A stretch of DNA of 64,000 bases. Origin: Escherichia coli O157:H7. Lineage in GTDB: Bacteria > Pseudomonadota > Gammaproteobacteria > Enterobacterales > Enterobacteriaceae. The DNA lies in the NCBI RefSeq assembly GCF_013167455.1, contig NZ_CP038328.1; one strand, written 5' to 3'. A program made the translations under genes and the position numbers. Positions within the stretch are counted from its first letter, which is position 1; each line of letters begins with the position of its first letter. The notes under the pieces are model-generated. The model did no database searches. It saw only the letters and a list, made by a program, of their open reading frames with translations, and was not told where the DNA came from. Shown here one piece after another: positions 1 through 64,000 of this stretch.

Positions 1-648
1 ATTGAGTTTTCTCCGGGTCGACAATTACCGCAACTTGCTGATCAACTGGCAGCGCTGGGGGAGAGCGATCTGTTGTTTGCCCTCTCGCAACACGCGGTTG
101 CTTTTGCCCAATCACAGCTACATCAGCAAGATCGTAAATGGCCCCGACTACCTAATTATTTCGCCATTGGACGCACCACCGCACTGGCACTACATACCGT
201 AAGCGGACAGAAGATTCTCTACCCGCAGGATCGGGAAATCAGCGAAGTCTTGCTACAATTACCTGAATTACAAAATATTGCGGGCAAACGTGCGCTGATA
301 TTACGTGGCAATGGCGGTCGTGAGCTAATTGGGGATACCCTGACGGCGCGCGGTGCTGAGGTCACTTTTTGTGAATGTTATCAACGATGCGCAATCCATT
401 ACGATGGTGCAGAAGAAGCGATGCGCTGGCAATCCCGCGAGGTGACGACGGTCGTTGTTACCAGCGGTGAAATGTTGCAGCAACTCTGGTCGCTGATCCC
501 ACAATGGTATCGTGAGCACTGGTTACTACACTGTCGACTATTGGTCGTCAGTGAGCGTTTGGCGAAACTCGCCCGGGAACTGGGCTGGCAAGACATTAAG
601 GTCGCCGATAACGCTGACAACGATGCGCTTTTACGGGCATTACAATAA
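1..648 (+). CDS. hemD: uroporphyrinogen-III synthase, 5'-truncated at window edge
   Basis: Frame 1 is open from position 1 to stop at 646-648; translation matches the HemD C-terminal two thirds as I recall it (..LLFALSQHAVAFAQSQL..LRALQ); followed by hemX and hemY in operon order. Confidence 0.9.
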   Translation: MEFSPGRQLPQLADQLAALGESDLLFALSQHAVAFAQSQLHQQDRKWPRLPNYFAIGRTTALALHTVSGQKILYPQDREISEVLLQLPELQNIAGKRALILRGNGGRELIGDTLTARGAEVTFCECYQRCAIHYDGAEEAMRWQSREVTTVVVTSGEMLQQLWSLIPQWYREHWLLHCRLLVVSERLAKLARELGWQDIKVADNADNDALLRALQ

Positions 649-669
649 CTCTCATAACAGGAAGCCATA

Positions 670-1929
670 ATGACGGAACAAGAAAAAACCTCCGCCGTGG
701 TTGAAGAGACCAGGGAGGCCGTGGACACCACGTCACAACCTGTCGCAACAGAAAAAAAGAGTAAGAACAATACCGCATTGATTCTCAGCGCGGTGGCTAT
801 CGCTATTGCTCTGGCGGCGGGCGTCGGTTTGTATGGCTGGGGTAAACAACAGGCCGTCAATCAGACCGCCACCAGCGATGCCCTGGCTAACCAACTGACG
901 GCATTGCAAAAAGCCCAGGAGAGCCAAAAAGTCGAGCTGGAAGGCATTATTAAGCAACAAGCTGCACAGCTTAAGCAGGCGAATCGTCAGCAAGAAACGC
1001 TGGCAAAACAGTTGGATGAAGTCCAACAAAAGGTCGCCACCATTTCCGGCAGCGATGCTAAAACCTGGCTGCTGGCTCAGGCCGATTTTCTGGTGAAACT
1101 CGCCGGACGGAAGCTGTGGAGCGATCAGGACGTCACGACCGCTGCAGCGTTGCTGAAAAGTGCAGACGCCAGCCTGGCGGATATGAATGACCCGAGTCTG
1201 ATTACCGTTCGTCGGGCAATTACCGATGATATCGCCAGCCTTTCTGCAGTATCGCAGGTGGATTATGACGGCATCATCCTTAAGCTTAATCAGCTTTCAA
1301 ATCAGGTAGATAACCTGCGTCTGGCCGATAATGACAGCGATGGTTCGCCGATGGATTCCGACGGTGAAGAGCTTTCCAGTTCCATCAGCGAATGGCGTAT
1401 CAATCTGCAAAAAAGCTGGCAGAACTTTATGGACAACTTCATTACGATTCGCCGTCGTGATGACACCGCCGTACCGCTGTTAGCGCCAAATCAGGATATC
1501 TATCTGCGCGAAAATATTCGCTCTCGCCTGCTGGTCGCAGCACAAGCTGTACCGCGTCACCAGCAAGAGACTTATCGCCAGGCGCTGGAGAACGTCTCCA
1601 CCTGGGTACGTGCTTACTACGATACTGATGATGCCACCACCAAAGCGTTCCTCGACGAGGTAGACCAGTTAAGCCAGCAAAATATCTCGATGGATCTTCC
1701 GGAAACCCTGCAAAGCCAGGCGATGCTGGAAAAACTGATGCAGACTCGCGTGCGTAACCTGCTGGCACAACCGGCAGCGGGGACAACGGAAGCTAAACCT
1801 GCACCTGCACCTGCACCTGCACCTGCACCTGCACCTGCACCTGCACCTGCACCTGCACCTGCACCTGCACCTGCACCTGCACCTGCACCGCAAGCTGATA
1901 CTCCGGCAGCCGCGCCGCAAGGAGAATAA
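670..1929 (+). CDS. hemX: HemX membrane protein with C-terminal Pro-Ala repeat
   Basis: 419 aa ORF with N-terminal TM segment ([21 protein letters not shown]), coiled-coil-like region and (PA)15 tail; sits between hemD and hemY. Confidence 0.9.
1798..1887. repeat. Perfect hexanucleotide tandem repeat (CCTGCA)x15, in frame within hemX
   Basis: Read directly: cct gca repeated 15 times from codon boundary 1798, then ccg caa; encodes (Pro-Ala)15. Confidence 0.95.
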
Positions 1930-1931
1930 CC

Positions 1932-3128
1932 ATGCTAAAAGTGTTATTGCTCTTTGTGTTGCTGATTGCGGGGATCGTGGTTGGCCCGATGATTGCCGGT
2001 CATCAGGGTTATGTGCTGATCCAGACCGACAACTACAATATCGAAACCAGCGTCACGGGCCTGGCGATCATATTGATTCTGGCGATGGTAGTGCTGTTTG
2101 CCATTGAGTGGCTACTGCGGCGGATCTTCCGCACTGGCGCGCACACCCGTGGGTGGTTTGTCGGGCGTAAGCGTCGCCGTGCACGTAAGCAGACCGAACA
2201 GGCGCTGCTGAAACTGGCGGAAGGCGATTATCAGCAAGTTGAAAAGCTGATGGCGAAAAATGCCGATCACGCTGAACAACCGGTGGTGAACTATCTACTG
2301 GCTGCCGAAGCCGCGCAACAACGTGGTGATGAAGCGCGCGCCAACCAACATCTGGAACGCGCAGCGGAGCTGGCCGGCAATGACACCATTCCGGTAGAAA
2401 TCACCCGTGTACGTCTGCAACTGGCCCGTAATGAAAACCATGCTGCACGCCACGGCGTGGATAAGCTGCTGGAAGTTACGCCACGCCATCCGGAAGTATT
2501 ACGTCTGGCGGAACAGGCGTATATCCGCACAGGTGCATGGAGTTCGCTGCTGGATATTATCCCATCAATGGCGAAAGCCCATGTTGGTGATGAAGAACAT
2601 CGTGCAATGCTGGAACAACAGGCATGGATTGGCCTGATGGATCAGGCGCGTGCCGATAACGGTAGCGAAGGTTTGCGTAACTGGTGGAAAAACCAAAGCC
2701 GGAAAACGCGTCATCAGGTAGCGTTGCAGGTGGCAATGGCGGAACATCTTATTGAATGTGACGATCATGATACTGCCCAGCAAATTATCATCGATGGCCT
2801 GAAACGCCAGTACGACGATCGCCTACTGCTGCCGATTCCTCGACTGAAAACAAACAATCCGGAACAGCTGGAAAAAGTGCTGCGCCAGCAAATCAAAAAC
2901 GTCGGCGATCGCCCGCTGTTGTGGAGCACACTGGGCCAGTCACTGATGAAGCACGGAGAATGGCAGGAAGCATCGCTCGCCTTCCGCGCAGCGCTGAAAC
3001 AACGTCCGGACGCCTACGATTACGCATGGCTTGCCGACGCGCTGGACAGACTGCACAAGCCGGAAGAAGCTGCAGCGATGCGTCGCGACGGTTTGATGTT
3101 AACGTTGCAGAACAACCCACCACAGTAG
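1932..3128 (+). CDS. hemY: HemY protein (TPR-like, heme biosynthesis-associated)
   Basis: 398 aa ORF; N-terminal TM helices; start is 3 nt after the hemX stop; length matches HemY. Confidence 0.9.
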   Translation: MLKVLLLFVLLIAGIVVGPMIAGHQGYVLIQTDNYNIETSVTGLAIILILAMVVLFAIEWLLRRIFRTGAHTRGWFVGRKRRRARKQTEQALLKLAEGDYQQVEKLMAKNADHAEQPVVNYLLAAEAAQQRGDEARANQHLERAAELAGNDTIPVEITRVRLQLARNENHAARHGVDKLLEVTPRHPEVLRLAEQAYIRTGAWSSLLDIIPSMAKAHVGDEEHRAMLEQQAWIGLMDQARADNGSEGLRNWWKNQSRKTRHQVALQVAMAEHLIECDDHDTAQQIIIDGLKRQYDDRLLLPIPRLKTNNPEQLEKVLRQQIKNVGDRPLLWSTLGQSLMKHGEWQEASLAFRAALKQRPDAYDYAWLADALDRLHKPEEAAAMRRDGLMLTLQNNPPQ

Positions 3129-3175
3129 TTCCTTCTCACCCGGAGGCAAGCACCTCCGGGACCTTCCTGACACAT

Positions 3176-3382
3176 AAAAAAACGCCTGCTCTTATTACGG
3201 AGCAGGCGTTAAAACAGGTCTGTATGACAACAAGTGGGTGCTTCACTCAACGTTGTGTCCATGGTGTCTGATGAGGCATAAGCGACATCTGTCAGTGGAC
3301 GATAAGCACCGTAAACGGCTCTGCGTCATTCCGGAGTTTATGAGGCACTAAGGCGAACATAAGAGATGGAATGAGCATCTAC
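3176..3382 (-). ncRNA. glmZ: GlmZ small RNA (activator of glmS translation)
   Basis: Reverse complement of 3176..3382 reads GTAGATGCTCATTCCATCTCTTATGTTCGCC...CGCCTGCTCCGTAATAAGAGCAGGCGTTTTTTT, matching the GlmZ sequence as I recall it, including its intrinsic terminator hairpin and U-tract; lies between hemY and aslA as expected. Confidence 0.85.
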
Positions 3383-3806
3383 TCGTTTATTATGCCACAG
3401 AGAATCGGGAAATAACATCCCTTAACACTTGTTATGAGATAATTCTGTAATCCTCTTTGCTTCCTGAGTAATAACTTCCTGAGTGAATATTTAACCTGAG
3501 CTTGATCCTACACATACTTATTATGAATGATAAAATTCATTCAATTAATAACACATATATTAATTGCCGTTAAAACTAAAAACAGCATCAATAATCAACG
3601 CGATATAATAAACCTGCCTTACATATCAACTGCGCCAGAGGTAGGATTGAAAACGCTCTCCTGATTTTTAAATTCATTTCTTGGATAAATAAATAATTTA
3701 TTTTTATCACTATTATTTATGTAATCATCCTGTCAGGGAGAGGGATCTCAATTATCAATGCTTAATTACGTCATCATTTTGTTGACATGAAACCGGAGCA
3801 TTTTGC

Positions 3807-5462
3807 ATGGAATTTTCGTTTTCACCCAAACTTCTTGTTGTTGCTGTCGCCGCCGCTCTTCCTCTCATGGCCAGCGCAGCAGATACCCCGTCAACTGCCA
3901 CCGCGCGCAAAGGCTTTGCCGGATACGATCACCCAAACCAGTATCTGGTTAAACCGGCGACCACTATTGCCGACAACATGATGCCAGTAATGCAGCATCC
4001 GGCGCAGGATAAAGAACCCCAGCAGAAGCTGGCAGAACTTGAGAAAAAAACCGGTAAGAAACCGAATGTGGTTGTTTTCTTGCTGGACGATGTGGGCTGG
4101 ATGGACGTCGGTTTTAACGGTGGCGGCGTGGCGGTGGGTAACCCTACACCAGATATCGACGCCGTTGCCAGCCAGGGGCTGATTTTAACTTCGGCGTATT
4201 CTCAACCAAGCTCTTCCCCAACCCGCGCCACCATTCTCACCGGACAATACTCCATCCACCACGGCATTCTGATGCCGCCAATGTACGGGCAACCGGGCGG
4301 GCTGCAAGGGTTAACCACGCTGCCGCAGTTGCTGCACGATCAGGGCTACGTCACTCAGGCCATCGGGAAATGGCATATGGGGGAAAACAAAGAGTCGCAG
4401 CCGCAGAACGTTGGCTTTGATGATTTCCGTGGCTTTAACTCGGTGTCTGATATGTACACCGAATGGCGCGACGTTCACGTCAATCCGGAAGTGGCCCTGA
4501 GTCCGGACCGTTCTGAATACATCAAGCAATTACCATTTAGCAAAGATGACGTTCATGCGGTGCGCGGCGGCGAACAACAGGCCATTGCCGACATTACGCC
4601 GAAATATATGGAAGATCTGGATCAACGCTGGATGGAATATGGCGTTAAGTTCCTCGACAAGATGGCGAAGAGTGATAAGCCTTTCTTCCTCTATTACGGC
4701 ACTCGCGGCTGTCACTTCGATAACTACCCGAACGCCAAATATGCGGGTAGCTCTCCGGCACGCACCTCGTATGGCGACTGCATGGTGGAAATGAACGATG
4801 TGTTCGCTAATCTGTATAAAGCACTGGAGAAAAACGGTCAGCTTGATAACACGCTGATTGTCTTTACCTCCGATAACGGACCGGAAGCCGAAGTACCGCC
4901 GCACGGACGCACACCGTTCCGTGGTGCGAAAGGATCTACCTGGGAAGGCGGCGTTCGCGTACCGACTTTCGTTTACTGGAAAGGCATGATCCAACCGCGT
5001 AAATCTGACGGTATTGTTGATCTGGCAGATCTCTTCCCAACAGCACTGGATCTGGCGGGGCATCCTGGTGCGAAAGTGGCGAATTTAGTGCCGAAAACCA
5101 CCTTTATCGATGGTGTGGACCAGACATCTTTCTTCCTGGGAACAAATGGTCAGTCTAACCGTAAGGCCGAGCACTACTTCCTCAACGGTAAACTCGCTGC
5201 TGTGCGTATGGATGAATTCAAGTATCACGTCCTGATTCAGCAACCTTACGCTTATACCCAGAGCGGATATCAGGGTGGATTCACCGGCACAGTAATGCAA
5301 ACAGCCGGATCGTCGGTGTTTAACCTCTACACCGATCCGCAGGAGAGCGACTCTATCGGCGTGCGCCATATTCCGATGGGTGTACCGCTACAGACCGAAA
5401 TGCACGCGTATATGGAGATCCTGAAAAAGTATCCACCACGCGCGCAGATTAAATCTGATTAA
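3807..5462 (+). CDS. aslA: arylsulfatase-like sulfatase with signal peptide
   Basis: 551 aa ORF; N-terminal signal peptide ([19 protein letters not shown]); sulfatase-family core region with C-T-P-T-R-type motif ([12 protein letters not shown]); position between glmZ and aslB. Confidence 0.9.
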
Positions 5463-5490
5463 GCCGGCGCTATCGCTGAGATCTGCCTTT

Positions 5491-5595
<105 letters not shown>

Positions 5596-5629
5596 ATCAA
5601 CCGCAGGCGACCACAAAATGGCCGCTTTT

Positions 5630-6865
5630 TTACTTACTCACCACCAGCAAATGCGCCTGCATAATGTCGCTGGCCGGGCGACCGTGCGCCAGCAAATCAG
5701 CCATTGCTTTAAGATATGGCGGTAGATGGCGGAAATAACGCTGATACCCGGCACACAAATAATTCAGTCCCGGTTTGCCGCTGGCATCGAGCATGAAGCG
5801 GTGTTTCGGGCAGCCTCCCCAACATGCTTTTAACACGTTACAACTGCGACACTGCGCCGGTAATTGCTTAAATTTATCTTCACCAAACACCTGCTGTTGC
5901 GGGGAATCGATCATTTCTGCAATTGTTTGCTGGTGCATATTCCCCAGTCGATATTGCGGATAAACATAGTGATCGCAGGCGTAAACGTCGCCATTGTGCT
6001 CAACAATCACCGAGCGCCCACAGGTTGGCTGATGATGGCAAACCGCACCCGGCGCACCGACAAAATTGGCAAACGCCCATTCGATATTCATCACGAAAAT
6101 CTTGCCGACGTCGCGTTTAATCCAGTGGTCGAATATCGCCACCAGAAATTCACCAAATTCATCGGGGCGCACAGACCATTCCGTCAGTTCCCCCTGAATA
6201 TCACCAGGCGCATGTAGTTTCAGTCCTTCGCGGGCAGTCGTTTCATCAGCCAGGCGCTCGACCACCGGAATAAACTGGATGAATTCGACTCCCGCATCGC
6301 ACAAAAAATCATAAACCTGTAACGGTTGCTGCGCGCTGGTGCGGTTGACGCAGACCAGCACGTTATAGTCGACATGATGTTTTTGCAGGAGCGTCAGGGC
6401 ACGCATCACCAGTTTATGCGTGGGTCTGCCGCCTTTTGTCACGCGATATTGATTGTGGATCTCAGCCGGACCATCCAGCGATAACCCAACAAGAAAATGA
6501 TTTTCTGCCAGAAATGCACACCATTCATCATCGAGCAGTACGCCGTTAGTCTGGAAGCTGTTACTTATCTTCCTGCCAGCACCATATTTCGCCTGTAGCG
6601 CCACGGCACGGCGGTAAAACTCCAGCCCGAGTAGCGTTGGTTCGCCGCCCTGCCAGGTAAAAGCCACTTCGTTTTGCGGTTCGCTGGCAGCGATATAGTG
6701 ACGGACATACGCTTCCAGCGTGTCATCGTCCATATGCGTGACTGGCTTTTCGCGGTAAAGGGATTGTTTTTCGAGATAAAAACAGTAGTCACAGTTCAGA
6801 TTACAATCGGAACCGCTCGGTTTCGCCATCACATGAAAAGCACGCGTTGGAACCTGTTGCAGCAT
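5630..6865 (-). CDS. aslB: anaerobic sulfatase-maturating enzyme homologue (radical SAM)
   Basis: ORF 5630..6895; CxxxCxxC radical-SAM motif (CNLNCDYC) near N-terminus; start set at the internal Met (MLQQVPTRAFHVMAKPSG) giving 411 aa. Confidence 0.85.
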   Translation of the reverse strand: MLQQVPTRAFHVMAKPSGSDCNLNCDYCFYLEKQSLYREKPVTHMDDDTLEAYVRHYIAASEPQNEVAFTWQGGEPTLLGLEFYRRAVALQAKYGAGRKISNSFQTNGVLLDDEWCAFLAENHFLVGLSLDGPAEIHNQYRVTKGGRPTHKLVMRALTLLQKHHVDYNVLVCVNRTSAQQPLQVYDFLCDAGVEFIQFIPVVERLADETTAREGLKLHAPGDIQGELTEWSVRPDEFGEFLVAIFDHWIKRDVGKIFVMNIEWAFANFVGAPGAVCHHQPTCGRSVIVEHNGDVYACDHYVYPQYRLGNMHQQTIAEMIDSPQQQVFGEDKFKQLPAQCRSCNVLKACWGGCPKHRFMLDASGKPGLNYLCAGYQRYFRHLPPYLKAMADLLAHGRPASDIMQAHLLVVSK

Positions 6866-6984
6866 GGTCGCTCCTTGCCTGAAGTCATCCTTCAATACGT
6901 TAAGGGCGAAATCATACCGTGGGGCAATGAGTTATTACGGGCGTTTATTGCGAAGGGAGGGTGACGAAATGCACAGAAAACAAA

Positions 6985-7008
6985 AAACCCCGCCGAAGCG
7001 GGGTTCAA
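6985..7008 (-). terminator. Intrinsic terminator downstream of proM (tRNA operon)
   Basis: Minus strand reads CCCCGCTTCGGCGGGG hairpin followed by TTTTTTGTTTT, immediately after the tRNA-Pro 3' end. Confidence 0.7.
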
Positions 7009-7011
7009 AAT

Positions 7012-7088
7012 TGGTCGGCGAGAGAGGATTCGAACCTCCGACCCACTGGTCCCAAACCAGTTGCGCTACCAAGCTGCGCTACTCGCCG
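7012..7088 (-). tRNA. proM: tRNA-Pro (anticodon UGG)
   Basis: Reverse complement gives CGGCGAGTAGCGCAGCTTGGTAGCGCAACTGGTTTGGGACCAGTGGGTCGGAGGTTCGAATCCTCTCTCGCCGACCA, 77 nt with encoded CCA. Confidence 0.95.
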
Positions 7089-7130
7089 AAATACTGCTTT
7101 TTGAATTTTTAGTTCAATTCTTTAAAGTCG

Positions 7131-7217
7131 TGGTGCGAGGGGGGGGACTTGAACCCCCACGTCCGTAAGGACACTAACACCTGAAGCTAGCGCGTCTACC
7201 AATTCCGCCACCTTCGC
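7131..7217 (-). tRNA. leuT: tRNA-Leu (anticodon CAG), duplicated copy
   Basis: Reverse complement gives GCGAAGGTGGCGGAATTGGTAGACGCGCTAGCTTCAGGTGTTAGTGTCCTTACGGACGTGGGGGTTCAAGTCCCCCCCCTCGCACCA, 87 nt; identical to the copy at 7357..7443. Confidence 0.9.
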
Positions 7218-7237
7218 ATTGTCACAACTTCTAATAA

Positions 7238-7314
7238 TGGGGTGGCTAATGGGATTCGAACCTCCGACCCACTGGTCCCAAACCAGTTGCGCTACCAAGC
7301 TGCGCTACTCGCCG
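7238..7314 (-). pseudogene. Chimeric tRNA: tRNA-Pro 5' body fused to tRNA-His 3' T-arm/acceptor strand; predicted non-functional
   Basis: Reverse complement gives CGGCGAGTAGCGCAGCTTGGTAGCGCAACTGGTTTGGGACCAGTGGGTCGGAGGTTCGAATCCCATTAGCCACCCCA; 5' 60 nt equal proM, 3' end equals hisR; junction in the shared GGTTCGAATCC; acceptor and T stems no longer base-pair. Confidence 0.85.
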
Positions 7315-7356
7315 AAATACTGCTTTTTGAATTTTTAGTTCAATTCTTTAAAGTCG

Positions 7357-7443
7357 TGGTGCGAGGGGGGGGACTTGAACCCCCACGTCCGTAAGGACAC
7401 TAACACCTGAAGCTAGCGCGTCTACCAATTCCGCCACCTTCGC
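7357..7443 (-). tRNA. leuT: tRNA-Leu (anticodon CAG)
   Basis: Same 87 nt sequence as 7131..7217; follows hisR after a 20 nt spacer as in the canonical operon. Confidence 0.95.
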
Positions 7444-7463
7444 ATTGTCACAACTTCTAATAA

Positions 7464-7540
7464 TGGGGTGGCTAATGGGATTCGAACCCACGACAACTGG
7501 AATCACAATCCAGGGCTCTACCAACTGAGCTATAGCCACC
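7464..7540 (-). tRNA. hisR: tRNA-His (anticodon GUG)
   Basis: Reverse complement gives GGTGGCTATAGCTCAGTTGGTAGAGCCCTGGATTGTGATTCCAGTTGTCGTGGGTTCGAATCCCATTAGCCACCCCA. Confidence 0.95.
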
Positions 7541-7597
7541 ACTACAAATCTTGTTACGCGGTATTACTACCACCGCAGCTCAAGCGCCGGGACTAAA

Positions 7598-7674
<77 letters not shown>

Positions 7675-7679
7675 TTAGC

Positions 7680-7745
7680 GCCGTTGCGGGGGTGGATAAT
7701 ACGGACTTCCCCCCCCTCTGTCTAGTCCCTTTTTAAATAAATTGC
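7680..7745 (-). promoter_or_regulatory. Probable promoter of the argX-hisR-leuT-proM operon
   Basis: Minus strand upstream of argX has a TATTAT -10-like hexamer followed by a GC-rich discriminator (CCACCCCCGC), as in stringently controlled stable-RNA promoters; -35 is not clear. Confidence 0.4.
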
Positions 7746-7776
7746 GCGTTTGGTTACGGTTTGTGCGTTTTGCTGC

Positions 7777-9162
7777 TTATTCCTCCAGTTTATGCGCTTT
7801 CCCGTGGCGATTAAGGCCAAAAACTTTATAAATCGCCGTCACCGCCAGCATAAAGATGATGCCAACAAACAGCGACATACGCGTATCTTCATTAAAGTAC
7901 ATGCCGATCAAAACGCAAATCAGGAATGCCATTGTTACGTAGTTGGCCCACGGGAACAGGATTGAGCGGAACGGATGGCTGGCAATCGCCGCTTTATGTG
8001 CACGCCGAAAACGCAGCTGGCTTATCAATATCACAAACCATGGCACCATCCCCGGAAGCACGCTGGCACTGTAGACGTAGACAAACACACGCTGCGGATT
8101 GGGAATGATGTAGTTCAGGCATGAGCCAATTAGCAGAATAGCAATAGATACTGCCACACCCGCAACCGGTACGCCGTGACGGGAAACTTTCGCCATCGCC
8201 GCCGGTAACTGACGGTTTTTCGCCAGTGCGTAGAGCATACGTCCGCAACTGTACATGCCGCTGTTACAGCCAGAGAGCGCAGCCGTCAGCACCACAAAGT
8301 TGATAATGCCCGCCGCTGCGGTAATACCGATTTTGGCAAAAGTCAGTACGAACGGGCTGCCGTTGCTGCCTATTTCATTCCACGGGAAGATGGTGACGAT
8401 AACGAAAATCGCGCCAACGTAGAAAATCAGGATCCGCCACAGCACCTTGCCTACGGCACTGCGCAGCGTCACCTGCGGATTCTTCGCTTCACCGGCAGTA
8501 ATGCCAATCAGCTCCACGCCCTGGTAGGACGCCACCACAATACACAGCGCGGTCAGGAACCCTTTCCAGCCACCCGCAAAGAAACCGCCATGCTCTGTGA
8601 GATTGCTAAAACCAATCGACTGCCCGCCATTGCCAAAGCCAAAGAAAATCACGCCCAGGCCAATGACAATCATCACGATAATCGTGGTGACTTTGATCAT
8701 CGCGAACCAGAACTCGATTTCGCCGTACAACCGCACCGCTGCCAGATTCGCCAACGCCACCAGCGCCACTGCGATCAATGCGGGTATCCACTGCGCCATC
8801 TCCGGGAACCAGAACTGGACATAAACGCCAATGGCGGTGATTTCAGAGATCCCCACCGCCATCCACATAAACCAGTAAGACCAGGCGGTGAGATAGCCAA
8901 AGAACGGGCTCATATAACGATGCGCATAAACGGCGAACGAACCGGTAACCGGTTCGAGGAACAACATTTCGCCCATTGAACGCATGATGAAAAAGACGAA
9001 CAGCCCGGCGATGATATAGGCCAACAATACGGATGGCCCGGCCCATTTCAGGGTACTGGCGGCCCCCATAAACAGGCCGACGCCAATGGTGCCCCCCAGG
9101 GCGATGAGTTCGATATGTCGAGCTTCCAGCCCACGCTGTAGCTCTGGTTTGTTATCTGCCAT
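7777..9162 (-). CDS. yifK: amino-acid permease (APC family)
   Basis: 461 aa ORF, 12 predicted TM segments, APC-family N-terminal region ([27 protein letters not shown]). Confidence 0.9.
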
Positions 9163-9352
9163 AAATCCTCGTGTTGTGTTTGCATGCTTTCCGGTGTTAC
9201 CGGTTATCGTTATGGGTACATCGAGTGTTGCGAATGTTTTCGTAATTCAGGAGAAATGGCAAATAAAGCATTAAAAATTTGAATGCTTTGTGTAATAAAA
9301 AAGCAGACAGGCGACGGAGTGACCACTCCGTCGCTTTACAAAGAGAGGAAAA

Positions 9353-10093
9353 TCAGAGGTTGCCGGTGTAATGCCAGCGTAAATAACGCAGCAAACGAAG
9401 CTGACGCTTAATGCGGCTCGGCTGCGAAAGCAGGCGGTAGAGCCACTCCAGCCCCAGCGTTTGCCAGATTTTCGGTGCGCGTTTTACGTGACCGGTGAAA
9501 ACATCGTAAGTCCCGCCAACGCCCATATACAGCGCATCTGGATGCACCAGACGGCAGTCGCGCATGAAGATCTCCTGCTTTGGCGATCCCATCGCAACGG
9601 TGACGATTTGCGCTCCGCTGGCATGAATGCGTTCAAACAGCGCCTGACGCTGCTCGGGTTTAAAATAACCATCCTGACTGCCAACGATATTCACATTCCA
9701 CTGGTTGCGCAGTTTAGCTTCAGTTTGCGCCAGCACTTCAGGTTTACCGCCCACAAGAAATACCGTCGTCCCTTCTTTGCCTGCGCGCGCCATCAGCTCT
9801 TCCCAGAGATCGGCACCGGCAACGCGGGAAACCTGCGCCTGCGGGTACTTTTTACGTACTGAACGTACAACGCTGATGCCATCCGCATATTTAAATTCGG
9901 CAGCGTTAATTAACTCCCTGACCTCGGCGTTCTCTTCAATGGTCAGCATTTTTTCAGCATTAATGGCAACCAGCGTTCCCTGCTTAAGCTGCCCGTCAGC
10001 AAACAGATAATCGAGGGCATGCTGCATATCACGCCAACCAATCAACTGTAAGCCACGCAGCGTATAGGTCGGTGCCGTGGTGTTGTTATTCAT
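9353..10093 (-). CDS. wecG: UDP-N-acetyl-D-mannosaminuronic acid transferase (ECA biosynthesis)
   Basis: 246 aa ORF at distal end of the ECA cluster; WecG/TagA glycosyltransferase family; length matches. Confidence 0.9.
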
Positions 10094-10095
10094 TG

Positions 10096-11448
10096 TTATC
10101 CTTCAACCTGCGTCCGGAGCGATGATTTTGTACGTTTATGAATGAGTCCGGCGCTTTCAAAAAGCCAGTACAACAGTTTTGCGATCATCAGACATGCGCC
10201 GAAGACCACGATAAAAAAGACCACGCGTGAGACAAACGAATCCAGCCCTTCACGCGCCAGCACGATCATATTGAAGATCGCCCCAAAGCAGAAACTGTGC
10301 AATATCGCAGCCTTATAGCGATTAGTTTCGCGGTTGCCCAGCTCATACAGCCAGTCGAACCATTTGATGATCAGTCCAACCACAATCGCCCCGAGCGGGA
10401 TGAACAACGCGCCGCCCATCACCACCAGTGAGCCTATAAGCGTAGGCGAGATCGCCAGTCCGGAGTGGTTATTCAGCACTTCCCAGGTAAAGTAGTTGGC
10501 TGAGTTCAGCACCATACTCGGGCGACCCGGCCACAGCCAGGAAGGGATAAAGACATAGAAATCGCGGACAATTGGCGCCAGGCCCTGGAAGTCGATGTTG
10601 TCGTAGTTCTGCAACAGCAACGCCAGATTCTCCCACGGCGAGAAGGTGTCGCGAGTGAGATAGAGAAACGTATAGAACGCTTCATCGCCGCTCACATTCA
10701 TTCCATAGCGTTTTAGCGCCAGCCAGAACATGCCAACAATCCCCAGCACGCCCGCCGCCGCCAGCATCCACAACGAAATCCAGCCGCGAATAATGCCAAT
10801 AAACAGGAAGATAGCGAATGCGATGATGATATTGGCGCGAGTGCCGCCGACAATCATATAAGTCAGCAAGCCAAAGGCGACCGTGCTGACGAGGAAAAAC
10901 AGCCACGCTTTGCTGTCCTGGCGCAGAAAGTAGACCACCAGCATCGCCGGGATGAAAAAGTAAAAGAAGCGTTTTAACGCCACGCCGGAGACTTCACTGG
11001 AAAAGATCTGACTGTAGGAGTTAAGCCGGAACAGCAAAAAGCCGTTGTGCATGAAGAAGATGCCGACGCTTACCAGCGCGATACCCATCAGGATCACCCA
11101 CGTAAGATTGGTTTCCACGCGGTTCATGGTAAACAGCGGACGGCGCGGTACATCAGCAACGCGTTTGCGTAGGCGGGTTTTGTAGGTGACGTAGTAAACC
11201 GCGTAGAAGCAGCCCGCAGAAAGCAACGCCTGCAACAGGATTTCTGGCGGCGCGACACCAACATCAAAGCGAAACACCAGCACGCTGGTCAGCGGGAAGC
11301 CAAAGAAAAAGGTGAGCAGAAACAGCAATGAAAAGAATACATTGAAGTTAAAGCGCACACGACGAAACTCAAACCAGGTCAGCGTGGCAATAAACAGCGT
11401 GCAGAGCAGCCAGACAACAAACAGGCCACTGAATTGCAGCAGACTCAT
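10096..11448 (-). CDS. wzyE: ECA polymerase
   Basis: 450 aa polytopic membrane protein; 4 bp start/stop overlap with wecF; position in ECA cluster. Confidence 0.85.
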
Positions 11449-12524
11449 GCGACCTCCCCGGCGGCAATCGCCAACGCCCGCTGCCAGCCTTGTAGATAGT
11501 TAGGGCTAAAGAAGGCAATGGTGTTTTTATCCACCGACGCCAACTGGCGCTGCGCTTCACGCACAATATCCTCGTTGAGATCGTCGGTAGTAAACAGCAC
11601 CGGTAAATGCTGTTCCGTCATATCCTGCCAGAACGGATTTTCCCGGTTAAGCACACAAGGAATGCCCGCCTGAATCAGTAAGCACAGCGTACCAATGCCC
11701 TGCTGGCGGGCAAAAATAAAGTAACCAAGATCGCACTGACGAAGTAGCGTCAGATAGGCGTCAAATTCCAGTTTTTCACTCAGAACTTGCAGATTTTCTT
11801 CGCTGAATAACTCCAGCCCCGCCTGACGAACTTCCTCGATGTACGCTTCGTTATGAGGCGGATATCCCATCGGCACCACCACTTTTACCGTATCGCCAAA
11901 TTGCTGATGAACGGCGCGCAAGGCAGCAATATGCTCATTGCTGCGGTCGCCGGAGTTCCCCACCAGAATGGTCATTTTCCCTTCACGTTGCCGATCGTTC
12001 GCCATCGTATTGAGAGAAGCATCCATCCGCGTCGGGAAGTACAGCAGTTCGCCCCGCACCTTTGGGTGCGTTTTGGCAAAAAAGCTCAAATCACCACGGG
12101 TGGCAAATACACAGCCGACTCGCTTTTGCGCCAGGCGACGTAGTGGGTAAAAAAGCTTATATCTCAAGCCACTGGAAAGCTCGTACAGGTCTGCCCCCCA
12201 GATATGCCAGTAAAACTGGCTGGGCTTAATGCCACCACTCAGCAGAGCCAGCCACAGTGTGGGATTGAACTGACCGTGGAAGAAAAAACGCTGCTGACGG
12301 TTAGCTTTTGCTTTCGCGATGACCGCTTCCGCCAGCGATTTTTTCCCAGGGAAAAATTGCACAGAAAGCGCCGGACAGCTATCACTTAAGCCGTCGTCCT
12401 TGCCAACAACCATAAACTCGCGCGCGTGCTCGCTCGTCGCGGCCAGCGCGTCATTGAAAAACCGCAAAACGGTTCGGTTATGGTGAGGGATATCCGATCC
12501 CAGTACGTGAATCAGTACAGTCAT
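11445..12524 (-). CDS. wecF: TDP-N-acetylfucosamine:lipid II N-acetylfucosaminyltransferase
   Basis: 359 aa ORF in ECA cluster; overlaps wzxE stop by 4 bp. Confidence 0.85.
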
Positions 12525-13771
12525 GCCCGCCTACGCCAGAGTAAAAACACGCCACAACAAAGAGAAAAATAGACGATATAGGTTGCCATATATGCCTGTG
12601 CCGCGCCCAGCGCGCCGTGCGTAGGGATTAGCCAGTGGGCAAATACCATCAATAAAGTGAACTGGCTGACTTCCGCCAGAATATAAAACCGCAGTGAAGC
12701 TTTGGCGATCACCAGATAACCAAAGACATAAGCGCCCACTTTTAACACATCACCCACCAACTGCCAGGCAAAGAGATCGCGCATAGCGGTAAATTTATTC
12801 GACAACAGCAGCCAGATAGCAAAATCACGCAGCAACCAGACGGTAAAACTCGCCGCCGCCACTGCCGGTAAGACGAATTTCAGCGATTTAACCACTTCCC
12901 GGGTGATATCGCGCTTTTCCGTTAGCCGCGACAACGTGGGCAGCAAATATACGCTGAACGATGCCGTAATAAATTGCAGGTAGGCATCGGAAATACTGCT
13001 CACCCCTTGCCAGATCCCCACCTCATCCCAGCTATACTGCGCCGCCAGCAGTTTACGCATCATGATGTAAGCAACAGGCAAGGTCACCGACGTAATCAAC
13101 GTCATGAGCGTAAATTTGCTCAACTGCCCTGCCAGACCGTTATCCCAGCTGGGTTTCAGATAGCTTAACGGGATAGCACCACGCTTAATTAACATGACGG
13201 CGGCAGGAATCACCACCAGCGCGGGAATCAACGCCAGACCCAGCAACGCCCCTTCATATCCGCCCAAACGGTAACTGACGTAGTACGCAAGAACGCCAAT
13301 CAAGCTGCCAACAATCAGAGATAACGCATTACCTGCGGCATCGCGAAAGCCTTTCATCAACGCCAGTAACAGGTTGCCCCAGGCGATCCCCATTTGCACC
13401 AGCGCCACTAAACGCACCAGCCCCTGATAGTCGTGATTACCAAACAATCCCAAGCTGATTGGCGCAGCTGCCAGCACAAAAACCAGCGCCATCAGCGTAG
13501 AGAAGCCAAGTACCATCGCTGATGAAGTGCCGACCACGCGGCGCAGCTGTTGCGGATTATCATGGTACTGGGCAACGTATTTGGTTACACCGTTAAAGAT
13601 GCCAGCCCCGGCAAGCACGCCGAGCACGGTAATCAACTGGCGGAAATTTGCCGCCAGCCCAAGCCCCGCCGGACCAAATGACACCGCCAGCAACTTACCG
13701 ACCAGTAACCCGGCACCAATCTTGACCAGTGTACTGGCCGCCGTCCACAAGGACGCTTTTGCCAACGACAT
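12521..13771 (-). CDS. wzxE: ECA lipid III flippase
   Basis: 416 aa polytopic membrane protein (Wzx/MOP family) in ECA cluster. Confidence 0.85.
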
Positions 13772-13772
13772 A

Positions 13773-14903
13773 TCAGGAGAAGTAGTTCAACAAAGTCGCA
13801 ATTACCGTACGCTGATTGACGGGCGACAGGTTGTAGAACAGCGGCAGGCGCAGCAGGCGCTCGCTCTCTTTGGTGGTGTAGCGATCTTCACCGTGGAACT
13901 CACCAAAGCGTTCCCCCGCAGGGCAACCGTGCAGCGGAATGTAATGGAACACCGCCATGATTTCCGCTTCTTTCAGAAAGTTAATCAACGCGCTCCGGTC
14001 ACCAATATCCCGCAGTTTAATGTAAAACATATGCGCGTTCTGCAAGCAGCCATCGGGAATCGACGGCAGCTCGATACGCCCGGCTTTCGCCAGAGGTGCT
14101 AACGCATCGTAGTAGTTTTGCCACAGCGCCAGACGTTGCTGGTTGATACGATCCGCTGCTTCCAGTTGCGCCCACAGGTACGCAGCTTGCAGATCGGACA
14201 TCAAATAGCTGGAGCCGATATCGCGCCAGGTATATTTATCGACCTGACCACGGAAGAACTGGCTGCGGTTTGTGCCTTTTTCACGGATGATCTCGGCTCG
14301 TTCGATCAACGCTTTATCGTTAATCAGCGTCGCGCCGCCTTCACCGCCCGCCGTGTAGTTTTTGGTTTCATGGAAGCTAAAGCAGCCAATATGACCAATG
14401 GTTCCCAGTGCACGCCCTTTGTAAGTGGACATCACGCCCTGAGCAGCATCTTCCACCACAAACAGATTATGCTTTTTCGCCAACGCCATAATGGTGTCCA
14501 TTTCGCAGGCCACGCCCGCGTAATGCACCGGCACGATAACGCGCGTTTTGTCGGTGATCGCCGCTTCAATCAACGTTTCGTCGATGTTCATGGTGTCCGG
14601 GCGAACATCCACAAAAACGATTTTTGCGCCACGCAGCACAAAGGCATTGGCGGTGGAGACAAAGGTGTAGCTCGGCATGATCACTTCATCGCCAGGCTGG
14701 ATATCGAGCAGCAGCGCCGCCATCTCCAGCGAAGCGGTGCAGGACGGCGTCAGTAACACTTTGGCGCTGCCAAAACGTTGCTCCAGCCACTGCTGGCAGC
14801 GACGGGTAAAACCGCCATCGCCACACAGTTTGCCGCTACCCATTGCCGACTGCATATAGTCGAGTTCGGTTCCCACCACCGGCGGTGCGTTAAATGGAAT
14901 CAT
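13773..14903 (-). CDS. wecE: dTDP-4-amino-4,6-dideoxygalactose transaminase (PLP-dependent)
   Basis: 376 aa ORF; DegT/DnrJ/EryC1 aminotransferase family features; position. Confidence 0.9.
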   Translation of the reverse strand: MIPFNAPPVVGTELDYMQSAMGSGKLCGDGGFTRRCQQWLEQRFGSAKVLLTPSCTASLEMAALLLDIQPGDEVIMPSYTFVSTANAFVLRGAKIVFVDVRPDTMNIDETLIEAAITDKTRVIVPVHYAGVACEMDTIMALAKKHNLFVVEDAAQGVMSTYKGRALGTIGHIGCFSFHETKNYTAGGEGGATLINDKALIERAEIIREKGTNRSQFFRGQVDKYTWRDIGSSYLMSDLQAAYLWAQLEAADRINQQRLALWQNYYDALAPLAKAGRIELPSIPDGCLQNAHMFYIKLRDIGDRSALINFLKEAEIMAVFHYIPLHGCPAGERFGEFHGEDRYTTKESERLLRLPLFYNLSPVNQRTVIATLLNYFS

Positions 14904-14907
14904 GTGA

Positions 14908-15582
14908 TCACCTGTATAACCAGTACGCGGTGCTTTCTACATTCGCACCACTTTGTATGTATCGTTTAAGCGCGGCGGTGTTGCCCATTTGGGTCGCCAC
15001 CCGCAAAGTTGTTTTACCGCGAGCATACGCCCAGTTTAGCGCCGTTTGCATCAGCTCAGCACCTGCACCGCGTCCAGCCAGCAGGCCAATTCGCGCATCT
15101 GTAGCATTGAGTTCCCGTAAAGAGACATAACCGCGAATATCGCCGGACGCCGCACGTAAAATCAGACATTGATGATCAAAGGTGCCGCGCACGGCATTTT
15201 CAATCCACTGTGCATAAAAGCGACTGCTGGCGTCAGGCGCATACCACGGCGCACGAAAACGGCTTTGCGCAAATGCGGCGCTGGCTAACTGACGTAATGC
15301 GGGAATATCGGTCTCTTGTGCCACTACAGCACCGCTATCACTGGCATTGTTCACGGGTAGCGCCAAATCAACTTCACCTTCTACCAGGGAGAATCCCAGC
15401 TGTTGCAGGGCATCCAGTTCCCCCGTATTTGATGCCGCAATTTTGGCCTGCACCCGTGACCACGGCGCTAACGCGTCTGGCGTCAGGAACGGTGCTTCAG
15501 ACGTAATGCGCACGATGGCGCTGTTAACACCAAAGAAGGCGTTTTCCCAGGTTAGTGGCTCAATACTGGCGCGGACGGGCAC
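14908..15582 (-). CDS. wecD: dTDP-fucosamine acetyltransferase (GNAT)
   Basis: 224 aa ORF; 23 bp overlap with rffH; position in ECA cluster. Confidence 0.8.
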
Positions 15583-16441
15583 GAAGTAACTCCAGCAGAT
15601 ATTGGCCGTAGCCAGTTTTCGCTAATGAACTGGCAGCACGCTTCACACCCTCGTCATCGAGCCAGCCGTTACGCCAGGCGATCTCTTCCAGGCAGGCAAT
15701 CTTAAAGCCCTGGCGTTTTTCCACCGTCTGTACAAAGGTGCTGGCTTCAATCAGGCTGTCGTGAGTGCCAGTGTCCAGCCAGGCAAATCCGCGCCCGAGC
15801 AGTTCAACGGTCAGGTTGCCCGCCTCGAGGTACATCTGGTTGATGGAGGTAATCTCCAGTTCACCACGCTCCGACGGCTTCACCTGCTTTGCGTACTCCA
15901 CGACTTTACTGTCGTAGAAATAAAGCCCGGTCACCGCCCAGTTTGATTTCGGCTGTTTTGGCTTTTCTTCCAGCGAGATAGCGCGGAAATTATCGTCAAA
16001 CTCCACCACGCCAAAGCGTTCCGGGTCCATCACCTGATAGCCAAAAACCGTCGCCACTTCCGTGCGCGCCGCAACATGACGCAGCTTCGGACTGAAGCCC
16101 TGACCGAAGAAGATGTTATCGCCCAGCACCAGACAAGAAGGTTCACCATTAAGGAAGGTTTCACCGATGATAAAGGCCTGCGCCAGACCGTCCGGGCTGG
16201 GCTGTTCGGCATATTCCAGCTGGATACCGAACTCACTACCATCGCCCAGCAGGCGCTGGAAATAACCTTTATCTTCCGGCGTAGTGATGATGAGAATTTC
16301 GCGGATACCGGCCAGCATCAGCACCGACAGCGGATAGTAAATCATTGGCTTATCGTAAATCGGCAACAGTTGCTTCGATACGCCGCGCGTAATCGGATGC
16401 AATCGGGTACCGGAACCGCCCGCCAGGATAATACCTTTCAT
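15560..16441 (-). CDS. rffH: glucose-1-phosphate thymidylyltransferase 2
   Basis: 293 aa; N-terminal [18 protein letters not shown] nucleotidyltransferase signature. Confidence 0.9.
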
Positions 16442-16459
16442 GTTTGCCTCCGCTGAAAA

Positions 16460-17527
16460 TTAGCCTTTCAGACCTAAACGCTCGCCCTGATAGCTGCCGT
16501 CCTGCACCTGCTTCCTCCAGCTTTCATTAGCCAGATACCACTGCACCGTTTTACGCATTCCACTTTCAAAGGTTTCCTGCGGCAGCCAGCCAAGTTCACG
16601 GGCAATTTTCGAAGCATCAATGGCATAGCGCAGATCATGCCCCGGACGGTCAGCGACAAAGGTGATCAAGTCACGATAATGCACCACGCCTTGCGGCTTG
16701 TTCGGAGCCAGTTCTTCCAGCAGCTCGCAAATGGTTTCCACAACATCGAGATTCTTACGCTCGTTGTGACCACCAATATTATAGGTTTCACCGACTTTCC
16801 CGGTGGTCGCCACGCAATACAGCGCGCGGGCGTGATCTTCAACATACAGCCAGTCACGGATTTGCTGCCCGTTGCCATATACCGGTAGCGGTTTACCCGC
16901 CAGCGCGTTGAGGATCATCAGCGGGATCAGTTTTTCCGGAAAGTGGTAAGGACCGTAGTTATTCGAGCAGTTGGTGATAAGCGTTGGCAGACCATAGGTT
17001 CGCAGCCAGGCGCGCACCAGATGGTCGCTGCTGGCTTTTGACGCGGAATAAGGGCTGCTCGGCGCATACGGCGTGGTTTCGGTGAAGAAATCATCCGTCG
17101 AGTGCAGGTCACCATATACTTCGTCAGTGGAGATATGATGAAAACGGAACGCTGATTTTTTATCTTCCGTCAGCGCATTCCAGTAAGCCCGCGCCGCTTC
17201 AAGCAATGTATAAGTCCCGACAATGTTGGTTTCAATAAACGCTGCCGGGCCGTCAATAGAACGGTCAACATGGCTTTCGGCTGCCAGATGCATGACACAG
17301 TCTGGCTGATGCTCAGTGAATACGCGCGCCAGTTCTGCCCGATCGCAGATATCAACTTTCTCAAAGGCAAAGCGCTCGCTTTGCGCGACCGGTGCCAGCG
17401 ACATCAGGTTTCCGGCGTAGGTCAGCTTATCGACCACTACCACCGCGTCGCTCGTTTCGTTGATGATATAACGCACCAGCGCCGAGCCAATAAACCCGGC
17501 ACCGCCTGTTATCAGAATCTTTCTCAT
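16460..17527 (-). CDS. rffG: dTDP-glucose 4,6-dehydratase 2
   Basis: 355 aa; N-terminal Rossmann motif [19 protein letters not shown]; SDR family. Confidence 0.9.
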
Positions 17528-18789
17528 CAGCGCCAGACTCCTTTAGCATCGACGACATACTGCTGATGGACATTGTCGCCATTGATAACTTTGAACTGAC
17601 TATGATCGACCAGCATCACCAGCACGTCTGCCGTTGCCAGCGCCTCGTCAAGCTGCGCCAGAGTACAAAGCCCGGTCAGTTTTTTCGGCAACTGGTGGAT
17701 GTTAGGCTCAACAACCAGAGTTTCGCCGCTATGCCACTGGGCGATCAGTTCAGCGATTTCCATCGCCGGGCTTTCGCGCAGGTCATCAATATTCGGTTTA
17801 AACGCCAGACCAAAGCAGGCGATTTTCAGTTCACTGGCGCGTTTATCGGTAGCCGCCAGGCAATCAGCCACCGCCGCTTTCACCTGATCGATAACCCAGA
17901 ACGGTTTGTGATCGTTCACTTCGCGCGCGGTACGGATAAGCCGCGCCTGCTGGGGGTTCTGTGCCACGATAAACCACGGATCAACAGCAATGCAGTGACC
18001 GCCCACGCCAGGGCCAGGCTGAAGAATATTAACGCGAGGGTGACGATTCGCCAGGCGAATCAGTTCCCAGACGTTAATCCCCTGATCGGCACAAATCAGC
18101 GACAATTCATTAGCAAAAGCGATATTCACATCGCGGAAGCTGTTTTCGGTGAGCTTACACATTTCCGCCGTCCGCGAGTTAGTGACGACACACTCACCTT
18201 CGAGGAAAATTTTGTACAGTTCGCTGGCGCGGGCCGAACAAACCGGCGTCATACCACCAATCACGCGATCGTTTTTAATCAGCTCGACCATAACCTGGCC
18301 CGGTAACACGCGTTCCGGGCAGTAAGCAATGTTGACGTCCGCCTGCTCGCCCACCTGCTGTGGGAAAGTGAGATCCGGACGCATCTCTGCTAACCATTCT
18401 GCCATCTTCTCGGTTGACCCCACCGGCGAGGTGGATTCAAGGATCACCAGCGCGCCTTTTTTCAGCACTGGCGCAATGGAGCGAGCAGCCGATTCAACGT
18501 AGGTCATATCTGGCTCATGATCGCCTTTAAACGGCGTGGGTACAGCAATCAGCCAGGCATCCGCTTCAACTGGCGTCGTGCTCGCTCGTAAAAAACCGCC
18601 TTCTACGGCAGTTTTTACTACGCTCGCCAAATCAGGCTCGACGATATGGATTTCGCCACGATTGATGGTATCAACCGCGTGTTGGTTGATATCGACACCA
18701 ATCACCTGTTTTTGCCGTGAGGCAAACGCTGCTGCTGTAGGCAGCCCGATGTAACCCAGTCCGATAACAGAAATGGTCGCAAAACTCAT
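17527..18789 (-). CDS. wecC: UDP-N-acetyl-D-mannosamine dehydrogenase
   Basis: 420 aa; N-terminal NAD-binding motif [18 protein letters not shown]; UDP-glucose/GDP-mannose dehydrogenase family. Confidence 0.9.
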
Positions 18790-19916
18790 AGTGATATCCG
18801 ATTATTTTTTAACGCTTCCAGAATGCGAGAGCATGCCTGACCATCACCATACGGGTTATGGGCGCGGCTCATAGTTTGATATTCGTTTTCGTCTTTTAAA
18901 AGACGCGTCACTTCCTCGACAATTCGCTGCTTATCCGTGCCTACCAGACGCACCGTACCCGCCGTCACCGCTTCCGGACGCTCAGTGGTATCGCGCATCA
19001 CCAGCACCGGTTTCCCCAGCGAAGGCGCTTCTTCCTGAATGCCGCCTGAGTCGGTCAAAATCAGCCAGGCGTGGTTCATCAGCCAGACAAACGGTAAATA
19101 CTCCTGAGGATCGATCAGAATGACATTTTTCACATGCCCCAGAATGCGATTGACCGGCTCTCTGACGTTCGGGTTGAGATGCACCGGATAGACAATCTGG
19201 ATGTCCTGGTGCGTGGTGGCGATGTCTGCCAGCGCGTGGCAGATTTCTTCAAAGCCACGACCGAAGCTTTCACGCCTGTGACCGGTCACCAGAATCATCT
19301 TTTTATCGGGGTCGATAAACGGGTAATTTGCCGCAAGTTCTGAACGCAGCGTGTCGCTGCTCATCACCTGGTCACGCACCCATAACAGTGCATCAATGAC
19401 TGTATTACCGGTAATGAAGATTCGGCTATCTGCAACGTTTTCACGCAGCAAGTTTTGCCGGGAAGTTTCGGTTGGAGAGAAATGATACATCGCCAGATGC
19501 CCGGTCAATGTACGGTTAGCCTCTTCCGGCCACGGCGAATAGAGATCGCCCGTGCGTAAACCAGCCTCAACGTGACCAACAGGAATACGCTGATAAAACG
19601 CCGCCAGGCTGGTTGCCAGCGTCGTCGTTGTGTCGCCGTGAACCAGCACGACGTCTGGTTTGAACTCGGCAAGAATAGGTTTTAGCCCTTCCAGAATCCG
19701 ACAGGTTATCTCTGTCAGGCCCTGTCCTGGCTGCATTATGTTGAGATCGTAGTCAGGTACAATGGAAAAGAGTTTCAGCACCTGATCGAGCATCTCCCGA
19801 TGCTGCGCAGTGACGCAAACTTTAGCCTCAAAAAAAGGATCTTTTGCCAACGCATGCACCAACGGAGCCATCTTGATGGCTTCCGGGCGCGTACCAAATA
19901 CAGTCAGTACTTTCAC
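18786..19916 (-). CDS. wecB: UDP-N-acetylglucosamine 2-epimerase
   Basis: ORF extends to 19958, but the recognised N-terminus (M)[17 protein letters not shown] begins at a GTG at 19916 (376 aa). Confidence 0.85.
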
Positions 19917-19971
19917 ATCGATTCTCTTCGAATAAGCGGCGAGCGCCTTTGCGCTCACCGCAGCAGTGTTG

Positions 19972-21018
19972 CTATTTCGAGCAACGGCGGGTTAATGCGA
20001 CACCAGCCCCGATCAGCCCCCCGACAATGCCCCACATAATCATCAGGAAGGCACGACGTGGGCTATCGCGTTTTACCGGTTCTTCCGGCGTACGCAAATA
20101 GCGATAGGTCTGAAAACGCGGATCCAGGGTTGGACCAACATTCAGGGTGTTTAACATGGCCCGATTCTGATCATAGTCGAGATCAAAGGCCGGACCGACG
20201 GCCTGTAAATTTTCCAGTCGAGCCTGGAGCATTGGACGCCCAAGCAGGAACATTTCTGAATCAGGTAATTCCTCGGCAGGCACATCTGTCGCACTGCGCG
20301 AAATATTATGCTGCTCAGCAATTTTCAGCGCCTGCTCAATGCTGTTCATCCGGCGGTCGTAGATGGCTTTCGCCACCTCTTCCTGACGCTTCACCTGTGC
20401 TTTCATCTGGATGGTACGCGCCGCCCATGCGCCTTTCAGCTCATCATTCAGATGGCTGGCTGCACGCTGGCTGGCAAAAGCAACATACTGACGTAACAGG
20501 TTATTAGCGTCAGGCGCGGTTTCGGCAATAAGCTTCACGCTGTCATTGACCGCGCGGGTAAAGTCTCCGGGGATAAACTGGATGTTGTTAATCATTTCAT
20601 CCAGCAACGCCGCATCGGCTTTGCTGTTGCCCACCATCCGCTGCTTGTAATAGTCGGTTTGCAGCCAGAACTCTCTGCGGGTATCCCACGAGGCCAGTTG
20701 CATAACAAACTCTTTATAGGCTTCGTCCATGACCGATGGTTGGTCGGCAGAAGCCATGTTTGAACGGACATCCAGGTTACGCAAAAATTGCTGCTGCGAG
20801 TAATATCCCCCCAGCATATTCACCGTTGGACGATCGGTAATCGCCGTCGAGCTCCACTCCTGACGAGCAAAAAACGTATACGCCAGCGCGATTAACGCAA
20901 ACGCCAGCCCCATGCCAATAATCCATAGCTTCCCAGCCCACAAGGTACGAAACAACCCACGAATATCCAGTTCATTTTCAGCGTCTTCGGCCGGTTTCCC
21001 AGGCATTGGTTGTGTCAT
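19972..21018 (-). CDS. wzzE: ECA polysaccharide chain-length modulation protein
   Basis: About 348 aa; Wzz-type topology with TM helices at both ends; position between wecA and wecB. Confidence 0.85.
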
Positions 21019-21029
21019 CACATCCTCAT

Positions 21030-22133
21030 TTATTTGGTTAAATTGGGGCTGCCACCACGATTTCTACGCAGTCTGCGTTTTACGCGCTTAATAAAGCGAG
21101 CAACTTTCCAGGCACGCTTAATGCAATATCCATAGAGGAGGAATGCTAGCAAAAAGAGCACCAACATGACCCACTCCGGGACAAAATGAGAATATTCTGC
21201 CAGCACGCCAATGGAAGCGAGCAGTGCTGCGGCAAGGGTAATCAGCACAAACGCCTGGCGGGAAGTAAACCCGGCACGCATGATCAAATGGTGAATATGC
21301 TGACGGTCAGGAGAGAATGGGCTCATGCCTTTACGCAGGCGACGGTACATAATCGCCACCATATCCATTAGCGGAATGGCGATTATCCACAAAGCGGTAA
21401 CCGGGCTGATGGGATGGGTTTTGCCTTGGGTCGTTTCGAGCAGGATCCAGATCACGGTAAAACCAATCAGCGTACTGCCCGCATCACCCATAAAGACTTT
21501 GTAGCGGCGACCCAGGATACCAAGGTTAAGCATGATATATGGCAGGATGGCGGCGATCATCGCAAAGCACCAGATTGCGAGGCTGGTTTGCCCGTCGAAC
21601 CACAAAATCATACCGATTGCTGCAAACGAGACGCAGGACAACCCGCCCAGCAAGCCATCAATGCCATCAACCATGTTGAACGCATTAATGGCCGCCCAGA
21701 CGGCAAATAGCGTCAGGAAGTAACCAAACGGTCCGAGCACCATCTCCCAGGAGCCAAAGATATAACCCAGGCTACTGAGATAAAGGTTGCCAAACACCAT
21801 CATAACAATGCCAACAGCGGCCTGTATGGTGGCACGGATTTTTACGCTGATATCAAAACGGTCATCCAGCGCGCCAATGAAAACAAGCACACCGGCACAA
21901 GCGAGATAGAGAGATGCATGCGGAATATAGTAATCGACAATTCCGAACGTGAAGCAAATCCCTGCGTAAACCGAAATACCCCCAACGAGTGGTATCAACC
22001 CCTGGTGACGTTTGCGGAAGTTTGGTTTATCCACTAAACCGACTTTTTTTGCCACCTTACGGGCAAAAAACAGAAACAGTGTCGTGAATAAAAAAATACT
22101 GATGAGATCAGTACTCACTGTCAGTAAATTCAC
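21030..22133 (-). CDS. wecA: UDP-GlcNAc:undecaprenyl-phosphate GlcNAc-1-phosphate transferase
   Basis: 367 aa polytopic membrane protein, first gene of the ECA cluster immediately downstream of rho. Confidence 0.9.
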   Translation of the reverse strand: MNLLTVSTDLISIFLFTTLFLFFARKVAKKVGLVDKPNFRKRHQGLIPLVGGISVYAGICFTFGIVDYYIPHASLYLACAGVLVFIGALDDRFDISVKIRATIQAAVGIVMMVFGNLYLSSLGYIFGSWEMVLGPFGYFLTLFAVWAAINAFNMVDGIDGLLGGLSCVSFAAIGMILWFDGQTSLAIWCFAMIAAILPYIMLNLGILGRRYKVFMGDAGSTLIGFTVIWILLETTQGKTHPISPVTALWIIAIPLMDMVAIMYRRLRKGMSPFSPDRQHIHHLIMRAGFTSRQAFVLITLAAALLASIGVLAEYSHFVPEWVMLVLFLLAFLLYGYCIKRAWKVARFIKRVKRRLRRNRGGSPNLTK

Positions 22134-22330
22134 AATGCATGCTCTCAGAGAAAATTATTAGCAGAAGTATAACCACGAAGACCTTTATTCAGAAGGGAAA
22201 GTCCGTTCCGAACCCACCAGTCCTGTGCAAAAATTAACCATTTGATATGCAAATTGCATAACATGCCAGCAAATTCCAGGAATTTTCCTAACATCGCCAG
22301 CGCGGCATTAAGATTACAGATATAAAAGCA

Positions 22331-22356
22331 AAACGCCACGTAAACACGTGGCGTTT
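22331..22356 (-). terminator. Intrinsic terminator downstream of rho
   Basis: Inverted repeat CGCCACGT..ACGTGGCG (+ strand AAACGCCACGTAAACACGTGGCGTTT), followed on the minus strand by a T-rich run. Confidence 0.6.
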
Positions 22357-22372
22357 TTGGCATAAGACAAAT

Positions 22373-23632
22373 TTATGAGCGTTTCATCATTTCGAAGAAA
22401 TCGTCATTGGTCTTGGTCATTGCCAGTTTATTAATGAGGAATTCCATTGCATCGATTTCGCCCATCGGGTGAATGATTTTGCGCAGGATCCACATTTTCT
22501 GCAGTTCTTCCTGAGTCGTGAGCAGCTCTTCTTTACGGGTACCGGAACGGTTGTAGTCGATAGCCGGGAAGACGCGTTTTTCAGCGATCTTACGAGAGAG
22601 GTGCAGTTCCATGTTGCCTGTACCTTTAAACTCTTCGTAAATAACTTCGTCCATTTTAGAACCGGTATCGATAAGCGCCGTCGCGATAATGGTCAGGCTG
22701 CCGCCCTCTTCCACGTTACGCGCCGCACCGAAGAAGCGTTTCGGACGATGCAGGGCGTTGGCATCCACACCACCGGTCAACACTTTACCTGACGCCGGAA
22801 CAACGGTGTTGTAAGCGCGCGCCAGACGAGTGATGGAGTCGAGCAGAATGATAACGTCTTTCTTGTGCTCAACCAGGCGTTTCGCCTTCTCGATCACCAT
22901 TTCCGCAACCTGAACGTGGCGAGATGCGGGTTCGTCAAAGGTAGAAGCAACAACTTCACCTTTTACCAGTCGCTGCATCTCGGTTACTTCTTCCGGACGT
23001 TCGTCGATCAGCAGAACCATCAGCACACAATCCGGGTGGTTGTAAGCAATGCTCTGAGCAATGTTCTGCAGCAGCATGGTTTTACCGGCTTTCGGCGGTG
23101 CCACAATCAGACCACGCTGACCACGACCGATAGGTGATGCCAGATCCAGTACGCGAGCGGTTAAATCTTCAGTAGAACCGTTACCACGTTCCATACGCAG
23201 ACGAGAGTTTGCGTGCAGCGGGGTTAAGTTCTCAAAGAGGATTTTGTTGCGGGCGTTTTCAGGTTTGTCGAAGTTAACTTCGTTAACTTTCAGCAGCGCA
23301 AAATAGCGTTCACCTTCTTTCGGCGGGCGAATCTTACCAGAGATGGTATCACCAGTGCGGAGGTTGAAACGGCGGATTTGGCTAGGGGAAACGTAGATGT
23401 CATCAGGACCGGCGAGGTAGGAGCTGTCTGCGGAACGGAGGAAACCAAATCCATCCTGCAATATCTCCAGTACGCCATCACCAAAGATATCTTCGCCACT
23501 CTTTGCGTGCTGCTTCAGGATGGCAAAAATAATGTCCTGCTTACGCATACGAGCCAGGTTTTCCAGCCCCATATTTTCGCCGAGAGTGATCAGCTCAGAA
23601 ACCGGCGTATTCTTTAATTCGGTAAGATTCAT
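22373..23632 (-). CDS. rho: transcription termination factor Rho
   Basis: ORF 22373..23704; recognised N-terminus [23 protein letters not shown] gives 419 aa from 23632; Walker A-type PKAGKT present. Confidence 0.95.
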
Positions 23633-23716
23633 AGTGGTGTGAGTTCTTAAACTTGGGGTAAATCTCGAACTTAATGTTGTGAATGGTATGGCAGGATCAT
23701 CCATGCCTGTTTACGG

Positions 23717-23818
23717 TCATCGACTCATGTCTTTTCGCTGCCTGGTCACAGGAGAGTACGCAGAACTGAAACGACAAGACGGATTGAGTGACGAGCCAGA
23801 AATCTGTTCACTTCGCAT
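23717..23818 (-). CDS. rhoL: rho operon leader peptide
   Basis: Minus-strand small ORF translates MRSEQISGSSLNPSCRFSSAYSPVTRQRKDMSR (33 aa), immediately upstream of rho. Confidence 0.75.
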   Translation of the reverse strand: MRSEQISGSSLNPSCRFSSAYSPVTRQRKDMSR

Positions 23819-23958
23819 TTAAGATAAAACGGGAAGCGTTGGAAATTACAAGATTCAAACTTAATAAGGTATGTTTAATACGAAGTCAACACTAAGTTAG
23901 CATGACTCACGCCGGGCGTCCAGTTTTTAGCGACGGGGCACCCGAACATGAAATTCCC

Positions 23959-24288
23959 TTACGCCAGGTTAGCGTCGAGGAACTCTTTCAACTGACCTTT
24001 AGACAGTGCGCCCACTTTGGTTGCCGCCACTTCACCGTTTTTGAACAGCAGCAGAGTCGGGATACCACGGATGCCATATTTCGGCGCAGTGCCAGGGTTT
24101 TGATCGATGTTCAGTTTTGCAACGGTCAGTTTGCCCTGATATTCGTCAGCGATTTCATCCAGAATCGGGGCGATCATTTTGCACGGACCGCACCACTCTG
24201 CCCAGAAATCGACGAGGATCGCCCCGTCCGCTTTGAGTACATCCGTGTCAAAACTGTCGTCAGTCAGGTGAATAATTTTATCGCTCAT
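23959..24288 (-). CDS. trxA: thioredoxin 1
   Basis: ORF 23959..24393 contains [50 protein letters not shown]...; WCGPC active site; 109 aa from the internal Met. Confidence 0.95.
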
Positions 24289-24418
24289 ATATAACTCCAC
24301 AGGAATAAGCCTGGCGTGTTGGTTTCGTTGTTGGTGTAACATTAACCAACTAAAGGTTGACTTTATTTCACCGGATACGCTTTCGTAAAGCAATAGTAAG
24401 CTGATATTCTACCACACT

Positions 24419-25684
24419 ATGAGCAAAACACATTTAACAGAACAGAAGTTTTCCGACTTCGCCCTGCATCCGAAGGTTGTAGAAGCCCTTGAAAAAAAAG
24501 GGTTTCATAACTGTACGCCCATTCAGGCACTGGCCCTTCCGCTGACGCTGGCGGGTCGTGACGTAGCCGGGCAGGCGCAAACCGGTACCGGGAAAACGAT
24601 GGCGTTTCTTACGTCAACGTTTCATTGTCTTCTCTCTCATCCCGCGATTGCCGATCGCAAGGTGAATCAGCCGCGTGCCTTAATTATGGCACCGACGCGT
24701 GAACTTGCCGTGCAGATCCATGCCGATGCGGAACCGCTGGCGGAAGCTACCGGCCTGAAGCTGGGTCTGGCTTACGGTGGTGATGGTTACGACAAACAGC
24801 TGAAAGTGCTGGAAAGCGGCGTTGACATTCTGATTGGCACCACGGGGCGTTTAATTGACTACGCCAAGCAGAACCACATTAACCTCGGTGCCATTCAGGT
24901 AGTGGTACTGGACGAAGCCGATCGCATGTACGATCTGGGCTTTATTAAAGATATCCGCTGGCTGTTCCGCCGTATGCCGCCTGCAAACCAGCGCCTCAAC
25001 ATGCTGTTCTCCGCCACGCTTTCGTACCGGGTACGTGAACTGGCGTTCGAGCAGATGAACAATGCCGAATATATTGAAGTGGAACCGGAACAGAAAACGG
25101 GCCACCGTATTAAAGAAGAGCTTTTCTACCCTTCTAACGAAGAAAAAATGCGTTTGCTGCAAACGCTGATCGAAGAAGAGTGGCCAGACAGAGCGATTAT
25201 TTTCGCCAATACCAAACACCGTTGTGAAGAGATCTGGGGCCACCTGGCGGCAGATGGTCATCGTGTCGGTTTGTTGACAGGCGATGTCGCGCAGAAAAAA
25301 CGTCTGCGTATTCTTGATGAATTTACCCGTGGCGATCTGGATATTCTGGTTGCCACCGACGTTGCCGCGCGTGGTTTGCATATTCCGGCAGTGACGCACG
25401 TCTTTAACTACGATTTACCCGATGACTGTGAAGATTACGTTCACCGTATTGGTCGTACAGGTCGCGCAGGCGCAAGCGGTCACTCTATTAGCCTGGCGTG
25501 TGAAGAGTATGCATTGAATTTGCCTGCTATTGAGACCTATATTGGTCACTCAATTCCGGTAAGCAAATACAATCCGGACGCATTGATGACCGATCTGCCA
25601 AAACCGCTGCGCCTCACGCGCCCGCGCACAGGCAATGGTCCGCGTCGTACTGGCGCTCCGCGTAATCGTCGTCGTTCAGGTTAA
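24419..25684 (+). CDS. rhlB: ATP-dependent RNA helicase RhlB (DEAD-box)
   Basis: 421 aa; Walker [13 protein letters not shown] box (VLDEADRM), Arg-rich C-terminus. Confidence 0.95.
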
Positions 25685-25819
25685 ATAAAAAATGTCATAC
25701 TCAAAATCATTCAAACTGTATCAAGATGGCAAGAGAATGAATCCCGATGAGCTTACTGTAGTAAGTGATTCAGGTGAAAGAATGCAGCCAACACAGAGAC
25801 AGATTGAAGGATGAAGAGT

Positions 25820-27304
25820 ATGGGTTCCACCTCATCGCTGTATGCAGCCATTGATCTCGGTTCGAATAGTTTTCATATGCTGGTTGTGCGCGAGGTGGCT
25901 GGAAGCATCCAGACGCTGACGCGAATAAAACGCAAAGTGCGTCTGGCTGCTGGCCTGAATAGCGAAAATGCCCTCTCCAATGAAGCAATGGAGCGCGGTT
26001 GGCAATGTTTGCGCCTGTTTGCTGAACGTCTGCAAGATATTCCTCCCTCGCAAATTCGCGTTGTCGCTACGGCGACGTTACGCCTTGCCGTCAATGCGGG
26101 TGATTTTATTGCCAAAGCGCAGGAAATCCTCGGTTGTCCGGTACAGGTGATCAGCGGTGAAGAGGAAGCACGTCTGATTTATCAGGGTGTTGCTCACACC
26201 ACTGGCGGTGCCGATCAGCGCCTGGTAGTGGATATCGGCGGTGCCAGTACTGAACTGGTAACCGGCACGGGTGCACAAACCACCTCGTTGTTCAGCCTGT
26301 CGATGGGCTGCGTCACCTGGCTGGAACGCTATTTTGCCGATCGTAATCTGGGGCAGGAAAATTTTGATGCTGCAGAAAAAGCGGCACGCGAAGTGTTACG
26401 TCCGGTTGCCGATGAATTACGGTATCACGGCTGGAAAGTGTGCGTTGGTGCTTCCGGCACCGTGCAGGCGTTACAGGAAATCATGATGGCACAGGGGATG
26501 GATGAACGCATTACCCTGGAAAAGTTGCAGCAATTGAAACAGCGAGCCATTCATTGCGGTCGGCTGGAGGAACTGGAGATTGACGGGCTGACGCTGGAAC
26601 GTGCGTTAGTGTTCCCGAGTGGTCTGGCGATCCTGATCGCCATTTTTACCGAACTGAATATTCAGTGTATGACCCTGGCGGGCGGTGCGCTGCGTGAAGG
26701 CCTGGTCTACGGCATGTTGCATCTGGCCGTCGAGCAGGATATTCGCAGCCGTACGCTGCGTAATATTCAACGCCGCTTTATGATCGATATTGATCAGGCA
26801 CAGCGCGTAGCCAAAGTTGCGGCTAACTTCTTCGATCAGGTGGAAAACGAATGGCATCTTGAAGCAATAAGCCGCGATTTGCTCATCAGCGCCTGTCAGC
26901 TTCATGAAATCGGCCTGAGCGTTGACTTCAAACAAGCGCCGCAACACGCTGCTTATCTGGTGCGTAATCTGGATCTTCCCGGTTTTACCCCCGCACAGAA
27001 AAAATTGCTGGCGACGCTACTGCTCAACCAGACTAATCCGGTCGATCTCTCATCGCTGCATCAGCAAAATGCCGTACCGCCGCGCGTCGCAGAACAACTC
27101 TGCCGTTTACTACGCCTGGCCATCATTTTTGCCAGCCGTCGCCGTGACGATCTCGTGCCAGAGATGACATTACAGGCTAACCATGAACTGTTGACCTTGA
27201 CGCTTCCGCAAGGTTGGCTAACCCAACATCCGCTGGGTAAAGAGATTATTGCTCAGGAAAGCCAGTGGCAGAGCTATGTCCACTGGCCGCTGGAAGTGCA
27301 TTAA
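25820..27304 (+). CDS. gppA: guanosine pentaphosphate phosphohydrolase / exopolyphosphatase family
   Basis: ORF from 25811; recognised N-terminus [22 protein letters not shown] gives 494 aa; Ppx/GppA fold. Confidence 0.9.
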
Positions 27305-27310
27305 TGAGTA

Positions 27311-27345
27311 AGTGCCGGATGCGATGCTGACGCATCTTTTCCGGC
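27311..27345. repeat. REP palindromic unit
   Basis: GCCGGATGCGATGCTGACGCATCTTTTCCGGCC between the convergent gppA and rep 3' ends. Confidence 0.7.
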
Positions 27346-27350
27346 CTTGA

Positions 27351-29372
27351 TTATTTCCCTCGTTTTGCCGCCATCATCGCTTTCAGATTCGCCAGATGGC
27401 TTTGCCCTTTCTGCATCCGTTCTTCGGCGCTGACCACTTTGCGCTCCTGTTCCCAAATCAGATCATCCTGCGGCAGCTCCAGCAAAAAGCGGCTCGGCTC
27501 CGGGCGCACCAGTTCGCCGTACTGACGGCGTTCTTTACACAGCGTAAAGGTCAATTCCTTCTGGGCGCGGGTAATGCCGACATAGGCCAGCCGCCGCTCC
27601 TCATCGATATTATCTTCATCGATACTGCTCTGGTGCGGCAAAAACCCTTCTTCCATACCGACCATGTAGACATAAGGAAACTCCAGTCCTTTTGACGCGT
27701 GGAGAGTCATCAGTTGCACCTGATCCAGCTCTTCTTCACTCTCACCACGCTCCATCATGTCGCGCAAAGTAAAGCGCGTCACCACCTGGGTGAGCGTCAT
27801 CGGCTCATCCAGTTCGCTGCCTTCCAGCATCTCCGTCATCCAGCTAAACAGTTGGTTGACGTTCTTCATGCGCATTTCGGCGGCTTTCGGGCTGGGCGAT
27901 GTTTCGTACAGCCAGGATTCATAATCCATGCCATGGATCAGATCACGCACCGCAGCAATCGGCTCCCGCTCCGCCAGGCGCTGGATTTCTGCCAACCAGT
28001 GAGTGAAGCGGGTCAATGCTTCATAACCACGTCCGCTAAGCGTCTGACTCAGGCCCATATCAAAGCTGGCGGTAAACATGCTTTTATTGCGCGTCATCGC
28101 CCACTCACCCAGCTTTTTCAGCGTAGCCGGGCCAATCTCTCGCTTCGGCGTGTTAACGATACGCAGAAATGCGCTGTCATCGTCCGGGTTAGTCAGCACG
28201 CGCAGATAAGCCAGCAAGTCCTTGATTTCAGGACGAGAGAAAAACGACGTACCACCGGATATTTTGTACGGGATGCGGTTTTGCATCAGGAATTTTTCAA
28301 ATACCCGCGACTGATGGTTGCCGCGATAAAGAATGGCGTAATCTTTGTACTGCGTTTTATTGACGAAGTGATGGGCGATCAGCTCGCCAGTAACGCGCTC
28401 GGCTTCATGTTCCTCGTTATTCGCGCTTAAAACTTTTAGCTCTGTGCCGTAACCCAGTTCGGAGAACAGACGCTTTTCAAAGACGTGCGGGTTATTGGCG
28501 ATCAGGATGTTCGCCGCTTTCAGAATACGCCCGGAAGAGCGATAGTTCTGCTCAAGCTTAATCACCTTCAGCGCCGGAAAATCCTGACTCAGCAGCACCA
28601 GGTTTTGCGGACGTGCACCGCGCCAGGAGTAGATCGACTGGTCATCGTCACCCACCACGGTAAAGCGCGCGCGGCTGCCCACCAGCAGTTTCACCAGTTC
28701 ATACTGGCTGGTGTTGGTGTCCTGATACTCATCCACCAGCAGGTAGCGAATTTTGTTCTGCCAGCGTTCGCGTACTTCTTCATTGCGTTGCAGCAGCAAC
28801 GTCGGCAATAAAATCAGGTCATCGAAGTCGAGAACGTTACAGGCTTTCAGGTGTGCATCATACAGCCCATAACAATGGGCAAAAATACGATCCCGCTCGC
28901 CCTTTGCCTCTGCCGCCGCCTGCGCCGGAGTTTTGAGATCGTTCTTCCAGTTAGAGATGGTCGAAATCAGTTGTTGCAGGAGAACTTTGTCATCTTCAAT
29001 CAGCCCCTCGGTCAACTCTTTAAGCAAAGCAAGCTGATCGGTATCGTCAAATAACGAGAAGTTCGCTTTCATCCCAAGCGCCGCATACTCGCGTTTGATG
29101 ATATCCAGCCCCAACGTATGGAAAGTGGAGATCATCAGCCCACGCGCCTCTTTACGCCCCAGCGTCTGCCCTACACGCTCTTTCATCTCGCGCGCTGCTT
29201 TATTAGTAAAGGTCACCGCCGCAATGTGCCGCGCCTGATAACCGCAACCGCGGATCAGATGGGCGATTTTATTGGTGATAACACGAGTTTTACCGGAACC
29301 CGCGCCCGCCAGCACCAGGCAGGGGCCGGTAACGAATTCGACAGCTTGTTGTTGGCCGGGGTTTAGACGCAT
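27351..29372 (-). CDS. rep: ATP-dependent DNA helicase Rep (SF1)
   Basis: ORF to 29423; recognised N-terminus [29 protein letters not shown] (Walker A) gives 673 aa. Confidence 0.95.
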
Positions 29373-29588
29373 AGGTGTATTGCTCAATCTTCGAACGGGG
29401 GGAGGATTGTAGCAGAATCGCATTTGAATGTGACCGCGTGTAAGCCGCTAACCGGTTGGCTGCGGATGTTTAAATCAGAGAGAGAAGACCGAAATCGGAG
29501 TTCATCGTGAATCCATTAGACTTAGAAAATATCGGGTCGTAACGTTGTGTTATTACTTTTTCAGAGTTTACTAAGGAGAGGTTTACTC

Positions 29589-30038
29589 GTGGCGATTAAT
29601 TTCAGCCCTAAGGTTGGTGAAATACTGGAATGCAACTTTGGTAACTATCCTGTTAGCCAAAATGGACCGTTCAGCACGACGTATTACGATGGCCGCATTC
29701 CTCCTGAAATGATAAAAAACAGGTTAGTTGTCGTGCTCAACGGAAAAATTAATGGCAACGCATTCATCGTCGTTCCATTATCAACCACTCGCGACCATGA
29801 CAAGTTAAAACGTGGAATGCATGTTGAAATAGCCAGTAATGTTATCAATGACCTGCAATTCTTTGATCAGCAGATTCGTTGGGCCAAAACCGACCTGGTA
29901 CAACAAGTCAGTCGAAACAGATTAAACAGAGCAAGAACTTACAGAGGGTATCTTAATCAATGTTTGCCACATGAGTTGGTTGCAGACATACAGAGGGCGG
30001 TCATCAAGTCAATCAATGCCATATCGCTCATAAATTGA
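29589..30038 (+). CDS. yifN: PemK/MazF-fold protein (YifN-like), no adjacent antitoxin ORF
   Basis: ORF 29547..30038; likely GTG start at 29589 preceded by AAGGAGAG; pattern GEILECNFG...RLVVVLNG...AFIVVPLSTT resembles the MazF/PemK core (RPAVVLSP...CLCVPCTT). Confidence 0.6.
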   Translation: MAINFSPKVGEILECNFGNYPVSQNGPFSTTYYDGRIPPEMIKNRLVVVLNGKINGNAFIVVPLSTTRDHDKLKRGMHVEIASNVINDLQFFDQQIRWAKTDLVQQVSRNRLNRARTYRGYLNQCLPHELVADIQRAVIKSINAISLIN

Positions 30039-30212
30039 CAATAAAATCACCATCCCCGATAATGACTTTGTAGCCCATAGAGGCCCTAAGTTTTCTCCCC
30101 TTGAGGGACCTGCGAAGCCCGGATTTTCCGGGCTTTTGCCATATATGTACCAGCCCCTCCCTGACTGACAATTACGTTAGCATCGGCGGATCATGCTAAA
30201 ATCGCCGCCTGA

Positions 30213-30518
<306 letters not shown>

Positions 30519-30521
30519 TAG

Positions 30522-30548
30522 CAAGGCCTTCTCCGGGAGAAGGCCTTG
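30522..30548. terminator. Hairpin between convergent ppiC and ilvC (candidate bidirectional terminator)
   Basis: Perfect inverted repeat AAGGCCTTCTCC-GG-GAGAAGGCCTT directly after the ppiC stop and before the ilvC stop. Confidence 0.6.
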
Positions 30549-30563
30549 AACTCTGAATCGCTA

Positions 30564-32039
30564 TTAACCCGCAACAGCAATACGTTTCATATCAGTCATG
30601 TAGCCGCGCAGTTTCTTACCTACCTGCTCAATCGCATGGCTGCGAATCGCTTCGTTCAAATCACGCAGTTGCGCGTTATCTACCGCACCTTCCGGAATAG
30701 CTTTACCCAAATCGCCCGGTTGCAGCTCTGCCATAAACGGTTTCAGCAACGGCACACAAGCGTAAGAGAACAGATAGTTACCGTACTCAGCGGTATCAGA
30801 GATAACCACGTTCATTTCGTACAGACGCTTACGGGCGATGGTGTTGGCAATCAGCGGCAGTTCGTGCAGTGATTCATAGTAAGCAGATTCTTCGATGATG
30901 CCGGAATCAACCATGGTTTCAAACGCCAGCTCAACGCCCGCTTTCACCATCGCGATCATCAGTACGCCTTTATCGAAGTACTCCTGCTCGCCGATTTTGC
31001 CTTCATACTGCGGCGCGGTTTCAAACGCGGTTTTGCCGGTCTCTTCACGCCAGGTCAGCAGTTTCTTATCATCGTTGGCCCAGTCCGCCATCATGCCGGA
31101 GGAGAATTCGCCGGAGATGATGTCGTCCATATGTTTCTGGAACAGCGGTGCCATGATCTCTTTCAGCTGTTCTGACAACGCGTAAGCGCGCAGTTTCGCC
31201 GGGTTAGAGAGACGGTCCATCATCAGGGTGATGCCGCCCTGTTTCAGCGCTTCGGTGATGGTTTCCCAGCCGAACTGAATCAGTTTTTCTGCGTATGCCG
31301 GATCGGTGCCTTCTTCCACCAGCTTGTCGAAGCACAGCAGAGAGCCGGCCTGCAACATACCGCACAGAATGGTTTGCTCGCCCATCAGGTCAGATTTCAC
31401 TTCCGCAACGAAAGAGGATTCCAGCACGCCCGCACGATGACCACCGGTTGCCGCCGCCCATGCTTTAGCGATCGCCATGCCTTCGCCTTTCGGATCGTTT
31501 TCCGGGTGAACGGCAATCAGCGTCGGTACGCCGAATCCACGTTTGTACTCTTCACGTACTTCGGTGCCTGGGCATTTCGGCGCAACCATTACTACGGTGA
31601 TGTCTTTACGGATCTGCTCGCCCACTTCGACGATGTTGAAACCATGCGAGTAACCCAGCGCCGCGCCGTCTTTCATCAGTGGCTGTACGGTGTGCACTAC
31701 ATCAGAGTGCTGCTTGTCCGGCGTCAGGTTAACCACCAGATCCGCCTGTGGGATCAGTTCTTCGTAAGTACCCACTTTAAAACCATTTTCGGTCGCTTTA
31801 CGCCAGGACGCGCGCTTCTCGGCAATCGCTTCTTTACGCAGAGCGTAGGAGATATCGAGACCAGAATCACGCATGTTCAGGCCCTGGTTCAGACCCTGTG
31901 CGCCACAGCCGACGATGACCACTTTTTTACCCTGAAGGTAGCTCGCGCCATCGGCGAATTCGTCGCGGCCCATAAAGCGACATTTGCCCAACTGTGCCAG
32001 TTGCTGGCGCAGGTTCAGTGTATTGAAGTAGTTAGCCAT
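30564..32039 (-). CDS. ilvC: ketol-acid reductoisomerase
   Basis: ORF to 32174; recognised N-terminus [23 protein letters not shown] gives 491 aa; NADPH motif [13 protein letters not shown]. Confidence 0.95.
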
Positions 32040-32188
32040 GGTGATTCCTCGTGATGTTGTGCTTCTTATTGTTCGGTTCGCGTTTGCAAGATTGAATTCA
32101 CTATATGACAGGAAATTTATTGCGGAAATTGATATATTCACAACATCACATTGCAATTTTTGCAACGTCAACATCGAGGGCTGTCCCT
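32040..32188. promoter_or_regulatory. ilvC-ilvY divergent promoter/operator region
   Basis: 149 bp between divergent starts of ilvC and the LysR-type regulator ilvY; the known architecture has overlapping divergent promoters with IlvY operators. Individual sites not resolved here. Confidence 0.5.
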
Positions 32189-33082
32189 GTGGATTTACGC
32201 GATCTGAAAACCTTCCTGCATCTGGCGGAAAGCCGCCATTTTGGCCGCAGCGCGCGGGCGATGCACGTTAGCCCATCCACGCTCTCACGGCAGATTCAGC
32301 GCCTGGAAGAAGATCTCGGTCAGCCGCTGTTTGTGCGCGATAACCGCACGGTGACGCTGACTGAAGCGGGCGAAGAACTGCGCGTTTTCGCCCAGCAAAC
32401 GCTGTTGCAGTATCAGCAGCTGCGCCACACCATCGATCAGCAAGGGCCGTCGCTCTCTGGCGAATTACATATCTTCTGCTCGGTGACCGCTGCCTACAGC
32501 CATCTGCCGCCGATTCTGGATCGCTTCCGCGCGGAACACCCGTCGGTGGAGATTAAACTCACTACTGGTGATGCGGCAGATGCAATGGAAAAAGTGGTCA
32601 CGGGAGAAGCGGATCTGGCGATTGCCGGGAAACCGGAGACGCTACCCGGCGCTGTAGCGTTTTCGATGCTGGAGAATCTGGCGGTAGTGCTGATTGCGCC
32701 CGCGCTGCCCTGCCCGGTGCGTAATCAGGTCTCGGTAGAGAAGCCGGACTGGTCAACGGTACCGTTTATCATGGCCGATCAGGGGCCAGTACGCCGCCGC
32801 ATTGAACTGTGGTTTCGACGCAATAAAATCAGCAACCCAATGATTTACGCCACGGTTGGCGGGCATGAAGCGATGGTATCGATGGTGGCGCTCGGCTGTG
32901 GTGTGGCGCTGTTGCCGGAAGTGGTGCTGGAAAACAGCCCGGAGCCTGTACGCAACCGGGTAATGATTTTAGATCGCAGCGATGAGAAAACGCCGTTTGA
33001 ACTGGGCGTGTGTGCACAAAAAAAGCGGCTGCATGAGCCGCTGATTGAGGCGTTCTGGAGGATTTTGCCGAACCACAAATGA
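32189..33082 (+). CDS. ilvY: LysR-family transcriptional activator of ilvC
   Basis: GTG start at 32189 ([44 protein letters not shown] region); 297 aa. Confidence 0.9.
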
Positions 33083-33133
33083 CGTTGTCGCGCGAGTAGG
33101 CCTGATAAGCGAAGCGCTATCAGGCATTTTTCC

Positions 33134-34678
33134 CTAACCCGCCAAAAAGAACCTGAACGCCGGGTTATTGGTTTCGTCGTGGCAATCGTAGCCCAGCTCA
33201 TTCAGCCGGGTTTCGAAATCCGGTTCATGGTCGCCAAGTTCGAACGCCGCCAGTACGCGCCCGTAGTCGGTGCCATGGCTGCGATAGTGGAACAAAGAAA
33301 TGTTCCAGTGCGTACCCAGCGTGTTGAGGAAGCGCAGCAGCGCGCCCGGTGATTCCGGGAATTCGAAGCTGTAGAGGCGTTCCTGCAACGGATGTGACGG
33401 ACGCCCGCCGACCATATAGCGCACATGCAACTTCGCCATTTCGTCGTCGGAGAGATCCACCACGCTGTAGCCGCCGTCGTTGAGCATCTGCAAAATTTCT
33501 TTGCGCTCTTCGAGGCCGCGGCTCAGGCGCACGCCGACAAAGATGCAGGCGTTTTTGGCATCGGCAAAACGGTAGTTGAACTCGGTGACCGATCGCCCGC
33601 CAAGCAGTTGGCAGAATTTGAGGAAGCTGCCTTTTTCTTCCGGAATGGTCACCGCCAACAACGCTTCACGCTGTTCGCCCAGTTCGCAGCGTTCCGAGAC
33701 GTAGCGCAGGCCGTGGAAGTTCACGTTGGCACCGGAAAGAATATGCGCCAGCCGTTCGCCGCGAATGTTGTGCTGGGCGATATATTTTTTCATTCCCGCC
33801 AGCGCCAGCGCGCCAGAGGGTTCCGCCACCGCGCGCACATCTTCGAATAAATCCTTCATCGCCGCACAGATCGCATCACTATCGACGGTGATGATATCGT
33901 CGAGATACTCCTGGCACAAACGGAAGGTTTCGTCGCCGATGCGTTTTACCGCAACGCCTTCAGCAAACAGCCCCACGCGCGGCAGATCAACCGGATGACC
34001 CGCATCCAGCGCTGCTTTCAGGCAGGCGGAGTCTTCCGCTTCTACGGCGATTACTTTGATTTGCGGCATCAGTTGTTTGATCAGCACCGCCACGCCAGCA
34101 GCCAGACCGCCGCCGCCGACTGGCACAAATACGCGGTCGAGATGGGCGTCCTGCTGGAGCAGTTCCAGCGCCAGCGTGCCTTGCCCGGCAATCACCATCG
34201 GATGGTCGAACGGCGGCACCCAGGTGAACCCCTGCTGCTGTGACAGTTCGATCGCTTTGGCTTTCGCTTCATCAAAGTTCGCGCCGTGGAGCAGCACTTC
34301 GCCGCCGAAGCCGCGCACCGCGTCGACTTTGATGTCGGCGGTGGCGGTTGGCATAACGATCAGGGCCTTCACGCCTAACCGCGCAGAAGAAAACGCGACG
34401 CCCTGCGCGTGGTTACCCGCAGAAGCAGTGATCACGCCGTGCGCTTTTTGTTCTTCCGTCAGGCCCGCCATCATGGCGTATGCGCCGCGCAGCTTAAAGC
34501 TGTGCACTGGCTGGCGATCTTCGCGCTTCACCAGAATCACGTTATCAAGACGAGACGAGAGCTTTTCCATTTTTTGTAGCGGCGTGACCTGCGCCGCTTC
34601 GTAGACCGGCGCGCGCAGCACCGCTCTTAAATATTCAGCACCTTCCGGGGCACCGGACAGGGGTTGCGAGTCAGCCAT
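33134..34678 (-). CDS. ilvA: threonine deaminase (biosynthetic)
   Basis: 514 aa; PLP fold-II N-terminal domain plus tandem regulatory C-terminal domains; last gene of ilvGMEDA. Confidence 0.95.
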   Translation of the reverse strand: MADSQPLSGAPEGAEYLRAVLRAPVYEAAQVTPLQKMEKLSSRLDNVILVKREDRQPVHSFKLRGAYAMMAGLTEEQKAHGVITASAGNHAQGVAFSSARLGVKALIVMPTATADIKVDAVRGFGGEVLLHGANFDEAKAKAIELSQQQGFTWVPPFDHPMVIAGQGTLALELLQQDAHLDRVFVPVGGGGLAAGVAVLIKQLMPQIKVIAVEAEDSACLKAALDAGHPVDLPRVGLFAEGVAVKRIGDETFRLCQEYLDDIITVDSDAICAAMKDLFEDVRAVAEPSGALALAGMKKYIAQHNIRGERLAHILSGANVNFHGLRYVSERCELGEQREALLAVTIPEEKGSFLKFCQLLGGRSVTEFNYRFADAKNACIFVGVRLSRGLEERKEILQMLNDGGYSVVDLSDDEMAKLHVRYMVGGRPSHPLQERLYSFEFPESPGALLRFLNTLGTHWNISLFHYRSHGTDYGRVLAAFELGDHEPDFETRLNELGYDCHDETNNPAFRFFLAG

Positions 34679-34680
34679 TA

Positions 34681-36531
34681 TTAACCCCCCAGTTTCGATT
34701 TATCGCGCACCGCGCCTTTGTCGGCGCTGGTTGCCAGGCTGGCATAAGCACGCAGGGCAAAGGAGATCTGACGTTCACGATTTTTCGGCGTCCAGGCTTT
34801 GTCACCCCGAGCTTCCTGCGCTTCACGACGCGCCGCCAGTTCGGCATCGCTTACCTGTAACTGAATGCCACGGTTCGGAATGTCGATGGCGATCAGGTCG
34901 CCGTCTTCAATCAGGCCAATGCTGCCGCCGCTTGCCGCTTCCGGTGAGACGTGGCCGATAGAAAGGCCAGAGGTGCCGCCAGAGAAACGACCGTCGGTGA
35001 TCAGCGCACAGGCTTTACCGAGCCCCATTGATTTCAGGAAGCTGGTTGGGTAGAGCATTTCCTGCATCCCCGGACCACCTTTTGGGCCTTCATAGCGAAT
35101 TACTACCACATCTCCGGCGACAACTTTACCGCCGAGAATCGCTTCTACCGCGTCGTCCTGGCTTTCGTACACTTTCGCCGGGCCGGTGAATTTGAGGATG
35201 CTGTCATCGACGCCCGCAGTTTTAACGATGCAGCCGTTTTCCGCGAAATTACCGTAGAGCACCGCCAGGCCGCCGTCTTTGCTATAGGCGTGTTCCAGCG
35301 AGCGGATACAGCCATTGGCGCGATCGTCGTCCAGCGTATCCCAACGGCAATCTTGCGAGAATGCCTGGGTGGTACGGATACCCGCAGGGCCGGCGCGGAA
35401 CATATTTTTTACCGCGTCATCCTGGGTCAGCATAACGTCGTATTGTTCCAGCGTTTGCGGCAACGTCAGGCCAAGTACGTTTTTCACATCACGGTTCAGT
35501 AACCCCGCACGATCCAGCTCGCCGAGAATACCGATAACACCACCAGCACGGTGAACATCTTCCATATGGTATTTTTGGGTGCTCGGCGCGACTTTGCATA
35601 ACTGCGGAACCTTGCGGGAAAGCTTATCGATATCACTCATGGTGAAGTCGATTTCCGCTTCCTGCGCCGCCGCCAGCAGGTGAAGTACGGTGTTAGTCGA
35701 TCCACCCATCGCGATATCCAGCGTCATGGCATTTTCAAACGCCGCTTTGCTAGCAATATTGCGGGGCAGTGCACTTTCGTCGTTTTGCTCGTAGTAACGT
35801 TTGGTCAATTCAACAATGCGTTTACCAGCATTGAGGAACAGCTGCTTACGGTCAGAGTGGGTTGCCAGCAGCGAGCCGTTGCCCGGCTGCGACAGACCCA
35901 GCGCTTCGGTCAGGCAGTTCATTGAGTTAGCGGTAAACATCCCGGAGCAGGAACCGCAGGTTGGGCATGCGGAACGTTCAACCTGATCGCTCTGGGAGTC
36001 AGATACTTTCGGGTCTGCGCCCTGGATCATCGCATCAACCAGATCGAGCTTGATGATCTGATCGGACAGTTTGGTTTTCCCGGCCTCCATCGGGCCGCCG
36101 GAAACAAAGATCACCGGAATATTCAGACGCAGGGAAGCCATCAGCATCCCCGGGGTGATTTTGTCACAGTTAGAGATGCAGACCATGGCGTCGGCGCAGT
36201 GGGCGTTGACCATATACTCAACGGAATCAGCGATCAGTTCGCGAGATGGCAGTGAATAAAGCATCCCCCCGTGGCCCATGGCAATCCCATCATCCACCGC
36301 AATGGTGTTGAACTCTTTGGCAACGCCGCCAGCCGCTTCAATTTGTTCGGCGACCAGTTTACCGAGATCGCGCAGATGGACGTGACCCGGTACAAATTGG
36401 GTGAACGAGTTCACAACCGCGATAATCGGCTTACCGAAATCGGCGTCGGTCATTCCGGTGGCGCGCCACAGCGCACGAGCACCCGCCATATTACGACCAT
36501 GAGTGGTGGTGGCGGAACGGTACTTAGGCAT
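34681..36531 (-). CDS. ilvD: dihydroxy-acid dehydratase
   Basis: 616 aa; [27 protein letters not shown]-terminus; ILVD/EDD family. Confidence 0.95.
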
Positions 36532-36595
36532 ACTTTATTTACTCCCAGTGTCTGTCTCGTAAATGGGACGGTGCGTGCCGTCCCATTTTTTGTAT

Positions 36596-51788: not shown

Positions 51789-52718
51789 TCACCTCTGCCT
51801 GTCTAAAAATGCGTCGATCTCTTCACGCCACGGTACGGAAGGTTGTGCGCCTTTACGTGTTACGGCAATCGCAGCGGCAGCATGGGCAAACCGAATCGCC
51901 TCTGGCAATGGTTTTTCTTCCAGCAACGCCGTGATTAACGCGCCGTTAAAGGTATCTCCGGCAGCAATGGTATCGACAGCCTGCACCCGGAATCCAGGAA
52001 CGCGCTGACCTTCACCATTCACGCTAGCCCATACACCACGACTTCCTAAAGTAATCAGTACAGTACGGATACCTTTTTCATGCAGTACCTGCGCCGCCTT
52101 CGCTGCATCTTCATCATTTTCAACACGAATACCGGTGAGCTTTTCTGCTTCCGTTTCGTTTGGCGTAATAATGTCCACCAGCGCCAGCAGTTCGTCAGGA
52201 AGTTCGCGAGCCGGAGCCGGGTTAAGCGCAACGATAGTCTTATTTTGATGGGCGATTTTCGCCGCTGCCATCACACTTTCGAGTGGTGATTCCAGCTGCA
52301 TTAATAATGCTGACGCGTTGGCAATACGCTCACGTTGCGCTTCCACCAGCGCCGGGGAAAGGGCAGCATTAGCGCCGGCATGAATACCGATGACATTCTC
52401 ACCTTCGCCATTAACAAAAATCAGCGCCACACCTGTTGATTCGCCTTTGATCACGCTGACCGGAGTAATATCGATGTTATCAGTGGCGAGCTGCTGGCGA
52501 ACGCTCTCGCCAATGCTGTCATCGCCAGTACAGGCAATAAACGCGATATTCGCACCGCTACGCCCAGCAGCCACAGCCTGATTCGCGCCTTTGCCGCCAA
52601 ATGCAACCTGATAGTGGTTACCGGTTACGGTTTCGCCTGGAGTAGGAAAAGATTGAAGATTAAGAATGTGGTCAGCATTAATGCTGCCAAGAACAACGAG
52701 GCTGCCTGCGTTTTGCAT
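51789..52718 (-). CDS. rbsK: ribokinase
   Basis: ORF to 52745; recognised start MQNAGSLVVLGSINADHIL gives 309 aa; PfkB carbohydrate kinase signatures. Confidence 0.95.
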   Translation of the reverse strand: MQNAGSLVVLGSINADHILNLQSFPTPGETVTGNHYQVAFGGKGANQAVAAGRSGANIAFIACTGDDSIGESVRQQLATDNIDITPVSVIKGESTGVALIFVNGEGENVIGIHAGANAALSPALVEAQRERIANASALLMQLESPLESVMAAAKIAHQNKTIVALNPAPARELPDELLALVDIITPNETEAEKLTGIRVENDEDAAKAAQVLHEKGIRTVLITLGSRGVWASVNGEGQRVPGFRVQAVDTIAAGDTFNGALITALLEEKPLPEAIRFAHAAAAIAVTRKGAQPSVPWREEIDAFLDRQR

Positions 52719-52843
52719 ATTCGGGATGTCCATAAAATGCGCCACCGTGTTAGGGTGGCGCGTGCCCTGCTTTTCTTTATATTACACGTTCATCTGTCGA
52801 TGACGTATTTATGTCACCATCAGGTCATACAACCTGATTAAAA

Positions 52844-53734
52844 CTACTGCTTAACAACCAGTTTCAGATCAACCGGATACTTAGCCTGAACTTTCTCGCC
52901 TTTCAGCACTTTATCTGCGGTTTCAACGCCTTTCGCGCCAATCTGATCGGGTAGCTGAGCGATAGTCGCTGCTAGTTTGCCATCATTCACCGCTTTTTCG
53001 CCATCCGGTGTACCGTCAAATCCGACGACCATCACATCCGATTTACCGGCAGTTTGCAGTGCGCGCAGCGCGCCCAGCGCCATTTCATCATTCTGCGCGA
53101 ATACAGCCTGAACATCCGGATGAGCGGTCAACAGGTTCTGCATTACGTTCAAACCTTTGGTGCGATCAAAATCTGCTGGCTGGCTGGCAAGAACATTAAA
53201 CTTGTGAGCAGCAACGGCCTGCTGGAAGCCTTCGCCACGTTCACGGGCTGCGGATGTACCAGCAATGCCTTGCAGCTCGATAACTTTGGCACCTTCACCC
53301 GCTTTCTTCGCGATGTAATCACCGGCGATTTTGCCACCCAGTACGTTATCAGAAGCAATGTGGCTCACCACTTCACCTTTCGTTGCCTGGCGGTCAAGAG
53401 TGATAACCGGGATGTTCGCCTGGTTAGCCATCTTCACAGCATTACCTACTGCGTCGGAGTCGGTCGGGTTAATCAGCAGAATTTTGGTGCCGCGAACGGT
53501 TAAGTCCTGCACGTTCGCCAGCTCTTTCGCCGGGTTGTTCTGGGAGTCCAGCACCACCAGGTTATAGCCAAGTTTATCCGCCTCTTTCTGCGCGCCATCT
53601 TTCAGCGATACAAAGAACGGGTTGTTAAGCGTGGAGACCACCAGCGCGATGGTGTCTTTTGCCATCGCATTCGCACTGACGGTGGCGCTTAGCGCAACAG
53701 CGGAAACCAGGGTAGCCAGTTTTTTCATGTTCAT
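52844..53734 (-). CDS. rbsB: ribose ABC transporter periplasmic binding protein
   Basis: ORF to 53740; start [34 protein letters not shown] (signal peptide) gives 296 aa. Confidence 0.95.
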
Positions 53735-53758
53735 ATTCAAGATGTCCTGTAGTCGTTA

Positions 53759-54724
53759 TTACTGCTTTTTGTTGTCTACCAGCACCGCCAGCAAAATCAC
53801 CACCGCTTTGACGATCATCTGGTAATAGGAGGAAACACCTAACAAATTCAATCCATTATTAAGGAAGCCAAGAATTAATGCGCCGATCAACGTCCCAACA
53901 ATGCGACCTTTTCCGCCCGCCAGACTCGTACCGCCCAGAACCACCGCAGCAATAGCATCCAGCTCATAGCCAGTCCCCGCCGTGGGTTGTGCGGAGGAGA
54001 GACGCGCCACTTCAATGATCCCGGCCAGTGATGCCAGCAGACCACAAAGAGAATAGACGATGATTTTGATTTTATTGACGTTGATACCAGAAAGACGCGT
54101 TGCCGCTTCGTTGCCGCCCAGCGCGTAGATGTAACGCCCCAGACGCGTGTGATGCAGCATGTACCAGGCCGCGAGGAAGACAATCCCCATGATCCAGACT
54201 GGCGTCGGTACGCCCAGCGGACGACCAATACCAAACCAGCCAAACAGATCGGCGTTCTCAGTAAAGCCGGTATTCACTGGGCTACCGTTGGTATAAACCA
54301 TGGTCACGCCGCGCAGTAAAAGCATCATAACCAGCGTAGCGATAAACGCCTGGACGCGACCTTTCGCTACAATCACTCCGGTTACCGCACCAATTGCGGC
54401 ACCTAACGCGAGAGCGGCAGCGACAGCCACCAGCGCATTGACTTCAATGCCGACGATAGATGCAGCAACTGCGCCGGTTAGCGCCAACAGAGAACCTACC
54501 GACAAGTCGATGCCCGACGTCAGGATCACCAGCGTCATCCCGACCGCCATAATGGCGTTCACTGAGGTTTGCTGGAGAATATTGAATAAGTTATTGATGG
54601 TGAAAAAGTTCGGGCTTAACGTCGAGACAATCGCGATCAGCACCAGCAGAGCGATAAGCGATTTCTGCTCCATCAGCCACGCTTTCGTGAAATAACGGCG
54701 ACCAGAGACAGTCTGGGTTGTCAT
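53759..54724 (-). CDS. rbsC: ribose ABC transporter permease
   Basis: 321 aa polytopic membrane protein between rbsA and rbsB. Confidence 0.95.
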   Translation of the reverse strand: MTTQTVSGRRYFTKAWLMEQKSLIALLVLIAIVSTLSPNFFTINNLFNILQQTSVNAIMAVGMTLVILTSGIDLSVGSLLALTGAVAASIVGIEVNALVAVAAALALGAAIGAVTGVIVAKGRVQAFIATLVMMLLLRGVTMVYTNGSPVNTGFTENADLFGWFGIGRPLGVPTPVWIMGIVFLAAWYMLHHTRLGRYIYALGGNEAATRLSGINVNKIKIIVYSLCGLLASLAGIIEVARLSSAQPTAGTGYELDAIAAVVLGGTSLAGGKGRIVGTLIGALILGFLNNGLNLLGVSSYYQMIVKAVVILLAVLVDNKKQ

Positions 54725-54728
54725 TTTT

Positions 54729-56234
54729 TTACTCCTGATTCACGCGATTAAGCTTGCCCACAGCGGCAGCCATTAACACTTCCTGGGTGGCCTGCTCACG
54801 AGTAAATTCCCCGCTGAGATGCCCTTCATGCATGACGATGATGCGATCGCTCATGCCTAATACTTCTGGCATCTCCGATGACACCAGAATGATGCTCAAG
54901 CCATCGGCTTTGAACTGGTTAATCAGTTGATAGATCTCTTTTTTCGCGCCGACATCTACGCCACGGGTAGGTTCATCAAGGATCAACACTTTGGGGCGTG
55001 TCATCAGACCGCGGGCAATCGCCACTTTTTGCTGATTGCCACCGGAAAGCAGACCAATTGCCTGCTCCATCGACGGCGTTTTCACATTGAACAGGCGAAT
55101 AAAATCACTCACAGCCTGCTGTTCATCGGCATGCTTCAAACTGCCGCCAGCGCGGCTGAAGTAGCGCAGCGCTGTCAGCGACATGTTCTCTTTTACTGAC
55201 ATGCCCAACACTAAACCGTCACGTTTACGGTCTTCGGAGATATACACAATGCCGTTTGCCAGGCCATCCTGCGGTGAACGGGTAACGACTTCATGCCCAT
55301 CCAGGGTGACGTAACCGCTGGTGCGCGGTAGTGCGCCGTAGAGCACTTTCATCAGTTCGGTACGACCTGCGCCCATCAAACCAGAGACGCCAAGAATTTC
55401 GCCTTTGCGTAAAGTAAAAGAGACATCGTTAACGCCAGGTCCGCAGAGATTATCGACTTTCAGGCGGATATCTCCCGGCGCTTTGTCCAGGTGCGGATAT
55501 TGATCTTCCAGCTTGCGACCCACCATCATCTCAATCAGCGAATCTTCGGTCAGTGATGCCACTTCGCGCTCAGCAATAAATTGTCCGTCACGAAAAACGG
55601 TAACGTCATCGCAACTCTCGAAGATTTCTTTCATGCGGTGGGAGATATAGACAATACCGCGGCCTTGCGATTTCAGCTCGCGGATGACGCGGAACAGGGA
55701 TTCGGTTTCGGTATCGGTCAGCGCATCGGTCGGTTCATCCATAATGATGACTTTCGACTCAAAGCTCAGCACTTTGGCTATTTCAACCATTTGCTGGTCA
55801 CCGATGGAAAGATCGCCCACCAGCTTGTCGCTTTTAAAGCGCAGGTTAAGTTTAGCCAGCAATTTATCCGCTTCGGCATACATGGTTTTCCAGTCAATTT
55901 TGCCAAAGCGATTAACAAACTCACGACCGAGGAAAATGTTTTCGGCAATGGTTAACTGCGGGATCAGGTTCAGTTCCTGATGGATAATCCCAATCCCGGC
56001 TTCCTGGGAAGATTTCGGCCCGGTAAATGTCGTTTCTTTCCCCAGCCATAAAAGCGTACCGGCATCGCGAGTATAGATGCCAGTAAGCACTTTCATCATG
56101 GTGGATTTACCCGCGCCGTTTTCGCCCACCAGCGCCATCACGCGGCCCGGATAGACATTTAACGCTGCGCCCGAGAGGGCTTTTACGCCCGGGAAGGCTT
56201 TATCGATGCCTTTAAGCTGAAGTAATGCTTCCAT
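54729..56234 (-). CDS. rbsA: ribose ABC transporter ATP-binding protein (tandem ABC domains)
   Basis: 501 aa; Walker [10 protein letters not shown] in first domain; second ABC domain present. Confidence 0.95.
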
Positions 56235-56241
56235 GACGGCC

Positions 56242-56661
56242 TCAGAACGTCACGCCAGCACAGAGAATGATATTCGCATACGGAGAACATTCTCCGCTGC
56301 GAATTACCGCCTGACTTTCTGCGGTTTGTTGTTTGAATTGTTCATGCGTGGTGTAACGAATTTCAATGGTATTTCCCTGGTGTTTTTGCAGCTGCTCAAG
56401 GTGAGTGAGCAACGTTTCGTGGAGTTGCGGATTATGGTGTTTGATCTCTTCCGCGATAATGGCAGCCTCGACCTGCATTTCATTTGTGACGACGCCCAGC
56501 ACCTGCATAAAAGAAGGTACACCCTGGGTTAATGCCATATCGATACGCGTTGTACTTTTGGGGATGGGTAAACCAGCATCACACACCACCAGCGTATCGG
56601 TATGTCCCAGACGGGAGATCACCGATGAAATATCAGAATTAAGAACGGTGCCTTTTTTCAT
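56242..56661 (-). CDS. rbsD: D-ribose pyranase
   Basis: ORF to 56673; recognised start [34 protein letters not shown] gives 139 aa. Confidence 0.9.
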
Positions 56662-56827
56662 TTTTTTCTCCATCAGCGAAACGTTTCGCTGACCCGCAGT
56701 TTAATCCTGACTGAGTTGGGAAAACCATCGTGACGTTACGGAAATGTGATCAACCTCGAAACGTTTTACATGGTGATTAACCATGAAAACAAAAACGCCC
56801 CCTTATGAAGAAAGGAGGCGTCTGGCG

Positions 56828-58696
56828 TTAGATTTCGACCTGAGTACCCAGTTCGATAACCCTGTTTGGCGGGATTTCAAATTGATCTGGTGCACGCAGC
56901 GCATTACGTTGCAGCAGCAAGTACAGCTTGCCGCGCAGACGCAAATACCACGGGCGTTTGCCGAGGATCAACGACTCATGCGACATAAAGAAGGAGGTTT
57001 CCATCATCCGGCAACTTAATCCTTCCAGACCGCAGCGGTGGAAAACTTCTTCCACGTTTGGCGTTTCTCGCCAACCATAACTTGCCACCACGCGCCAGAA
57101 AGTGGGCGACAGTTGTTCAATCTGTACCCGACGGACGTTATGGACATATGGAGCGTCTTCGGTGCGCAGAGTTAACAGAATCACCCGCTCATGCAATACC
57201 TTGTTATGTTTAAGGTTATGCATCAGCGCAAAGGGAATGACGTTGATTGCACGCGACATATATACCGCGGTCCCGGGCACGCGAACAGGCGGTGATTTCT
57301 CCAGCGAAGCAATCATCGCTTCCAGAGAGTTACCATGTTCATGCATCCGCCGCAGCAAGCGGAAACGCTCACTCTTCCAGGTGGTCATCACGATAAACAT
57401 CACCGTACCGAGGCTCAATGGCAACCAGCCGCCGGAGAGCAGTTTATCGAGGTTAGCGGTGAACAATGGAATATCGACACAAAGGAAAGCAATCAAGATC
57501 AGCGCAACAAAATACTTATTCCAGTGCCAGTTCTGACGTGCCACGGTAGTCGAGAGAATAGACGTCAGCACCATGGTTCCGGTCACCGCAATCCCGTACG
57601 CCGCCGCCAGGTTGCTGGAGTGCTCAAAGCTGACAATCACAATCACGACCGCGACATAGAGCATCCAGTTCACAAACGGAATATAGATTTGCCCTGACTC
57701 CATTTCGGAGGTGTGAATAATGCGCATCGGCGACAAATATCCCAGACGTACCGCCTGACGCGTCAATGAAAAGACGCCAGAGATAACCGCCTGCGAGGCG
57801 ATTACCGTCGCCAGTGCGGCGATGATCAGCAGCGGGATCAGCGCCCAGTCCGGTGCCAAAAGGAAGAACGGGTTCTTAATCGCTTCCGGATTCTTTAACA
57901 ACAGCGCTCCCTGACCGAAGTAATTAAGGGTCAAGGAAGGTAATACGACGGTGAACCACGCCAGGCGAATAGGGAACTTACCAAAGTGCCCCATATCAGC
58001 ATACAGCGCCTCGACCCCCGTAATCGACAGCACCACTGCCCCTAATGCAATAAAAGAAACCGTTTTGTATTCAAGGAAGAAATGCACCGCCCACATCGGA
58101 TTCAGCGCATACAGCACTTCCTGGTTAGCAATAATGCTACGTAACCCCAGTCCTGCCAGAATCAAAAACCAGGTCAGCATGATCGGCGCAAACAGCTTAC
58201 CGACCATAGCCGTGCCATGCTTTTGAATCATAAATAATAAAGTGAGAACGATAATTGAGAGGGGAACTATCCAGGTATCCAGCTGCGGGGCGACGATTTC
58301 CAGACCTTCAATGGCTGACATCACCGAAATAGCGGGTGTTATGACGACTTCACCATAGAAAAAGCTGCCGCCGATTAGCCCCATAATCACCAGCATTGAT
58401 GTGGTTCGCGCCGACGTATTACGCCCGGCAAGCGACATCAACGTCAGGATCCCCCCTTCACCGGCGTTATCTGCCCGCATCACGAAGGTGAGATATTTAA
58501 TGGAAACCACAAAGATTAGCAGCCAGAAGATCAGCGATAAAAAGCCAAACACGGCATCGCGTTCAACGCCAAAACCAAACTGGCCGGACAAACATTCACG
58601 AAGTGTATATAACGGGCTGGTACCAATATCGCCGTAGACAACTCCAATCGCCGCGAGGGTAATCGCGGGCAATGATTGCTTATTATCAGTGCTCAT
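56828..58696 (-). CDS. kup: low-affinity K+ uptake transporter (KUP family)
   Basis: 622 aa; N-terminus [32 protein letters not shown] characteristic of Kup/TrkD. Confidence 0.95.
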
Positions 58697-58918
58697 AGAC
58701 TAGTCTTTCGTTGAAATATGAAATGTGTGCTTAGTCCCTTGGCCCACAAAAAAGCGCACAGTATGCACGATTAACGGCAAAATCGTACTCCTAAATGCGG
58801 CCACATTAACCTGGCTCAAAGAAAAATACCCCCCCTTTGAGACTATTTTAGCCACCAGCAAGAAACGTCTATACTCGCAATTTACGCAGAACTTTTGACG
58901 AAAGGACGCCACTTCATT

Positions 58919-60415
58919 ATGGCTCACCCTCATTTATTAGCGGAAAGAATTTCCCGCCTGAGCAGTTCGTTGGAAAAGGGGCTTTATGAACGTAGCCACG
59001 CCATCCGCTTGTGTTTATTAGCGGCATTAAGTGGTGAAAGTGTGTTCCTCCTTGGCCCGCCAGGTATTGCCAAAAGTTTGATCGCCCGGCGCTTAAAATT
59101 CGCCTTTCAGAATGCCCGCGCGTTTGAATATCTGATGACCCGCTTCTCCACGCCGGAAGAAGTTTTTGGTCCCCTTTCTATTCAGGCGCTAAAAGATGAA
59201 GGGCGCTATGAACGTTTAACCAGCGGTTACCTGCCGGAAGCAGAAATCGTCTTTCTGGATGAGATCTGGAAAGCGGGTCCGGCAATTCTTAATACCCTGC
59301 TCACCGCCATTAACGAGCGCCAGTTCCGCAACGGTGCACACGTAGAAAAAATCCCGATGCGCCTGCTGGTGGCGGCCTCCAACGAGCTGCCGGAAGCAGA
59401 CAGCAGTCTGGAAGCGTTATATGACCGCATGCTGATTCGTCTGTGGTTAGATAAAGTGCAGGATAAAGCGAATTTCCGCTCCATGCTGACCAGTCAACAG
59501 GATGAAAATGACAATCCGGTTCCAGCCTCCTTGCAGGTCACAGATGAAGAATATGAACGCTGGCAAAAAGAGATTGGTGAAATTACGCTGCCCGATCATG
59601 TATTTGAGCTGATTTTTATGCTGCGCCAGCAACTGGATAAATTACCGGATGCGCCTTATGTCTCGGATCGTCGCTGGAAAAAAGCGATTCGATTATTGCA
59701 GGCCAGCGCCTTTTTTAGCGGTCGCAGTGCTGTTGCCCCGGTAGATCTCATTTTGCTGAAAGATTGCCTGTGGTATGACGCGCAAAGCCTGAATTTGATA
59801 CAACAACAAATTGATGTATTGATGACCGGTCATGCCTGGCAACAGCAAGGGATGTTGACCCGCCTGGGCGCGATTGTGCAACGTCACCTGCAACTCCAGC
59901 AGCAACAAAGCGATAAAACAGCCTTAACGGTAATTCGTCTGGGCGGCATTTTCAGCCGTCGTCAGCAGTATCAACTTCCTGTTAACGTTACTGCTTCCAC
60001 TCTGACTCTGCTGCTGCAAAAACCGTTAAAATTGCATAATATGGAAGTGGTTCATATCTCCTTTGAGCGTAGCGCGCTGGAACAGTGGCTGAGCAAAGGT
60101 GGTGAAATTCGCGGCAAACTGAACGGTATCGGCTTTGCCCAGAAACTGAATCTGGAAGTTGATAGCGCCCAACATCTTGTTGTACGCGATGTAAGTTTAC
60201 AAGGCAGTACGCTGGCACTTCCCGGTTCATCGGCTGAAGGTCTGCCAGGTGAAATAAAACAACAATTGGAAGAGCTTGAAAGCGACTGGCGCAAGCAACA
60301 CGCTTTATTCAGCGAACAGCAAAGATGTCTGTTTATCCCTGGCGACTGGTTAGGTCGCATTGAAGCCAGCCTACAGGATGTCGGCGCACAGATTCGCCAG
60401 GCACAACAATGCTAA
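58919..60415 (+). CDS. ravA: MoxR-type AAA+ ATPase RavA
   Basis: ORF from 58895; start [53 protein letters not shown] (Walker A) gives 498 aa. Confidence 0.9.
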
Positions 60416-61860
60416 CGCTGGATACGCTTAATGTGATGCTGGCCGTCAGCGAAGAGGGATTGATCGAAGAGATGATCATCGCGCTGCTGGCCTCACCGCA
60501 GCTGGCAGTCTTCTTTGAAAAATTCCCACGACTGAAGGCGGCAATCACTGATGATGTTCCCCGCTGGCGTGAGGCGCTGCGCAGTCGGCTGAAAGATGCC
60601 CGAGTCCCGCCGGAACTCACCGAAGAGGTGATGTGCTATCAGCAAAGCCAGCTCCTCTCCACGCCGCAGTTTATTGTGCAGCTACCACAGATCCTGGACT
60701 TACTGCATCGTCTGAATTCCCCATGGGCAGAACAAGCCCGACAGTTGGTCGATGCTAACAGCACGATCACTTCAGCGTTACACACGCTTTTTCTCCAGCG
60801 CTGGCGTTTAAGTCTGATCGTGCAAGCAACAACGTTAAATCAACAGCTATTAGAAGAAGAACGCGAACAACTGTTGAGTGAAGTTCAGGAACGCATGACG
60901 CTGAGCGGACAACTTGAACCGATTCTCGCAGATAACAATACCGCAGCTGGTCGTCTGTGGGATATGAGCGCCGGTCAGCTTAAACGTGGCGACTATCAGT
61001 TGATTGTGAAATACGGTGAATTTCTTAACGAACAGCCGGAACTGAAACGCCTGGCAGAACAACTGGGGCGTTCCCGGGAAGCCAAATCAATACCGCGCAA
61101 CGATGCGCAGATGGAAACCTTCCGCACCATGGTGCGCGAACCGGCGACGGTTCCTGAGCAGGTTGATGGTCTGCAACAAAGCGATGATATTTTACGTCTT
61201 CTGCCGCCAGAACTGGCGACACTAGGGATAACGGAACTGGAGTATGAGTTTTACCGTCGGCTGGTGGAAAAACAGTTGCTCACCTATCGCCTGCACGGTG
61301 AGTCGTGGCGTGAAAAAGTGATCGAACGCCCGGTGGTGCATAAAGATTACGACGAACAGCCGCGCGGACCGTTTATTGTCTGCGTGGATACTTCCGGCTC
61401 AATGGGCGGCTTTAATGAACAGTGTGCGAAAGCGTTCTGCCTGGCTTTGATGCGCATTGCTCTCGCTGAAAACCGGCGCTGTTATATTATGCTATTTTCC
61501 ACCGAGATCGTCCGTTATGAGCTTTCAGGCCCACAAGGCATCGAACAAGCAATCCGTTTTTTAAGCCAGCAGTTTCGTGGCGGCACCGATCTTGCCAGTT
61601 GTTTTCGCGCCATTATGGAACGCTTGCAAAGCAGGGAATGGTTTGATGCCGATGCGGTGGTGATTTCTGATTTTATCGCCCAGCGGTTGCCTGACGACGT
61701 GACGAGTAAAGTGAAAGAGCTGCAGCGGGTACATCAGCATCGCTTTCATGCCGTGGCGATGTCGGCACACGGCAAACCCGGCATCATGCGCATTTTCGAT
61801 CATATCTGGCGCTTTGATACCGGGATGCGAAGCCGCCTGCTCAGACGCTGGCGGCGATAA
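60409..61860 (+). CDS. viaA: von Willebrand factor A-domain protein ViaA
   Basis: 483 aa; C-terminal VWA domain ([13 protein letters not shown]-like motif); start overlaps ravA stop by 7 bp. Confidence 0.9.
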
Positions 61861-61864
61861 ATTA

Positions 61865-62857
61865 TTACAGCAGAGAAGGGACGCTCTCGCGAACAGCAGC
61901 TGGCCATACTCCACACTGGACCTGGCCGATATGCGGCAGTTGCAGCAGCAGCATGGTCAAACGAGACTGGCCGATACCGCCGCCGATGGTCTGCGGCATT
62001 TCACCGCGCAGCAACGCCTGATGCCATTCCAGCTGCAGACGATCTTCATCACCGGTCAGCGCCAACTGATGCTTCAACGTGTCGGCATCCACGCGGATCC
62101 CCATGGAAGAAAGCTCAAACGCATCTTCCAGTACAGGGTTCCACACCAGAATATCGCCGTTCAGACCCGCATGGCCCAGCTCTGACGGGGTGCTCCAGTC
62201 ATCATAATCCGGTGCGCGCACGTCGTGGCGATGACCATCGCTCAGCTTGCCGCCAATCCCGACAAGGAATACCGCACCAAGATCTTTCGCTATCGCCCGC
62301 TCACGCCCTTTGGCATCAAGATCCGGATAACGAGACAGTAACTCCTGGCTGTGTACGAAGTGGATCTGATCCGGCAGGAACGGTGCCAGGCCAAACTCTT
62401 CGCTAACCGCAGCTTCGGTTGCTTTAATTCCCGCCCAAATCGCCTCTACCGTGCTTTTCAGAGTCGAGAATTGACGCTCACCGTCGCCCATTACGCGTTC
62501 CCAGTCCCACTGGTCAACATAGACCGAGTGCAACGGAGAAAGACGGTCTTCATCGGGGCGAAGGGCTTTCATGTGCGTGTACAGCCCTTCGCCCGCGCTG
62601 AAGTCGTGTTGCCCTAAGGTCTGACGTTTCCACTTCGCCAGTGAATGAACCACTTCGAACTGGGCATCAGGCAGAGCTTTCACTTTTACCTGTACCGCTT
62701 TTTCACAGCCCGACAAGTTATCCTGCGTGCCATCCCCCACACGGCTAAGAATCGGCGCCTGGACTTCGATCAGCCCCAGACGTTCTTCCAGTTGACGAGA
62801 AAAGTGAGATTTCACGAAGCTAATTTGGCGTTGTTTGGCAATGTAAGCGGTTTTCAT
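61865..62857 (-). CDS. asnA: aspartate--ammonia ligase (asparagine synthetase A)
   Basis: 330 aa; [39 protein letters not shown]-terminus. Confidence 0.95.
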
Positions 62858-63008
62858 TTTTTATACTCCTGCGTCCTGTTGCTTATGATTAAGCAACAAA
62901 AACCGACACACATGCAATAATCATTCAATAAAAAGCCTAACTCACTTTTGATTCATTAAAAAAGAAGGCTAAAATAGAATGAATCATCAATCCGCATAAG
63001 AAAATCCT
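62858..63008. promoter_or_regulatory. asnA-asnC divergent promoter region
   Basis: 151 bp AT-rich region between divergent asnA and asnC starts; AsnC is known to regulate both. Individual sites not resolved here. Confidence 0.5.
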
Positions 63009-63467
63009 ATGGAAAATTATCTGATCGACAATCTGGACCGTGGCATCCTGGAAGCATTAATGGGCAATGCGCGCACCGCTTACGCCGAACTGGCGAAACA
63101 ATTTGGCGTCAGTCCGGGGACGATTCACGTTCGAGTAGAGAAAATGAAGCAGGCGGGGATCATTACCGGGGCGCGTATTGATGTCAGCCCGAAGCAGCTC
63201 GGTTATGACGTAGGCTGCTTTATCGGCATTATATTAAAGAGCGCCAAAGACTACCCTTCCGCGCTGGCAAAGCTGGAAAGCCTCGATGAAGTGACCGAGG
63301 CGTACTACACCACCGGCCACTACAGCATCTTTATAAAAGTGATGTGCCGTTCGATCGATGCTCTCCAGCATGTACTTATCAACAAGATCCAAACAATTGA
63401 TGAAATTCAGTCCACCGAGACACTGATCGTCCTGCAGAACCCGATCATGCGTACCATCAAGCCCTGA
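63009..63467 (+). CDS. asnC: Lrp/AsnC-family transcriptional regulator
   Basis: 152 aa; N-terminal HTH (LDRGILEALMGNARTAYAELAKQFGVSPGTIHVRVEKM). Confidence 0.95.
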   Translation: MENYLIDNLDRGILEALMGNARTAYAELAKQFGVSPGTIHVRVEKMKQAGIITGARIDVSPKQLGYDVGCFIGIILKSAKDYPSALAKLESLDEVTEAYYTTGHYSIFIKVMCRSIDALQHVLINKIQTIDEIQSTETLIVLQNPIMRTIKP

Positions 63468-63488
63468 TCGGCTTTTTTAATCCCATAC

Positions 63489-63497
63489 TTTTCCACA
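63489..63497 (+). promoter_or_regulatory. Candidate DnaA box in mioC promoter region
   Basis: TTTTCCACA matches the TT(A/T)TNCACA DnaA-box consensus, about 60 bp upstream of the mioC start. Confidence 0.45.
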
Positions 63498-63556
63498 GGT
63501 AGATCCCAACGCGTTCACAGCGTACAATACGCCACTCTTAATAAAGGTGGCGGTTT

Positions 63557-64000
63557 ATGGCAGATATAACTCTTATCAGCGGCAGCACCCTCGGCGGTGC
63601 CGAATATGTAGCAGAACACCTGGCTGAAAAGCTGGAAGAGGCGGGTTTTACCACCGAAACGCTGCACGGTCCGCTGTTGGAAGATTTATCTGCCTCGGGG
63701 ATCTGGCTGGTTATCAGCTCCACCCACGGTGCCGGAGATATTCCGGACAACCTTTCTCCTTTCTATGAAGCATTGCAGGAACAGAAGCCCGATCTTTCTG
63801 CGGTCCGCTTTGGCGCAATCGGTATTGGTAGTCGTGAATATGACACATTTTGTGGGGCTATCGATAAACTCGAGGCTGAACTCAAAAATTCCGGTGCAAA
63901 ACAGACGGGCGAAACACTGAAGATCAACATTCTTGATCACGACATTCCGGAAGATCCGGCAGAAGAATGGCTGGGATCGTGGATTAATTTACTCAAATAA
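63557..64000 (+). CDS. mioC: flavodoxin-like FMN-binding protein MioC
   Basis: 147 aa; MADITLISGSTLGGAEYVAEHLAEKLEEAG flavodoxin N-terminus; stop at 63998..64000 is the last codon of the window. Confidence 0.9.
   Translation: MADITLISGSTLGGAEYVAEHLAEKLEEAGFTTETLHGPLLEDLSASGIWLVISSTHGAGDIPDNLSPFYEALQEQKPDLSAVRFGAIGIGSREYDTFCGAIDKLEAELKNSGAKQTGETLKINILDHDIPEDPAEEWLGSWINLLK

What the first reader, a model, noticed from the sequence alone, without database searches (positions are those of the whole stretch)
1798..1887. In-frame (CCTGCA)x15 hexanucleotide repeat encoding a (Pro-Ala)15 tract at the hemX C-terminus
A perfect 90 bp microsatellite lies inside the hemX coding sequence. Because the unit is 6 bp, slipped-strand changes would alter Pro-Ala linker length without breaking the frame. 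My recollection is that K-12 HemX is about 393 aa versus 419 aa here, consistent with roughly 13 extra units, but I cannot verify that. The antisense frame produces an artefactual RC-repeat ORF (1669..1920).
Basis: partly seen in the sequence, partly recalled or inferred. Interest (0 to 1): 0.4.

Follow-up and report, generated by a model that had tools for sequence, protein, structure and literature searches.

The report
Known E. coli typing repeat CVN014
The perfect (CCTGCA)x15 repeat at the end of hemX is real, but it is the already described hypervariable tandem repeat CVN014 used to fingerprint E. coli strains, so it is an ordinary, well-known feature.

Summary
Window 1798-1887 holds 15 perfect CCTGCA units, in frame in hemX (670-1929). 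They encode (Pro-Ala)15 at residues 377-406 of 419.

The published primers of the generic E. coli MLVA locus CVN014 match exactly at 1774-1793 and 1951-1974. The 201-bp amplicon gives allele 15 with the published formula, so this is CVN014, reported as the most variable locus of that scheme.

In 5,425 complete E. coli genomes the locus is always present. Every array read at sequence level was a perfect array. Unit counts run from 2 to 25, with a median of about 6. One strain has lost the tract by an in-frame deletion.

O157:H7 genomes that are 100.0% identical to the window over 20 kb differ only by 15 versus 7 units.

The tract lies outside the Pfam HemX domain, in a low-confidence, coil-like C-terminal tail. 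That tail is low-complexity and variable in length across the family.

Best explanation: replication slippage in a tolerated, disordered tail, largely neutral. Array length does not change the predicted accessibility of the hemY ribosome-binding site. Already known; low interest.

The parts
1798..1887 (+). (CCTGCA)x15 perfect hexanucleotide VNTR, which is MLVA locus CVN014 allele 15. It encodes (Pro-Ala)15, HemX residues 377-406.
   Evidence: allele arithmetic
670..1929 (+). hemX CDS (419 aa plus stop)
   Evidence: ORF; RefSeq annotation of the identical record, WP_032102053.1; NCBIfam PRK10920, E=9e-217
775..840 (+). Single hydrophobic segment [22 protein letters not shown] (aa 36-57), the predicted membrane anchor. 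Three Lys lie just before it, so the N-terminus is probably cytoplasmic and the rest periplasmic (inference from the positive-inside rule).
   Evidence: sequence; the AF2 long helix starts at residue 36
1057..1758 (+). Pfam HemX domain PF04375 (aa 130-363). The repeat lies outside it.
   Evidence: E=5.7e-108; AF2 pLDDT is mostly 93-98 in this helical domain, apart from two loops (aa 223-230 and 259-269) below 50
1768..1926 (+). C-terminal Ala/Pro-rich tail (aa 367-419) with no predicted secondary structure and pLDDT about 57. It contains the repeat.
   Evidence: tails compared across the family
1774..1793 (+). Exact site of the published CVN014 primer GCAGCRGGGACAACGGAAGC
   Evidence: primer taken from PMC8143711 Table 1
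1951..1974 (-). Exact site of the published CVN014 primer TCCCCGCAATCAGCAAMACAAAGA, inside hemY. The amplicon 1774-1974 is 201 bp, and (201-111)/6 = 15.
1888..1926 (+). Last 13 codons, [13 protein letters not shown]. They include a degenerate unit CCGGCA (1903-1908), which is the right-hand boundary of the NCTC11023 deletion.
1919..1924 (+). AAGGAG, the likely ribosome-binding site of hemY, inside the last codons of hemX. This may explain why ...PQGE is conserved in Enterobacteriaceae.
   Evidence: inference
1932..3128 (+). hemY CDS, starting 2 nt after the hemX stop codon
1669..1920 (-). Antisense ORF (83 aa) with Cys-Arg repeats. It is a mechanical by-product of the repeat and not a gene.
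   Evidence: no annotation on this strand in the full-length identical record

Best explanation
This is a coding hexanucleotide VNTR, the locus named CVN014 in generic E. coli MLVA typing. Its copy number changes by slipped-strand mispairing during replication. The unit is 6 bp and sits in a disordered, probably periplasmic C-terminal tail of the membrane-anchored protein HemX, outside the conserved HemX domain. Gains and losses therefore only lengthen or shorten a (Pro-Ala)n stretch and are tolerated, so the locus drifts rapidly and largely neutrally. Shown here: the identity with CVN014, the polymorphism, the purity of the arrays, the intact reading frames, and the position outside the domain. 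Inferred: slippage as the mechanism, neutrality, and the periplasmic location.
For: Identity with CVN014: both published primers match exactly and only once in the window, and the amplicon formula gives 15.

Polymorphism: two systematic samples of 60 out of 5,425 complete genomes give 2-17 and 2-23 units, with a median of about 6 and Nei diversity of about 0.9. The maximum found is 25 units. 1,225 of 5,425 genomes have at least 9 units. The published CVN014 allele frequencies, 2-12 with a mode at 6, agree (PMC5217547). CVN014 is reported as the most polymorphic or variable locus (PMC3519732; PMC3877011).

Speed: at least nine O157:H7 genomes are 100.0% identical to window 1-20000 except for a 48-bp difference, giving 7 rather than 15 units. 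Other genomes with flanks at least 99.8% identical carry 4, 5, 16, 17 and 18 units.

Slippage signature: all 14 retained-array alleles read at sequence level, and the four other Escherichia species, have perfectly pure arrays, and differences are whole units only. The single strands can form TGCA-stem hairpins (DNA fold z=-6.0 and -2.8). Measured rates for other 6-bp O157 VNTRs are 4.4e-5 to 1.8e-3 per generation and rise above 13 units (PMC3777172).

Tolerance: every fetched allele has an intact annotated hemX CDS. NCTC11023 lacks the tract entirely through a 27-bp in-frame deletion relative to K-12. A 1-unit allele also exists (P0122).

Location: the tract lies outside PF04375 and in a coil with pLDDT about 57. 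In 128 representatives sharing roughly 30-50% identity with the query, homology ends near residue 360-370. Their tails vary in length (median 18 aa, some over 100 aa), and the longest ones are low-complexity.

Related repeats: the hemX tail also carries a CCTGCA array in Citrobacter gillenii and a 9-bp GCACCTGCC array in C. sedlakii.

Dispensability: the Keio hemX deletion strain is viable (PMC12282077).
Against: Neutrality is inferred from tolerance, not measured. The allele distribution is not flat (modes at 2 and about 6, few above 17). That could reflect mutation bias and phylogeny, or weak selection on length. The mutation rate of this particular locus was not found in the papers I could read. 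The function of HemX is unknown, so a length-dependent role cannot be excluded. The periplasmic location of the tail rests on the positive-inside rule and on my recollection of global topology data. It was not tested here.
Confidence: 0.9

Rival explanations
1. The (Pro-Ala)n tract is a semi-rigid spacer whose length is functionally tuned. It would set how far the C-terminus of an inner-membrane, Mic60-like protein reaches across the periplasm, and the VNTR would give lineages an adjustable length under selection.
For: Pro-Ala repeats are known to be extended and stiff (established knowledge from myosin light-chain and 2-oxo-acid dehydrogenase E2 linkers; the weak PDB hits of the tail are to such linkers). 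HemX is described as a distant Mic60 homologue lacking the mitofilin domain (bioRxiv 10.1101/2022.06.14.496148). The array has persisted across Escherichia species and into Citrobacter. A hemX deletion changes gentamicin sensitivity.
Against: Only 13 low-complexity residues follow the tract, so there is no folded domain to position. Natural lengths span 0 to 25 units, roughly 0 to 155 Å if extended. They differ between genomes that are otherwise identical over 20 kb, which argues against a tight length requirement. Salmonella lacks the repeat. All units use identical codons, as expected from recent slippage rather than selection at the protein level.
Confidence: 0.06
2. Array length modulates expression of the downstream gene hemY, through mRNA structure or translational coupling, so the VNTR would act as a tuning knob for hemY.
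For: hemY starts 2 nt after the hemX stop, and its likely ribosome-binding site lies within the last hemX codons, 31 nt after the array. The array RNA and DNA can self-pair.
Against: In silico, the unpaired probability of the region from the ribosome-binding site to the AUG is 0.17 for every n from 0 to 25. No base-pairing probability links the array to that region. The distance from the hemX stop to the hemY start is unchanged by unit number. Pro-Ala is not a known ribosome-stalling motif (established knowledge: EF-P dependence needs consecutive prolines).
Confidence: 0.03
3. The count of 15 units is an assembly error, or the array is a phase-variation (on/off) contingency switch.
For: Short-read assemblies do sometimes break at this array: some database proteins end inside it (P0114, P0126). 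Simple-sequence repeats drive phase variation in other bacteria (established knowledge).
Against: Three independent complete genomes carry the identical 15-unit allele within 20 kb of 100.0% identity, and 90 bp is shorter than usual reads. The unit is a multiple of 3. Every allele examined keeps hemX in frame and none is flagged as a pseudogene, so no on/off switching is possible.
Confidence: 0.01

Closest known systems
CVN014, locus of the generic E. coli MLVA scheme (GECM-7/GECM-10; Lindstedt et al. 2007, as cited in PMC8143711, PMC3877011, PMC3519732, PMC5217547)
   Same: It is the same locus. Both primers match exactly, the unit is 6 bp, the offset is 111 bp, and the allele ranges and frequencies agree.
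   Different: Nothing differs. None of the open-access papers searched contains both 'hemX' and 'MLVA' in connection with this locus. The link to the HemX Pro-Ala tail is a small annotation detail rather than a discovery.
6-bp VNTRs of the O157:H7 MLVA schemes (O157-3, -9, -10, -17, -19, -25, -37; Vhec and TR loci)
   Same: Same unit size, the same slippage behaviour, and high within-serotype variability. The measured rates are 4.4e-5 to 1.8e-3 per generation and are higher for alleles above 13 units.
   Different: I could not show that the hemX array is one of the O157-named loci. The papers held do not give their genomic positions.
Pro-rich extended segments of envelope proteins (TonB Glu-Pro/Lys-Pro spacer, Omp[10 protein letters not shown] hinge) and Ala-Pro linkers of 2-oxo-acid dehydrogenase E2 chains (from established knowledge)
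   Same: Low-complexity Pro-X repeats that are likely extended. The tail gives weak sequence hits to an E2 linker region.
   Different: Those segments join two functional domains. The HemX tract is followed by only 13 residues, and its length is unconstrained in nature (0-25 units).
Tail repeats of hemX in other Enterobacteriaceae
   Same: Citrobacter gillenii has four CCTGCA units at the same position. E. albertii, E. whittamii and two unnamed Escherichia species have 2-7 perfect units.
   Different: C. sedlakii uses a 9-bp unit, GCACCTGCC, with one to three Pro-Ala-Ala repeats among its alleles. Salmonella has no repeat.

Membership tests
MLVA locus CVN014 | Both published primers flank the repeat | tested here: met
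   Exact unique matches at 1774-1793 (+) and 1951-1974 (-); 0 expected by chance (primers)
MLVA locus CVN014 | 6-bp unit with a 111-bp non-repeat offset (allele = (product-111)/6) | tested here: met
   The 201-bp amplicon gives 15. The formula equals the number of perfect units in the 13 alleles checked.
MLVA locus CVN014 | Highly polymorphic copy number among E. coli strains | tested here: met
   2-25 units in complete genomes, Nei diversity about 0.9. The literature agrees.
Slipped-strand VNTR / microsatellite | Alleles differ by whole units with conserved flanks and pure arrays | tested here: met
Slipped-strand VNTR / microsatellite | Elevated per-generation mutation rate at this locus | not testable with these tools
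   Only indirect evidence: the unit number differs among genomes 100.0% identical over 20 kb. Rates for other 6-bp O157 loci are in PMC3777172.
Phase-variable contingency locus | Unit changes shift the reading frame or promoter spacing and switch expression | tested here: not met
   The unit is 6 bp. The hemX CDS is intact at every allele length, from 384 to 439 aa.
HemX family (Pfam PF04375 / NCBIfam PRK10920) | Significant match to the family profile | tested here: met
   PF04375 E=5.7e-108 over aa 130-363; PRK10920 E=9e-217. The repeat lies outside the Pfam domain.
Uroporphyrinogen-III C-methyltransferase (the product name used in RefSeq) | A tetrapyrrole methylase catalytic domain (Pfam TP_methylase; family identity from established knowledge) | tested here: not met
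   The Pfam scan at E<=0.01 finds only PF04375 plus two sub-threshold membrane-protein hits. The AF2 model is a membrane helix, a long helix and a helical bundle. The product name appears to be historical.
Inter-domain rigid Pro-rich spacer (TonB/OmpA type) | Connects two folded or functional domains | tested here: not met
   Only 13 residues follow, with no predicted structure and pLDDT about 50-57

The most novel reading that the evidence does not exclude
HemX, a Mic60-like inner-membrane protein of unknown function, might use its (Pro-Ala)n tail as an adjustable periplasmic reach. The VNTR would then let E. coli lineages retune an envelope or respiratory property, for example membrane potential and aminoglycoside uptake, on epidemiological time-scales. 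In that case CVN014 would be a functional tuning knob rather than a neutral marker.
Probability: 0.05. Interest if true: 0.45.

Novelty: already known. Interest (0 to 1): 0.12.

Why it matters
The practical value is already exploited, because CVN014 is the most discriminating locus of generic E. coli MLVA. This check adds three things. It makes explicit that the marker sits in the disordered C-terminal tail of HemX as a Pro-Ala tract. It gives a view of allele sizes from two systematic samples of 5,425 complete genomes (2-25 units, plus one deletion allele). It shows that the array is shared by other Escherichia species and by Citrobacter. For annotation, hemX length differences between strains should be read as VNTR alleles, not as errors. 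Short-read assemblies may break at or miscount long alleles.

Tried and rejected
1. I looked for an O157-specific MLVA name for this array (Vhec, TR, O157-n, EHC loci). The held papers list the loci without genomic positions, and Lindstedt 2003 and Vogler 2006 are not held. This remains unresolved.

2. Literature searches combining hemX with MLVA or VNTR found only an unrelated SNP in Salmonella hemX.

3. Sequence search of HemX against PDB chains gave only weak low-complexity hits of the tail, with the best E=0.003.

4. A Foldseek search of the AF2 model against PDB gave nothing with E<=0.001, so the fold gave no functional lead.

5. The idea that the array masks the hemY ribosome-binding site was tested by partition-function folding for n=0-25 and showed no effect.

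6. The exact 419-aa protein is not in the 15-billion-protein collection, so cluster look-up could not be used for a census. Allele counts were instead derived from BLAST spans. The long-allele searches used a synthetic query that I built with 40 units but that the tool read as 634 nt, i.e. 39 units.

7. A contingency-locus reading was rejected because the unit is a multiple of 3.

Full report
**Observation.** Window 1798-1887 contains CCTGCA repeated 15 times without a mismatch. Tandem Repeats Finder reports period 6, 15.5 copies, 100% matches and score 186. Apart from a 226-bp duplication of tRNA genes, nothing else in the 64-kb window exceeds 2.8 copies. The array is in frame in the 419-aa ORF 670-1929. 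It encodes ...TEAK(PA)15[13 protein letters not shown]. The ORF lies between the end of hemD (to 648) and hemY (1932-3128). RefSeq annotates it as hemX in the identical record of E. coli O157:H7 strain Z885. The antisense ORF 1669-1920 exists and reads as Cys-Arg repeats. It is not annotated in the full-length identical record, and I treat it as a by-product of the repeat.

**Where the window comes from.** Window 1-20000 is 100.0% identical, in a single aligned piece, to three complete genomes: O157:H7 Z885, O157:H7 Z1626 and CEC13002. The 15-unit count is therefore reproduced in independent assemblies.

**What the repeat is.**
- The primers published for locus CVN014 of the generic E. coli MLVA scheme are given in Table 1 of PMC8143711.
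- They match exactly and uniquely at 1774-1793 (+) and 1951-1974 (-).
- The amplicon is 201 bp. The published formula (product-111)/6 gives 15, which equals the number of perfect units.
- It varies from 2 to 11 within ST131 (PMC3407997).
- The finding is therefore a known typing marker.

**Polymorphism in complete genomes.**
- A 901-bp query around the array matched 5,425 of 5,426 complete E. coli genomes.
- In a systematic sample of 60 genomes, the span in the record differed from the query by multiples of 6 bp, corresponding to 2-17 units.
- A synthetic query with a longer array ranks genomes by array length. I built it with 40 units, but the tool read it as 634 nt, i.e. 39 units.
- That query showed a maximum of 25 units (strain SD134209), about 19 genomes with 19 or more units, and 1,225 genomes with 9 or more.
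- A second systematic sample gave 2-23 units with a median of 6.
- The 15-unit allele of the window therefore lies in the upper few percent of lengths.
- I fetched 15 alleles and read them. Fourteen retain the array, covering n=2,3,4,5,7,8,12,13,14,15,17,23,25. Every array is perfectly pure, and the annotated hemX CDS length is 389+2n residues.
- Strain NCTC11023 has lost the whole array and 15 further bases. This is a 27-bp in-frame deletion relative to K-12, lying between the array and a degenerate downstream unit CCGGCA.
- Protein databases also hold a 1-unit allele and rare interrupted alleles with Thr in place of Ala.
- The published allele frequencies for CVN014, 2-12 with a mode at 6, match this picture (PMC5217547).

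**Rate.** At least nine O157:H7 genomes are 100.0% identical to the first 20 kb of the window except for 48 missing bases, which gives 7 units instead of 15. Other genomes with flanks at least 99.8% identical have 4, 5, 16, 17 or 18 units. The array therefore changes faster than a single substitution accumulates in 20 kb. I found no direct measurement for this locus. For other 6-bp VNTRs of O157:H7, serial passage gave 4.4e-5 to 1.8e-3 changes per generation. Those changes involved whole units, and the rates were higher above 13 units (PMC3777172). The single strands of the array can fold into hairpins built from the TGCA palindromes (z=-6.0 and -2.8 against shuffles). That would stabilise slipped intermediates, which is an inference.

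**The protein context.**
- Pfam places the HemX domain PF04375 at residues 130-363 (E=5.7e-108). The tract at residues 377-406 lies outside it.
- No methyltransferase domain is detected, although RefSeq names the product uroporphyrinogen-III C-methyltransferase.
- An AlphaFold2 model built on 70 homologues shows a long helix from residue 36, which begins with the single hydrophobic segment at 36-57.
- The model then has a confident helical domain (130-366, pLDDT mostly 93-98, apart from two loops at 223-230 and 259-269 below 50).
- From residue 367 to the end there is no secondary structure, and pLDDT is about 57.
- Neither sequence nor fold search found a solved relative.
- In the 1.84-billion-protein representative library, 5,930 proteins match HemX at E<=0.001. 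In most of the top 150, the match ends near query residue 355-370.
- The residues beyond the domain vary in length (median 18, some over 100). The longest tails are low-complexity, rich in Pro, Glu, Thr, Ser, Gln, Ala and Lys, and some carry Pro-X repeats.
- Within Enterobacteriaceae the tail is always Ala/Pro-rich and ends in PQGE, which overlaps the likely hemY ribosome-binding site AAGGAG at 1919-1924.
- Perfect CCTGCA arrays of 2-7 units occur at the same position in E. albertii, E. whittamii and two unnamed Escherichia species.
- Citrobacter gillenii has four units. C. sedlakii has a 9-bp unit GCACCTGCC repeated three times in the locus read; its alleles carry one to three Pro-Ala-Ala repeats. 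Salmonella has none.
- The hemX tail is thus a recurrent site of in-frame repeat expansion.

[quoted passage not shown] They also report that the Keio hemX deletion is viable and less sensitive to gentamicin (PMC12282077). Its molecular role is not established.

**Explanation.** The best-supported reading is that slipped-strand mispairing adds and removes whole 6-bp units in a tail that tolerates any length from 0 to at least 25 Pro-Ala pairs, so the locus drifts. I tested one rival, that array length alters hemY translation through mRNA structure, by partition-function folding of constructs with 0-25 units. The unpaired probability of the region from the ribosome-binding site to the AUG stayed at 0.17, and no pairing with the array was predicted. 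A phase-variation role is excluded by the 6-bp unit and the intact frames. A tuned-spacer role is unlikely for three reasons: nothing folded follows the tract, near-identical genomes differ widely in length, and all units use the same two codons. It cannot be excluded without experiments.

**Verdict.** The feature is the already known VNTR CVN014. Interest is low.

Noticed in passing
window 7026-7488 (tRNA genes 7012-7674, - strand): A perfect 226-bp tandem duplication (2.0 copies, 100% identity) gives a second tRNA-Leu(CAG)/tRNA-Pro(UGG) pair. The operon here reads Arg-His-Leu-Pro-Leu-Pro, six tRNA genes. From memory, K-12 has four genes (argX-hisR-leuT-proM).
   Followed up: partly
window 670-1929 (hemX product name): RefSeq names HemX 'uroporphyrinogen-III C-methyltransferase'. 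Pfam finds only the HemX domain PF04375 and no methylase domain, and the AF2 model is a membrane-anchored helical protein. The name looks like a historical misnomer.
   Followed up: partly
L005 (NZ_LS483297.1, E. coli NCTC11023), locus about 640-700: This natural allele lacks the whole Pro-Ala array through a 27-bp in-frame deletion relative to K-12. It also has a C>T change under the CVN014 primer (GGGGATAACGG), so the strain would probably give a null or odd CVN014 result.
   Followed up: yes
H150 (NZ_CP043852.1) and H176 (NZ_CP033020.1): Two complete genomes both labelled E. coli ATCC 8739 carry 8 and 4 units. Their flanks differ in identity to the query (97.4% vs 98.7%), which suggests that one record is not the same strain.
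   Followed up: no
P0001 (485 aa, ENA assembly): This HemX variant has an internal 66-residue tandem duplication (HQEETYRQ...TEAKPA twice) that ends at the repeat. It is either a real duplication mediated by the array region or a misassembly.
   Followed up: no
P0088 (435 aa, JGI; Citrobacter-like), P0114 and P0126: One homologue is frameshifted inside the Ala/Pro tail and reads on into hemY. Two partial proteins stop inside the array at contig ends. This shows that the region is error-prone or breaks assemblies in short-read data.
   Followed up: no
(genome-contig scan): The exact pattern (two units plus the right flank) hit E. albertii, E. whittamii and two Escherichia sp. representatives, but no record titled E. 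coli. I did not find out why. The representative genome may have a variant flank or a different allele.
   Followed up: no
L021 1424-1462 (Citrobacter sedlakii hemX tail): A 9-bp in-frame repeat GCACCTGCC x3 sits at the position of the E. coli 6-bp array in this locus. C. sedlakii proteins carry one, two or three Pro-Ala-Ala repeats, so it is probably a VNTR in that species too.
   Followed up: partly

What the first reader, a model, noticed from the sequence alone, without database searches (positions are those of the whole stretch)
3129..3382. glmZ sRNA convergent with hemY, with a shared terminator hairpin
GlmZ ends in the hairpin GCCTGCTCTTATTACGGAGCAGGC, which on the + strand lies about 55 nt after the hemY stop with an A-run before it, so the same palindrome is placed to terminate both convergent transcripts. 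A second hairpin (CCGGAGG-caagcac-CCTCCGG, 3138..3165) immediately follows the hemY stop. The 420 bp AT-rich region upstream of glmZ (3383..3806) is shared with the aslA promoter.
Basis: partly seen in the sequence, partly recalled or inferred. Interest (0 to 1): 0.2.

Follow-up and report, generated by a model that had tools for sequence, protein, structure and literature searches.

The report
GlmZ small RNA facing hemY
This is the well-known E. coli regulatory RNA gene glmZ lying tail-to-tail with the haem-operon gene hemY, so that both transcripts end around the same hairpin; the arrangement is ordinary and already documented.

Summary
Rfam's GlmZ_SraJ model matches full length at 3176..3382 (-) with 218 bits against a cut-off of 60. 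The window is E. coli O157:H7, and glmZ with its terminator is identical to K-12. hemY (1932..3128, +) converges on it. Both hairpins exist: hairpin 1 at 3139..3160 and the GlmZ terminator palindrome at 3181..3210 with a 7-A run.

The A-run is the template of GlmZ's own U-tract and does nothing for hemY. On the hemY strand the palindrome is followed by UUAAAAC, and no U-tract occurs there in any of 76 enterobacterial species. Even so, published K-12 3'-end maps put hemY 3' ends just after this palindrome (RNAtag-seq/TRS). Term-seq puts them 7 nt after hairpin 1, and a bicyclomycin-sensitive (Rho) region is called at the palindrome.

So the palindrome bounds both transcripts. For hemY it most likely acts as a pause site or exonuclease barrier rather than a canonical intrinsic terminator. 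The hemY-proximal hairpin is lineage-specific: true terminators, REP-like elements or nothing in other genera. Everything essential is already known, so interest is low.

The parts
1932..3128 (+). hemY coding sequence (398 aa), last gene of hemCDXY
   Evidence: ORF list. RefSeq annotation of the identical O157:H7 record and of K-12.
3139..3160 (+). Hairpin 1: CCCGGAGG-CAAGCA-CCTCCGGG. Escherichia-specific, single-copy, followed by a pyrimidine-rich but not U-rich tail (ACCUUCCU).
   Evidence: Fold -16.9 kcal/mol, z -4.6. One place per genome in 4729 E. coli genomes. One compensatory G-C to A-U change in E. albertii and one A-U to G-U change in ATCC 8739, but the covariation statistics are weak.
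3167..3167 (+). Position equivalent to the hemY 'primary' 3' end mapped by Term-seq in K-12 (3986647, - strand), 7 nt after hairpin 1
   Evidence: Adams et al. 2021 Supplementary file 1. Coordinate map K-12 = 3989814 - window x, derived.
3176..3382 (-). glmZ gene (GlmZ/SraJ/RyiA sRNA, 207 nt)
   Evidence: RF00083 full-length match, 218.4 bits. 100% identical to K-12 glmZ. +1 and +207 agree with the primers of PMC2377431.
3176..3182 (-). U7 tract of the GlmZ terminator (seven A on the + strand)
   Evidence: Sequence. A-run length is 7 in 76 of 76 species.
3181..3210 (.). GlmZ terminator palindrome. It forms a stable hairpin in RNA of either strand.
   Evidence: Terminator scan hit on the - strand only. 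Folds on both strands. All 10 consensus pairs kept in 52 distinct sequences, 3 with compensatory changes.
3210..3221 (+). Positions equivalent to the hemY-strand 3'-end cluster mapped by TRS/RNAtag-seq in K-12 (3986593-3986604, -), and to the Rho-score maximum (3986596)
   Evidence: PMC10687069 Supplementary Data 2-4. PMC7815308 Supplementary file 2.
3229..3231 (-). Position equivalent to the processed GlmZ 3' end (RapZ/RNase E cleavage, about nt 152-154)
   Evidence: Term-seq 3' ends at K-12 3986583 and 3986585 (+). Mechanism from PMC4152352.
3125..3136 (-). Positions equivalent to a minor 3' end of GlmZ-strand readthrough RNA just past hairpin 1 (K-12 3986678-3986689, +)
   Evidence: PMC10687069 Supplementary Data 3. 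A Rho region is also called at 3986668 (+), score 2.8.
3383..3422 (-). glmZ core sigma-70 promoter (-40 to -1). The -10 hexamer CATAAT is at 3394->3389, preceded by TGG.
   Evidence: Sequence. Promoter deletion and mutation analysis in PMC3045617. The simple consensus scan misses it.
3383..3806 (.). AT-rich glmZ-aslA divergent intergenic region (424 bp, GC 31.8%)
3807..5462 (+). aslA (arylsulfatase), divergent from glmZ

Best explanation
Region 3176..3382 (-) is glmZ. It encodes the 207-nt sRNA GlmZ, which activates glmS translation and is inactivated by RapZ/RNase E cleavage near nt 152-154. It is transcribed from a constitutive sigma-70 promoter within the 40 bp upstream (3383..3422). It is terminated by a canonical intrinsic terminator, the hairpin 3210->3181 followed by U7.

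hemY converges on it. The hemY mRNA 3'UTR runs through an Escherichia-specific hairpin with no U-tract (3139..3160) and then into the glmZ terminator palindrome. Steady-state hemY 3' ends lie about 7 nt after each hairpin, giving a 42-nt overlap with GlmZ's 3' end.

Shown: identity, structures, conservation, and the positions of 3' ends in K-12.

Inferred: on the hemY strand the palindrome is not a canonical intrinsic terminator. Most likely RNA polymerase pauses at it or reads through it. Release is then achieved by Rho further downstream and/or by encounters with polymerases transcribing glmZ. 3'-to-5' exonucleases then trim back to the two hairpins, which act as protective caps, as described for Rho-dependent transcripts by Dar and Sorek 2018.

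Rough sub-probabilities: GlmZ identity 0.99; the palindrome marks a real hemY 3' end 0.8; the Rho-plus-trimming mechanism specifically about 0.45.
For: - Rfam match of 218 bits, full length, and identity to K-12.
- Literature on +1, the 207-nt length, the promoter and synteny.
- The terminator scan calls the site on the GlmZ strand only. Approximate scores are +39 on the GlmZ strand versus -18 on the hemY strand.
- The hemY-strand tail has 0-2 U in the first 8 nt in all 76 species.
- Published hemY-strand 3' ends lie after hairpin 2, with TRS statistic 0.98-1.0 and a 90-nt 3'UTR, and after hairpin 1.
- A Rho region is called at K-12 3986596 (-), score 10.3, p 4e-44.
- In 8 species with a usable locus the spacer is 18 nt or less (9 counted in the table, one cut at a contig end), and in 16 species another gene abuts glmZ. 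In all of these the palindrome is the only hairpin between the convergent gene and glmZ.
Against: - With bicyclomycin, downstream coverage (473) exceeds upstream coverage (154). Part of the Rho signal may therefore be de-repressed transcription in the AT-rich aslA upstream region, or 3' bias of direct RNA sequencing, rather than hemY readthrough.
- The 170 nt right after the palindrome on the hemY strand are G-rich (C/G 0.74), which is poor for Rho loading. C>G begins only at 3383.
- Term-seq and RNAtag-seq disagree on which hairpin carries the dominant hemY 3' end.
- All experimental data are from K-12, not O157:H7. The two differ at 2 bases in the 47-nt spacer.
Confidence: 0.8

Rival explanations
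1. One reading: the palindrome is a genuine bidirectional intrinsic terminator that releases both GlmZ and hemY transcripts without factors.
For: - The hairpin is very stable on the hemY strand (-21.6 kcal/mol).
- hemY-strand 3' ends lie within about 1-11 nt of the stem, with almost no local readthrough.
- Several species have no other hairpin after hemY.
Against: - There is no U-tract on the hemY strand (UUAAAAC). The scan finds no + strand terminator and the approximate score is -18.
- The tail is fixed by GlmZ's own conserved single-stranded region in all 76 species.
- A bicyclomycin-sensitive region is called at this very position.
Confidence: 0.2
2. Hairpin 1 is the real hemY terminator and the palindrome serves GlmZ only. 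hemY-strand ends at the palindrome would then be minor readthrough products.
For: - Term-seq 'primary' hemY 3' end at K-12 3986647 in at least two growth conditions.
- The hairpin is retained across Escherichia with one compensatory change, while its flanks vary.
- The tail is pyrimidine-rich, with 4-5 U of 8 in E. coli and E. albertii strains.
Against: - The tail is not a U-tract and the approximate score is -40.
- TRS assigns hemY a 90-nt 3'UTR reaching the palindrome and does not list a terminus at hairpin 1 in the stored sheets.
- The Term-seq peak is only about 2.4 times the smallest minus-strand value in that table.
- Covariation support is weak: 77 of 500 shuffles reach the observed value.
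Confidence: 0.2
3. Collision-driven bidirectional termination (Ju et al. 2019; Wang et al. preprint): the hairpin pauses polymerases from both sides, and head-on plus trailing collisions between hemY and glmZ polymerases release them.
For: - Convergent units with overlapping 3' ends (42 nt) spanning a hairpin.
- glmZ has a constitutive promoter.
- This class is described as not resembling intrinsic terminators.
Against: - That class is described as Rho-independent, whereas a Rho region is called here.
- I could not check membership in the Ju et al. list because the paper is not held.
- GlmZ's side is a fully canonical terminator that needs no collision.
Confidence: 0.2

Closest known systems
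GlmZ (SraJ/RyiA) sRNA of E. coli K-12, Rfam RF00083
   Same: Identical sequence, length, terminator, promoter region and position between hemY and aslA.
   Different: Nothing within the RNA. The host is O157:H7, and the hemY-glmZ spacer differs from K-12 at 2 of 47 bases.
[quoted passage not shown]
   Same: Both hairpins on the hemY strand are stable and U-poor, with precise 3' ends a few nt downstream and a bicyclomycin-sensitive region.
   Different: Hairpin 2 has an upstream A-tract, which that class typically lacks, because it doubles as GlmZ's terminator. The sequence immediately downstream is G-rich rather than C-rich.
Bidirectional terminators between convergent genes (Ju et al. 2019)
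   Same: Convergent pair with overlapping 3' ends around one hairpin.
   Different: One side (GlmZ) is a canonical A-tract/hairpin/U-tract terminator and the other side has no U-tract. Rho independence is not shown here.

Membership tests
GlmZ_SraJ (RF00083) | Covariance-model score above the curated gathering score over the full model | tested here: met
   218.4 bits against 60, model positions 1-214 of 214 (repeated)
GlmZ_SraJ (RF00083) | Same sequence, start and end as the experimentally characterised K-12 GlmZ | tested here: met
   100% identity over glmZ. +1 and +207 from the primers in PMC2377431.
GlmZ_SraJ (RF00083) | Conserved position downstream of, and convergent with, hemCDXY | tested here: met
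   77 of 80 enterobacterial loci have glmZ downstream of hemY. Synteny is stated in PMC3045617.
GlmZ_SraJ (RF00083) | 3' Rho-independent terminator (hairpin plus U-tract) | tested here: met
   11-pair stem plus U7. All consensus pairs kept in 52 distinct sequences.
GlmZ_SraJ (RF00083) | RapZ/RNase E processing near nt 152-154 and base-pairing with the glmS leader | not testable with these tools
   Implied by sequence identity. K-12 Term-seq 3' ends at 3986583/5. Mechanism from PMC4152352. The glmS leader is not in the window.
Canonical intrinsic terminator acting on the hemY strand (hairpin 2) | GC-rich stem-loop | tested here: met
   -21.6 kcal/mol, z -7.3
Canonical intrinsic terminator acting on the hemY strand (hairpin 2) | U-rich tract immediately after the stem | tested here: not met
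   The tail is UUAAAACAGG. No + strand hit. Approximate score -18. 0-2 U in the first 8 nt after the folded stem in all 76 species.
Canonical intrinsic terminator acting on the hemY strand (hairpin 2) | Independence from Rho | tested here: inconclusive
   Published Rho score 10.3 at K-12 3986596 (-). Downstream coverage exceeds upstream coverage with bicyclomycin, so the source of the signal is ambiguous.
Bidirectional terminators of convergent genes (Ju et al. 2019) | Convergent transcripts with overlapping 3' ends spanning a hairpin | tested here: met
   GlmZ 3' end at window 3176 and hemY-strand 3' ends at window 3210-3221, from published K-12 tables
Bidirectional terminators of convergent genes (Ju et al. 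2019) | Listed in, or behaving as in, the SEnd-seq data set, and Rho-independent | not testable with these tools
   The paper and its tables are not held.
REP/BIME dispersed palindromes (for hairpin 1) | Many dispersed copies per genome | tested here: not met
   Median 1, at most 2 places per genome in 4729 E. coli genomes. By contrast, the Citrobacter/Salmonella element at this position looks REP-like (the resemblance is from memory).

The most novel reading that the evidence does not exclude
The hemY 3'UTR carries the exact complement of GlmZ's last 42 nt. Convergent transcription could therefore couple the two units functionally. hemCDXY readthrough or the stable hemY 3'UTR fragment could pair with GlmZ, or interfere with its termination or terminator-dependent Hfq binding. 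That would link haem-operon transcription to control of cell-envelope amino-sugar synthesis. The lineage-specific hairpins, terminators or inserted genes upstream of the palindrome would then be ways of tuning how much transcription reaches glmZ.
Probability: 0.05. Interest if true: 0.5.

Novelty: already known. Interest (0 to 1): 0.12.

Why it matters
It matters little. GlmZ, its promoter, its terminator and its convergent position next to hemY are textbook for this field, and the 3' ends of both transcripts are already in published tables. The modest added value has three parts:
- It corrects the reasoning: an A-run upstream of a hairpin does not make that hairpin a terminator for that strand.
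- It shows that two published 3'-end maps disagree on where hemY ends.
- It shows across 80 species that the palindrome is the only constant element between glmZ and its convergent neighbour, while hemY's own hairpin is repeatedly replaced.

Tried and rejected
- Ju et al. 2019, the bidirectional terminator list: not held under its DOI or PMC id, so membership could not be checked.
- Supplements of Dar and Sorek 2018 and of the nanopore study PMC8848933 are not held.
- Strand-asymmetry test on the terminator stem. In the lower nine pairs there are 20 G·U cells on the GlmZ strand versus 0 A·C, which suggests selection on the GlmZ strand only. But the top pair has 5 A·C cells, and hairpin energies do not differ between strands (-19.5 versus -19.0 kcal/mol, p 0.25). 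I therefore do not take it as proof that the hemY-strand hairpin is unselected.
- Covariation in hairpin 1: only one compensatory event, and 77 of 500 shuffles do as well, so it is suggestive only.
- Hairpin 1 as a REP-type repeat: rejected, because it is single-copy.
- The consensus promoter scan does not find the experimentally defined glmZ promoter. Its four hits in the AT-rich region are near the chance expectation.
- A weak SNORA68 match (21.5 bits, E 0.21) over 3163..3255 is noise.
- RNase III cleavage of a hemY/GlmZ duplex as the source of the end at 3217: no matching GlmZ end is known, so I did not pursue it.

Full report
**What is there.**
The window is E. coli O157:H7. A 1-kb stretch around the finding is 100% identical to strain PV15-279 and is present in 5425 of 5426 complete E. 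coli genomes.

Rfam's GlmZ_SraJ model (RF00083) matches over its whole length at 3382->3176 on the minus strand, with 218.4 bits against a gathering score of 60. Nothing else credible appears when the region is rescanned permissively.

The glmZ sequence, its terminator and its first 300 upstream bases are identical to K-12 MG1655. The 47-nt hemY-glmZ spacer differs at two bases. The transcription start (GTAGATGC...) and the 207-nt 3' end agree with the primers used by Reichenbach et al. (PMC2377431).

hemY is 1932..3128 (+) and aslA is 3807..5462 (+). So glmZ converges on hemY and diverges from aslA, as the literature states (PMC4152352; PMC3045617).

**Checking the described features.**
- The quoted terminator string lies at 3184..3207, 56 nt after the hemY stop, and is preceded by seven A (3176..3182).
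- With its flanking A-U pairs the palindrome spans 3181..3210. It folds stably in RNA of either strand: -21.6 kcal/mol on + and -19.8 on -, with no shuffle folding as well.
- The second hairpin exists at 3139..3160 as CCCGGAGG-CAAGCA-CCTCCGGG (-16.9 kcal/mol).
- The glmZ-aslA intergenic region is 424 bp with 31.8% GC.

**Is the palindrome a terminator for hemY?**
That A-run is the template of GlmZ's U7 tail and serves the minus strand.

An intrinsic terminator for hemY would need U residues after the hairpin on the + strand, and the sequence there is UUAAAACAGG. The consensus scan reports a terminator on the minus strand only. An approximate d'Aubenton-Carafa score, computed with ViennaRNA energies, is +39 for the GlmZ strand and -18 for the hemY strand. 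Hairpin 1 scores -40 and -24 on its two strands.

**Published 3'-end maps for the identical K-12 sequence.**
I used the map K-12 coordinate = 3989814 minus window coordinate.

TRS analysis of RNAtag-seq (PMC10687069):
- It lists a 'primary' hemY terminus at 3986593-3986604 (-), which is window 3210-3221, just past the palindrome. The local-readthrough statistic is 0.98-1.0, and the terminus appears in two data tables.
- It assigns hemY a 90-nt 3'UTR.
- It places the GlmZ terminus at 3986634-45 (+).
- It lists a minor plus-strand terminus at 3986678-89, just past hairpin 1 on the GlmZ strand.
- Sources; column definitions.

Term-seq of Adams et al. (PMC7815308):
- It lists the hemY primary 3' end at 3986647 (-), which is window 3167, 7 nt after hairpin 1, in at least two growth conditions.
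- I confirmed that their sequence strings show 50 nt upstream, the 3' end and 10 nt downstream, using sgrS as a check.
- Minus-strand counts in that table seem to be on their own scale, because the value 23469 recurs as a floor. The hemY peak is therefore only about 2.4 times the smallest listed value.

Adams et al.'s bicyclomycin experiment calls two Rho termination regions:
- At 3986596 (-): Rho score 10.3, p 4e-44. Coverage is 175 upstream and 52 downstream without the drug, and 154 and 473 with it.
- At 3986668 (+): score 2.8. Coverage is 1924 upstream and 30 downstream without the drug, so the GlmZ terminator lets through under 2%.

Downstream coverage on the hemY strand exceeds upstream coverage with the drug. 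Part of that signal may therefore come from de-repressed transcription in the AT-rich region, or from 3' bias of direct RNA sequencing.

**Comparative evidence.**
Using HemY I fetched 80 species-level enterobacterial loci. glmZ lies downstream of hemY and convergent with it in 77 of them.

On the hemY strand, the seven-A run is invariant (76 of 76). The tail after the folded stem has 0-2 U in the first 8 nt in every species, because it is GlmZ's own conserved single-stranded segment.

The terminator stem is maintained in all 52 distinct sequences, with compensatory changes at three pairs.

The element between hemY and the palindrome turns over by lineage:
- Escherichia has hairpin 1.
- Enterobacter, Lelliottia, Kluyvera, Pluralibacter and Pseudocitrobacter have clear hairpin-plus-U-tract terminators.
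- Citrobacter and Salmonella have a REP-like palindrome.
- Klebsiella and Raoultella have a different hairpin.
- Nine loci have no hairpin of their own. The spacer goes down to -2 nt, where the hemY stop overlaps the A-run. One of the nine is cut at a contig end.
- Sixteen species have a roughly 400-aa membrane-protein gene inserted, whose stop lies 5-25 nt from GlmZ's 3' end.

By a lax criterion, 38 loci have a hairpin with at least 5 U in the next 8 nt, 33 have a hairpin without that, and 9 have none.

Hairpin 1 is single-copy in E. coli. Its stem is kept across Escherichia while its flanks vary. There is one compensatory G-C to A-U change in E. albertii and one A-U to G-U change in ATCC 8739. 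With only eight sequences the statistics are weak.

**Most likely mechanism.**
glmZ is a self-contained unit with a sigma-70 promoter inside 3383..3422. Everything upstream of -40 is dispensable and GlrR does not bind (PMC3045617). Its terminator is canonical.

hemY transcription enters this unit from the other side. On that strand both hairpins match what Dar and Sorek (PMC6061677) describe for Rho-dependent transcripts: stable stem-loops without a U-tract, with precise steady-state 3' ends just downstream.

I therefore favour the following sequence of events:
- Polymerase pauses at, or reads through, the palindrome.
- Release occurs by Rho and/or by encounters with glmZ polymerases.
- Exonucleases trim back to the palindrome, and partly on to hairpin 1.

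One point against a simple Rho model is that the first 170 nt after the palindrome on the hemY strand are G-rich (C/G 0.74), and C>G begins only in the AT-rich region.

True factor-independent bidirectional termination, termination at hairpin 1, and collision-driven termination all remain possible and are not mutually exclusive.

**Verdict.**
The GlmZ call is certain. The 'shared terminator' is right as a description of where both transcripts end in part of the published data, but the reasoning is wrong and canonical mechanism is unlikely. The sRNA, its synteny, its promoter and the 3'-end positions are all already published, so novelty is nil and interest is low.

Noticed in passing
window 1797..1889: hemX contains a perfect (ACCTGC) x 15.5 hexanucleotide tandem repeat encoding a Pro-Ala run. 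hemX is 1200 nt in O157:H7 and 1182 nt in K-12, so the array is probably length-polymorphic.
   Followed up: partly
window 7012..7674 (-): The tRNA cluster after aslB has six genes (Pro, Leu, Pro, Leu, His, Arg) against four in K-12 (argX-hisR-leuT-proM). The Leu-Pro pair is duplicated. The second Pro copy (7240..7314) scores only 34.6 bits in Rfam against about 66 for the other.
   Followed up: partly
L020, L032, L034, L037, L039, L053, L054, L057, L058, L060, L064, L076, L077 and others, between hemY and glmZ: About 16 species carry a roughly 400-aa hydrophobic protein gene between hemY and glmZ, co-directional with hemY, whose stop lies 5-25 nt from GlmZ's 3' end. It has no Pfam hit and only a weak sub-threshold match to TIGR00900 (MFS H+ antiporter; E 1e-13 to 1e-5). 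Presence varies within the Enterobacter cloacae complex (L053 has it, L040 does not).
   Followed up: partly
L067-L069, L078 (Raoultella); L051 (Klebsiella spallanzanii): The glmZ alignment spans about 260 nt instead of 207 in Raoultella, an apparent insertion of about 53 nt. In K. spallanzanii it is split by roughly 150 nt. The RNA may be altered or interrupted in these species.
   Followed up: no
L085 about 331 (E. coli EC06): An IS150 copy is inserted into the 3' arm of hairpin 1, separating hemY from glmZ in this strain.
   Followed up: no
L004 4197..4510 and L006 4197..4836 (E. whittamii, Escherichia sp. E1V33): These Escherichia species lack hairpin 1. Directly after hemY they have a canonical terminator (ATATCGCCTC-GTTCA-GAGGCGATAT followed by T7) and then 312 or 638 extra bases, which begin with a possible small ORF.
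   Followed up: no
K-12 3986432..3986638 (window 3176..3382): - RefSeq K-12 annotates glmZ as 172 nt (3986432..3986603), not 207 nt.
- The PGAP annotation of the O157:H7 record has no glmZ feature.
- The curated Term-seq table of Adams et al. lists only the processed GlmZ 3' end, not the full-length end.
   Followed up: partly
window 3460..3489: A roughly 15-nt unit (CTTCCTGAGTGAATAA) occurs twice in tandem in the AT-rich glmZ-aslA intergenic region. Its function is unknown, and it lies in the part shown to be dispensable for glmZ promoter activity.
   Followed up: no
window 39471..39760 (-), 46316..46424 (-), 24259..24358 (-): Other Rfam hits above gathering score elsewhere in the window: Rev39 5'UTR (156 bits), StyR-44 next to the 23S rRNA, and the TrxA 5'UTR thermometer.
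   Followed up: no

What the first reader, a model, noticed from the sequence alone, without database searches (positions are those of the whole stretch)
7026..7488. 226 bp tandem duplication inside the argX-hisR-leuT-proM tRNA operon
The canonical operon has four tRNA genes. Here the minus strand reads argX, hisR, leuT, a Pro/His chimeric tRNA, a second leuT and proM. Two perfect 226 bp direct repeats (7026..7251 and 7252..7477) are bounded by the 11 bp T-arm sequence GGATTCGAACC shared by proM and hisR, which is the signature of unequal crossing-over between the two T-arms. Perfect identity of the copies suggests a recent event or an assembly artefact. Net effect is two copies of tRNA-Leu(CAG) plus a chimeric pseudo-tRNA.
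Basis: seen in the sequence. Interest (0 to 1): 0.6.

Follow-up and report, generated by a model that had tools for sequence, protein, structure and literature searches.

The report
Inherited leuT tRNA duplication in O157
The 226-bp duplication is a real, inherited marker of the E. coli O157 lineage, already annotated in the Sakai reference genome; it adds a second leucine-tRNA gene plus a dead hybrid tRNA, in a lineage that has lost two of its other copies of that same tRNA gene.

Summary
Two perfect 226-bp units (7026-7251, 7252-7477) are followed by a third copy of the 11-bp T-arm motif. On the minus strand they give argX, hisR, leuT, a proM/hisR chimera, leuT and proM, in one transcription unit.

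It is not an assembly artefact. The chimeric junction is present at 100% identity in 287 of 5,426 complete E. coli genomes. All identified carriers are O157, including Sakai, EDL933 and the sorbitol-fermenting strain 493/89. It is absent from O55:H7 and K-12, whose locus equals the window minus one unit.

It is already on record: the Sakai annotation names leuT1, tRNA51 (the chimera), leuT2 and proM2.

The chimera is a pseudo-tRNA: 2 of 7 acceptor pairs, 3 of 5 T-stem pairs, Rfam 34.6 bits against 65.8 for proM.

Copy number is still variable. About 11 O157:H7 genomes have collapsed to one unit and at least 2 have three.

The new context is that O157 has also contracted the leuQPV array from three genes to one. 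tRNA-Leu(CAG) gene number therefore runs 4 in O55:H7, 2 in LSU-61 and 3 in typical O157. Dosage compensation is plausible but unproven, and the order of the two events is unresolved.

Overall this is an ordinary kind of event in a known instance, with a modestly interesting dosage story attached.

The parts
7696..7724 (-). argX operon promoter: -35 TAGACA (7724-7719), 17-nt spacer, -10 TATTAT (7701-7696). It is the only promoter-like site in the locus.
   Evidence: 10 of 12 consensus matches. The position fits the transcript start AACGGCGCTAA used for the in vitro precursor in PMC3985628.
7712..7712 (-). SNP in the promoter spacer. G on the transcribed strand here, giving a run of eight G. T in K-12, O55:H7 CB9615, LSU-61 and 493/89.
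   Evidence: The G allele also occurs in O55:H7 DEC5B and DEC5D and in about 20 unrelated genomes, so the site is homoplastic.
7598..7674 (-). argX, tRNA-Arg(CCG), intact
   Evidence: Rfam tRNA 64.1 bits.
7464..7540 (-). hisR, tRNA-His(GUG), intact (includes G-1 at 7540). Its T arm holds the upstream copy of the 11-bp motif (7478-7488).
   Evidence: Rfam 69.7 bits; cloverleaf minimum-free-energy fold.
7357..7443 (-). leuT copy 1 (promoter-proximal), tRNA-Leu(CAG)
   Evidence: Rfam 48.5 bits; identical to copy 2; annotated leuT1 in Sakai.
7238..7314 (-). Chimeric pseudo-tRNA: proM from its 5' end to the T loop, then the hisR T-stem 3' strand, acceptor 3' strand and CCA.
   Evidence: 2 of 7 acceptor pairs and 3 of 5 T-stem pairs in the proM register; Rfam 34.6 bits; the minimum-free-energy fold is not a cloverleaf. 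Annotated as tRNA51 / tRNA-Pro in Sakai. Not annotated by PGAP.
7131..7217 (-). leuT copy 2, tRNA-Leu(CAG), with the same 5' and 3' spacers as copy 1
   Evidence: annotated leuT2 in Sakai.
7012..7088 (-). proM, tRNA-Pro(UGG), intact. Its T arm holds the downstream copy of the 11-bp motif (7026-7036).
   Evidence: Rfam 65.8 bits.
6975..7006 (-). Rho-independent terminator of the operon (9-bp stem, 4-nt loop, T run)
7026..7251 (.). Repeat unit 1 (226 bp)
7252..7477 (.). Repeat unit 2 (226 bp), identical to unit 1. The novel junction is the hisR-type sequence ending at 7251 joined through the 11-bp motif (7252-7262) to the proM-type sequence from 7263.
   Evidence: The 43-nt junction probe 7236-7278 is specific to 287 genomes.
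7478..7488 (.). Third copy of the 11-bp microhomology GGATTCGAACC that bounds the array

Best explanation
This is a genuine, vertically inherited 226-bp tandem duplication inside the argX-hisR-leuT-proM tRNA operon of the E. coli O157 clone.

Shown:
- It formed by one misaligned exchange between the 11-bp T-arm motif of hisR and the same motif in proM, 226 bp downstream.
- It duplicated the segment 'hisR 3' end, spacer, leuT, spacer, proM 5' part'.
- The product is one transcription unit with one promoter and one terminator. It holds intact argX, hisR, two identical leuT genes with identical flanks, intact proM, and one hybrid (proM 5' / hisR 3') that cannot form an acceptor stem or a full T stem.
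- It arose after the split from O55:H7 and before sorbitol-fermenting O157:H- and non-sorbitol-fermenting O157:H7 diverged.
- It still changes copy number (1, 2 or 3 units).

Inferred:
- The founding event was RecA-independent slippage or template switching, because the homology is only 11 bp. Later 2->1 and 2->3 changes use the 226-bp homology.
- Both leuT copies are expressed and matured normally, because the A/U-rich spacers where RNase E cuts are duplicated intact.
- The chimera is transcribed, released and degraded as a defective tRNA.
- Functionally, the duplication raises tRNA-Leu(CAG) gene number from 2 to 3 in a lineage whose leuQPV array had shrunk from three genes to one. I consider it about even odds that this partial restoration of dosage is why the duplication has been kept.
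For: Structure.

Not an artefact: the junction-specific probe hits 287 of 5,426 genomes at 100% identity. Carriers include Sanger-finished Sakai, EDL933 and PacBio-closed 493/89.

Ancestral state: K-12 and O55:H7 CB9615 have four genes. The collapsed window equals CB9615 apart from 1 SNP in 2,800 bp, and equals DEC5B with no differences.

Timing: 493/89 has the same junction with the ancestral T at 7712, whereas non-sorbitol-fermenting strains have G. PV15-279, an early-branching strain carrying pO157_2, has the duplication.

Dynamics: three units in strain 319 and AR-0430. An exact one-unit collapse with the G allele occurs in about 11 O157:H7 genomes. These include MB9-1 (clade 7) and F8952 (clade 2), both PacBio assemblies polished with Illumina reads, and Xuzhou21, which is grouped with Sakai-type strains.

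Processing: all five RNase E sites of this precursor lie in single-stranded A/U-rich segments (PMC3985628).

Dosage context: the leuQ locus has 1 gene in Sakai, LSU-61 and 493/89 but 3 in CB9615. The deletion is exactly 236 bp with no other change. Leu(CAG) gene counts are 4 (median), 3 in O157 with the duplication and 2 in single-copy O157. The junction is seen in 0 of about 5,127 non-O157 genomes, and the contraction in about 125 of them, or 2.4%. The co-occurrence in one short stretch of history is therefore unlikely by chance, although this is a single event noticed after the fact.
Against: Against a selective (compensatory) role:
- All 60 listed non-O157 genomes with the contracted leuQ locus carry only 2 Leu(CAG) genes and no leuT duplication (one is a partial record). 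Two genes are therefore tolerated.
- About 11 O157:H7 isolates live with one leuT.
- The order of the two events is not resolved. LSU-61 (contracted array, single leuT) is basal to the other two O157 branches by only 1 SNP in 105 kb and has 19 private SNPs, so its single copy could be a secondary loss.
- No expression, tRNA abundance or fitness data were available.

Against the RecA-independent formation step: nothing in the sequence can distinguish the pathways.

Some non-O157 'contractions' come in batches from single studies (the AVS and GF series). These could be clones or assembly collapses, so the 2.4% background is uncertain.
Confidence: 0.8

Rival explanations
1. Neutral hitch-hiker. 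The duplication is real and inherited but has no fitness effect. It arose once by chance in the founder of the O157 clone, was carried to fixation by the clone's expansion, and persists because the clone is young and the loss rate is low. Its co-occurrence with the leuQPV contraction is coincidence.
For: Two Leu(CAG) genes are tolerated in all 60 listed non-O157 genomes with a contracted leuQ locus and in about 11 O157:H7 isolates. O157 is a young clone with very little diversity: 22 private SNPs for the non-sorbitol-fermenting branch and 6 for the sorbitol-fermenting branch in 105 kb. The order of the two events is unresolved.
Against: The junction is found in none of about 5,127 non-O157 genomes, while the contraction is in only about 2.4% of them. 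Both rare events hit the same tRNA species within the same short stem. The duplication is retained in about 96% of O157 genomes although exact one-unit collapses demonstrably occur in separate clades.
Confidence: 0.45
2. Assembly artefact: a spurious expansion of a repeat in this one assembly.
For: The two units are perfectly identical, which is what an assembler error could also produce.
Against: The identical junction is present in 287 independent complete genomes from many laboratories and technologies. It is absent from 5,139 others. Its phylogenetic distribution is coherent.
Confidence: 0.01
3. The founding event was classical RecA-dependent unequal crossing-over between sister chromosomes, rather than RecA-independent slippage or template switching.
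For: The geometry is the one expected for unequal exchange: a head-to-tail repeat with the junction inside homology shared by the two end points. The homology extends imperfectly to 15 of 17 bases.
Against: Only 11 contiguous identical bases are available. To my knowledge this is below the usual minimum for efficient RecA-mediated exchange, whereas short, closely spaced direct repeats are typical substrates of RecA-independent misalignment. argX and proM share a longer run of 13 nt that was not used.
Confidence: 0.2
4. The chimera is a functional gene product, either a new tRNA-Pro-like adaptor as the Sakai annotation implies or a stable regulatory RNA, and it is the reason the duplication is kept.
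For: ARAGORN calls it tRNA-Pro(tgg). It exceeds the Rfam gathering score, 34.6 against 29. Sakai annotates it as tRNA-Pro. Its D arm and anticodon arm are intact, and a one-base shifted register gives 6 of 7 acceptor pairs (alignment).
Against: In the native register only 2 of 7 acceptor pairs and 3 of 5 T-stem pairs form, and the minimum-free-energy fold is not a cloverleaf. The shifted register needs a T stem of about 2-3 pairs and a one-base connector. The score is about 31 bits below proM. PGAP does not annotate it in five genomes. From my own knowledge, the ProRS identity nucleotides in the acceptor end (G72, A73) are not both preserved.
Confidence: 0.03

Closest known systems
leuT1 / tRNA51 / leuT2 / proM2 locus of E. 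coli O157:H7 Sakai (NC_002695.2, ECs_R0110-R0113)
   Same: Identical sequence over the 2-kb locus (L010, 0 differences) and the same six tRNA-like units in the same order. This is the same feature.
   Different: None in sequence. The Sakai annotation treats the chimera as an ordinary tRNA-Pro, which the structure analysis here does not support.
Canonical argX-hisR-leuT-proM operon (E. coli K-12 b3796-b3799)
   Same: Same promoter, terminator, flanking genes (thrP/yifK and aslB), tRNA sequences and spacers. The sequences are identical apart from the duplication and one promoter-spacer SNP.
   Different: Six tRNA-like units instead of four: an extra leuT and a proM/hisR hybrid.
Microhomology-bounded tandem duplications in bacteria (short-junction duplications formed by slipped misalignment or template switching)
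   Same: A head-to-tail repeat whose end points in the ancestral sequence share a short identical run (11 bp). Once formed, the array is unstable and expands or collapses through the long repeat.
   Different: It is very small (226 bp), lies entirely inside a tRNA operon, and uses the universally conserved T-arm motif as the microhomology, so the by-product is a hybrid tRNA.
Compensatory tRNA-gene duplications in experimental evolution of Pseudomonas fluorescens SBW25 (PMC7661048; PMC10954465)
   Same: A tandem duplication raises the copy number of a tRNA gene in a genome that has lost tRNA gene(s) serving the same codon demand. The duplications are unstable and copy number varies in the population.
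   Different: The laboratory cases are large-scale duplications spanning many genes, arose under known selection, and have measured fitness and tRNA-pool effects. Here the unit is 226 bp, the event is natural, the lost and gained genes encode the identical tRNA, and neither selection nor expression has been measured.
Native tandem arrays of identical tRNA genes (leuQPV, glyVXY)
   Same: Several identical tRNA genes sit head to tail in one transcript, and copy number changes by recombination between the genes. leuQPV has gone from 3 genes to 1 in O157 and in about 125 other genomes.
   Different: In those arrays the repeat end points lie in or between identical genes, so no hybrid gene is produced.

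Membership tests
argX-hisR-leuT-proM operon | Located between thrP (yifK) and aslB, with one promoter upstream of argX and a Rho-independent terminator after proM | tested here: met
   The flanks are identical to K-12 and O55:H7.
argX-hisR-leuT-proM operon | Exactly four tRNA genes in the order Arg(CCG), His(GUG), Leu(CAG), Pro(UGG) | tested here: not met
   Six tRNA-like units are present: Arg, His, Leu, Pro/His hybrid, Leu, Pro. This is a derived variant of the operon.
Microhomology-mediated tandem duplication | Perfect head-to-tail direct repeat, with an ancestral single-copy allele that equals the array minus one unit | tested here: met
   1 SNP in 2,800 bp against CB9615; 0 differences against DEC5B.
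Microhomology-mediated tandem duplication | The two ancestral end points share only a short identical run, which appears once more after the last unit | tested here: met
   11-bp GGATTCGAACC at 7026, 7252 and 7478. It is the longest run shared by hisR and proM.
Microhomology-mediated tandem duplication | Formation independent of RecA | not testable with these tools
   This needs formation-rate measurements in recA+ and recA- strains.
Functional tRNA (for the chimera at 7238-7314) | 7-bp acceptor stem and 5-bp T stem closing a cloverleaf | tested here: not met
   2 of 7 acceptor pairs and 3 of 5 T-stem pairs; the minimum-free-energy fold is not a cloverleaf. Rfam 34.6 bits against 65.8 (proM) and 69.7 (hisR).
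Functional tRNA (for the chimera at 7238-7314) | Stable, processed and aminoacylated RNA in the cell | not testable with these tools
   No expression data were available.
Compensatory tRNA-gene duplication | Loss of gene copies for the same tRNA elsewhere in the same lineage | tested here: met
   leuQPV has 3 genes in CB9615 and 1 in Sakai, LSU-61 and 493/89. The deletion is exactly 236 bp.
Compensatory tRNA-gene duplication | The loss precedes the duplication | tested here: inconclusive
   LSU-61 has the contraction without the duplication. It is basal to the other two O157 branches by only 1 SNP in 105 kb and has 19 private SNPs, so a secondary loss cannot be excluded.
Compensatory tRNA-gene duplication | The duplication raises the mature tRNA level and fitness in the depleted background | not testable with these tools
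   This needs tRNA sequencing and competition assays. The counter-indication is that non-O157 genomes with the contraction show no compensation.
Assembly artefact | Confined to one assembly or one technology, with no coherent phylogenetic distribution | tested here: not met
   287 genomes carry it, all identified ones O157. It is absent from O55:H7, K-12 and 5,139 genomes in all.

The most novel reading that the evidence does not exclude
The leuT duplication and the leuQPV contraction are coupled by selection on tRNA-Leu(CAG) gene dosage. The founder of the O157 clone lost two of its four genes for the tRNA that reads CUG, which to my knowledge is the most used codon in E. coli. A 226-bp microhomology duplication about 57 kb from oriC then restored one copy and was kept by selection. 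Copy number still drifts between 1 and 3 units. If true, this would be a natural, dated counterpart, in a major pathogen, of the tRNA-gene 'birth by duplication' so far seen mainly in laboratory evolution. The duplication junction would also be a simple PCR marker for the O157 clone.
Probability: 0.4. Interest if true: 0.55.

Novelty: already known. Interest (0 to 1): 0.3.

Why it matters
In itself the finding matters little. It is a small tandem duplication of a familiar kind, already annotated in a reference genome. Four points have practical or conceptual value.

(1) The chimera is annotated as a real tRNA-Pro in Sakai and is called by ARAGORN, while PGAP drops it. tRNA gene counts for O157 therefore differ by annotation pipeline, and the 'tRNA-Pro' call should be treated as a pseudogene.

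(2) The 43-nt junction is an exact, clone-specific marker, found in 287 of 5,426 genomes. It separates O157 (both sorbitol-fermenting and non-fermenting) from O55:H7 and from LSU-61.

(3) Copy number at this locus (1, 2 or 3 units) and at leuQPV (3 or 1 genes) is polymorphic and will be mis-assembled by short reads. Studies of tRNA gene content and codon adaptation need closed genomes.

(4) The pairing of a two-gene loss with a one-gene gain for the same tRNA makes a long-discussed idea testable in nature with simple isogenic constructs: that tRNA gene copy number is under dosage selection.

Tried and rejected
(1) Promoter-spacer SNP as an O157 marker. I tried to use the SNP at 7712 to count O157 genomes without the duplication. 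A 60-nt probe gave no match, probably because the low-complexity filter masked the C and A/T runs. The G allele then turned out to be homoplastic: it occurs in O55:H7 DEC5B and DEC5D and in about 20 unrelated genomes, and it is absent from 493/89 and LSU-61.

(2) Placement of the duplication. My first inference, from LSU-61 (single leuT) and PV15-279 (duplicated), was that it arose on the branch to non-sorbitol-fermenting O157:H7. I rejected this once the closed genome of the sorbitol-fermenting strain 493/89 proved to carry the same junction.

(3) Position of LSU-61. I fetched three further 50-kb blocks for LSU-61, 493/89, Sakai and CB9615. Across 105,273 usable columns there was only 1 informative SNP (the two O157 branches together, excluding LSU-61) against 0 for the alternatives. 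The order of contraction and duplication therefore stays open.

(4) Independent compensation elsewhere. I looked for it in other lineages with a contracted leuQ locus. None was found among the 60 genomes listed.

(5) Literature. No held paper describes the leuT duplication or links it to leuQPV. McDonald et al. 2015 (PMC4539685) state that no tandem arrangement was evident for the tRNA genes enriched in O157:H7, but they were discussing other tRNAs. Withers, Wernisch and dos Reis 2006 (RNA 12:933), which from memory catalogues tRNA gene gains and losses in K-12, CFT073 and O157:H7, is not held, so I could not check whether it lists these events.

(6) The weak Rfam hits other than tRNA (rsmX, PrrF, Plastid-ycf2 and others) are all far below their gathering scores, overlap tRNA or terminator sequence, and were dismissed.
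Full report
OBSERVATION

The repeat is exactly as described. Tandem Repeats Finder reports 7026-7488 with period 226, 2.0 copies, 100% identity and no indels. Direct comparison shows that 7026-7251 and 7252-7477 are identical. The match runs on for 11 more bases, GGATTCGAACC at 7478-7488, and does not extend to the left. On the minus strand ARAGORN finds tRNA-Arg(ccg), tRNA-His(gtg), tRNA-Leu(cag), a 75-nt 'tRNA-Pro(tgg)', tRNA-Leu(cag) and tRNA-Pro(tgg). The middle 'Pro' gene has the proM sequence from its 5' end to the T loop and the hisR sequence from there to the CCA end. One sigma-70-type promoter lies upstream of argX (-35 TAGACA, 17 nt, -10 TATTAT; 7724-7696). One Rho-independent terminator follows proM (7006-6975). 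Together they bracket the whole array, so this is a single transcription unit.

IS IT REAL?

I designed a 43-nt probe across the chimeric junction (7236-7278) in which each parental side contributes only 27 bases, too few to seed megablast. It hits 287 of 5,426 complete E. coli genomes, all at 100% identity and all on chromosomes. Every identified carrier is O157. Examples:
- EDL933.
- Sakai, whose locus is identical to the window.
- TW14359.
- PV15-279, an early-branching strain that carries pO157_2.
- 493/89, the sorbitol-fermenting O157:H- strain, closed with PacBio.

These assemblies come from many laboratories and technologies, so an assembly artefact is excluded. K-12 and O55:H7 CB9615 have the canonical four genes. 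The window with one unit deleted equals CB9615 over 2,800 bp apart from one SNP, and equals O55:H7 DEC5B with no difference.

ALREADY ON RECORD

The depositors' annotation of the Sakai genome lists argX, hisR, leuT1, 'tRNA51' (tRNA-Pro, anticodon tgg, 75 nt), leuT2 and proM2 at this locus. The duplication is therefore a known feature of the reference genome. NCBI's PGAP annotates only the five good tRNAs and leaves the chimera blank in EDL933, NJS001, strain 319, AR-0430 and 493/89. Gaps in the locus-tag numbering in EDL933 and strain 319 suggest an earlier call that was later withdrawn; this is inference. I found no held paper that discusses the event. The most likely place, Withers et al. 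2006, is not in the library.

THE CHIMERA

- In the proM register only 2 of 7 acceptor pairs and 3 of 5 T-stem pairs can form.
- Its minimum-free-energy fold (-23.6 kcal/mol) is not a cloverleaf, whereas proM (-31.4) and hisR (-26.6) fold as cloverleaves.
- Rfam's tRNA model gives 34.6 bits against 65.8 for proM, 69.7 for hisR and 64.1 for argX. It reaches that score only by shifting the acceptor register by one base and deleting two T-stem positions.

I read it as a pseudo-tRNA, a by-product of where the exchange happened.

The two leuT copies are identical and have identical 5' and 3' spacers, because the repeat unit runs from T loop to T loop. In the canonical precursor all five RNase E sites lie in single-stranded A/U-rich segments (PMC3985628). 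The hisR-leuT and leuT-proM spacers are duplicated intact. I infer that both leuT copies mature normally and that the chimera is released and degraded.

HOW IT FORMED

The only sequence shared by the two end points is the 11-nt T-arm motif, or 15 of 17 bases if extended imperfectly. Eleven bases is short for RecA-mediated recombination (my own knowledge). RecA-independent slipped misalignment or template switching between direct repeats 226 bp apart is the more likely route. The sequence cannot decide between them.

Once formed, the 226-bp homology allows further change:
- Strain 319 (100% match to a synthetic three-unit query) and O157 AR-0430 carry three leuT genes and two chimeras.
- A synthetic 'collapsed' O157 operon is matched at 100% over its full length by about 11 O157:H7 genomes.

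The collapsed genomes carry the G allele at 7712. Within O157 that allele arose after the duplication, because 493/89 has the duplication with the ancestral T. They also fall in different clades: MB9-1 is clade 7 with the tir A allele, F8952 is clade 2 with tir T, and both are PacBio assemblies polished with Illumina reads. Xuzhou21 is grouped with Sakai-type strains. They are therefore independent secondary losses, not a basal state. Among about 299 O157 genomes, roughly 95% have two units, about 4% have one and about 1% have three.

THE WIDER DOSAGE PICTURE

An oddity led to this part. Single-unit O157:H7 genomes gave 2 matching places, whereas O55:H7 and all other listed E. coli gave 4. The cause is the leuQPV array. 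These three genes encode the same tRNA-Leu(CAG) as leuT.
- In Sakai, LSU-61 and 493/89 a single gene lies between yjjZ and rsmC.
- O55:H7 CB9615 has all three.
- The O157 allele is the CB9615 array minus exactly 236 bp (periods 115 + 121), with no other change in about 560 bp. That is a collapse by recombination between identical genes.

A probe of 60-nt flanks plus one gene shows the single-gene locus in 424 of 5,426 genomes. It also counts Leu(CAG) genes per genome: median 4; 3 in O157 with the duplication; 2 in single-unit O157. Gene number for this tRNA therefore runs as follows:
- O55:H7: 3 + 1 = 4
- LSU-61: 1 + 1 = 2
- Typical O157: 1 + 2 = 3
- Rare variants: 1 + 3 = 4, or 1 + 1 = 2

IS THE DUPLICATION COMPENSATORY?

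Evidence for:
- The junction is found in none of about 5,127 non-O157 genomes.
- The contraction occurs in only about 125 of them, or 2.4%.
- Yet both events fall in the short stretch of history between O55:H7 and the common ancestor of O157.
- The duplication is retained in about 96% of O157 genomes although losses demonstrably occur.

Evidence against:
- All 60 listed non-O157 genomes with the contraction have only two Leu(CAG) genes and no compensation (one is a partial record).
- Single-unit O157:H7 isolates exist.
- The argument rests on one co-occurrence noticed after the fact.

The order of the two events is not settled. LSU-61 has been published as the intermediate between O55:H7 and both O157 branches (PMC3309690; PMC7175801). 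It has the contraction without the duplication. I counted polarised SNPs in 105,273 aligned columns outside rrn operons, using the window or Sakai for the non-sorbitol-fermenting branch, 493/89 for the sorbitol-fermenting branch, LSU-61, and CB9615 as outgroup:
- Shared by all O157: 28
- Private to the non-sorbitol-fermenting branch: 22
- Private to the sorbitol-fermenting branch: 6
- Private to LSU-61: 19
- Shared by the two O157 branches but not LSU-61: 1 (window 58828)
- LSU-61 with either branch alone: 0

The three lineages are close to a trifurcation. Either the duplication arose on the very short internal branch, in which case the loss came first. Or it arose on the stem and LSU-61 lost it on its own long branch, in which case the order is unknown. 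A rough weighting puts the two scenarios near even odds: 1 unit of internal branch, against 28 units of stem multiplied by a loss probability of about 3%. I put the probability that dosage selection links the two events at about 0.4.

POSITION ON THE CHROMOSOME

The window is collinear with the last 64 kb of the oriC-started records of the CP0383xx series. The junction lies 56,764 nt from the window end, the same offset as from those record ends. The collinear LSU-61 block ends in mioC, next to oriC. The operon is thus about 57 kb from oriC and is transcribed in the direction of replication, whereas leuQ lies about 690 kb away. At fast growth a copy gained here is worth somewhat more than a copy lost at leuQPV. 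This is inference from replication-associated gene dosage.

VERDICT

The structural interpretation is right and the artefact alternative is refuted. The 'unequal crossing-over' label needs the qualification given above. The feature is an ordinary kind of event and a known instance. The only part with some novelty is its pairing with the leuQPV contraction and the population-level copy-number variation, which make a dosage-selection hypothesis cheaply testable.

Noticed in passing
Outside the window: Sakai L011 12567-12653; LSU-61 L012 23563-23649; 493/89 L018 16954-17040; compare O55:H7 CB9615 L015 5712-6034: The leuQPV array (three tRNA-Leu(CAG) genes in K-12 and O55:H7) is reduced to one gene in all O157 genomes examined, by an exact 236-bp deletion. 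The same single-gene state occurs in about 125 non-O157 complete genomes (424 of 5,426 in all).
   Followed up: yes
window 7712: A T-to-G change on the transcribed strand in the 17-nt spacer of the argX promoter creates a run of eight G. Within O157 it is specific to the non-sorbitol-fermenting branch: 493/89 and LSU-61 keep T. The same G allele also appears in O55:H7 DEC5B and DEC5D and in about 20 unrelated genomes, so the site mutates recurrently. Its effect on promoter strength is unknown.
   Followed up: partly
window 42900-48700 (rrnC operon): Differences among the window, 493/89, LSU-61 and CB9615 come in tight clusters, for example 45755-45768, 47182-47203 and 48351-48389. The patterns conflict with the backbone SNPs, as expected from gene conversion between rRNA operons. 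I excluded this region from the phylogenetic count.
   Followed up: partly
window 63557-64000 and the window as a whole: The window ends in mioC, next to oriC. Its junction offset from the end (56,764 nt) equals the offset from the record end in the USMARC CP0383xx O157:H7 records. The window is therefore probably the last 64 kb of an oriC-started O157:H7 chromosome record.
   Followed up: partly
EDL933 L001 and strain 319 L006 (RefSeq annotation): Locus-tag numbers skip exactly where the chimera lies: RS25255 in EDL933, and RS26195 and RS26205 in strain 319. This suggests an earlier automatic tRNA call that was later removed. Sakai still carries it as tRNA-Pro 'tRNA51'.
   Followed up: no
O157 AR-0430, L007 797-882 and 1022-1107: Two of the three leuT copies are annotated as 86 nt instead of 87. 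The array differs from the window-derived three-unit query by single-base gaps, probably homopolymer sequencing errors in the G/C runs rather than real mutations.
   Followed up: no
O157:H7 TR01 (NZ_CP033605.1, hits H2 and H104): This genome shows one more leuT-like place than other duplicated O157 genomes with the 269-nt query (4 against 3) but not with the junction query. It may carry an extra tRNA-Leu(CAG) gene somewhere. Separately, a third genome with two junction copies (290 places in 287 genomes) was not identified.
   Followed up: no
window 58828: This is the only SNP in about 105 kb that groups non-sorbitol-fermenting O157:H7 with sorbitol-fermenting O157:H- to the exclusion of LSU-61 (A against C in LSU-61 and CB9615). 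The three O157 lineages are close to a trifurcation.
   Followed up: yes

What the first reader, a model, noticed from the sequence alone, without database searches (positions are those of the whole stretch)
7238..7314. Chimeric tRNA-Pro(5')/tRNA-His(3') gene predicted to be non-functional but co-transcribed
The 77 nt element has the tRNA-Pro acceptor 5' strand, D arm, UGG anticodon arm and T-stem 5' strand, fused to the tRNA-His T-stem 3' strand, acceptor 3' strand and CCA. By manual pairing the acceptor stem (CGGCGAG against AGCCACC) and the T stem no longer pair, so it should not fold as a cloverleaf. It sits mid-operon, so it will be transcribed and must be processed or degraded; it could affect RNase P/RNase E processing of the flanking leuT copies.
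Basis: partly seen in the sequence, partly recalled or inferred. Interest (0 to 1): 0.5.

Follow-up and report, generated by a model that had tools for sequence, protein, structure and literature searches.

The report
Pro/His hybrid tRNA duplication scar
The odd half-proline, half-histidine tRNA gene is real: it is the join left by a 226-base tandem duplication that gave E. coli O157:H7 a second copy of a leucine tRNA gene, and the hybrid itself is almost certainly a dead by-product.

Summary
Window 7238-7314 (minus strand) is a 77-nt gene. Its 5' 52 nt are identical to proM and its 3' 14 nt to hisR, joined inside an 11-nt T-loop sequence that both parents share. It is the novel joint of a perfect 226-bp tandem duplication (7026-7488). 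This turns argX-hisR-leuT-proM into argX-hisR-leuT-[chimera]-leuT-proM.

The exact junction occurs in 287 of 5,426 complete E. coli genomes, and every serotyped strain listed is O157 or O157:H7. It is absent from O55:H7 CB9615, and three genomes carry it twice. It is therefore a real, single-origin lineage marker, not an assembly artefact.

In the normal register only 2 of 7 acceptor pairs and 3 of 5 T-stem pairs survive, and both acceptor-end ProRS determinants (G72, A73) are replaced by C. A 1-nt slipped register restores 5-6 acceptor pairs. That explains the weak ARAGORN and Rfam calls, but artificial fusions score the same. RefSeq leaves the element unannotated.

Most likely it is co-transcribed, cut out at the duplicated RNase E spacer sites and degraded, so the only functional gain is a second leuT. 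It is an ordinary kind of event and of low interest. No expression data were available.

The parts
7696..7724 (-). sigma-70 promoter-like site upstream of argX (TAGACA-17-TATTAT). It is the only one in 6900-7850.
   Evidence: The operon is described as one polycistronic transcript in K-12 (PMC3985628).
7598..7674 (-). argX, tRNA-Arg(CCG), intact
   Evidence: 64.1 bits; ARAGORN 123.0
7464..7540 (-). hisR, tRNA-His(GUG), intact. The G-1 residue is at 7540. This gene is the parent of the chimera's 3' end.
   Evidence: 69.7 bits; cloverleaf MFE, z = -2.9
7357..7443 (-). leuT copy 1, tRNA-Leu(CAG)
   Evidence: 48.5 bits. It is identical to copy 2.
7315..7356 (-). 42-nt spacer identical to the native leuT-proM spacer. 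In K-12 this spacer carries the RNase E sites called E3 and E4.
   Evidence: identity; site assignment from PMC3985628
7238..7314 (-). Chimeric pseudo-tRNA. Window 7263-7314 comes from proM (acceptor 5' strand, D arm, UGG anticodon arm, T-stem 5' strand). Window 7252-7262 is the shared T-loop core and crossover zone. Window 7238-7251 comes from hisR (T-stem 3' strand, acceptor 3' strand, C73, CCA).
7218..7237 (-). 20-nt spacer identical to the native hisR-leuT spacer. RNase E cuts 1-3 nt after the hisR CCA in K-12.
   Evidence: identity; cleavage position from PMC7049720 and PMC3985628
7131..7217 (-). leuT copy 2, tRNA-Leu(CAG)
7012..7088 (-). proM, tRNA-Pro(UGG), intact. This gene is the parent of the chimera's 5' three quarters.
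   Evidence: (65.8 bits)
6985..7006 (-). Rho-independent terminator hairpin after proM
7026..7488 (.). Tandem duplication with period 226, 2.0 copies and 100% identity. The units are 7026-7251 and 7252-7477, followed by a third copy of the 11-nt core at 7478-7488.
   Evidence: (TRF score 926)

Best explanation
The element is a recombination scar. In an ancestor of the O157:H7 clone, an unequal exchange or replication slip occurred between the 11-bp T-loop sequence GGTTCGAATCC of hisR and the same sequence in proM, 226 bp downstream. This duplicated the segment 'hisR 3' end - spacer - leuT - spacer - proM 5' part'. The result is a second, fully intact leuT flanked by native spacers. At the novel joint lies a hybrid gene carrying proM's first three quarters and hisR's last quarter.

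The hybrid is transcribed with the operon from the argX promoter. It cannot form a proper acceptor/T-arm stack and has lost the ProRS acceptor determinants. It also lacks hisR's 5' strand, G-1 and anticodon. It is therefore neither a tRNA-Pro nor a tRNA-His.

The duplicated spacers keep the RNase E sites. The two leuT precursors should therefore be released and matured normally, and the hybrid should be released as a roughly 80-120-nt misfolded fragment that is removed by 3' exonucleases and polyadenylation-dependent quality control.

Shown here: the anatomy, the duplication, the lineage distribution, the loss of pairing and identity elements, and the single promoter and terminator. Inferred: the mechanism of origin, transcription, processing, degradation and the absence of function.
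For: Parent identities and the 11-nt crossover core. Perfect 226-bp x 2.0 repeat. The exact junction is in 287 of 5,426 complete genomes, and all serotyped strains listed are O157 or O157:H7. O55:H7 CB9615 has the four-gene operon with flanks more than 99.9% identical outside the duplicated segment. Strain 319 has three leuT copies and two joints, and 3 of the 287 genomes have two junctions; this is what further unequal crossing-over between 226-bp repeats would produce. The canonical register keeps 2/7 acceptor pairs and 3/5 T-stem pairs. The MFE is not a cloverleaf, z = -0.02. Rfam scores 34.6 bits against 48.5-69.7 for the five real tRNAs. ARAGORN scores 106.3 against 116-123.5, which is indistinguishable from artificial fusions at 102-111. 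RefSeq/PGAP annotates no feature there. G72 and A73 are the major ProRS determinants, and G1/C72 proline tRNAs are not charged in vivo (PMC8860583). RNase E sites lie in the single-stranded AU-rich spacers (PMC3985628; PMC7049720), and these spacers are duplicated intact. There is one promoter-like site and one terminator only.
Against: There are no expression, processing or charging data for O157:H7, so everything downstream of the DNA is inference. A slipped-register cloverleaf (G2-C71, G3-C70, C4-G69, G5.A68, A6-U67, G7.U66, U8-A65) lies only 1.1 kcal/mol above the MFE, and two tRNA finders accept it. A partly tRNA-like fold in vivo therefore cannot be excluded. Kime et al. found that direct-entry cleavage at the site after leuT needs a second single-stranded region beyond a folded proM; replacing proM with a misfolded hybrid could change cleavage efficiency at the first leuT. 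I could not establish whether every O157:H7 genome retains the duplication.
Confidence: 0.8

Rival explanations
1. The element is a working extra tRNA-Pro(UGG) gene, as ARAGORN labels it. It would fold in the slipped register and be charged with proline.
For: ARAGORN calls it tRNA-Pro(tgg). Rfam tRNA scores 34.6 bits, above the gathering score of 29. The slipped acceptor helix has 5-6 of 7 pairs at -23.3 kcal/mol against an MFE of -24.4. The D arm, the anticodon arm and the UGG anticodon are intact.
Against: The T stem is reduced to two G-C pairs. In the slipped register the terminal pair is G-C or a C.A mismatch rather than C1-G72, and the 3' tail reads ACCCCA. Proline tRNAs with G1/C72 are not aminoacylated in vivo (PMC8860583). 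15 of 42 arbitrary fusions, including 5 of 6 with the proM 5' part, get the same kind of ARAGORN call. The slipped structure has an ensemble probability of about 0.4%. PGAP does not annotate it.
Confidence: 0.04
2. The hybrid is an assembly or sequencing artefact, that is, a mis-joined repeat.
For: Tandem repeats of tRNA genes are a classic place for assembly errors.
Against: The identical 43-nt junction, which has no 28-mer seed in either parent, is in 287 independently assembled complete genomes from many laboratories and platforms. Copy number is coherent, with two junctions and three leuT copies in strain 319. A 226-bp unit is shorter than a single Sanger or long read. The sister lineage O55:H7 lacks the duplication.
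Confidence: 0.01
3. The hybrid RNA, or its presence in the precursor, has a selected regulatory role. It could act as a cis decoy whose proM-type 5' part and hisR-type 3' strand compete with the real proM and hisR during folding and so tune their maturation. Alternatively it could act as a stable spacer-derived RNA, by analogy with tRNA-spacer sponges.
For: In an equilibrium fold of the whole 711-nt precursor, hisR acceptor-pair probability falls from about 1.0 to about 0.58, with 0.42 going to the chimera's 3' strand. proM falls from 0.98 to 0.77, with 0.21 going to the chimera's 5' strand. The MFE pairs the chimera's 5' part with proM's 3' end. The duplication is retained in all 287 genomes that carry the junction, even though 226-bp direct repeats can recombine out.
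Against: The model ignores co-transcriptional folding, tertiary structure, modifications and rapid RNase E cleavage, all of which favour local cloverleaves. hisR and proM are essential (the proM statement is in PMC8860583), so strong interference would be selected against. Retention is equally explained by clonal descent in a young lineage or by a benefit from the extra leuT. There is no evidence of a stable RNA.
Confidence: 0.07
4. The duplication was selected for higher tRNA-Leu(CAG) dosage and the hybrid is a tolerated by-product. This is a sub-version of the best explanation that adds an adaptive claim.
For: The only intact gene gained is leuT. The variant is present throughout the sampled O157:H7 genomes, and further amplification to three copies occurs.
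Against: Fixation in a clonal lineage needs no selection. From my own knowledge of the K-12 gene set, the gain would be one gene on top of four CAG-anticodon leucine genes, which is a modest change. No fitness or tRNA abundance data exist here.
Confidence: 0.25

Closest known systems
E. coli K-12 argX-hisR-leuT-proM operon, the ancestral four-gene form
   Same: The promoter region, the four intact genes, the spacers and the terminator are the same. O55:H7 CB9615 carries exactly this arrangement, with flanks more than 99.9% identical outside the duplicated segment.
   Different: The window has one extra 226-bp unit containing a second leuT and the hybrid joint.
Tandem tRNA gene arrays of E. coli that vary in copy number by unequal recombination. 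PMC4539685 mentions glyV/W/X/Y as a tandem array. Classical cases such as tyrT-tyrV are from my own knowledge.
   Same: Head-to-tail repeats sit inside a tRNA transcription unit, and copy number is polymorphic (2 or 3 units).
   Different: In those arrays the repeat boundaries fall so that every copy is an intact gene. Here the first exchange was between two different tRNA genes at an 11-nt T-loop identity, so the joint is a hybrid of two isoacceptor families.
tRNA pseudogenes or hybrid tRNA-like sequences that lenient tRNA finders call and stricter pipelines reject
   Same: The ARAGORN score (106.3) and the Rfam score (34.6 bits) are low but passing, and there is no RefSeq annotation. Artificial fusions behave identically.
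   Different: This one lies inside an essential, highly expressed operon rather than in a prophage or degraded region, so it is almost certainly transcribed.
Regulatory RNAs derived from tRNA-operon spacers, such as the 3' external transcribed spacer of glyW-cysT-leuZ (from my own knowledge; not tested here)
   Same: Both would be a non-tRNA by-product released from a polycistronic tRNA precursor by RNase E.
   Different: There is no evidence here of stability, Hfq binding or a pairing target. This is an analogy only.

Membership tests
Functional bacterial tRNA-Pro(UGG) | Seven-pair acceptor stem in the canonical register, closed by C1-G72 | tested here: not met
   2 of 7 pairs remain and position 1-72 is C.C. 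The slipped register gives 5-6 pairs, but its terminal pair is G-C or C.A.
Functional bacterial tRNA-Pro(UGG) | Five-pair T stem that stacks on the acceptor stem | tested here: not met
   3 of 5 pairs in the canonical register. ARAGORN's model has only two G-C pairs.
Functional bacterial tRNA-Pro(UGG) | D arm, anticodon arm and UGG anticodon | tested here: met
   These are identical to proM.
Functional bacterial tRNA-Pro(UGG) | ProRS acceptor-end identity elements G72 and A73 | tested here: not met
   The sequence shows C72 and C73, inherited from hisR. The determinants are as stated in PMC8860583.
Functional bacterial tRNA-Pro(UGG) | Covariance-model score in the range of genuine tRNAs of the same genome | tested here: not met
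   34.6 bits against 48.5-69.7 for the five real tRNAs. ARAGORN 106.3 against 116-123.5. The score falls within the range of artificial fusions.
Functional bacterial tRNA-Pro(UGG) | Stable, matured and aminoacylated RNA in vivo | not testable with these tools
   This needs a Northern blot, tRNA-seq or an acid-urea gel.
Functional tRNA-His | G-1:C73 pair, hisR acceptor 5' strand and GUG anticodon | tested here: not met
   Only C73 and the 3' strand are present. The 5' strand and the anticodon are proM's.
Novel-joint pseudogene of a tandem duplication | Each half is identical to a neighbouring parent gene, and the switch falls inside a sequence both parents share | tested here: met
   There are no mismatches to proM over 7252-7314 or to hisR over 7238-7262. 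The shared 11-nt core is at 7252-7262.
Novel-joint pseudogene of a tandem duplication | Flanking direct repeats whose period equals the distance between the two parental homology sites | tested here: met
   Period 226, 2.0 copies, 100% identity. The T-loop cores of proM and hisR are at 7026 and 7478, which is 2 x 226 apart.
Novel-joint pseudogene of a tandem duplication | A close relative carries the unduplicated allele | tested here: met
   O55:H7 CB9615 and strain XJ34 have Arg-His-Leu-Pro only.
Novel-joint pseudogene of a tandem duplication | Real in the population rather than in one assembly only | tested here: met
   287 complete genomes carry the junction, and 3 carry two junctions.
Regulatory RNA derived from a tRNA precursor (sponge or decoy) | Stable accumulation and a defined pairing partner or effect | not testable with these tools
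   There is only a thermodynamic hint of competition with hisR and proM.

The most novel reading that the evidence does not exclude
The hybrid is not inert. Because it is an exact copy of proM's 5' three quarters and hisR's 3' quarter, it may act in cis as a folding decoy in the nascent precursor, or persist as a stable tRNA-like fragment. Either way it would measurably change the maturation or level of the single-copy essential tRNAs His and Pro(UGG) in O157:H7, and it would have been retained for that reason.
Probability: 0.05. Interest if true: 0.6.

Novelty: new member of a known kind. Interest (0 to 1): 0.22.

Why it matters
As it stands, the value is practical.

1. The junction is a clean, PCR-testable structural marker of the O157:H7 clone. 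It is absent from O55:H7 CB9615 and its copy number varies (2-3 units).
2. It shows that ARAGORN over-calls this element as a second tRNA-Pro(UGG), whereas RefSeq omits it. tRNA gene counts for O157:H7 therefore depend on the tool used.
3. It is a natural example of a duplication seeded by only 11 bp of the universally conserved T-loop. This is one route by which tRNA operons gain gene copies.

If the hybrid RNA did interfere with hisR or proM maturation, it would be a natural test case for current models of RNase E direct entry, which propose that a folded tRNA positions the flanking single-stranded sites.

Tried and rejected
- Literature. Four full-text searches and one title search found no paper describing this hybrid or a leuT duplication in O157:H7. 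Withers et al. 2006 (RNA 12:933), which I recall compared tRNA gene sets of K-12, CFT073 and O157:H7 and may mention it, is not held. Prior description therefore cannot be excluded. PMC4539685 discusses O157:H7 tRNA copy number but only argO/argU.
- Other species. The 29-nt junction has no exact match in one genome per species across 100,044 species.
- Other T-loop joints in the same operon. The proM-5'/argX-3' and hisR-5'/argX-3' junction queries gave no match in 5,426 genomes. A local control showed that these two queries are not masked by the low-complexity filter.
- Lineage marker, used to ask whether any O157:H7 genome has lost the duplication.
  - The 7712 SNP query returned nothing because DUST masks it, so it is uninformative.
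  - The 9232 allele is ancestral, with 4,093 genomes.
  - The 4935 allele is shared by about 303-309 genomes at full length. These include at least one genome of non-O157 size, XJ34, which has the ancestral operon. The excess of about 16-22 over the 287 cannot therefore be read as reversion.
- The first 171-nt search could not separate duplicated from unduplicated genomes, because the tool joins the parental pieces. It was replaced by the seed-free 43-nt junction query.
- My first slipped-register calculation was off by one and was redone.

Full report
WHAT IS THERE

The window matches E. coli O157:H7 chromosomes at 100% identity (EDL933 over window 5690-8860). ARAGORN finds six tRNA-like genes in a row on the minus strand: argX 7598-7674, hisR 7464-7539, leuT 7357-7443, a 75-nt 'tRNA-Pro(tgg)' at 7240-7314, a second leuT at 7131-7217, and proM 7012-7088.

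Base-by-base comparison shows that 7012-7237 and 7238-7463 are identical except for 9 mismatches within the first 14 positions. Put another way, 7026-7262 is identical to 7252-7488. Tandem Repeats Finder reports the same thing: period 226, 2.0 copies, 100% matches, at 7026-7488.

The 77-nt element at 7238-7314 is therefore the novel joint of a tandem duplication:
- Window 7263-7314 is proM sequence: the acceptor 5' strand, D arm, UGG anticodon arm and T-stem 5' strand.
- Window 7238-7251 is hisR sequence: the T-stem 3' strand, acceptor 3' strand, C73 and CCA.
- The switch lies somewhere inside the 11-nt core GGATTCGAACC (7252-7262, plus strand). This is the T-loop sequence GGUUCGAAUCC that both parents share.

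IS IT REAL?

I used a 43-nt query centred on the joint, designed so that neither parent offers the 28-nt seed that megablast needs. It hits 287 of 5,426 complete E. coli genomes at 100% identity. Every serotyped strain among the 60 rows listed is O157 or O157:H7. An unnamed pig isolate with the junction (NJS001) has flanks 99.98% identical to the window.

Three genomes carry two junctions. One with an extra match, strain 319, shows Arg-His-Leu-Leu-Leu-Pro, which is a triplication. O55:H7 strain CB9615, a representative of the lineage from which O157:H7 is held to derive, has the plain Arg-His-Leu-Pro operon. Its flanks differ at about 9 sites in roughly 12 kb.

No other species representative carries the joint. 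The two other joints that T-loop exchange could make in this operon, proM/argX and hisR/argX, occur in no E. coli genome (control).

I conclude that this was a single event on the branch leading to O157:H7, inherited clonally, with occasional further unequal crossing-over. It is not an artefact.

CAN THE HYBRID BE A tRNA?

With the proM cloverleaf imposed, the acceptor stem keeps 2 of 7 pairs and the T stem 3 of 5. The D and anticodon arms are intact. The free-energy minimum is not a cloverleaf and is no more stable than shuffled sequence (z = -0.02). By contrast, proM and hisR fold as cloverleaves.

Sliding the 3' strand by one nucleotide gives G2-C71, G3-C70, C4-G69, G5.A68, A6-U67, G7.U66 and U8-A65. 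The best structure containing that helix is -23.3 kcal/mol, only 1.1 above the minimum, although it makes up about 0.4% of the ensemble.

This slipped helix is what ARAGORN uses (score 106.3, with a T stem of two G-C pairs). The Rfam tRNA model uses it too (34.6 bits against a gathering score of 29).

The calls carry little weight, however. The five genuine tRNAs score 48.5-69.7 bits and 116-123.5 in ARAGORN. I also fused the 5' and 3' parts of the window's seven different tRNAs at the T loop in all 42 non-self combinations. ARAGORN called 15 of them, including 5 of the 6 with the proM 5' part, at scores of 102-111. The real hybrid scores the same as an arbitrary fusion.

RefSeq annotation has no feature at the hybrid in any record I opened.

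CHARGING

G72 and A73 are the major acceptor-end determinants for E. coli ProRS. Proline tRNAs changed to G1/C72 are not aminoacylated in vivo (PMC8860583). The hybrid has C72 and C73 in the canonical register. In the slipped register it has a G-C or C.A terminal pair with an ACCCCA tail. It also lacks hisR's 5' strand, G-1 and anticodon. It should be neither a tRNA-Pro nor a tRNA-His.

TRANSCRIPTION AND PROCESSING (INFERRED)

Between 6900 and 7850 there is one promoter-like site, upstream of argX at 7724-7696, and one terminator, after proM at 7006-6985. In K-12 the operon is a single precursor (PMC3985628). The hybrid is therefore almost certainly transcribed.

RNase E cuts this precursor at five sites, all in single-stranded A/U-rich spacer segments. 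The cut after hisR lies 1-3 nt beyond the CCA (PMC7049720). The duplication copies whole spacers:
- leuT copy 1 is followed by the native leuT-proM spacer (7315-7356).
- The hybrid is followed by the native hisR-leuT spacer (7218-7237).

I therefore expect both leuT precursors to be released and matured as usual. The hybrid should be released as a short fragment that is a poor RNase P substrate, because it has no proper acceptor/T-arm stack. It should then be cleared by 3' exonucleases and poly(A)-dependent quality control. This last step rests on general knowledge of defective-tRNA decay in E. coli, not on a result obtained here.

TWO CAVEATS

First, Kime et al. showed that direct-entry cleavage after leuT depends on a second single-stranded region on the far side of proM, and they suspected that the folded tRNA helps to align the two. 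At leuT copy 1 that folded tRNA is replaced by the hybrid.

Second, the hybrid's 5' part is an exact copy of proM's and its 3' strand an exact copy of hisR's. They can therefore pair in trans with the real genes. In an equilibrium fold of the 711-nt precursor:
- The hisR acceptor-pair probability drops from about 1.0 to 0.58.
- The proM acceptor-pair probability drops from 0.98 to 0.77, compared with the unduplicated precursor.
- The minimum-energy structure joins the hybrid's 5' part to proM's 3' end.

This model ignores co-transcriptional folding, tertiary structure and rapid cleavage, so I treat the result as a hypothesis rather than a finding.

HOW IT AROSE (INFERRED)

Eleven base pairs of identity is well below what RecA-dependent recombination normally needs. 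From general knowledge of repeat instability, the founding event was more likely replication slippage or template switching between the two T-loop cores. Once two 226-bp repeats existed, ordinary unequal crossing-over could raise or lower the copy number, which accounts for the triplicated strains.

COMPARISON WITH WHAT IS KNOWN

Copy-number change of tRNA genes by tandem duplication is well known in E. coli, and lenient tRNA finders commonly over-call hybrid or degraded tRNA-like sequences. What is particular here is the exchange between genes of two different amino-acid families at the conserved T loop, within an operon that contains the only tRNA-His gene and the essential proM.

I found no paper describing it. 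However, one likely source, Withers et al. 2006, is not held, and the sequence has been public since the first O157:H7 genomes. I file it as a new, or at least unannotated, member of a known kind.

VERDICT

The explanation is a duplication scar accompanying an extra leuT, with confidence about 0.8. Interest is low (0.22): it is useful as a lineage marker and as an annotation caveat, and it would become more interesting only if the hybrid RNA were shown to affect hisR or proM maturation.

Noticed in passing
window 1797-1889: There is a perfect (ACCTGC) x 15.5 hexanucleotide array inside hemX, going by the annotation of NJS001. Alignment offsets show the window has 42 nt (7 units) more than NJS001. 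This is an in-frame variable-number repeat within an otherwise 99.98% identical region.
   Followed up: partly
window 7712: This position is C in the window and A in O55:H7 CB9615. It lies in the 17-nt spacer between the two hexamers of the argX promoter-like site at 7724-7696. I could not count the allele across genomes because the low-complexity filter masks the query.
   Followed up: partly
L001 (EDL933) and L002 (strain 319), tRNA operon: RefSeq locus tags skip one number exactly at each hybrid: EDL933 goes RS25260 to RS25250, and strain 319 goes RS26210 to RS26200 to RS26190. The more recently annotated NJS001 has no gap. This suggests an earlier annotation round called a feature at each hybrid and later dropped it.
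   Followed up: no
L002 (NZ_CP018241.1, strain 319), locus 797-1685: The 226-bp unit is triplicated, giving three leuT copies and two hybrids. Three of the 287 junction-bearing genomes have two junctions. The array is therefore still changing in copy number.
   Followed up: partly
L006 (NZ_CP098231.1, strain XJ34, 4.88 Mb, bovine): This strain shares the window's aslA allele at window 4935 but has the ancestral four-gene operon, and its aslA is annotated as a pseudogene with an internal stop. It may be a relative outside the duplication-bearing clade.
   Followed up: no
window 7012-7688 (whole precursor, minus strand): In an equilibrium fold, the hybrid's halves compete with the real hisR 3' strand (probability 0.42) and the real proM 5' strand (0.21). 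This is a model-only observation.
   Followed up: partly
window 3176-3382 (-), 24259-24358 (-), 39471-39760 (-), 43194-48204 (-): Rfam matches above gathering score elsewhere in the window are GlmZ sRNA, the trxA 5' UTR thermometer, the 'Rev39' 5' UTR element, and an rRNA operon with tRNA-Glu, tRNA-Asp and tRNA-Trp. All are as expected for this chromosomal region.
   Followed up: no

What the first reader, a model, noticed from the sequence alone, without database searches (positions are those of the whole stretch)
29547..30038. Orphan PemK/MazF-fold ORF (yifN-like) between rep and ppiC with no antitoxin partner
The ORF has a strong Shine-Dalgarno (AAGGAGAG) before a GTG at 29589 and a MazF/PemK-like core, but carries a C-terminal extension of about 40 residues beyond a typical MazF. 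Neither flank contains a small ORF that could encode an antitoxin (upstream 29424..29588 has only ORFs of about 14 aa or less). It may be a domesticated or decayed toxin remnant or a solitary RNA-interacting protein.
Basis: inference. Interest (0 to 1): 0.35.

Follow-up and report, generated by a model that had tools for sequence, protein, structure and literature searches.

The report
MazF-like toxin with RNA partner
The "orphan" toxin gene yifN of E. coli has no protein antidote, but it is always accompanied by a small, separately transcribed RNA gene right behind it, which probably serves as the antidote and would explain how a toxin-like gene can sit alone.

Summary
The ORF is real. It is yifN (CDS 29589..30038, 149 aa) in an E. 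coli O157:H7-type chromosome. It matches Pfam PemK_toxin and has a MazF fold. It keeps the equivalents of MazF E24/R29/T52 and is under strong purifying selection (dN/dS about 0.05). The supposed 40-residue C-terminal extension is not there: the extra length is mostly an enlarged beta1-beta2 loop. No conserved protein antitoxin exists, even on 6-kb plasmids.

The gene is not solitary. A sigma-70 promoter overlaps its stop codon and drives a ~71-79 nt RNA (30070..30140). This RNA has two small hairpin repeats and a terminator. A 2014 northern blot detected it, but it is unannotated and absent from Rfam. It follows yifN in 29 of 30 YifN-clade loci from other genera, ICEs and plasmids, and in 35 of 35 contigs found from the RNA alone. 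It is inverted or moved in some loci. It survives where yifN is broken, as in K-12. More distant relatives carry a second, ~125-nt structured RNA in the same position.

Best reading: a toxin plus RNA antitoxin module, type III-like but with a PemK-family toxin and a different layout. This is inferred, not tested.

The parts
29589..30038 (+). yifN coding sequence (GTG start, 149 aa, TGA stop at 30036-30038): PemK/MazF-fold protein, putative endoribonuclease toxin
   Evidence: RefSeq CDS in identical genomes. Pfam PF02452 at E=1.5e-10. AlphaFold2 model pLDDT 80 with top structural matches to MazF proteins. dN/dS 0.05-0.06. Homologues begin at this codon.
29547..29588 (+). In-frame upstream extension of the maximal ORF (GTG 29547). 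Possibly the second initiation site; not conserved in other genera.
   Evidence: ORF list. Ribo-RET reported signals at both the annotated and an upstream in-frame start of yifN (10.1101/520783). The family alignment starts at MAINF = 29589.
29573..29580 (+). Shine-Dalgarno AAGGAGAG, 8 nt before the GTG at 29589
   Evidence: Read directly from the sequence.
30035..30063 (+). Sigma-70 promoter of the small RNA: TTGACA-17-GATAAT (11 of 12 matches). The -35 hexamer contains the yifN stop codon.
   Evidence: Promoter scan. An equivalent promoter sits with its -10 ending 4-7 nt (6 nt in 30 of 37) before the conserved RNA 5' end in all 37 RNA instances examined, and the -35 overlaps the stop codon in 8 loci. 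RpoD holoenzyme binding in the ppiC-yifO spacer was seen by genomic SELEX (PMC3946193).
30070..30140 (+). Small non-coding RNA gene (= ecr3777(d+), ~79 nt by RNA-seq and northern blot). Candidate RNA antitoxin of YifN.
   Evidence: Covariance model R1 scores 74.4 bits, E=2e-15, the only significant hit in the 64-kb window. The published northern probe matches 30076-30105 exactly. Table S5 of PMC4681348 lists it between ppiC and yifO, same strand, 79 nt. No Rfam family matches. It is unannotated in all 4015 E. coli genomes that carry it.
30073..30084 (+). RNA repeat/hairpin 1: GCC-CAUAGA-GGC
   Evidence: 96% of cells are paired across 38 distinct sequences. The stem swaps to CGG/CCG, with the CAUAGA/CUUAGA loop kept, on Pasteurellaceae plasmids.
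30096..30108 (+). RNA repeat/hairpin 2: UCCC-CUUGA-GGGA
   Evidence: 81% of cells are paired, with compensatory UUCC/GGAA variants. Tandem-repeat units with a 25-27 nt period (39 nt in Trinickia) are seen in other lineages.
30114..30137 (+). Intrinsic terminator of the RNA (GAAGCCCGG-AUUUU-CCGGGCUUUU)
   Evidence: 8 of 9 stem pairs show compensatory changes across the family.
29377..30223 (.). Presence/absence block holding the yifN 5' region, yifN, the RNA gene and the duplicated ppiC promoter region. About 26% of E. coli genomes lack it and have rep and ppiC only 86 bp apart.
   Evidence: 4011 of 5426 genomes carry the block and the rest show a ~780-bp shorter rep-ppiC interval. Junctions were read from alignment A2.

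Best explanation
yifN and the small RNA gene directly behind it form a two-part toxin-antitoxin-like module.

Shown:
- YifN is a PemK/MazF-fold protein that keeps the MazF active-site equivalents.
- The 71-79-nt RNA is an independent transcript. It has a near-consensus sigma-70 promoter that overlaps the yifN stop codon, and its own terminator. It consists of two (elsewhere three) short hairpin repeats.
- Gene and RNA travel together across chromosomes, ICEs and plasmids.

Inferred:
- YifN is a sequence-specific endoribonuclease that would arrest growth.
- The abundant, constitutively made RNA binds the YifN dimer directly, one hairpin repeat per RNA-binding groove, as pseudo-substrate or inhibitor. 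This is how type III antitoxin RNAs inhibit the structurally related ToxN and CptN.
- If RNA supply falls (plasmid or island loss, transcription shut-off by phage), YifN is freed. The outcome would be post-segregational killing or abortive infection.
For: Protein:
- Pfam PemK_toxin.
- hhalign puts YifN E40/R45/S65 on E. coli MazF E24/R29/T52. These residues are invariant in 47 family members.
- dN/dS is 0.05-0.06.

No protein antitoxin:
- No recurrent neighbouring ORF across 79 loci. Neighbours are unrelated genes.
- The 6.3-kb plasmid pHN61 has none.

RNA:
- Northern-verified transcript.
- Promoter at a fixed distance in 37 of 37 instances.
- Terminator and hairpins supported by covariation. 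Tandem repeats.

Association:
- Model R1 finds the RNA next to yifN in 29 of 30 YifN-clade loci from a protein-based genome scan. The 30th, Trinickia, has an analogous repeat RNA.
- It is also present on pCAR1 and on E. coli and Pasteurellaceae plasmids.
- An RNA-only pattern scan of metagenomes returned 35 contigs, and all 35 have a YifN gene 29-130 nt upstream on the same strand.
- The RNA is 81% identical between E. coli and a Pseudomonas element whose YifN is only 58% identical.
- The RNA gene is inverted in a Shewanella plasmid and moved upstream and divergent in Massilia and Herbaspirillum, yet stays adjacent.

Asymmetric decay:
- yifN is frameshifted or truncated with the RNA intact in K-12/BL21-type strains, Rahnella, a TEM plasmid and about 10 metagenome contigs.
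- No intact YifN-clade gene was seen without the RNA.

Wider family:
- 27 of 49 distant relatives carry a second, covariation-supported ~125-nt RNA in the same position.
- The few relatives with an upstream HTH or MqsA-like small ORF have no RNA.
Against: - No experiment shows that YifN is toxic, cleaves RNA or binds this RNA.
- The layout differs from every described type III system. The RNA is downstream with its own promoter, is not an upstream array sharing the toxin's promoter, and has only 2-3 very short repeats.
- YifN does not match ToxN-type families or any PADLOC defence model.
- Covariation in the two mini-hairpins is limited, because most stem pairs are invariant G-C.
- Single-sequence folds give several alternative structures for the 5' half, and RNAalifold predicts only the terminator.
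- Many of the 35 metagenome hits are E. coli and are therefore not independent; about 6 lineages are represented.
Confidence: 0.55

Rival explanations
1. Type I-like control. The RNA acts as an antisense regulator that base-pairs with the yifN mRNA (ribosome-binding site) and blocks translation, rather than binding the protein.
For: The U/C-rich linker UUUUCUCCCC can pair with the yifN Shine-Dalgarno GGAGAGG over 7 bp including 2 G-U pairs (read). Trans-encoded sRNA antitoxins with limited complementarity exist, for example RalA (PMC4041452, listed).
Against: Predicted duplex energies between each RNA and its own yifN translation-initiation region are no better than with non-cognate regions: -19.7 against -19.2 kcal/mol over 21 loci, with cognate ranks scattered. 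What is conserved in the RNA is two hairpin repeats, not a stretch complementary to the mRNA. Any C/U-rich stretch pairs with any Shine-Dalgarno sequence.
Confidence: 0.12
2. Not a toxin-antitoxin pair. YifN is a dedicated binding, processing or stabilising factor for the small RNA, or the RNA is its natural substrate or regulator. The pair then carries out some other function for mobile elements, such as regulating host or plasmid genes.
For: The strict co-occurrence shows functional coupling, not toxicity. Solo toxin homologues exapted for other roles have been discussed (PMC2701414). A plasmid 'toxin' without toxicity has been reported (PMC11826091, listed). The module sits among leading-region or accessory genes on ICEs and pCAR1.
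Against: The MazF catalytic equivalents are invariant. The RNA persists where yifN has decayed but not the reverse, which fits an antidote better than a client RNA. Relatives with upstream HTH-type small ORFs lack the RNA, which suggests the two are interchangeable.
Confidence: 0.17
3. Reversed roles. The small RNA is the harmful component and YifN is an RNase antitoxin that degrades it, as in type V or type VIII-like logic.
For: YifN is predicted to be an RNase and the RNA carries conserved loops that could be cleavage sites.
Against: K-12 strains with frameshifted yifN express the RNA abundantly enough for northern detection and grow normally. The 78-nt RNA sequence is 100% identical in K-12 W3110 and O157 genomes.
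Confidence: 0.04
4. yifN is a solitary or decaying PemK remnant with no partner, and the downstream RNA is an unrelated neighbour, such as a ppiC leader or merely the yifN terminator.
For: The K-12 copy is a pseudogene. In E. coli the RNA lies upstream of ppiC.
Against: The RNA follows yifN in loci that have no ppiC (Serratia, Photorhabdus, Pseudomonas ICE, pCAR1, small plasmids). It has its own promoter. It is inverted in Shewanella, so it cannot be the yifN terminator. E. coli strains that lack yifN lack the RNA too but keep ppiC. yifN is under strong purifying selection.
Confidence: 0.04

Closest known systems
MazF / PemK (Kid) / ChpBK type II endoribonuclease toxins (Pfam PF02452)
   Different: No MazE/PemI-type protein antitoxin gene in an upstream operon. 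About 35 extra residues, of which a 16-aa insertion lies in the beta1-beta2 loop. No PDB sequence hit even with a family profile. A distinct, compact clade, named 'YifN (PemK superfamily)' by JGI. Always paired with a small RNA gene.
Type III toxin-antitoxin systems (ToxIN, CptIN, TenpIN; AbiQ)
   Different: The toxin belongs to the PemK family, not the ToxN/CptN/TenpN families. The RNA gene lies downstream of the toxin (sometimes inverted or upstream-divergent) with its own sigma-70 promoter, whereas type III arrays lie upstream, share the toxin's promoter and are separated from it by a terminator. Repeats are ~26 nt mini-hairpins in 2-3 copies, against 34-45-nt units. Processing and complex formation are untested.
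Type I systems with trans-acting sRNA antitoxins and non-peptide toxins (SymE-SymR, RalR-RalA)
   Same: A nuclease-type protein toxin is controlled by an adjacent small RNA with its own promoter.
   Different: No conserved complementarity between the RNA and the yifN mRNA was found. The RNA is on the same strand and does not overlap the gene.
E. coli sRNA candidate ecr3777(d+) (Romero et al. 2014; also Conway et al. 2014)
   Same: It is the same transcript: a 79-nt RNA between yifN/yifO and ppiC on their strand, and the northern probe sequence matches 30076-30105.
   Different: It was reported only as an unnamed, uncharacterised sRNA in K-12. No link to yifN, no homologues and no function were proposed. 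It is absent from EcoCyc, Rfam and other databases in that table, and from Rfam 15 and RefSeq annotation now.

Membership tests
PemK/MazF toxin family (PF02452, CcdB/MazF fold) | Significant match to the family profile above the curated cutoff | tested here: met
   41.7 bits against a cutoff of 23.1, E=1.5e-10; residues 38-141 match profile positions 15-108 of 109.
PemK/MazF toxin family (PF02452, CcdB/MazF fold) | MazF fold (SH3-like barrel plus C-terminal helix) | tested here: met
PemK/MazF toxin family (PF02452, CcdB/MazF fold) | Catalytic or substrate-binding residues (E. coli MazF E24, R29, T52) | tested here: met
   hhalign aligns E40, R45 and S65 to them. The MazF sequence used was verified against PDB 3NFC, 5CK9 and 1UB4. 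The three residues are invariant in 47 homologues. The alignment probability is only 35%, so the equivalence rests also on the structural match.
PemK/MazF toxin family (PF02452, CcdB/MazF fold) | Endoribonuclease activity and growth inhibition | not testable with these tools
   No experimental data on YifN were found in the library.
Type II toxin-antitoxin system (as annotated in RefSeq) | Adjacent, co-transcribed protein antitoxin gene | tested here: not met
   No conserved small ORF on either side in 79 loci. Neighbours are unrelated genes. The upstream ORFs of E. coli and Superficieibacter are not similar. None on the 6.3-kb plasmid pHN61.
Type III toxin-antitoxin system | Antitoxin is a non-coding RNA of tandem repeats encoded next to the toxin | tested here: met
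   Adjacent RNA gene in 29 of 30 clade loci and 35 of 35 RNA-first contigs. It has 2-3 repeat units with a 25-27 nt period, 39 nt in Trinickia. That the RNA acts as antitoxin is inferred.
Type III toxin-antitoxin system | Toxin belongs to the ToxN/AbiQ, CptN or TenpN families | tested here: not met
Type III toxin-antitoxin system | RNA array upstream of the toxin, one shared promoter, terminator between the two | tested here: not met
   The RNA is downstream with its own promoter that overlaps the yifN stop codon. Its orientation varies between loci.
Type III toxin-antitoxin system | Toxin processes the RNA and forms an inhibited RNA-protein complex | not testable with these tools
   Needs biochemistry or a protein-RNA structure prediction.
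Type I toxin-antitoxin system | Antitoxin RNA is complementary to the toxin mRNA | tested here: not met
   Duplex energies for cognate and non-cognate pairs cannot be told apart. The RNA is on the same strand and does not overlap the gene.
Any Rfam 15 RNA family | Match at or above the gathering score | tested here: not met
   The best hit is rnk_pseudo at 20 bits against a gathering score of 55. Homologous loci give no hit for either RNA class.

The most novel reading that the evidence does not exclude
YifN-like PemK/MazF proteins together with their adjacent small RNAs form a previously unrecognised, widespread class of toxin-antitoxin system with an RNA antitoxin. The ~75-nt two-hairpin RNA occurs in Gamma- and Betaproteobacteria. 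A ~125-nt multi-helix RNA occurs in Geobacter, Planctomycetota, Spirochaetota, Methylococcaceae and some Alphaproteobacteria. The systems are carried by chromosomes, ICEs and plasmids, including pCAR1 and small resistance plasmids. In this reading a canonical 'type II' toxin fold is neutralised by RNA, which would account for part of the long-noted excess of 'solo' toxins.
Probability: 0.5. Interest if true: 0.85.

Novelty: new variant of a known kind. Interest (0 to 1): 0.74.

Why it matters
MazF/PemK toxins are the textbook type II toxins, neutralised by protein antitoxins. Thousands of genomes annotate yifN as a 'type II toxin' with no partner. If a dedicated small RNA is the antitoxin, several things follow.
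- A well-known toxin family can switch antitoxin chemistry.
- Many 'orphan' toxins may have RNA partners that gene annotation cannot see.
- An abundant, unexplained E. coli sRNA gets a function.
- A compact RNA-controlled RNase module found on resistance and catabolic plasmids becomes a candidate plasmid-addiction or anti-phage system.

All of this is directly testable with two small constructs in E. coli.

Tried and rejected
- **C-terminal extension:** rejected. The profile and structural alignments span the whole protein.
- **Protein antitoxin:** all-against-all BLAST of flanking ORFs in 79 loci found no recurrent family. The apparent conserved 47-73-aa 'ORFs' downstream in Methylococcaceae and Geobacteraceae are in fact the class-2 RNA region.
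- **Upstream 28-aa ORF (29424..29510):** not conserved.
- **Known RNA family:** four Rfam searches over this RNA, the class-2 RNA and their homologous loci found nothing. The weak rnk_pseudo resemblance is not significant.
- **Antisense pairing with the yifN initiation region:** no cognate signal.
- **Shine-Dalgarno mimicry by the GAGG motifs:** rejected, because the Pasteurellaceae variant has CGG/CCG stems without GAGG.
- **One long hairpin between the two repeats:** it appears in some single-sequence folds. It is impossible in the Pasteurellaceae variant and is not recovered by RNAalifold.
- **Peptide coding by the RNA:** there is no AUG or GUG. The only candidate is a TTG ORF (30101..30199) that runs through the terminator into non-conserved sequence.
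- **PDB by sequence:** no hit even with the family profile.
- **NCBIfam and PADLOC:** no match.
- **Literature:** searches for yifN/yifO, type III plus MazF, orphan toxin plus sRNA, the pemK motif, and pCAR1 plus sRNA found no description of the pairing.
Full report
**1. What is at the coordinates**

The window is an E. coli O157:H7-type chromosome. The segment 29350-30250 is 100% identical to O157:H7 genomes. The maximal ORF 29547..30038 exists. RefSeq annotates the shorter form 29589..30038 (GTG start, 149 aa, WP_000996692.1) as 'type II toxin-antitoxin system PemK/MazF family toxin', between rep (start codon at 29370-29372, minus strand) and ppiC (30237..30518). This gene is yifN.

AAGGAGAG lies at 29573-29580, 8 nt before the GTG. 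Homologues in other genera begin at this codon with the sequence MAINFSPKVGE, so the 149-aa form is the conserved protein. A Ribo-RET study reported initiation signals at both the annotated and an upstream in-frame start of yifN (10.1101/520783). That could correspond to the GTG at 29547.

In K-12/BW25113 the gene is a pseudogene caused by a 1-bp deletion at about codon 70.

**2. The protein**

- Pfam PemK_toxin matches at E=1.5e-10, 41.7 bits against a cutoff of 23.1, over residues 38-141, which align to profile positions 15-108 of 109.
- NCBIfam, PADLOC and a PDB sequence search with a 47-member family profile all find nothing.
- An AlphaFold2 model built on that alignment has mean pLDDT 80 and pTM 0.74. 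Its only low-confidence stretch is residues 31-41.
- Foldseek against the PDB returns only MazF-type toxins in the top 50: B. subtilis YdcE/MazF, MoxT, S. aureus MazF and M. tuberculosis MazFs, with TM about 0.7-0.78 on the target.
- Profile-sequence alignment to E. coli MazF places YifN E40, R45 and S65 on MazF E24, R29 and T52. I first checked my copy of the MazF sequence against PDB 3NFC, 5CK9 and 1UB4. All three residues are invariant across the family, as are C15, G18, K43, P63, R111, L112 and Q135.
- The same alignment shows a 16-residue insertion in the beta1-beta2 loop.
- dN/dS is 0.061 between two E. coli alleles and 0.053 against Superficieibacter.

The gene is a constrained, probably active enzyme in this strain. 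It is not a decayed remnant.

**3. No protein antitoxin**

The family is compact. It has 48 clusters at 50% identity with E<1e-10 among 1.8 billion representative proteins, and JGI names it 'YifN (PemK superfamily)'.

A protein-based scan of one genome per species returned 79 loci. All-against-all comparison of every flanking ORF of 40 aa or more found no recurrent neighbour family. Where an ORF abuts the gene, it is something unrelated:

| Locus | Neighbouring ORF |
|---|---|
| Shewanella | plasmid Rep3 |
| Massilia, Herbaspirillum | DnaD_N/HTH_36 replication-type proteins |
| Aliivibrio | WYL-domain protein |
| Pantoea | DUF1173 |
| Legionellaceae | metallophosphoesterase |

The wider contexts are also varied. 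In Pseudomonadaceae the gene sits in a run of small hypothetical genes on an integrase-bearing element. In Serratia it lies between a lipoprotein gene and a MerR gene. In Xanthomonas it lies next to radC among transposases. It is on pCAR1 and other Pseudomonas plasmids, on ~55-kb E. coli plasmids, and on 6-kb Pasteurellaceae resistance plasmids. On the latter it directly follows the primase/replication gene, and no antitoxin-sized gene exists on the whole plasmid.

The 28-aa ORF upstream in E. coli (29424..29510) has no counterpart in the syntenic Superficieibacter locus.

**4. The overlooked partner is an RNA**

A near-consensus sigma-70 promoter, TTGACA-17-GATAAT, lies at 30035-30063. Its -35 hexamer contains the yifN stop codon. 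A G+C-rich terminator hairpin ends near 30137-30140.

Romero et al. 2014 (PMC4681348) list a 79-nt sRNA, ecr3777(d+), between ppiC and yifO/yifN on their strand. It was detected by northern blot and also seen by Conway et al. 2014, and was absent from all six databases they checked. One probe in their supplement, CTCAAGGGGAGAAAACTTAGGGCCTCTATG, matches window 30076-30105 on the minus strand exactly. That probe is listed against another sRNA, so two labels appear to be swapped.

The RNA is not in Rfam 15. It is unannotated in all 4015 E. coli genomes that contain it.

**5. The RNA travels with yifN**

- A blastn search with the E. coli RNA region hit the sequence immediately downstream of yifN homologues in Superficieibacter, Chimaeribacter, Pantoea, Photorhabdus, Xenorhabdus, Serratia, Legionellaceae, Aliivibrio and a Pseudomonadaceae mobile element. 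Conservation begins at window 30070, the predicted transcription start.
- The RNA is 81% identical between E. coli and the Pseudomonas element, although the proteins are only 58% identical.
- Reading the sequences shows the same plan everywhere: promoter, then G-U-W-G-C-C-C, then two (three in Roseateles and Rubrivivax) short repeats, then CUGCRAAGCCC and a terminator.
- Covariance model R1, built from 24 instances, finds the RNA at E<=1e-5 in 29 of the 30 YifN-clade loci. It finds it only once in the 64-kb window, at 30070-30140 with 74 bits. The remaining locus, Trinickia, has an analogous RNA with two exact CGCCGAAAGGCACG repeats.
- R1 also finds the RNA on pCAR1 and on an E. coli IncX1/F plasmid.
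- A promoter with its -10 element ending 4-7 nt (6 nt in 30 of 37) before the RNA 5' end is present in all 37 instances. In 26 of the 37 it matches at least 9 of 12 consensus positions.
- The reverse test also holds. A metagenome scan with a pattern taken only from the RNA returned 35 contigs. All 35 encode a YifN homologue 29-130 nt upstream on the same strand, from about six lineages.
- In a Shewanella plasmid the RNA gene is inverted, so it is convergent with yifN. In Massilia and Herbaspirillum it lies upstream and divergent, and Herbaspirillum has two copies. The RNA is therefore a separate gene, not the yifN 3' UTR.
- In E. coli the two genes belong to one presence/absence block of about 850 bp (29377-30223). 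This block is absent from about 26% of 5426 genomes, in which rep and ppiC are 86 bp apart.

**6. RNA anatomy**

The structure best supported across lineages is two mini-hairpins followed by the terminator.

- Hairpin 1 is GCC-CAUAGA-GGC (30073-30084).
- Hairpin 2 is UCCC-CUUGA-GGGA (30096-30108).
- The terminator spans 30114-30137.

On 38 distinct sequences, 91% of cells pair, against 25-67% when the partners are slid by 1-3 columns. Twelve of 16 pairs show double changes, including 8 of the 9 terminator pairs. That alignment was fitted to the model and so leans towards the structure. The independent MAFFT alignment gives 87%.

Hairpin stems switch between GCC/GGC, CCC/GGG, GGC/GCC and UUCC/GGAA. 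On Pasteurellaceae plasmids they switch fully to CGG/CCG, while the loops CUUAGA and CAUAGA are kept.

The repeat units recur every 25-27 nt in other lineages, and every 39 nt in Trinickia. In E. coli the two units are too diverged for the repeat finder.

RNAalifold alone predicts only the terminator, and single-sequence folds differ between species. The 5' half may be largely a sequence-specific, protein-recognised element.

**7. Which mechanism**

An antisense (type I-like) mechanism is not supported. Duplex energies between each RNA and its own yifN initiation region equal those of mismatched pairs: -19.7 against -19.2 kcal/mol over 21 loci.

A toxic-RNA model is contradicted by K-12, which expresses the RNA with a broken yifN.

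Several observations favour an RNA antitoxin that acts on the protein:
- The toxin active site is conserved and constrained.
- There is no protein antitoxin, even on 6-kb plasmids.
- The RNA has a strong independent promoter.
- The RNA has tandem-repeat architecture.
- The structurally related CptN and ToxN toxins are inhibited by repeat RNAs.
- Decay is asymmetric. yifN is frameshifted or truncated with the RNA intact in K-12/BL21-type strains, in about 10 of 20 E. coli-type metagenome contigs, in Rahnella and on a TEM-40 plasmid. No intact YifN-clade gene was seen without the RNA.

Toxicity, RNA cleavage and RNA binding are all inferred, not shown.

**8. Wider family**

Distant relatives at 24-38% identity (most below 34%) come from Geobacter, Planctomycetota, Spirochaetota, Methylococcaceae, Psychrosphaera, Pseudohongiella, Acinetobacter and some Alphaproteobacteria. 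They carry a different RNA of about 125 nt that starts 10-110 nt after the stop codon, again behind its own promoter.

The consensus fold of this RNA has 17 pairs, 12 of them with compensatory changes. Model R2 finds it at E<=1e-5 in 27 of the 49 distant loci, always on the gene's strand. It does not find it in class-1 loci or in the window. It has no Rfam family either.

The few relatives with an upstream HTH_3 or MqsA-like small ORF (Vicinamibacteria, Aliiroseovarius, Paracoccaceae) have neither RNA. This either/or pattern is what one would expect if the RNA and a protein antitoxin are alternatives. The sample is small.

**9. Comparison and novelty**

The gene is a member of the PemK/MazF family by profile, fold and active-site residues. 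It fails the defining feature of a type II system, which is a protein antitoxin.

It resembles type III systems in logic: an RNase toxin plus an adjacent repeat RNA. It fails two of their defining features, the toxin family and the upstream-array, shared-promoter layout.

yifN and the sRNA are each already on record. I found no description of their pairing, of RNA homologues or of the class-2 RNA in the searchable literature or in Rfam. I rate it a new variant of a known kind (a toxin with an RNA antitoxin), pending experiment.

**10. Verdict**

The main result is an overlooked, conserved RNA partner. Confidence that yifN and the RNA form a functional module is about 0.9. Confidence that the RNA is a protein-binding antitoxin of an RNase toxin is about 0.55.

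Noticed in passing
L035-L083 (e.g. L060 1822-1941, L040 4475-4596, L045 4437-4556): A second, ~125-nt structured RNA (5' GUUCCCG-loop-CGGGCUUGUGAGACU..., several covarying helices, own promoter and terminator) lies directly downstream of distant YifN-like genes in Geobacter, Planctomycetota, Spirochaetota, Methylococcaceae and others. It has no Rfam family.
   Followed up: partly
window 30165-30238: The ppiC promoter region contains a ~44-bp tandem duplication, seen as two identical CTGACA-18-GATCAT promoter-like sites. Strain MINF_1A has a single copy.
   Followed up: partly
L003 1-4000 (E. coli UTAK-14, NZ_CP168998.1 5402917-5406916): At least 4 kb of unannotated, ORF-poor DNA sits directly upstream of ppiC in place of rep-yifN. 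It is unique among 5426 E. coli genomes and has no Rfam hits. It may be foreign DNA or an assembly chimera.
   Followed up: partly
window 29763-29765 and 29889-29891 (YifN residues 59 and 101): The O157 allele has F59 and T101, where other E. coli alleles and the family consensus have C and A. Residue 59 lies on the strand that carries the P63/S65 active-site motif.
   Followed up: no
window ~29799 (yifN codon 70/71): The K-12 1-bp deletion is shared by a BL21-type strain (NEBExpress) and several other isolates. It also appears in about half of the E. coli-type gut-metagenome contigs recovered. The RNA gene is intact in all of them.
   Followed up: partly
PMC4681348 supplementary probe table; window 30076-30105: The northern probe ORL43 is listed for ecr2775(u+) but is exactly antisense to the yifN-downstream RNA. 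The labels of ORL34 and ORL43 appear to be swapped.
   Followed up: yes
L029 2982-3219 and 3459-4645; L027 3136-3215: In Herbaspirillum and Massilia the RNA gene (two tandem copies in Herbaspirillum) lies upstream of, and divergent from, an operon of a DnaD_N/HTH_36 protein and a longer YifN (214-227 aa).
   Followed up: partly
window 30057-30145: There is a weak resemblance to the Rfam 'Pseudomonas rnk leader' (20 bits against a gathering score of 55), sharing UUGAGGG followed by an A-tract and terminator. It is not significant and was not seen in Pseudomonas-type instances.
   Followed up: partly
L023 7702-8093, L017 4743-4815, L049 4161-4235, L025 568-2331: YifN modules often sit in island-like contexts: next to tmRNA with c4/isrK-type RNAs, next to a tRNA gene, near an int-alpA RNA, or among group II introns.
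   Followed up: no
It is not conserved in Superficieibacter.
   Followed up: yes
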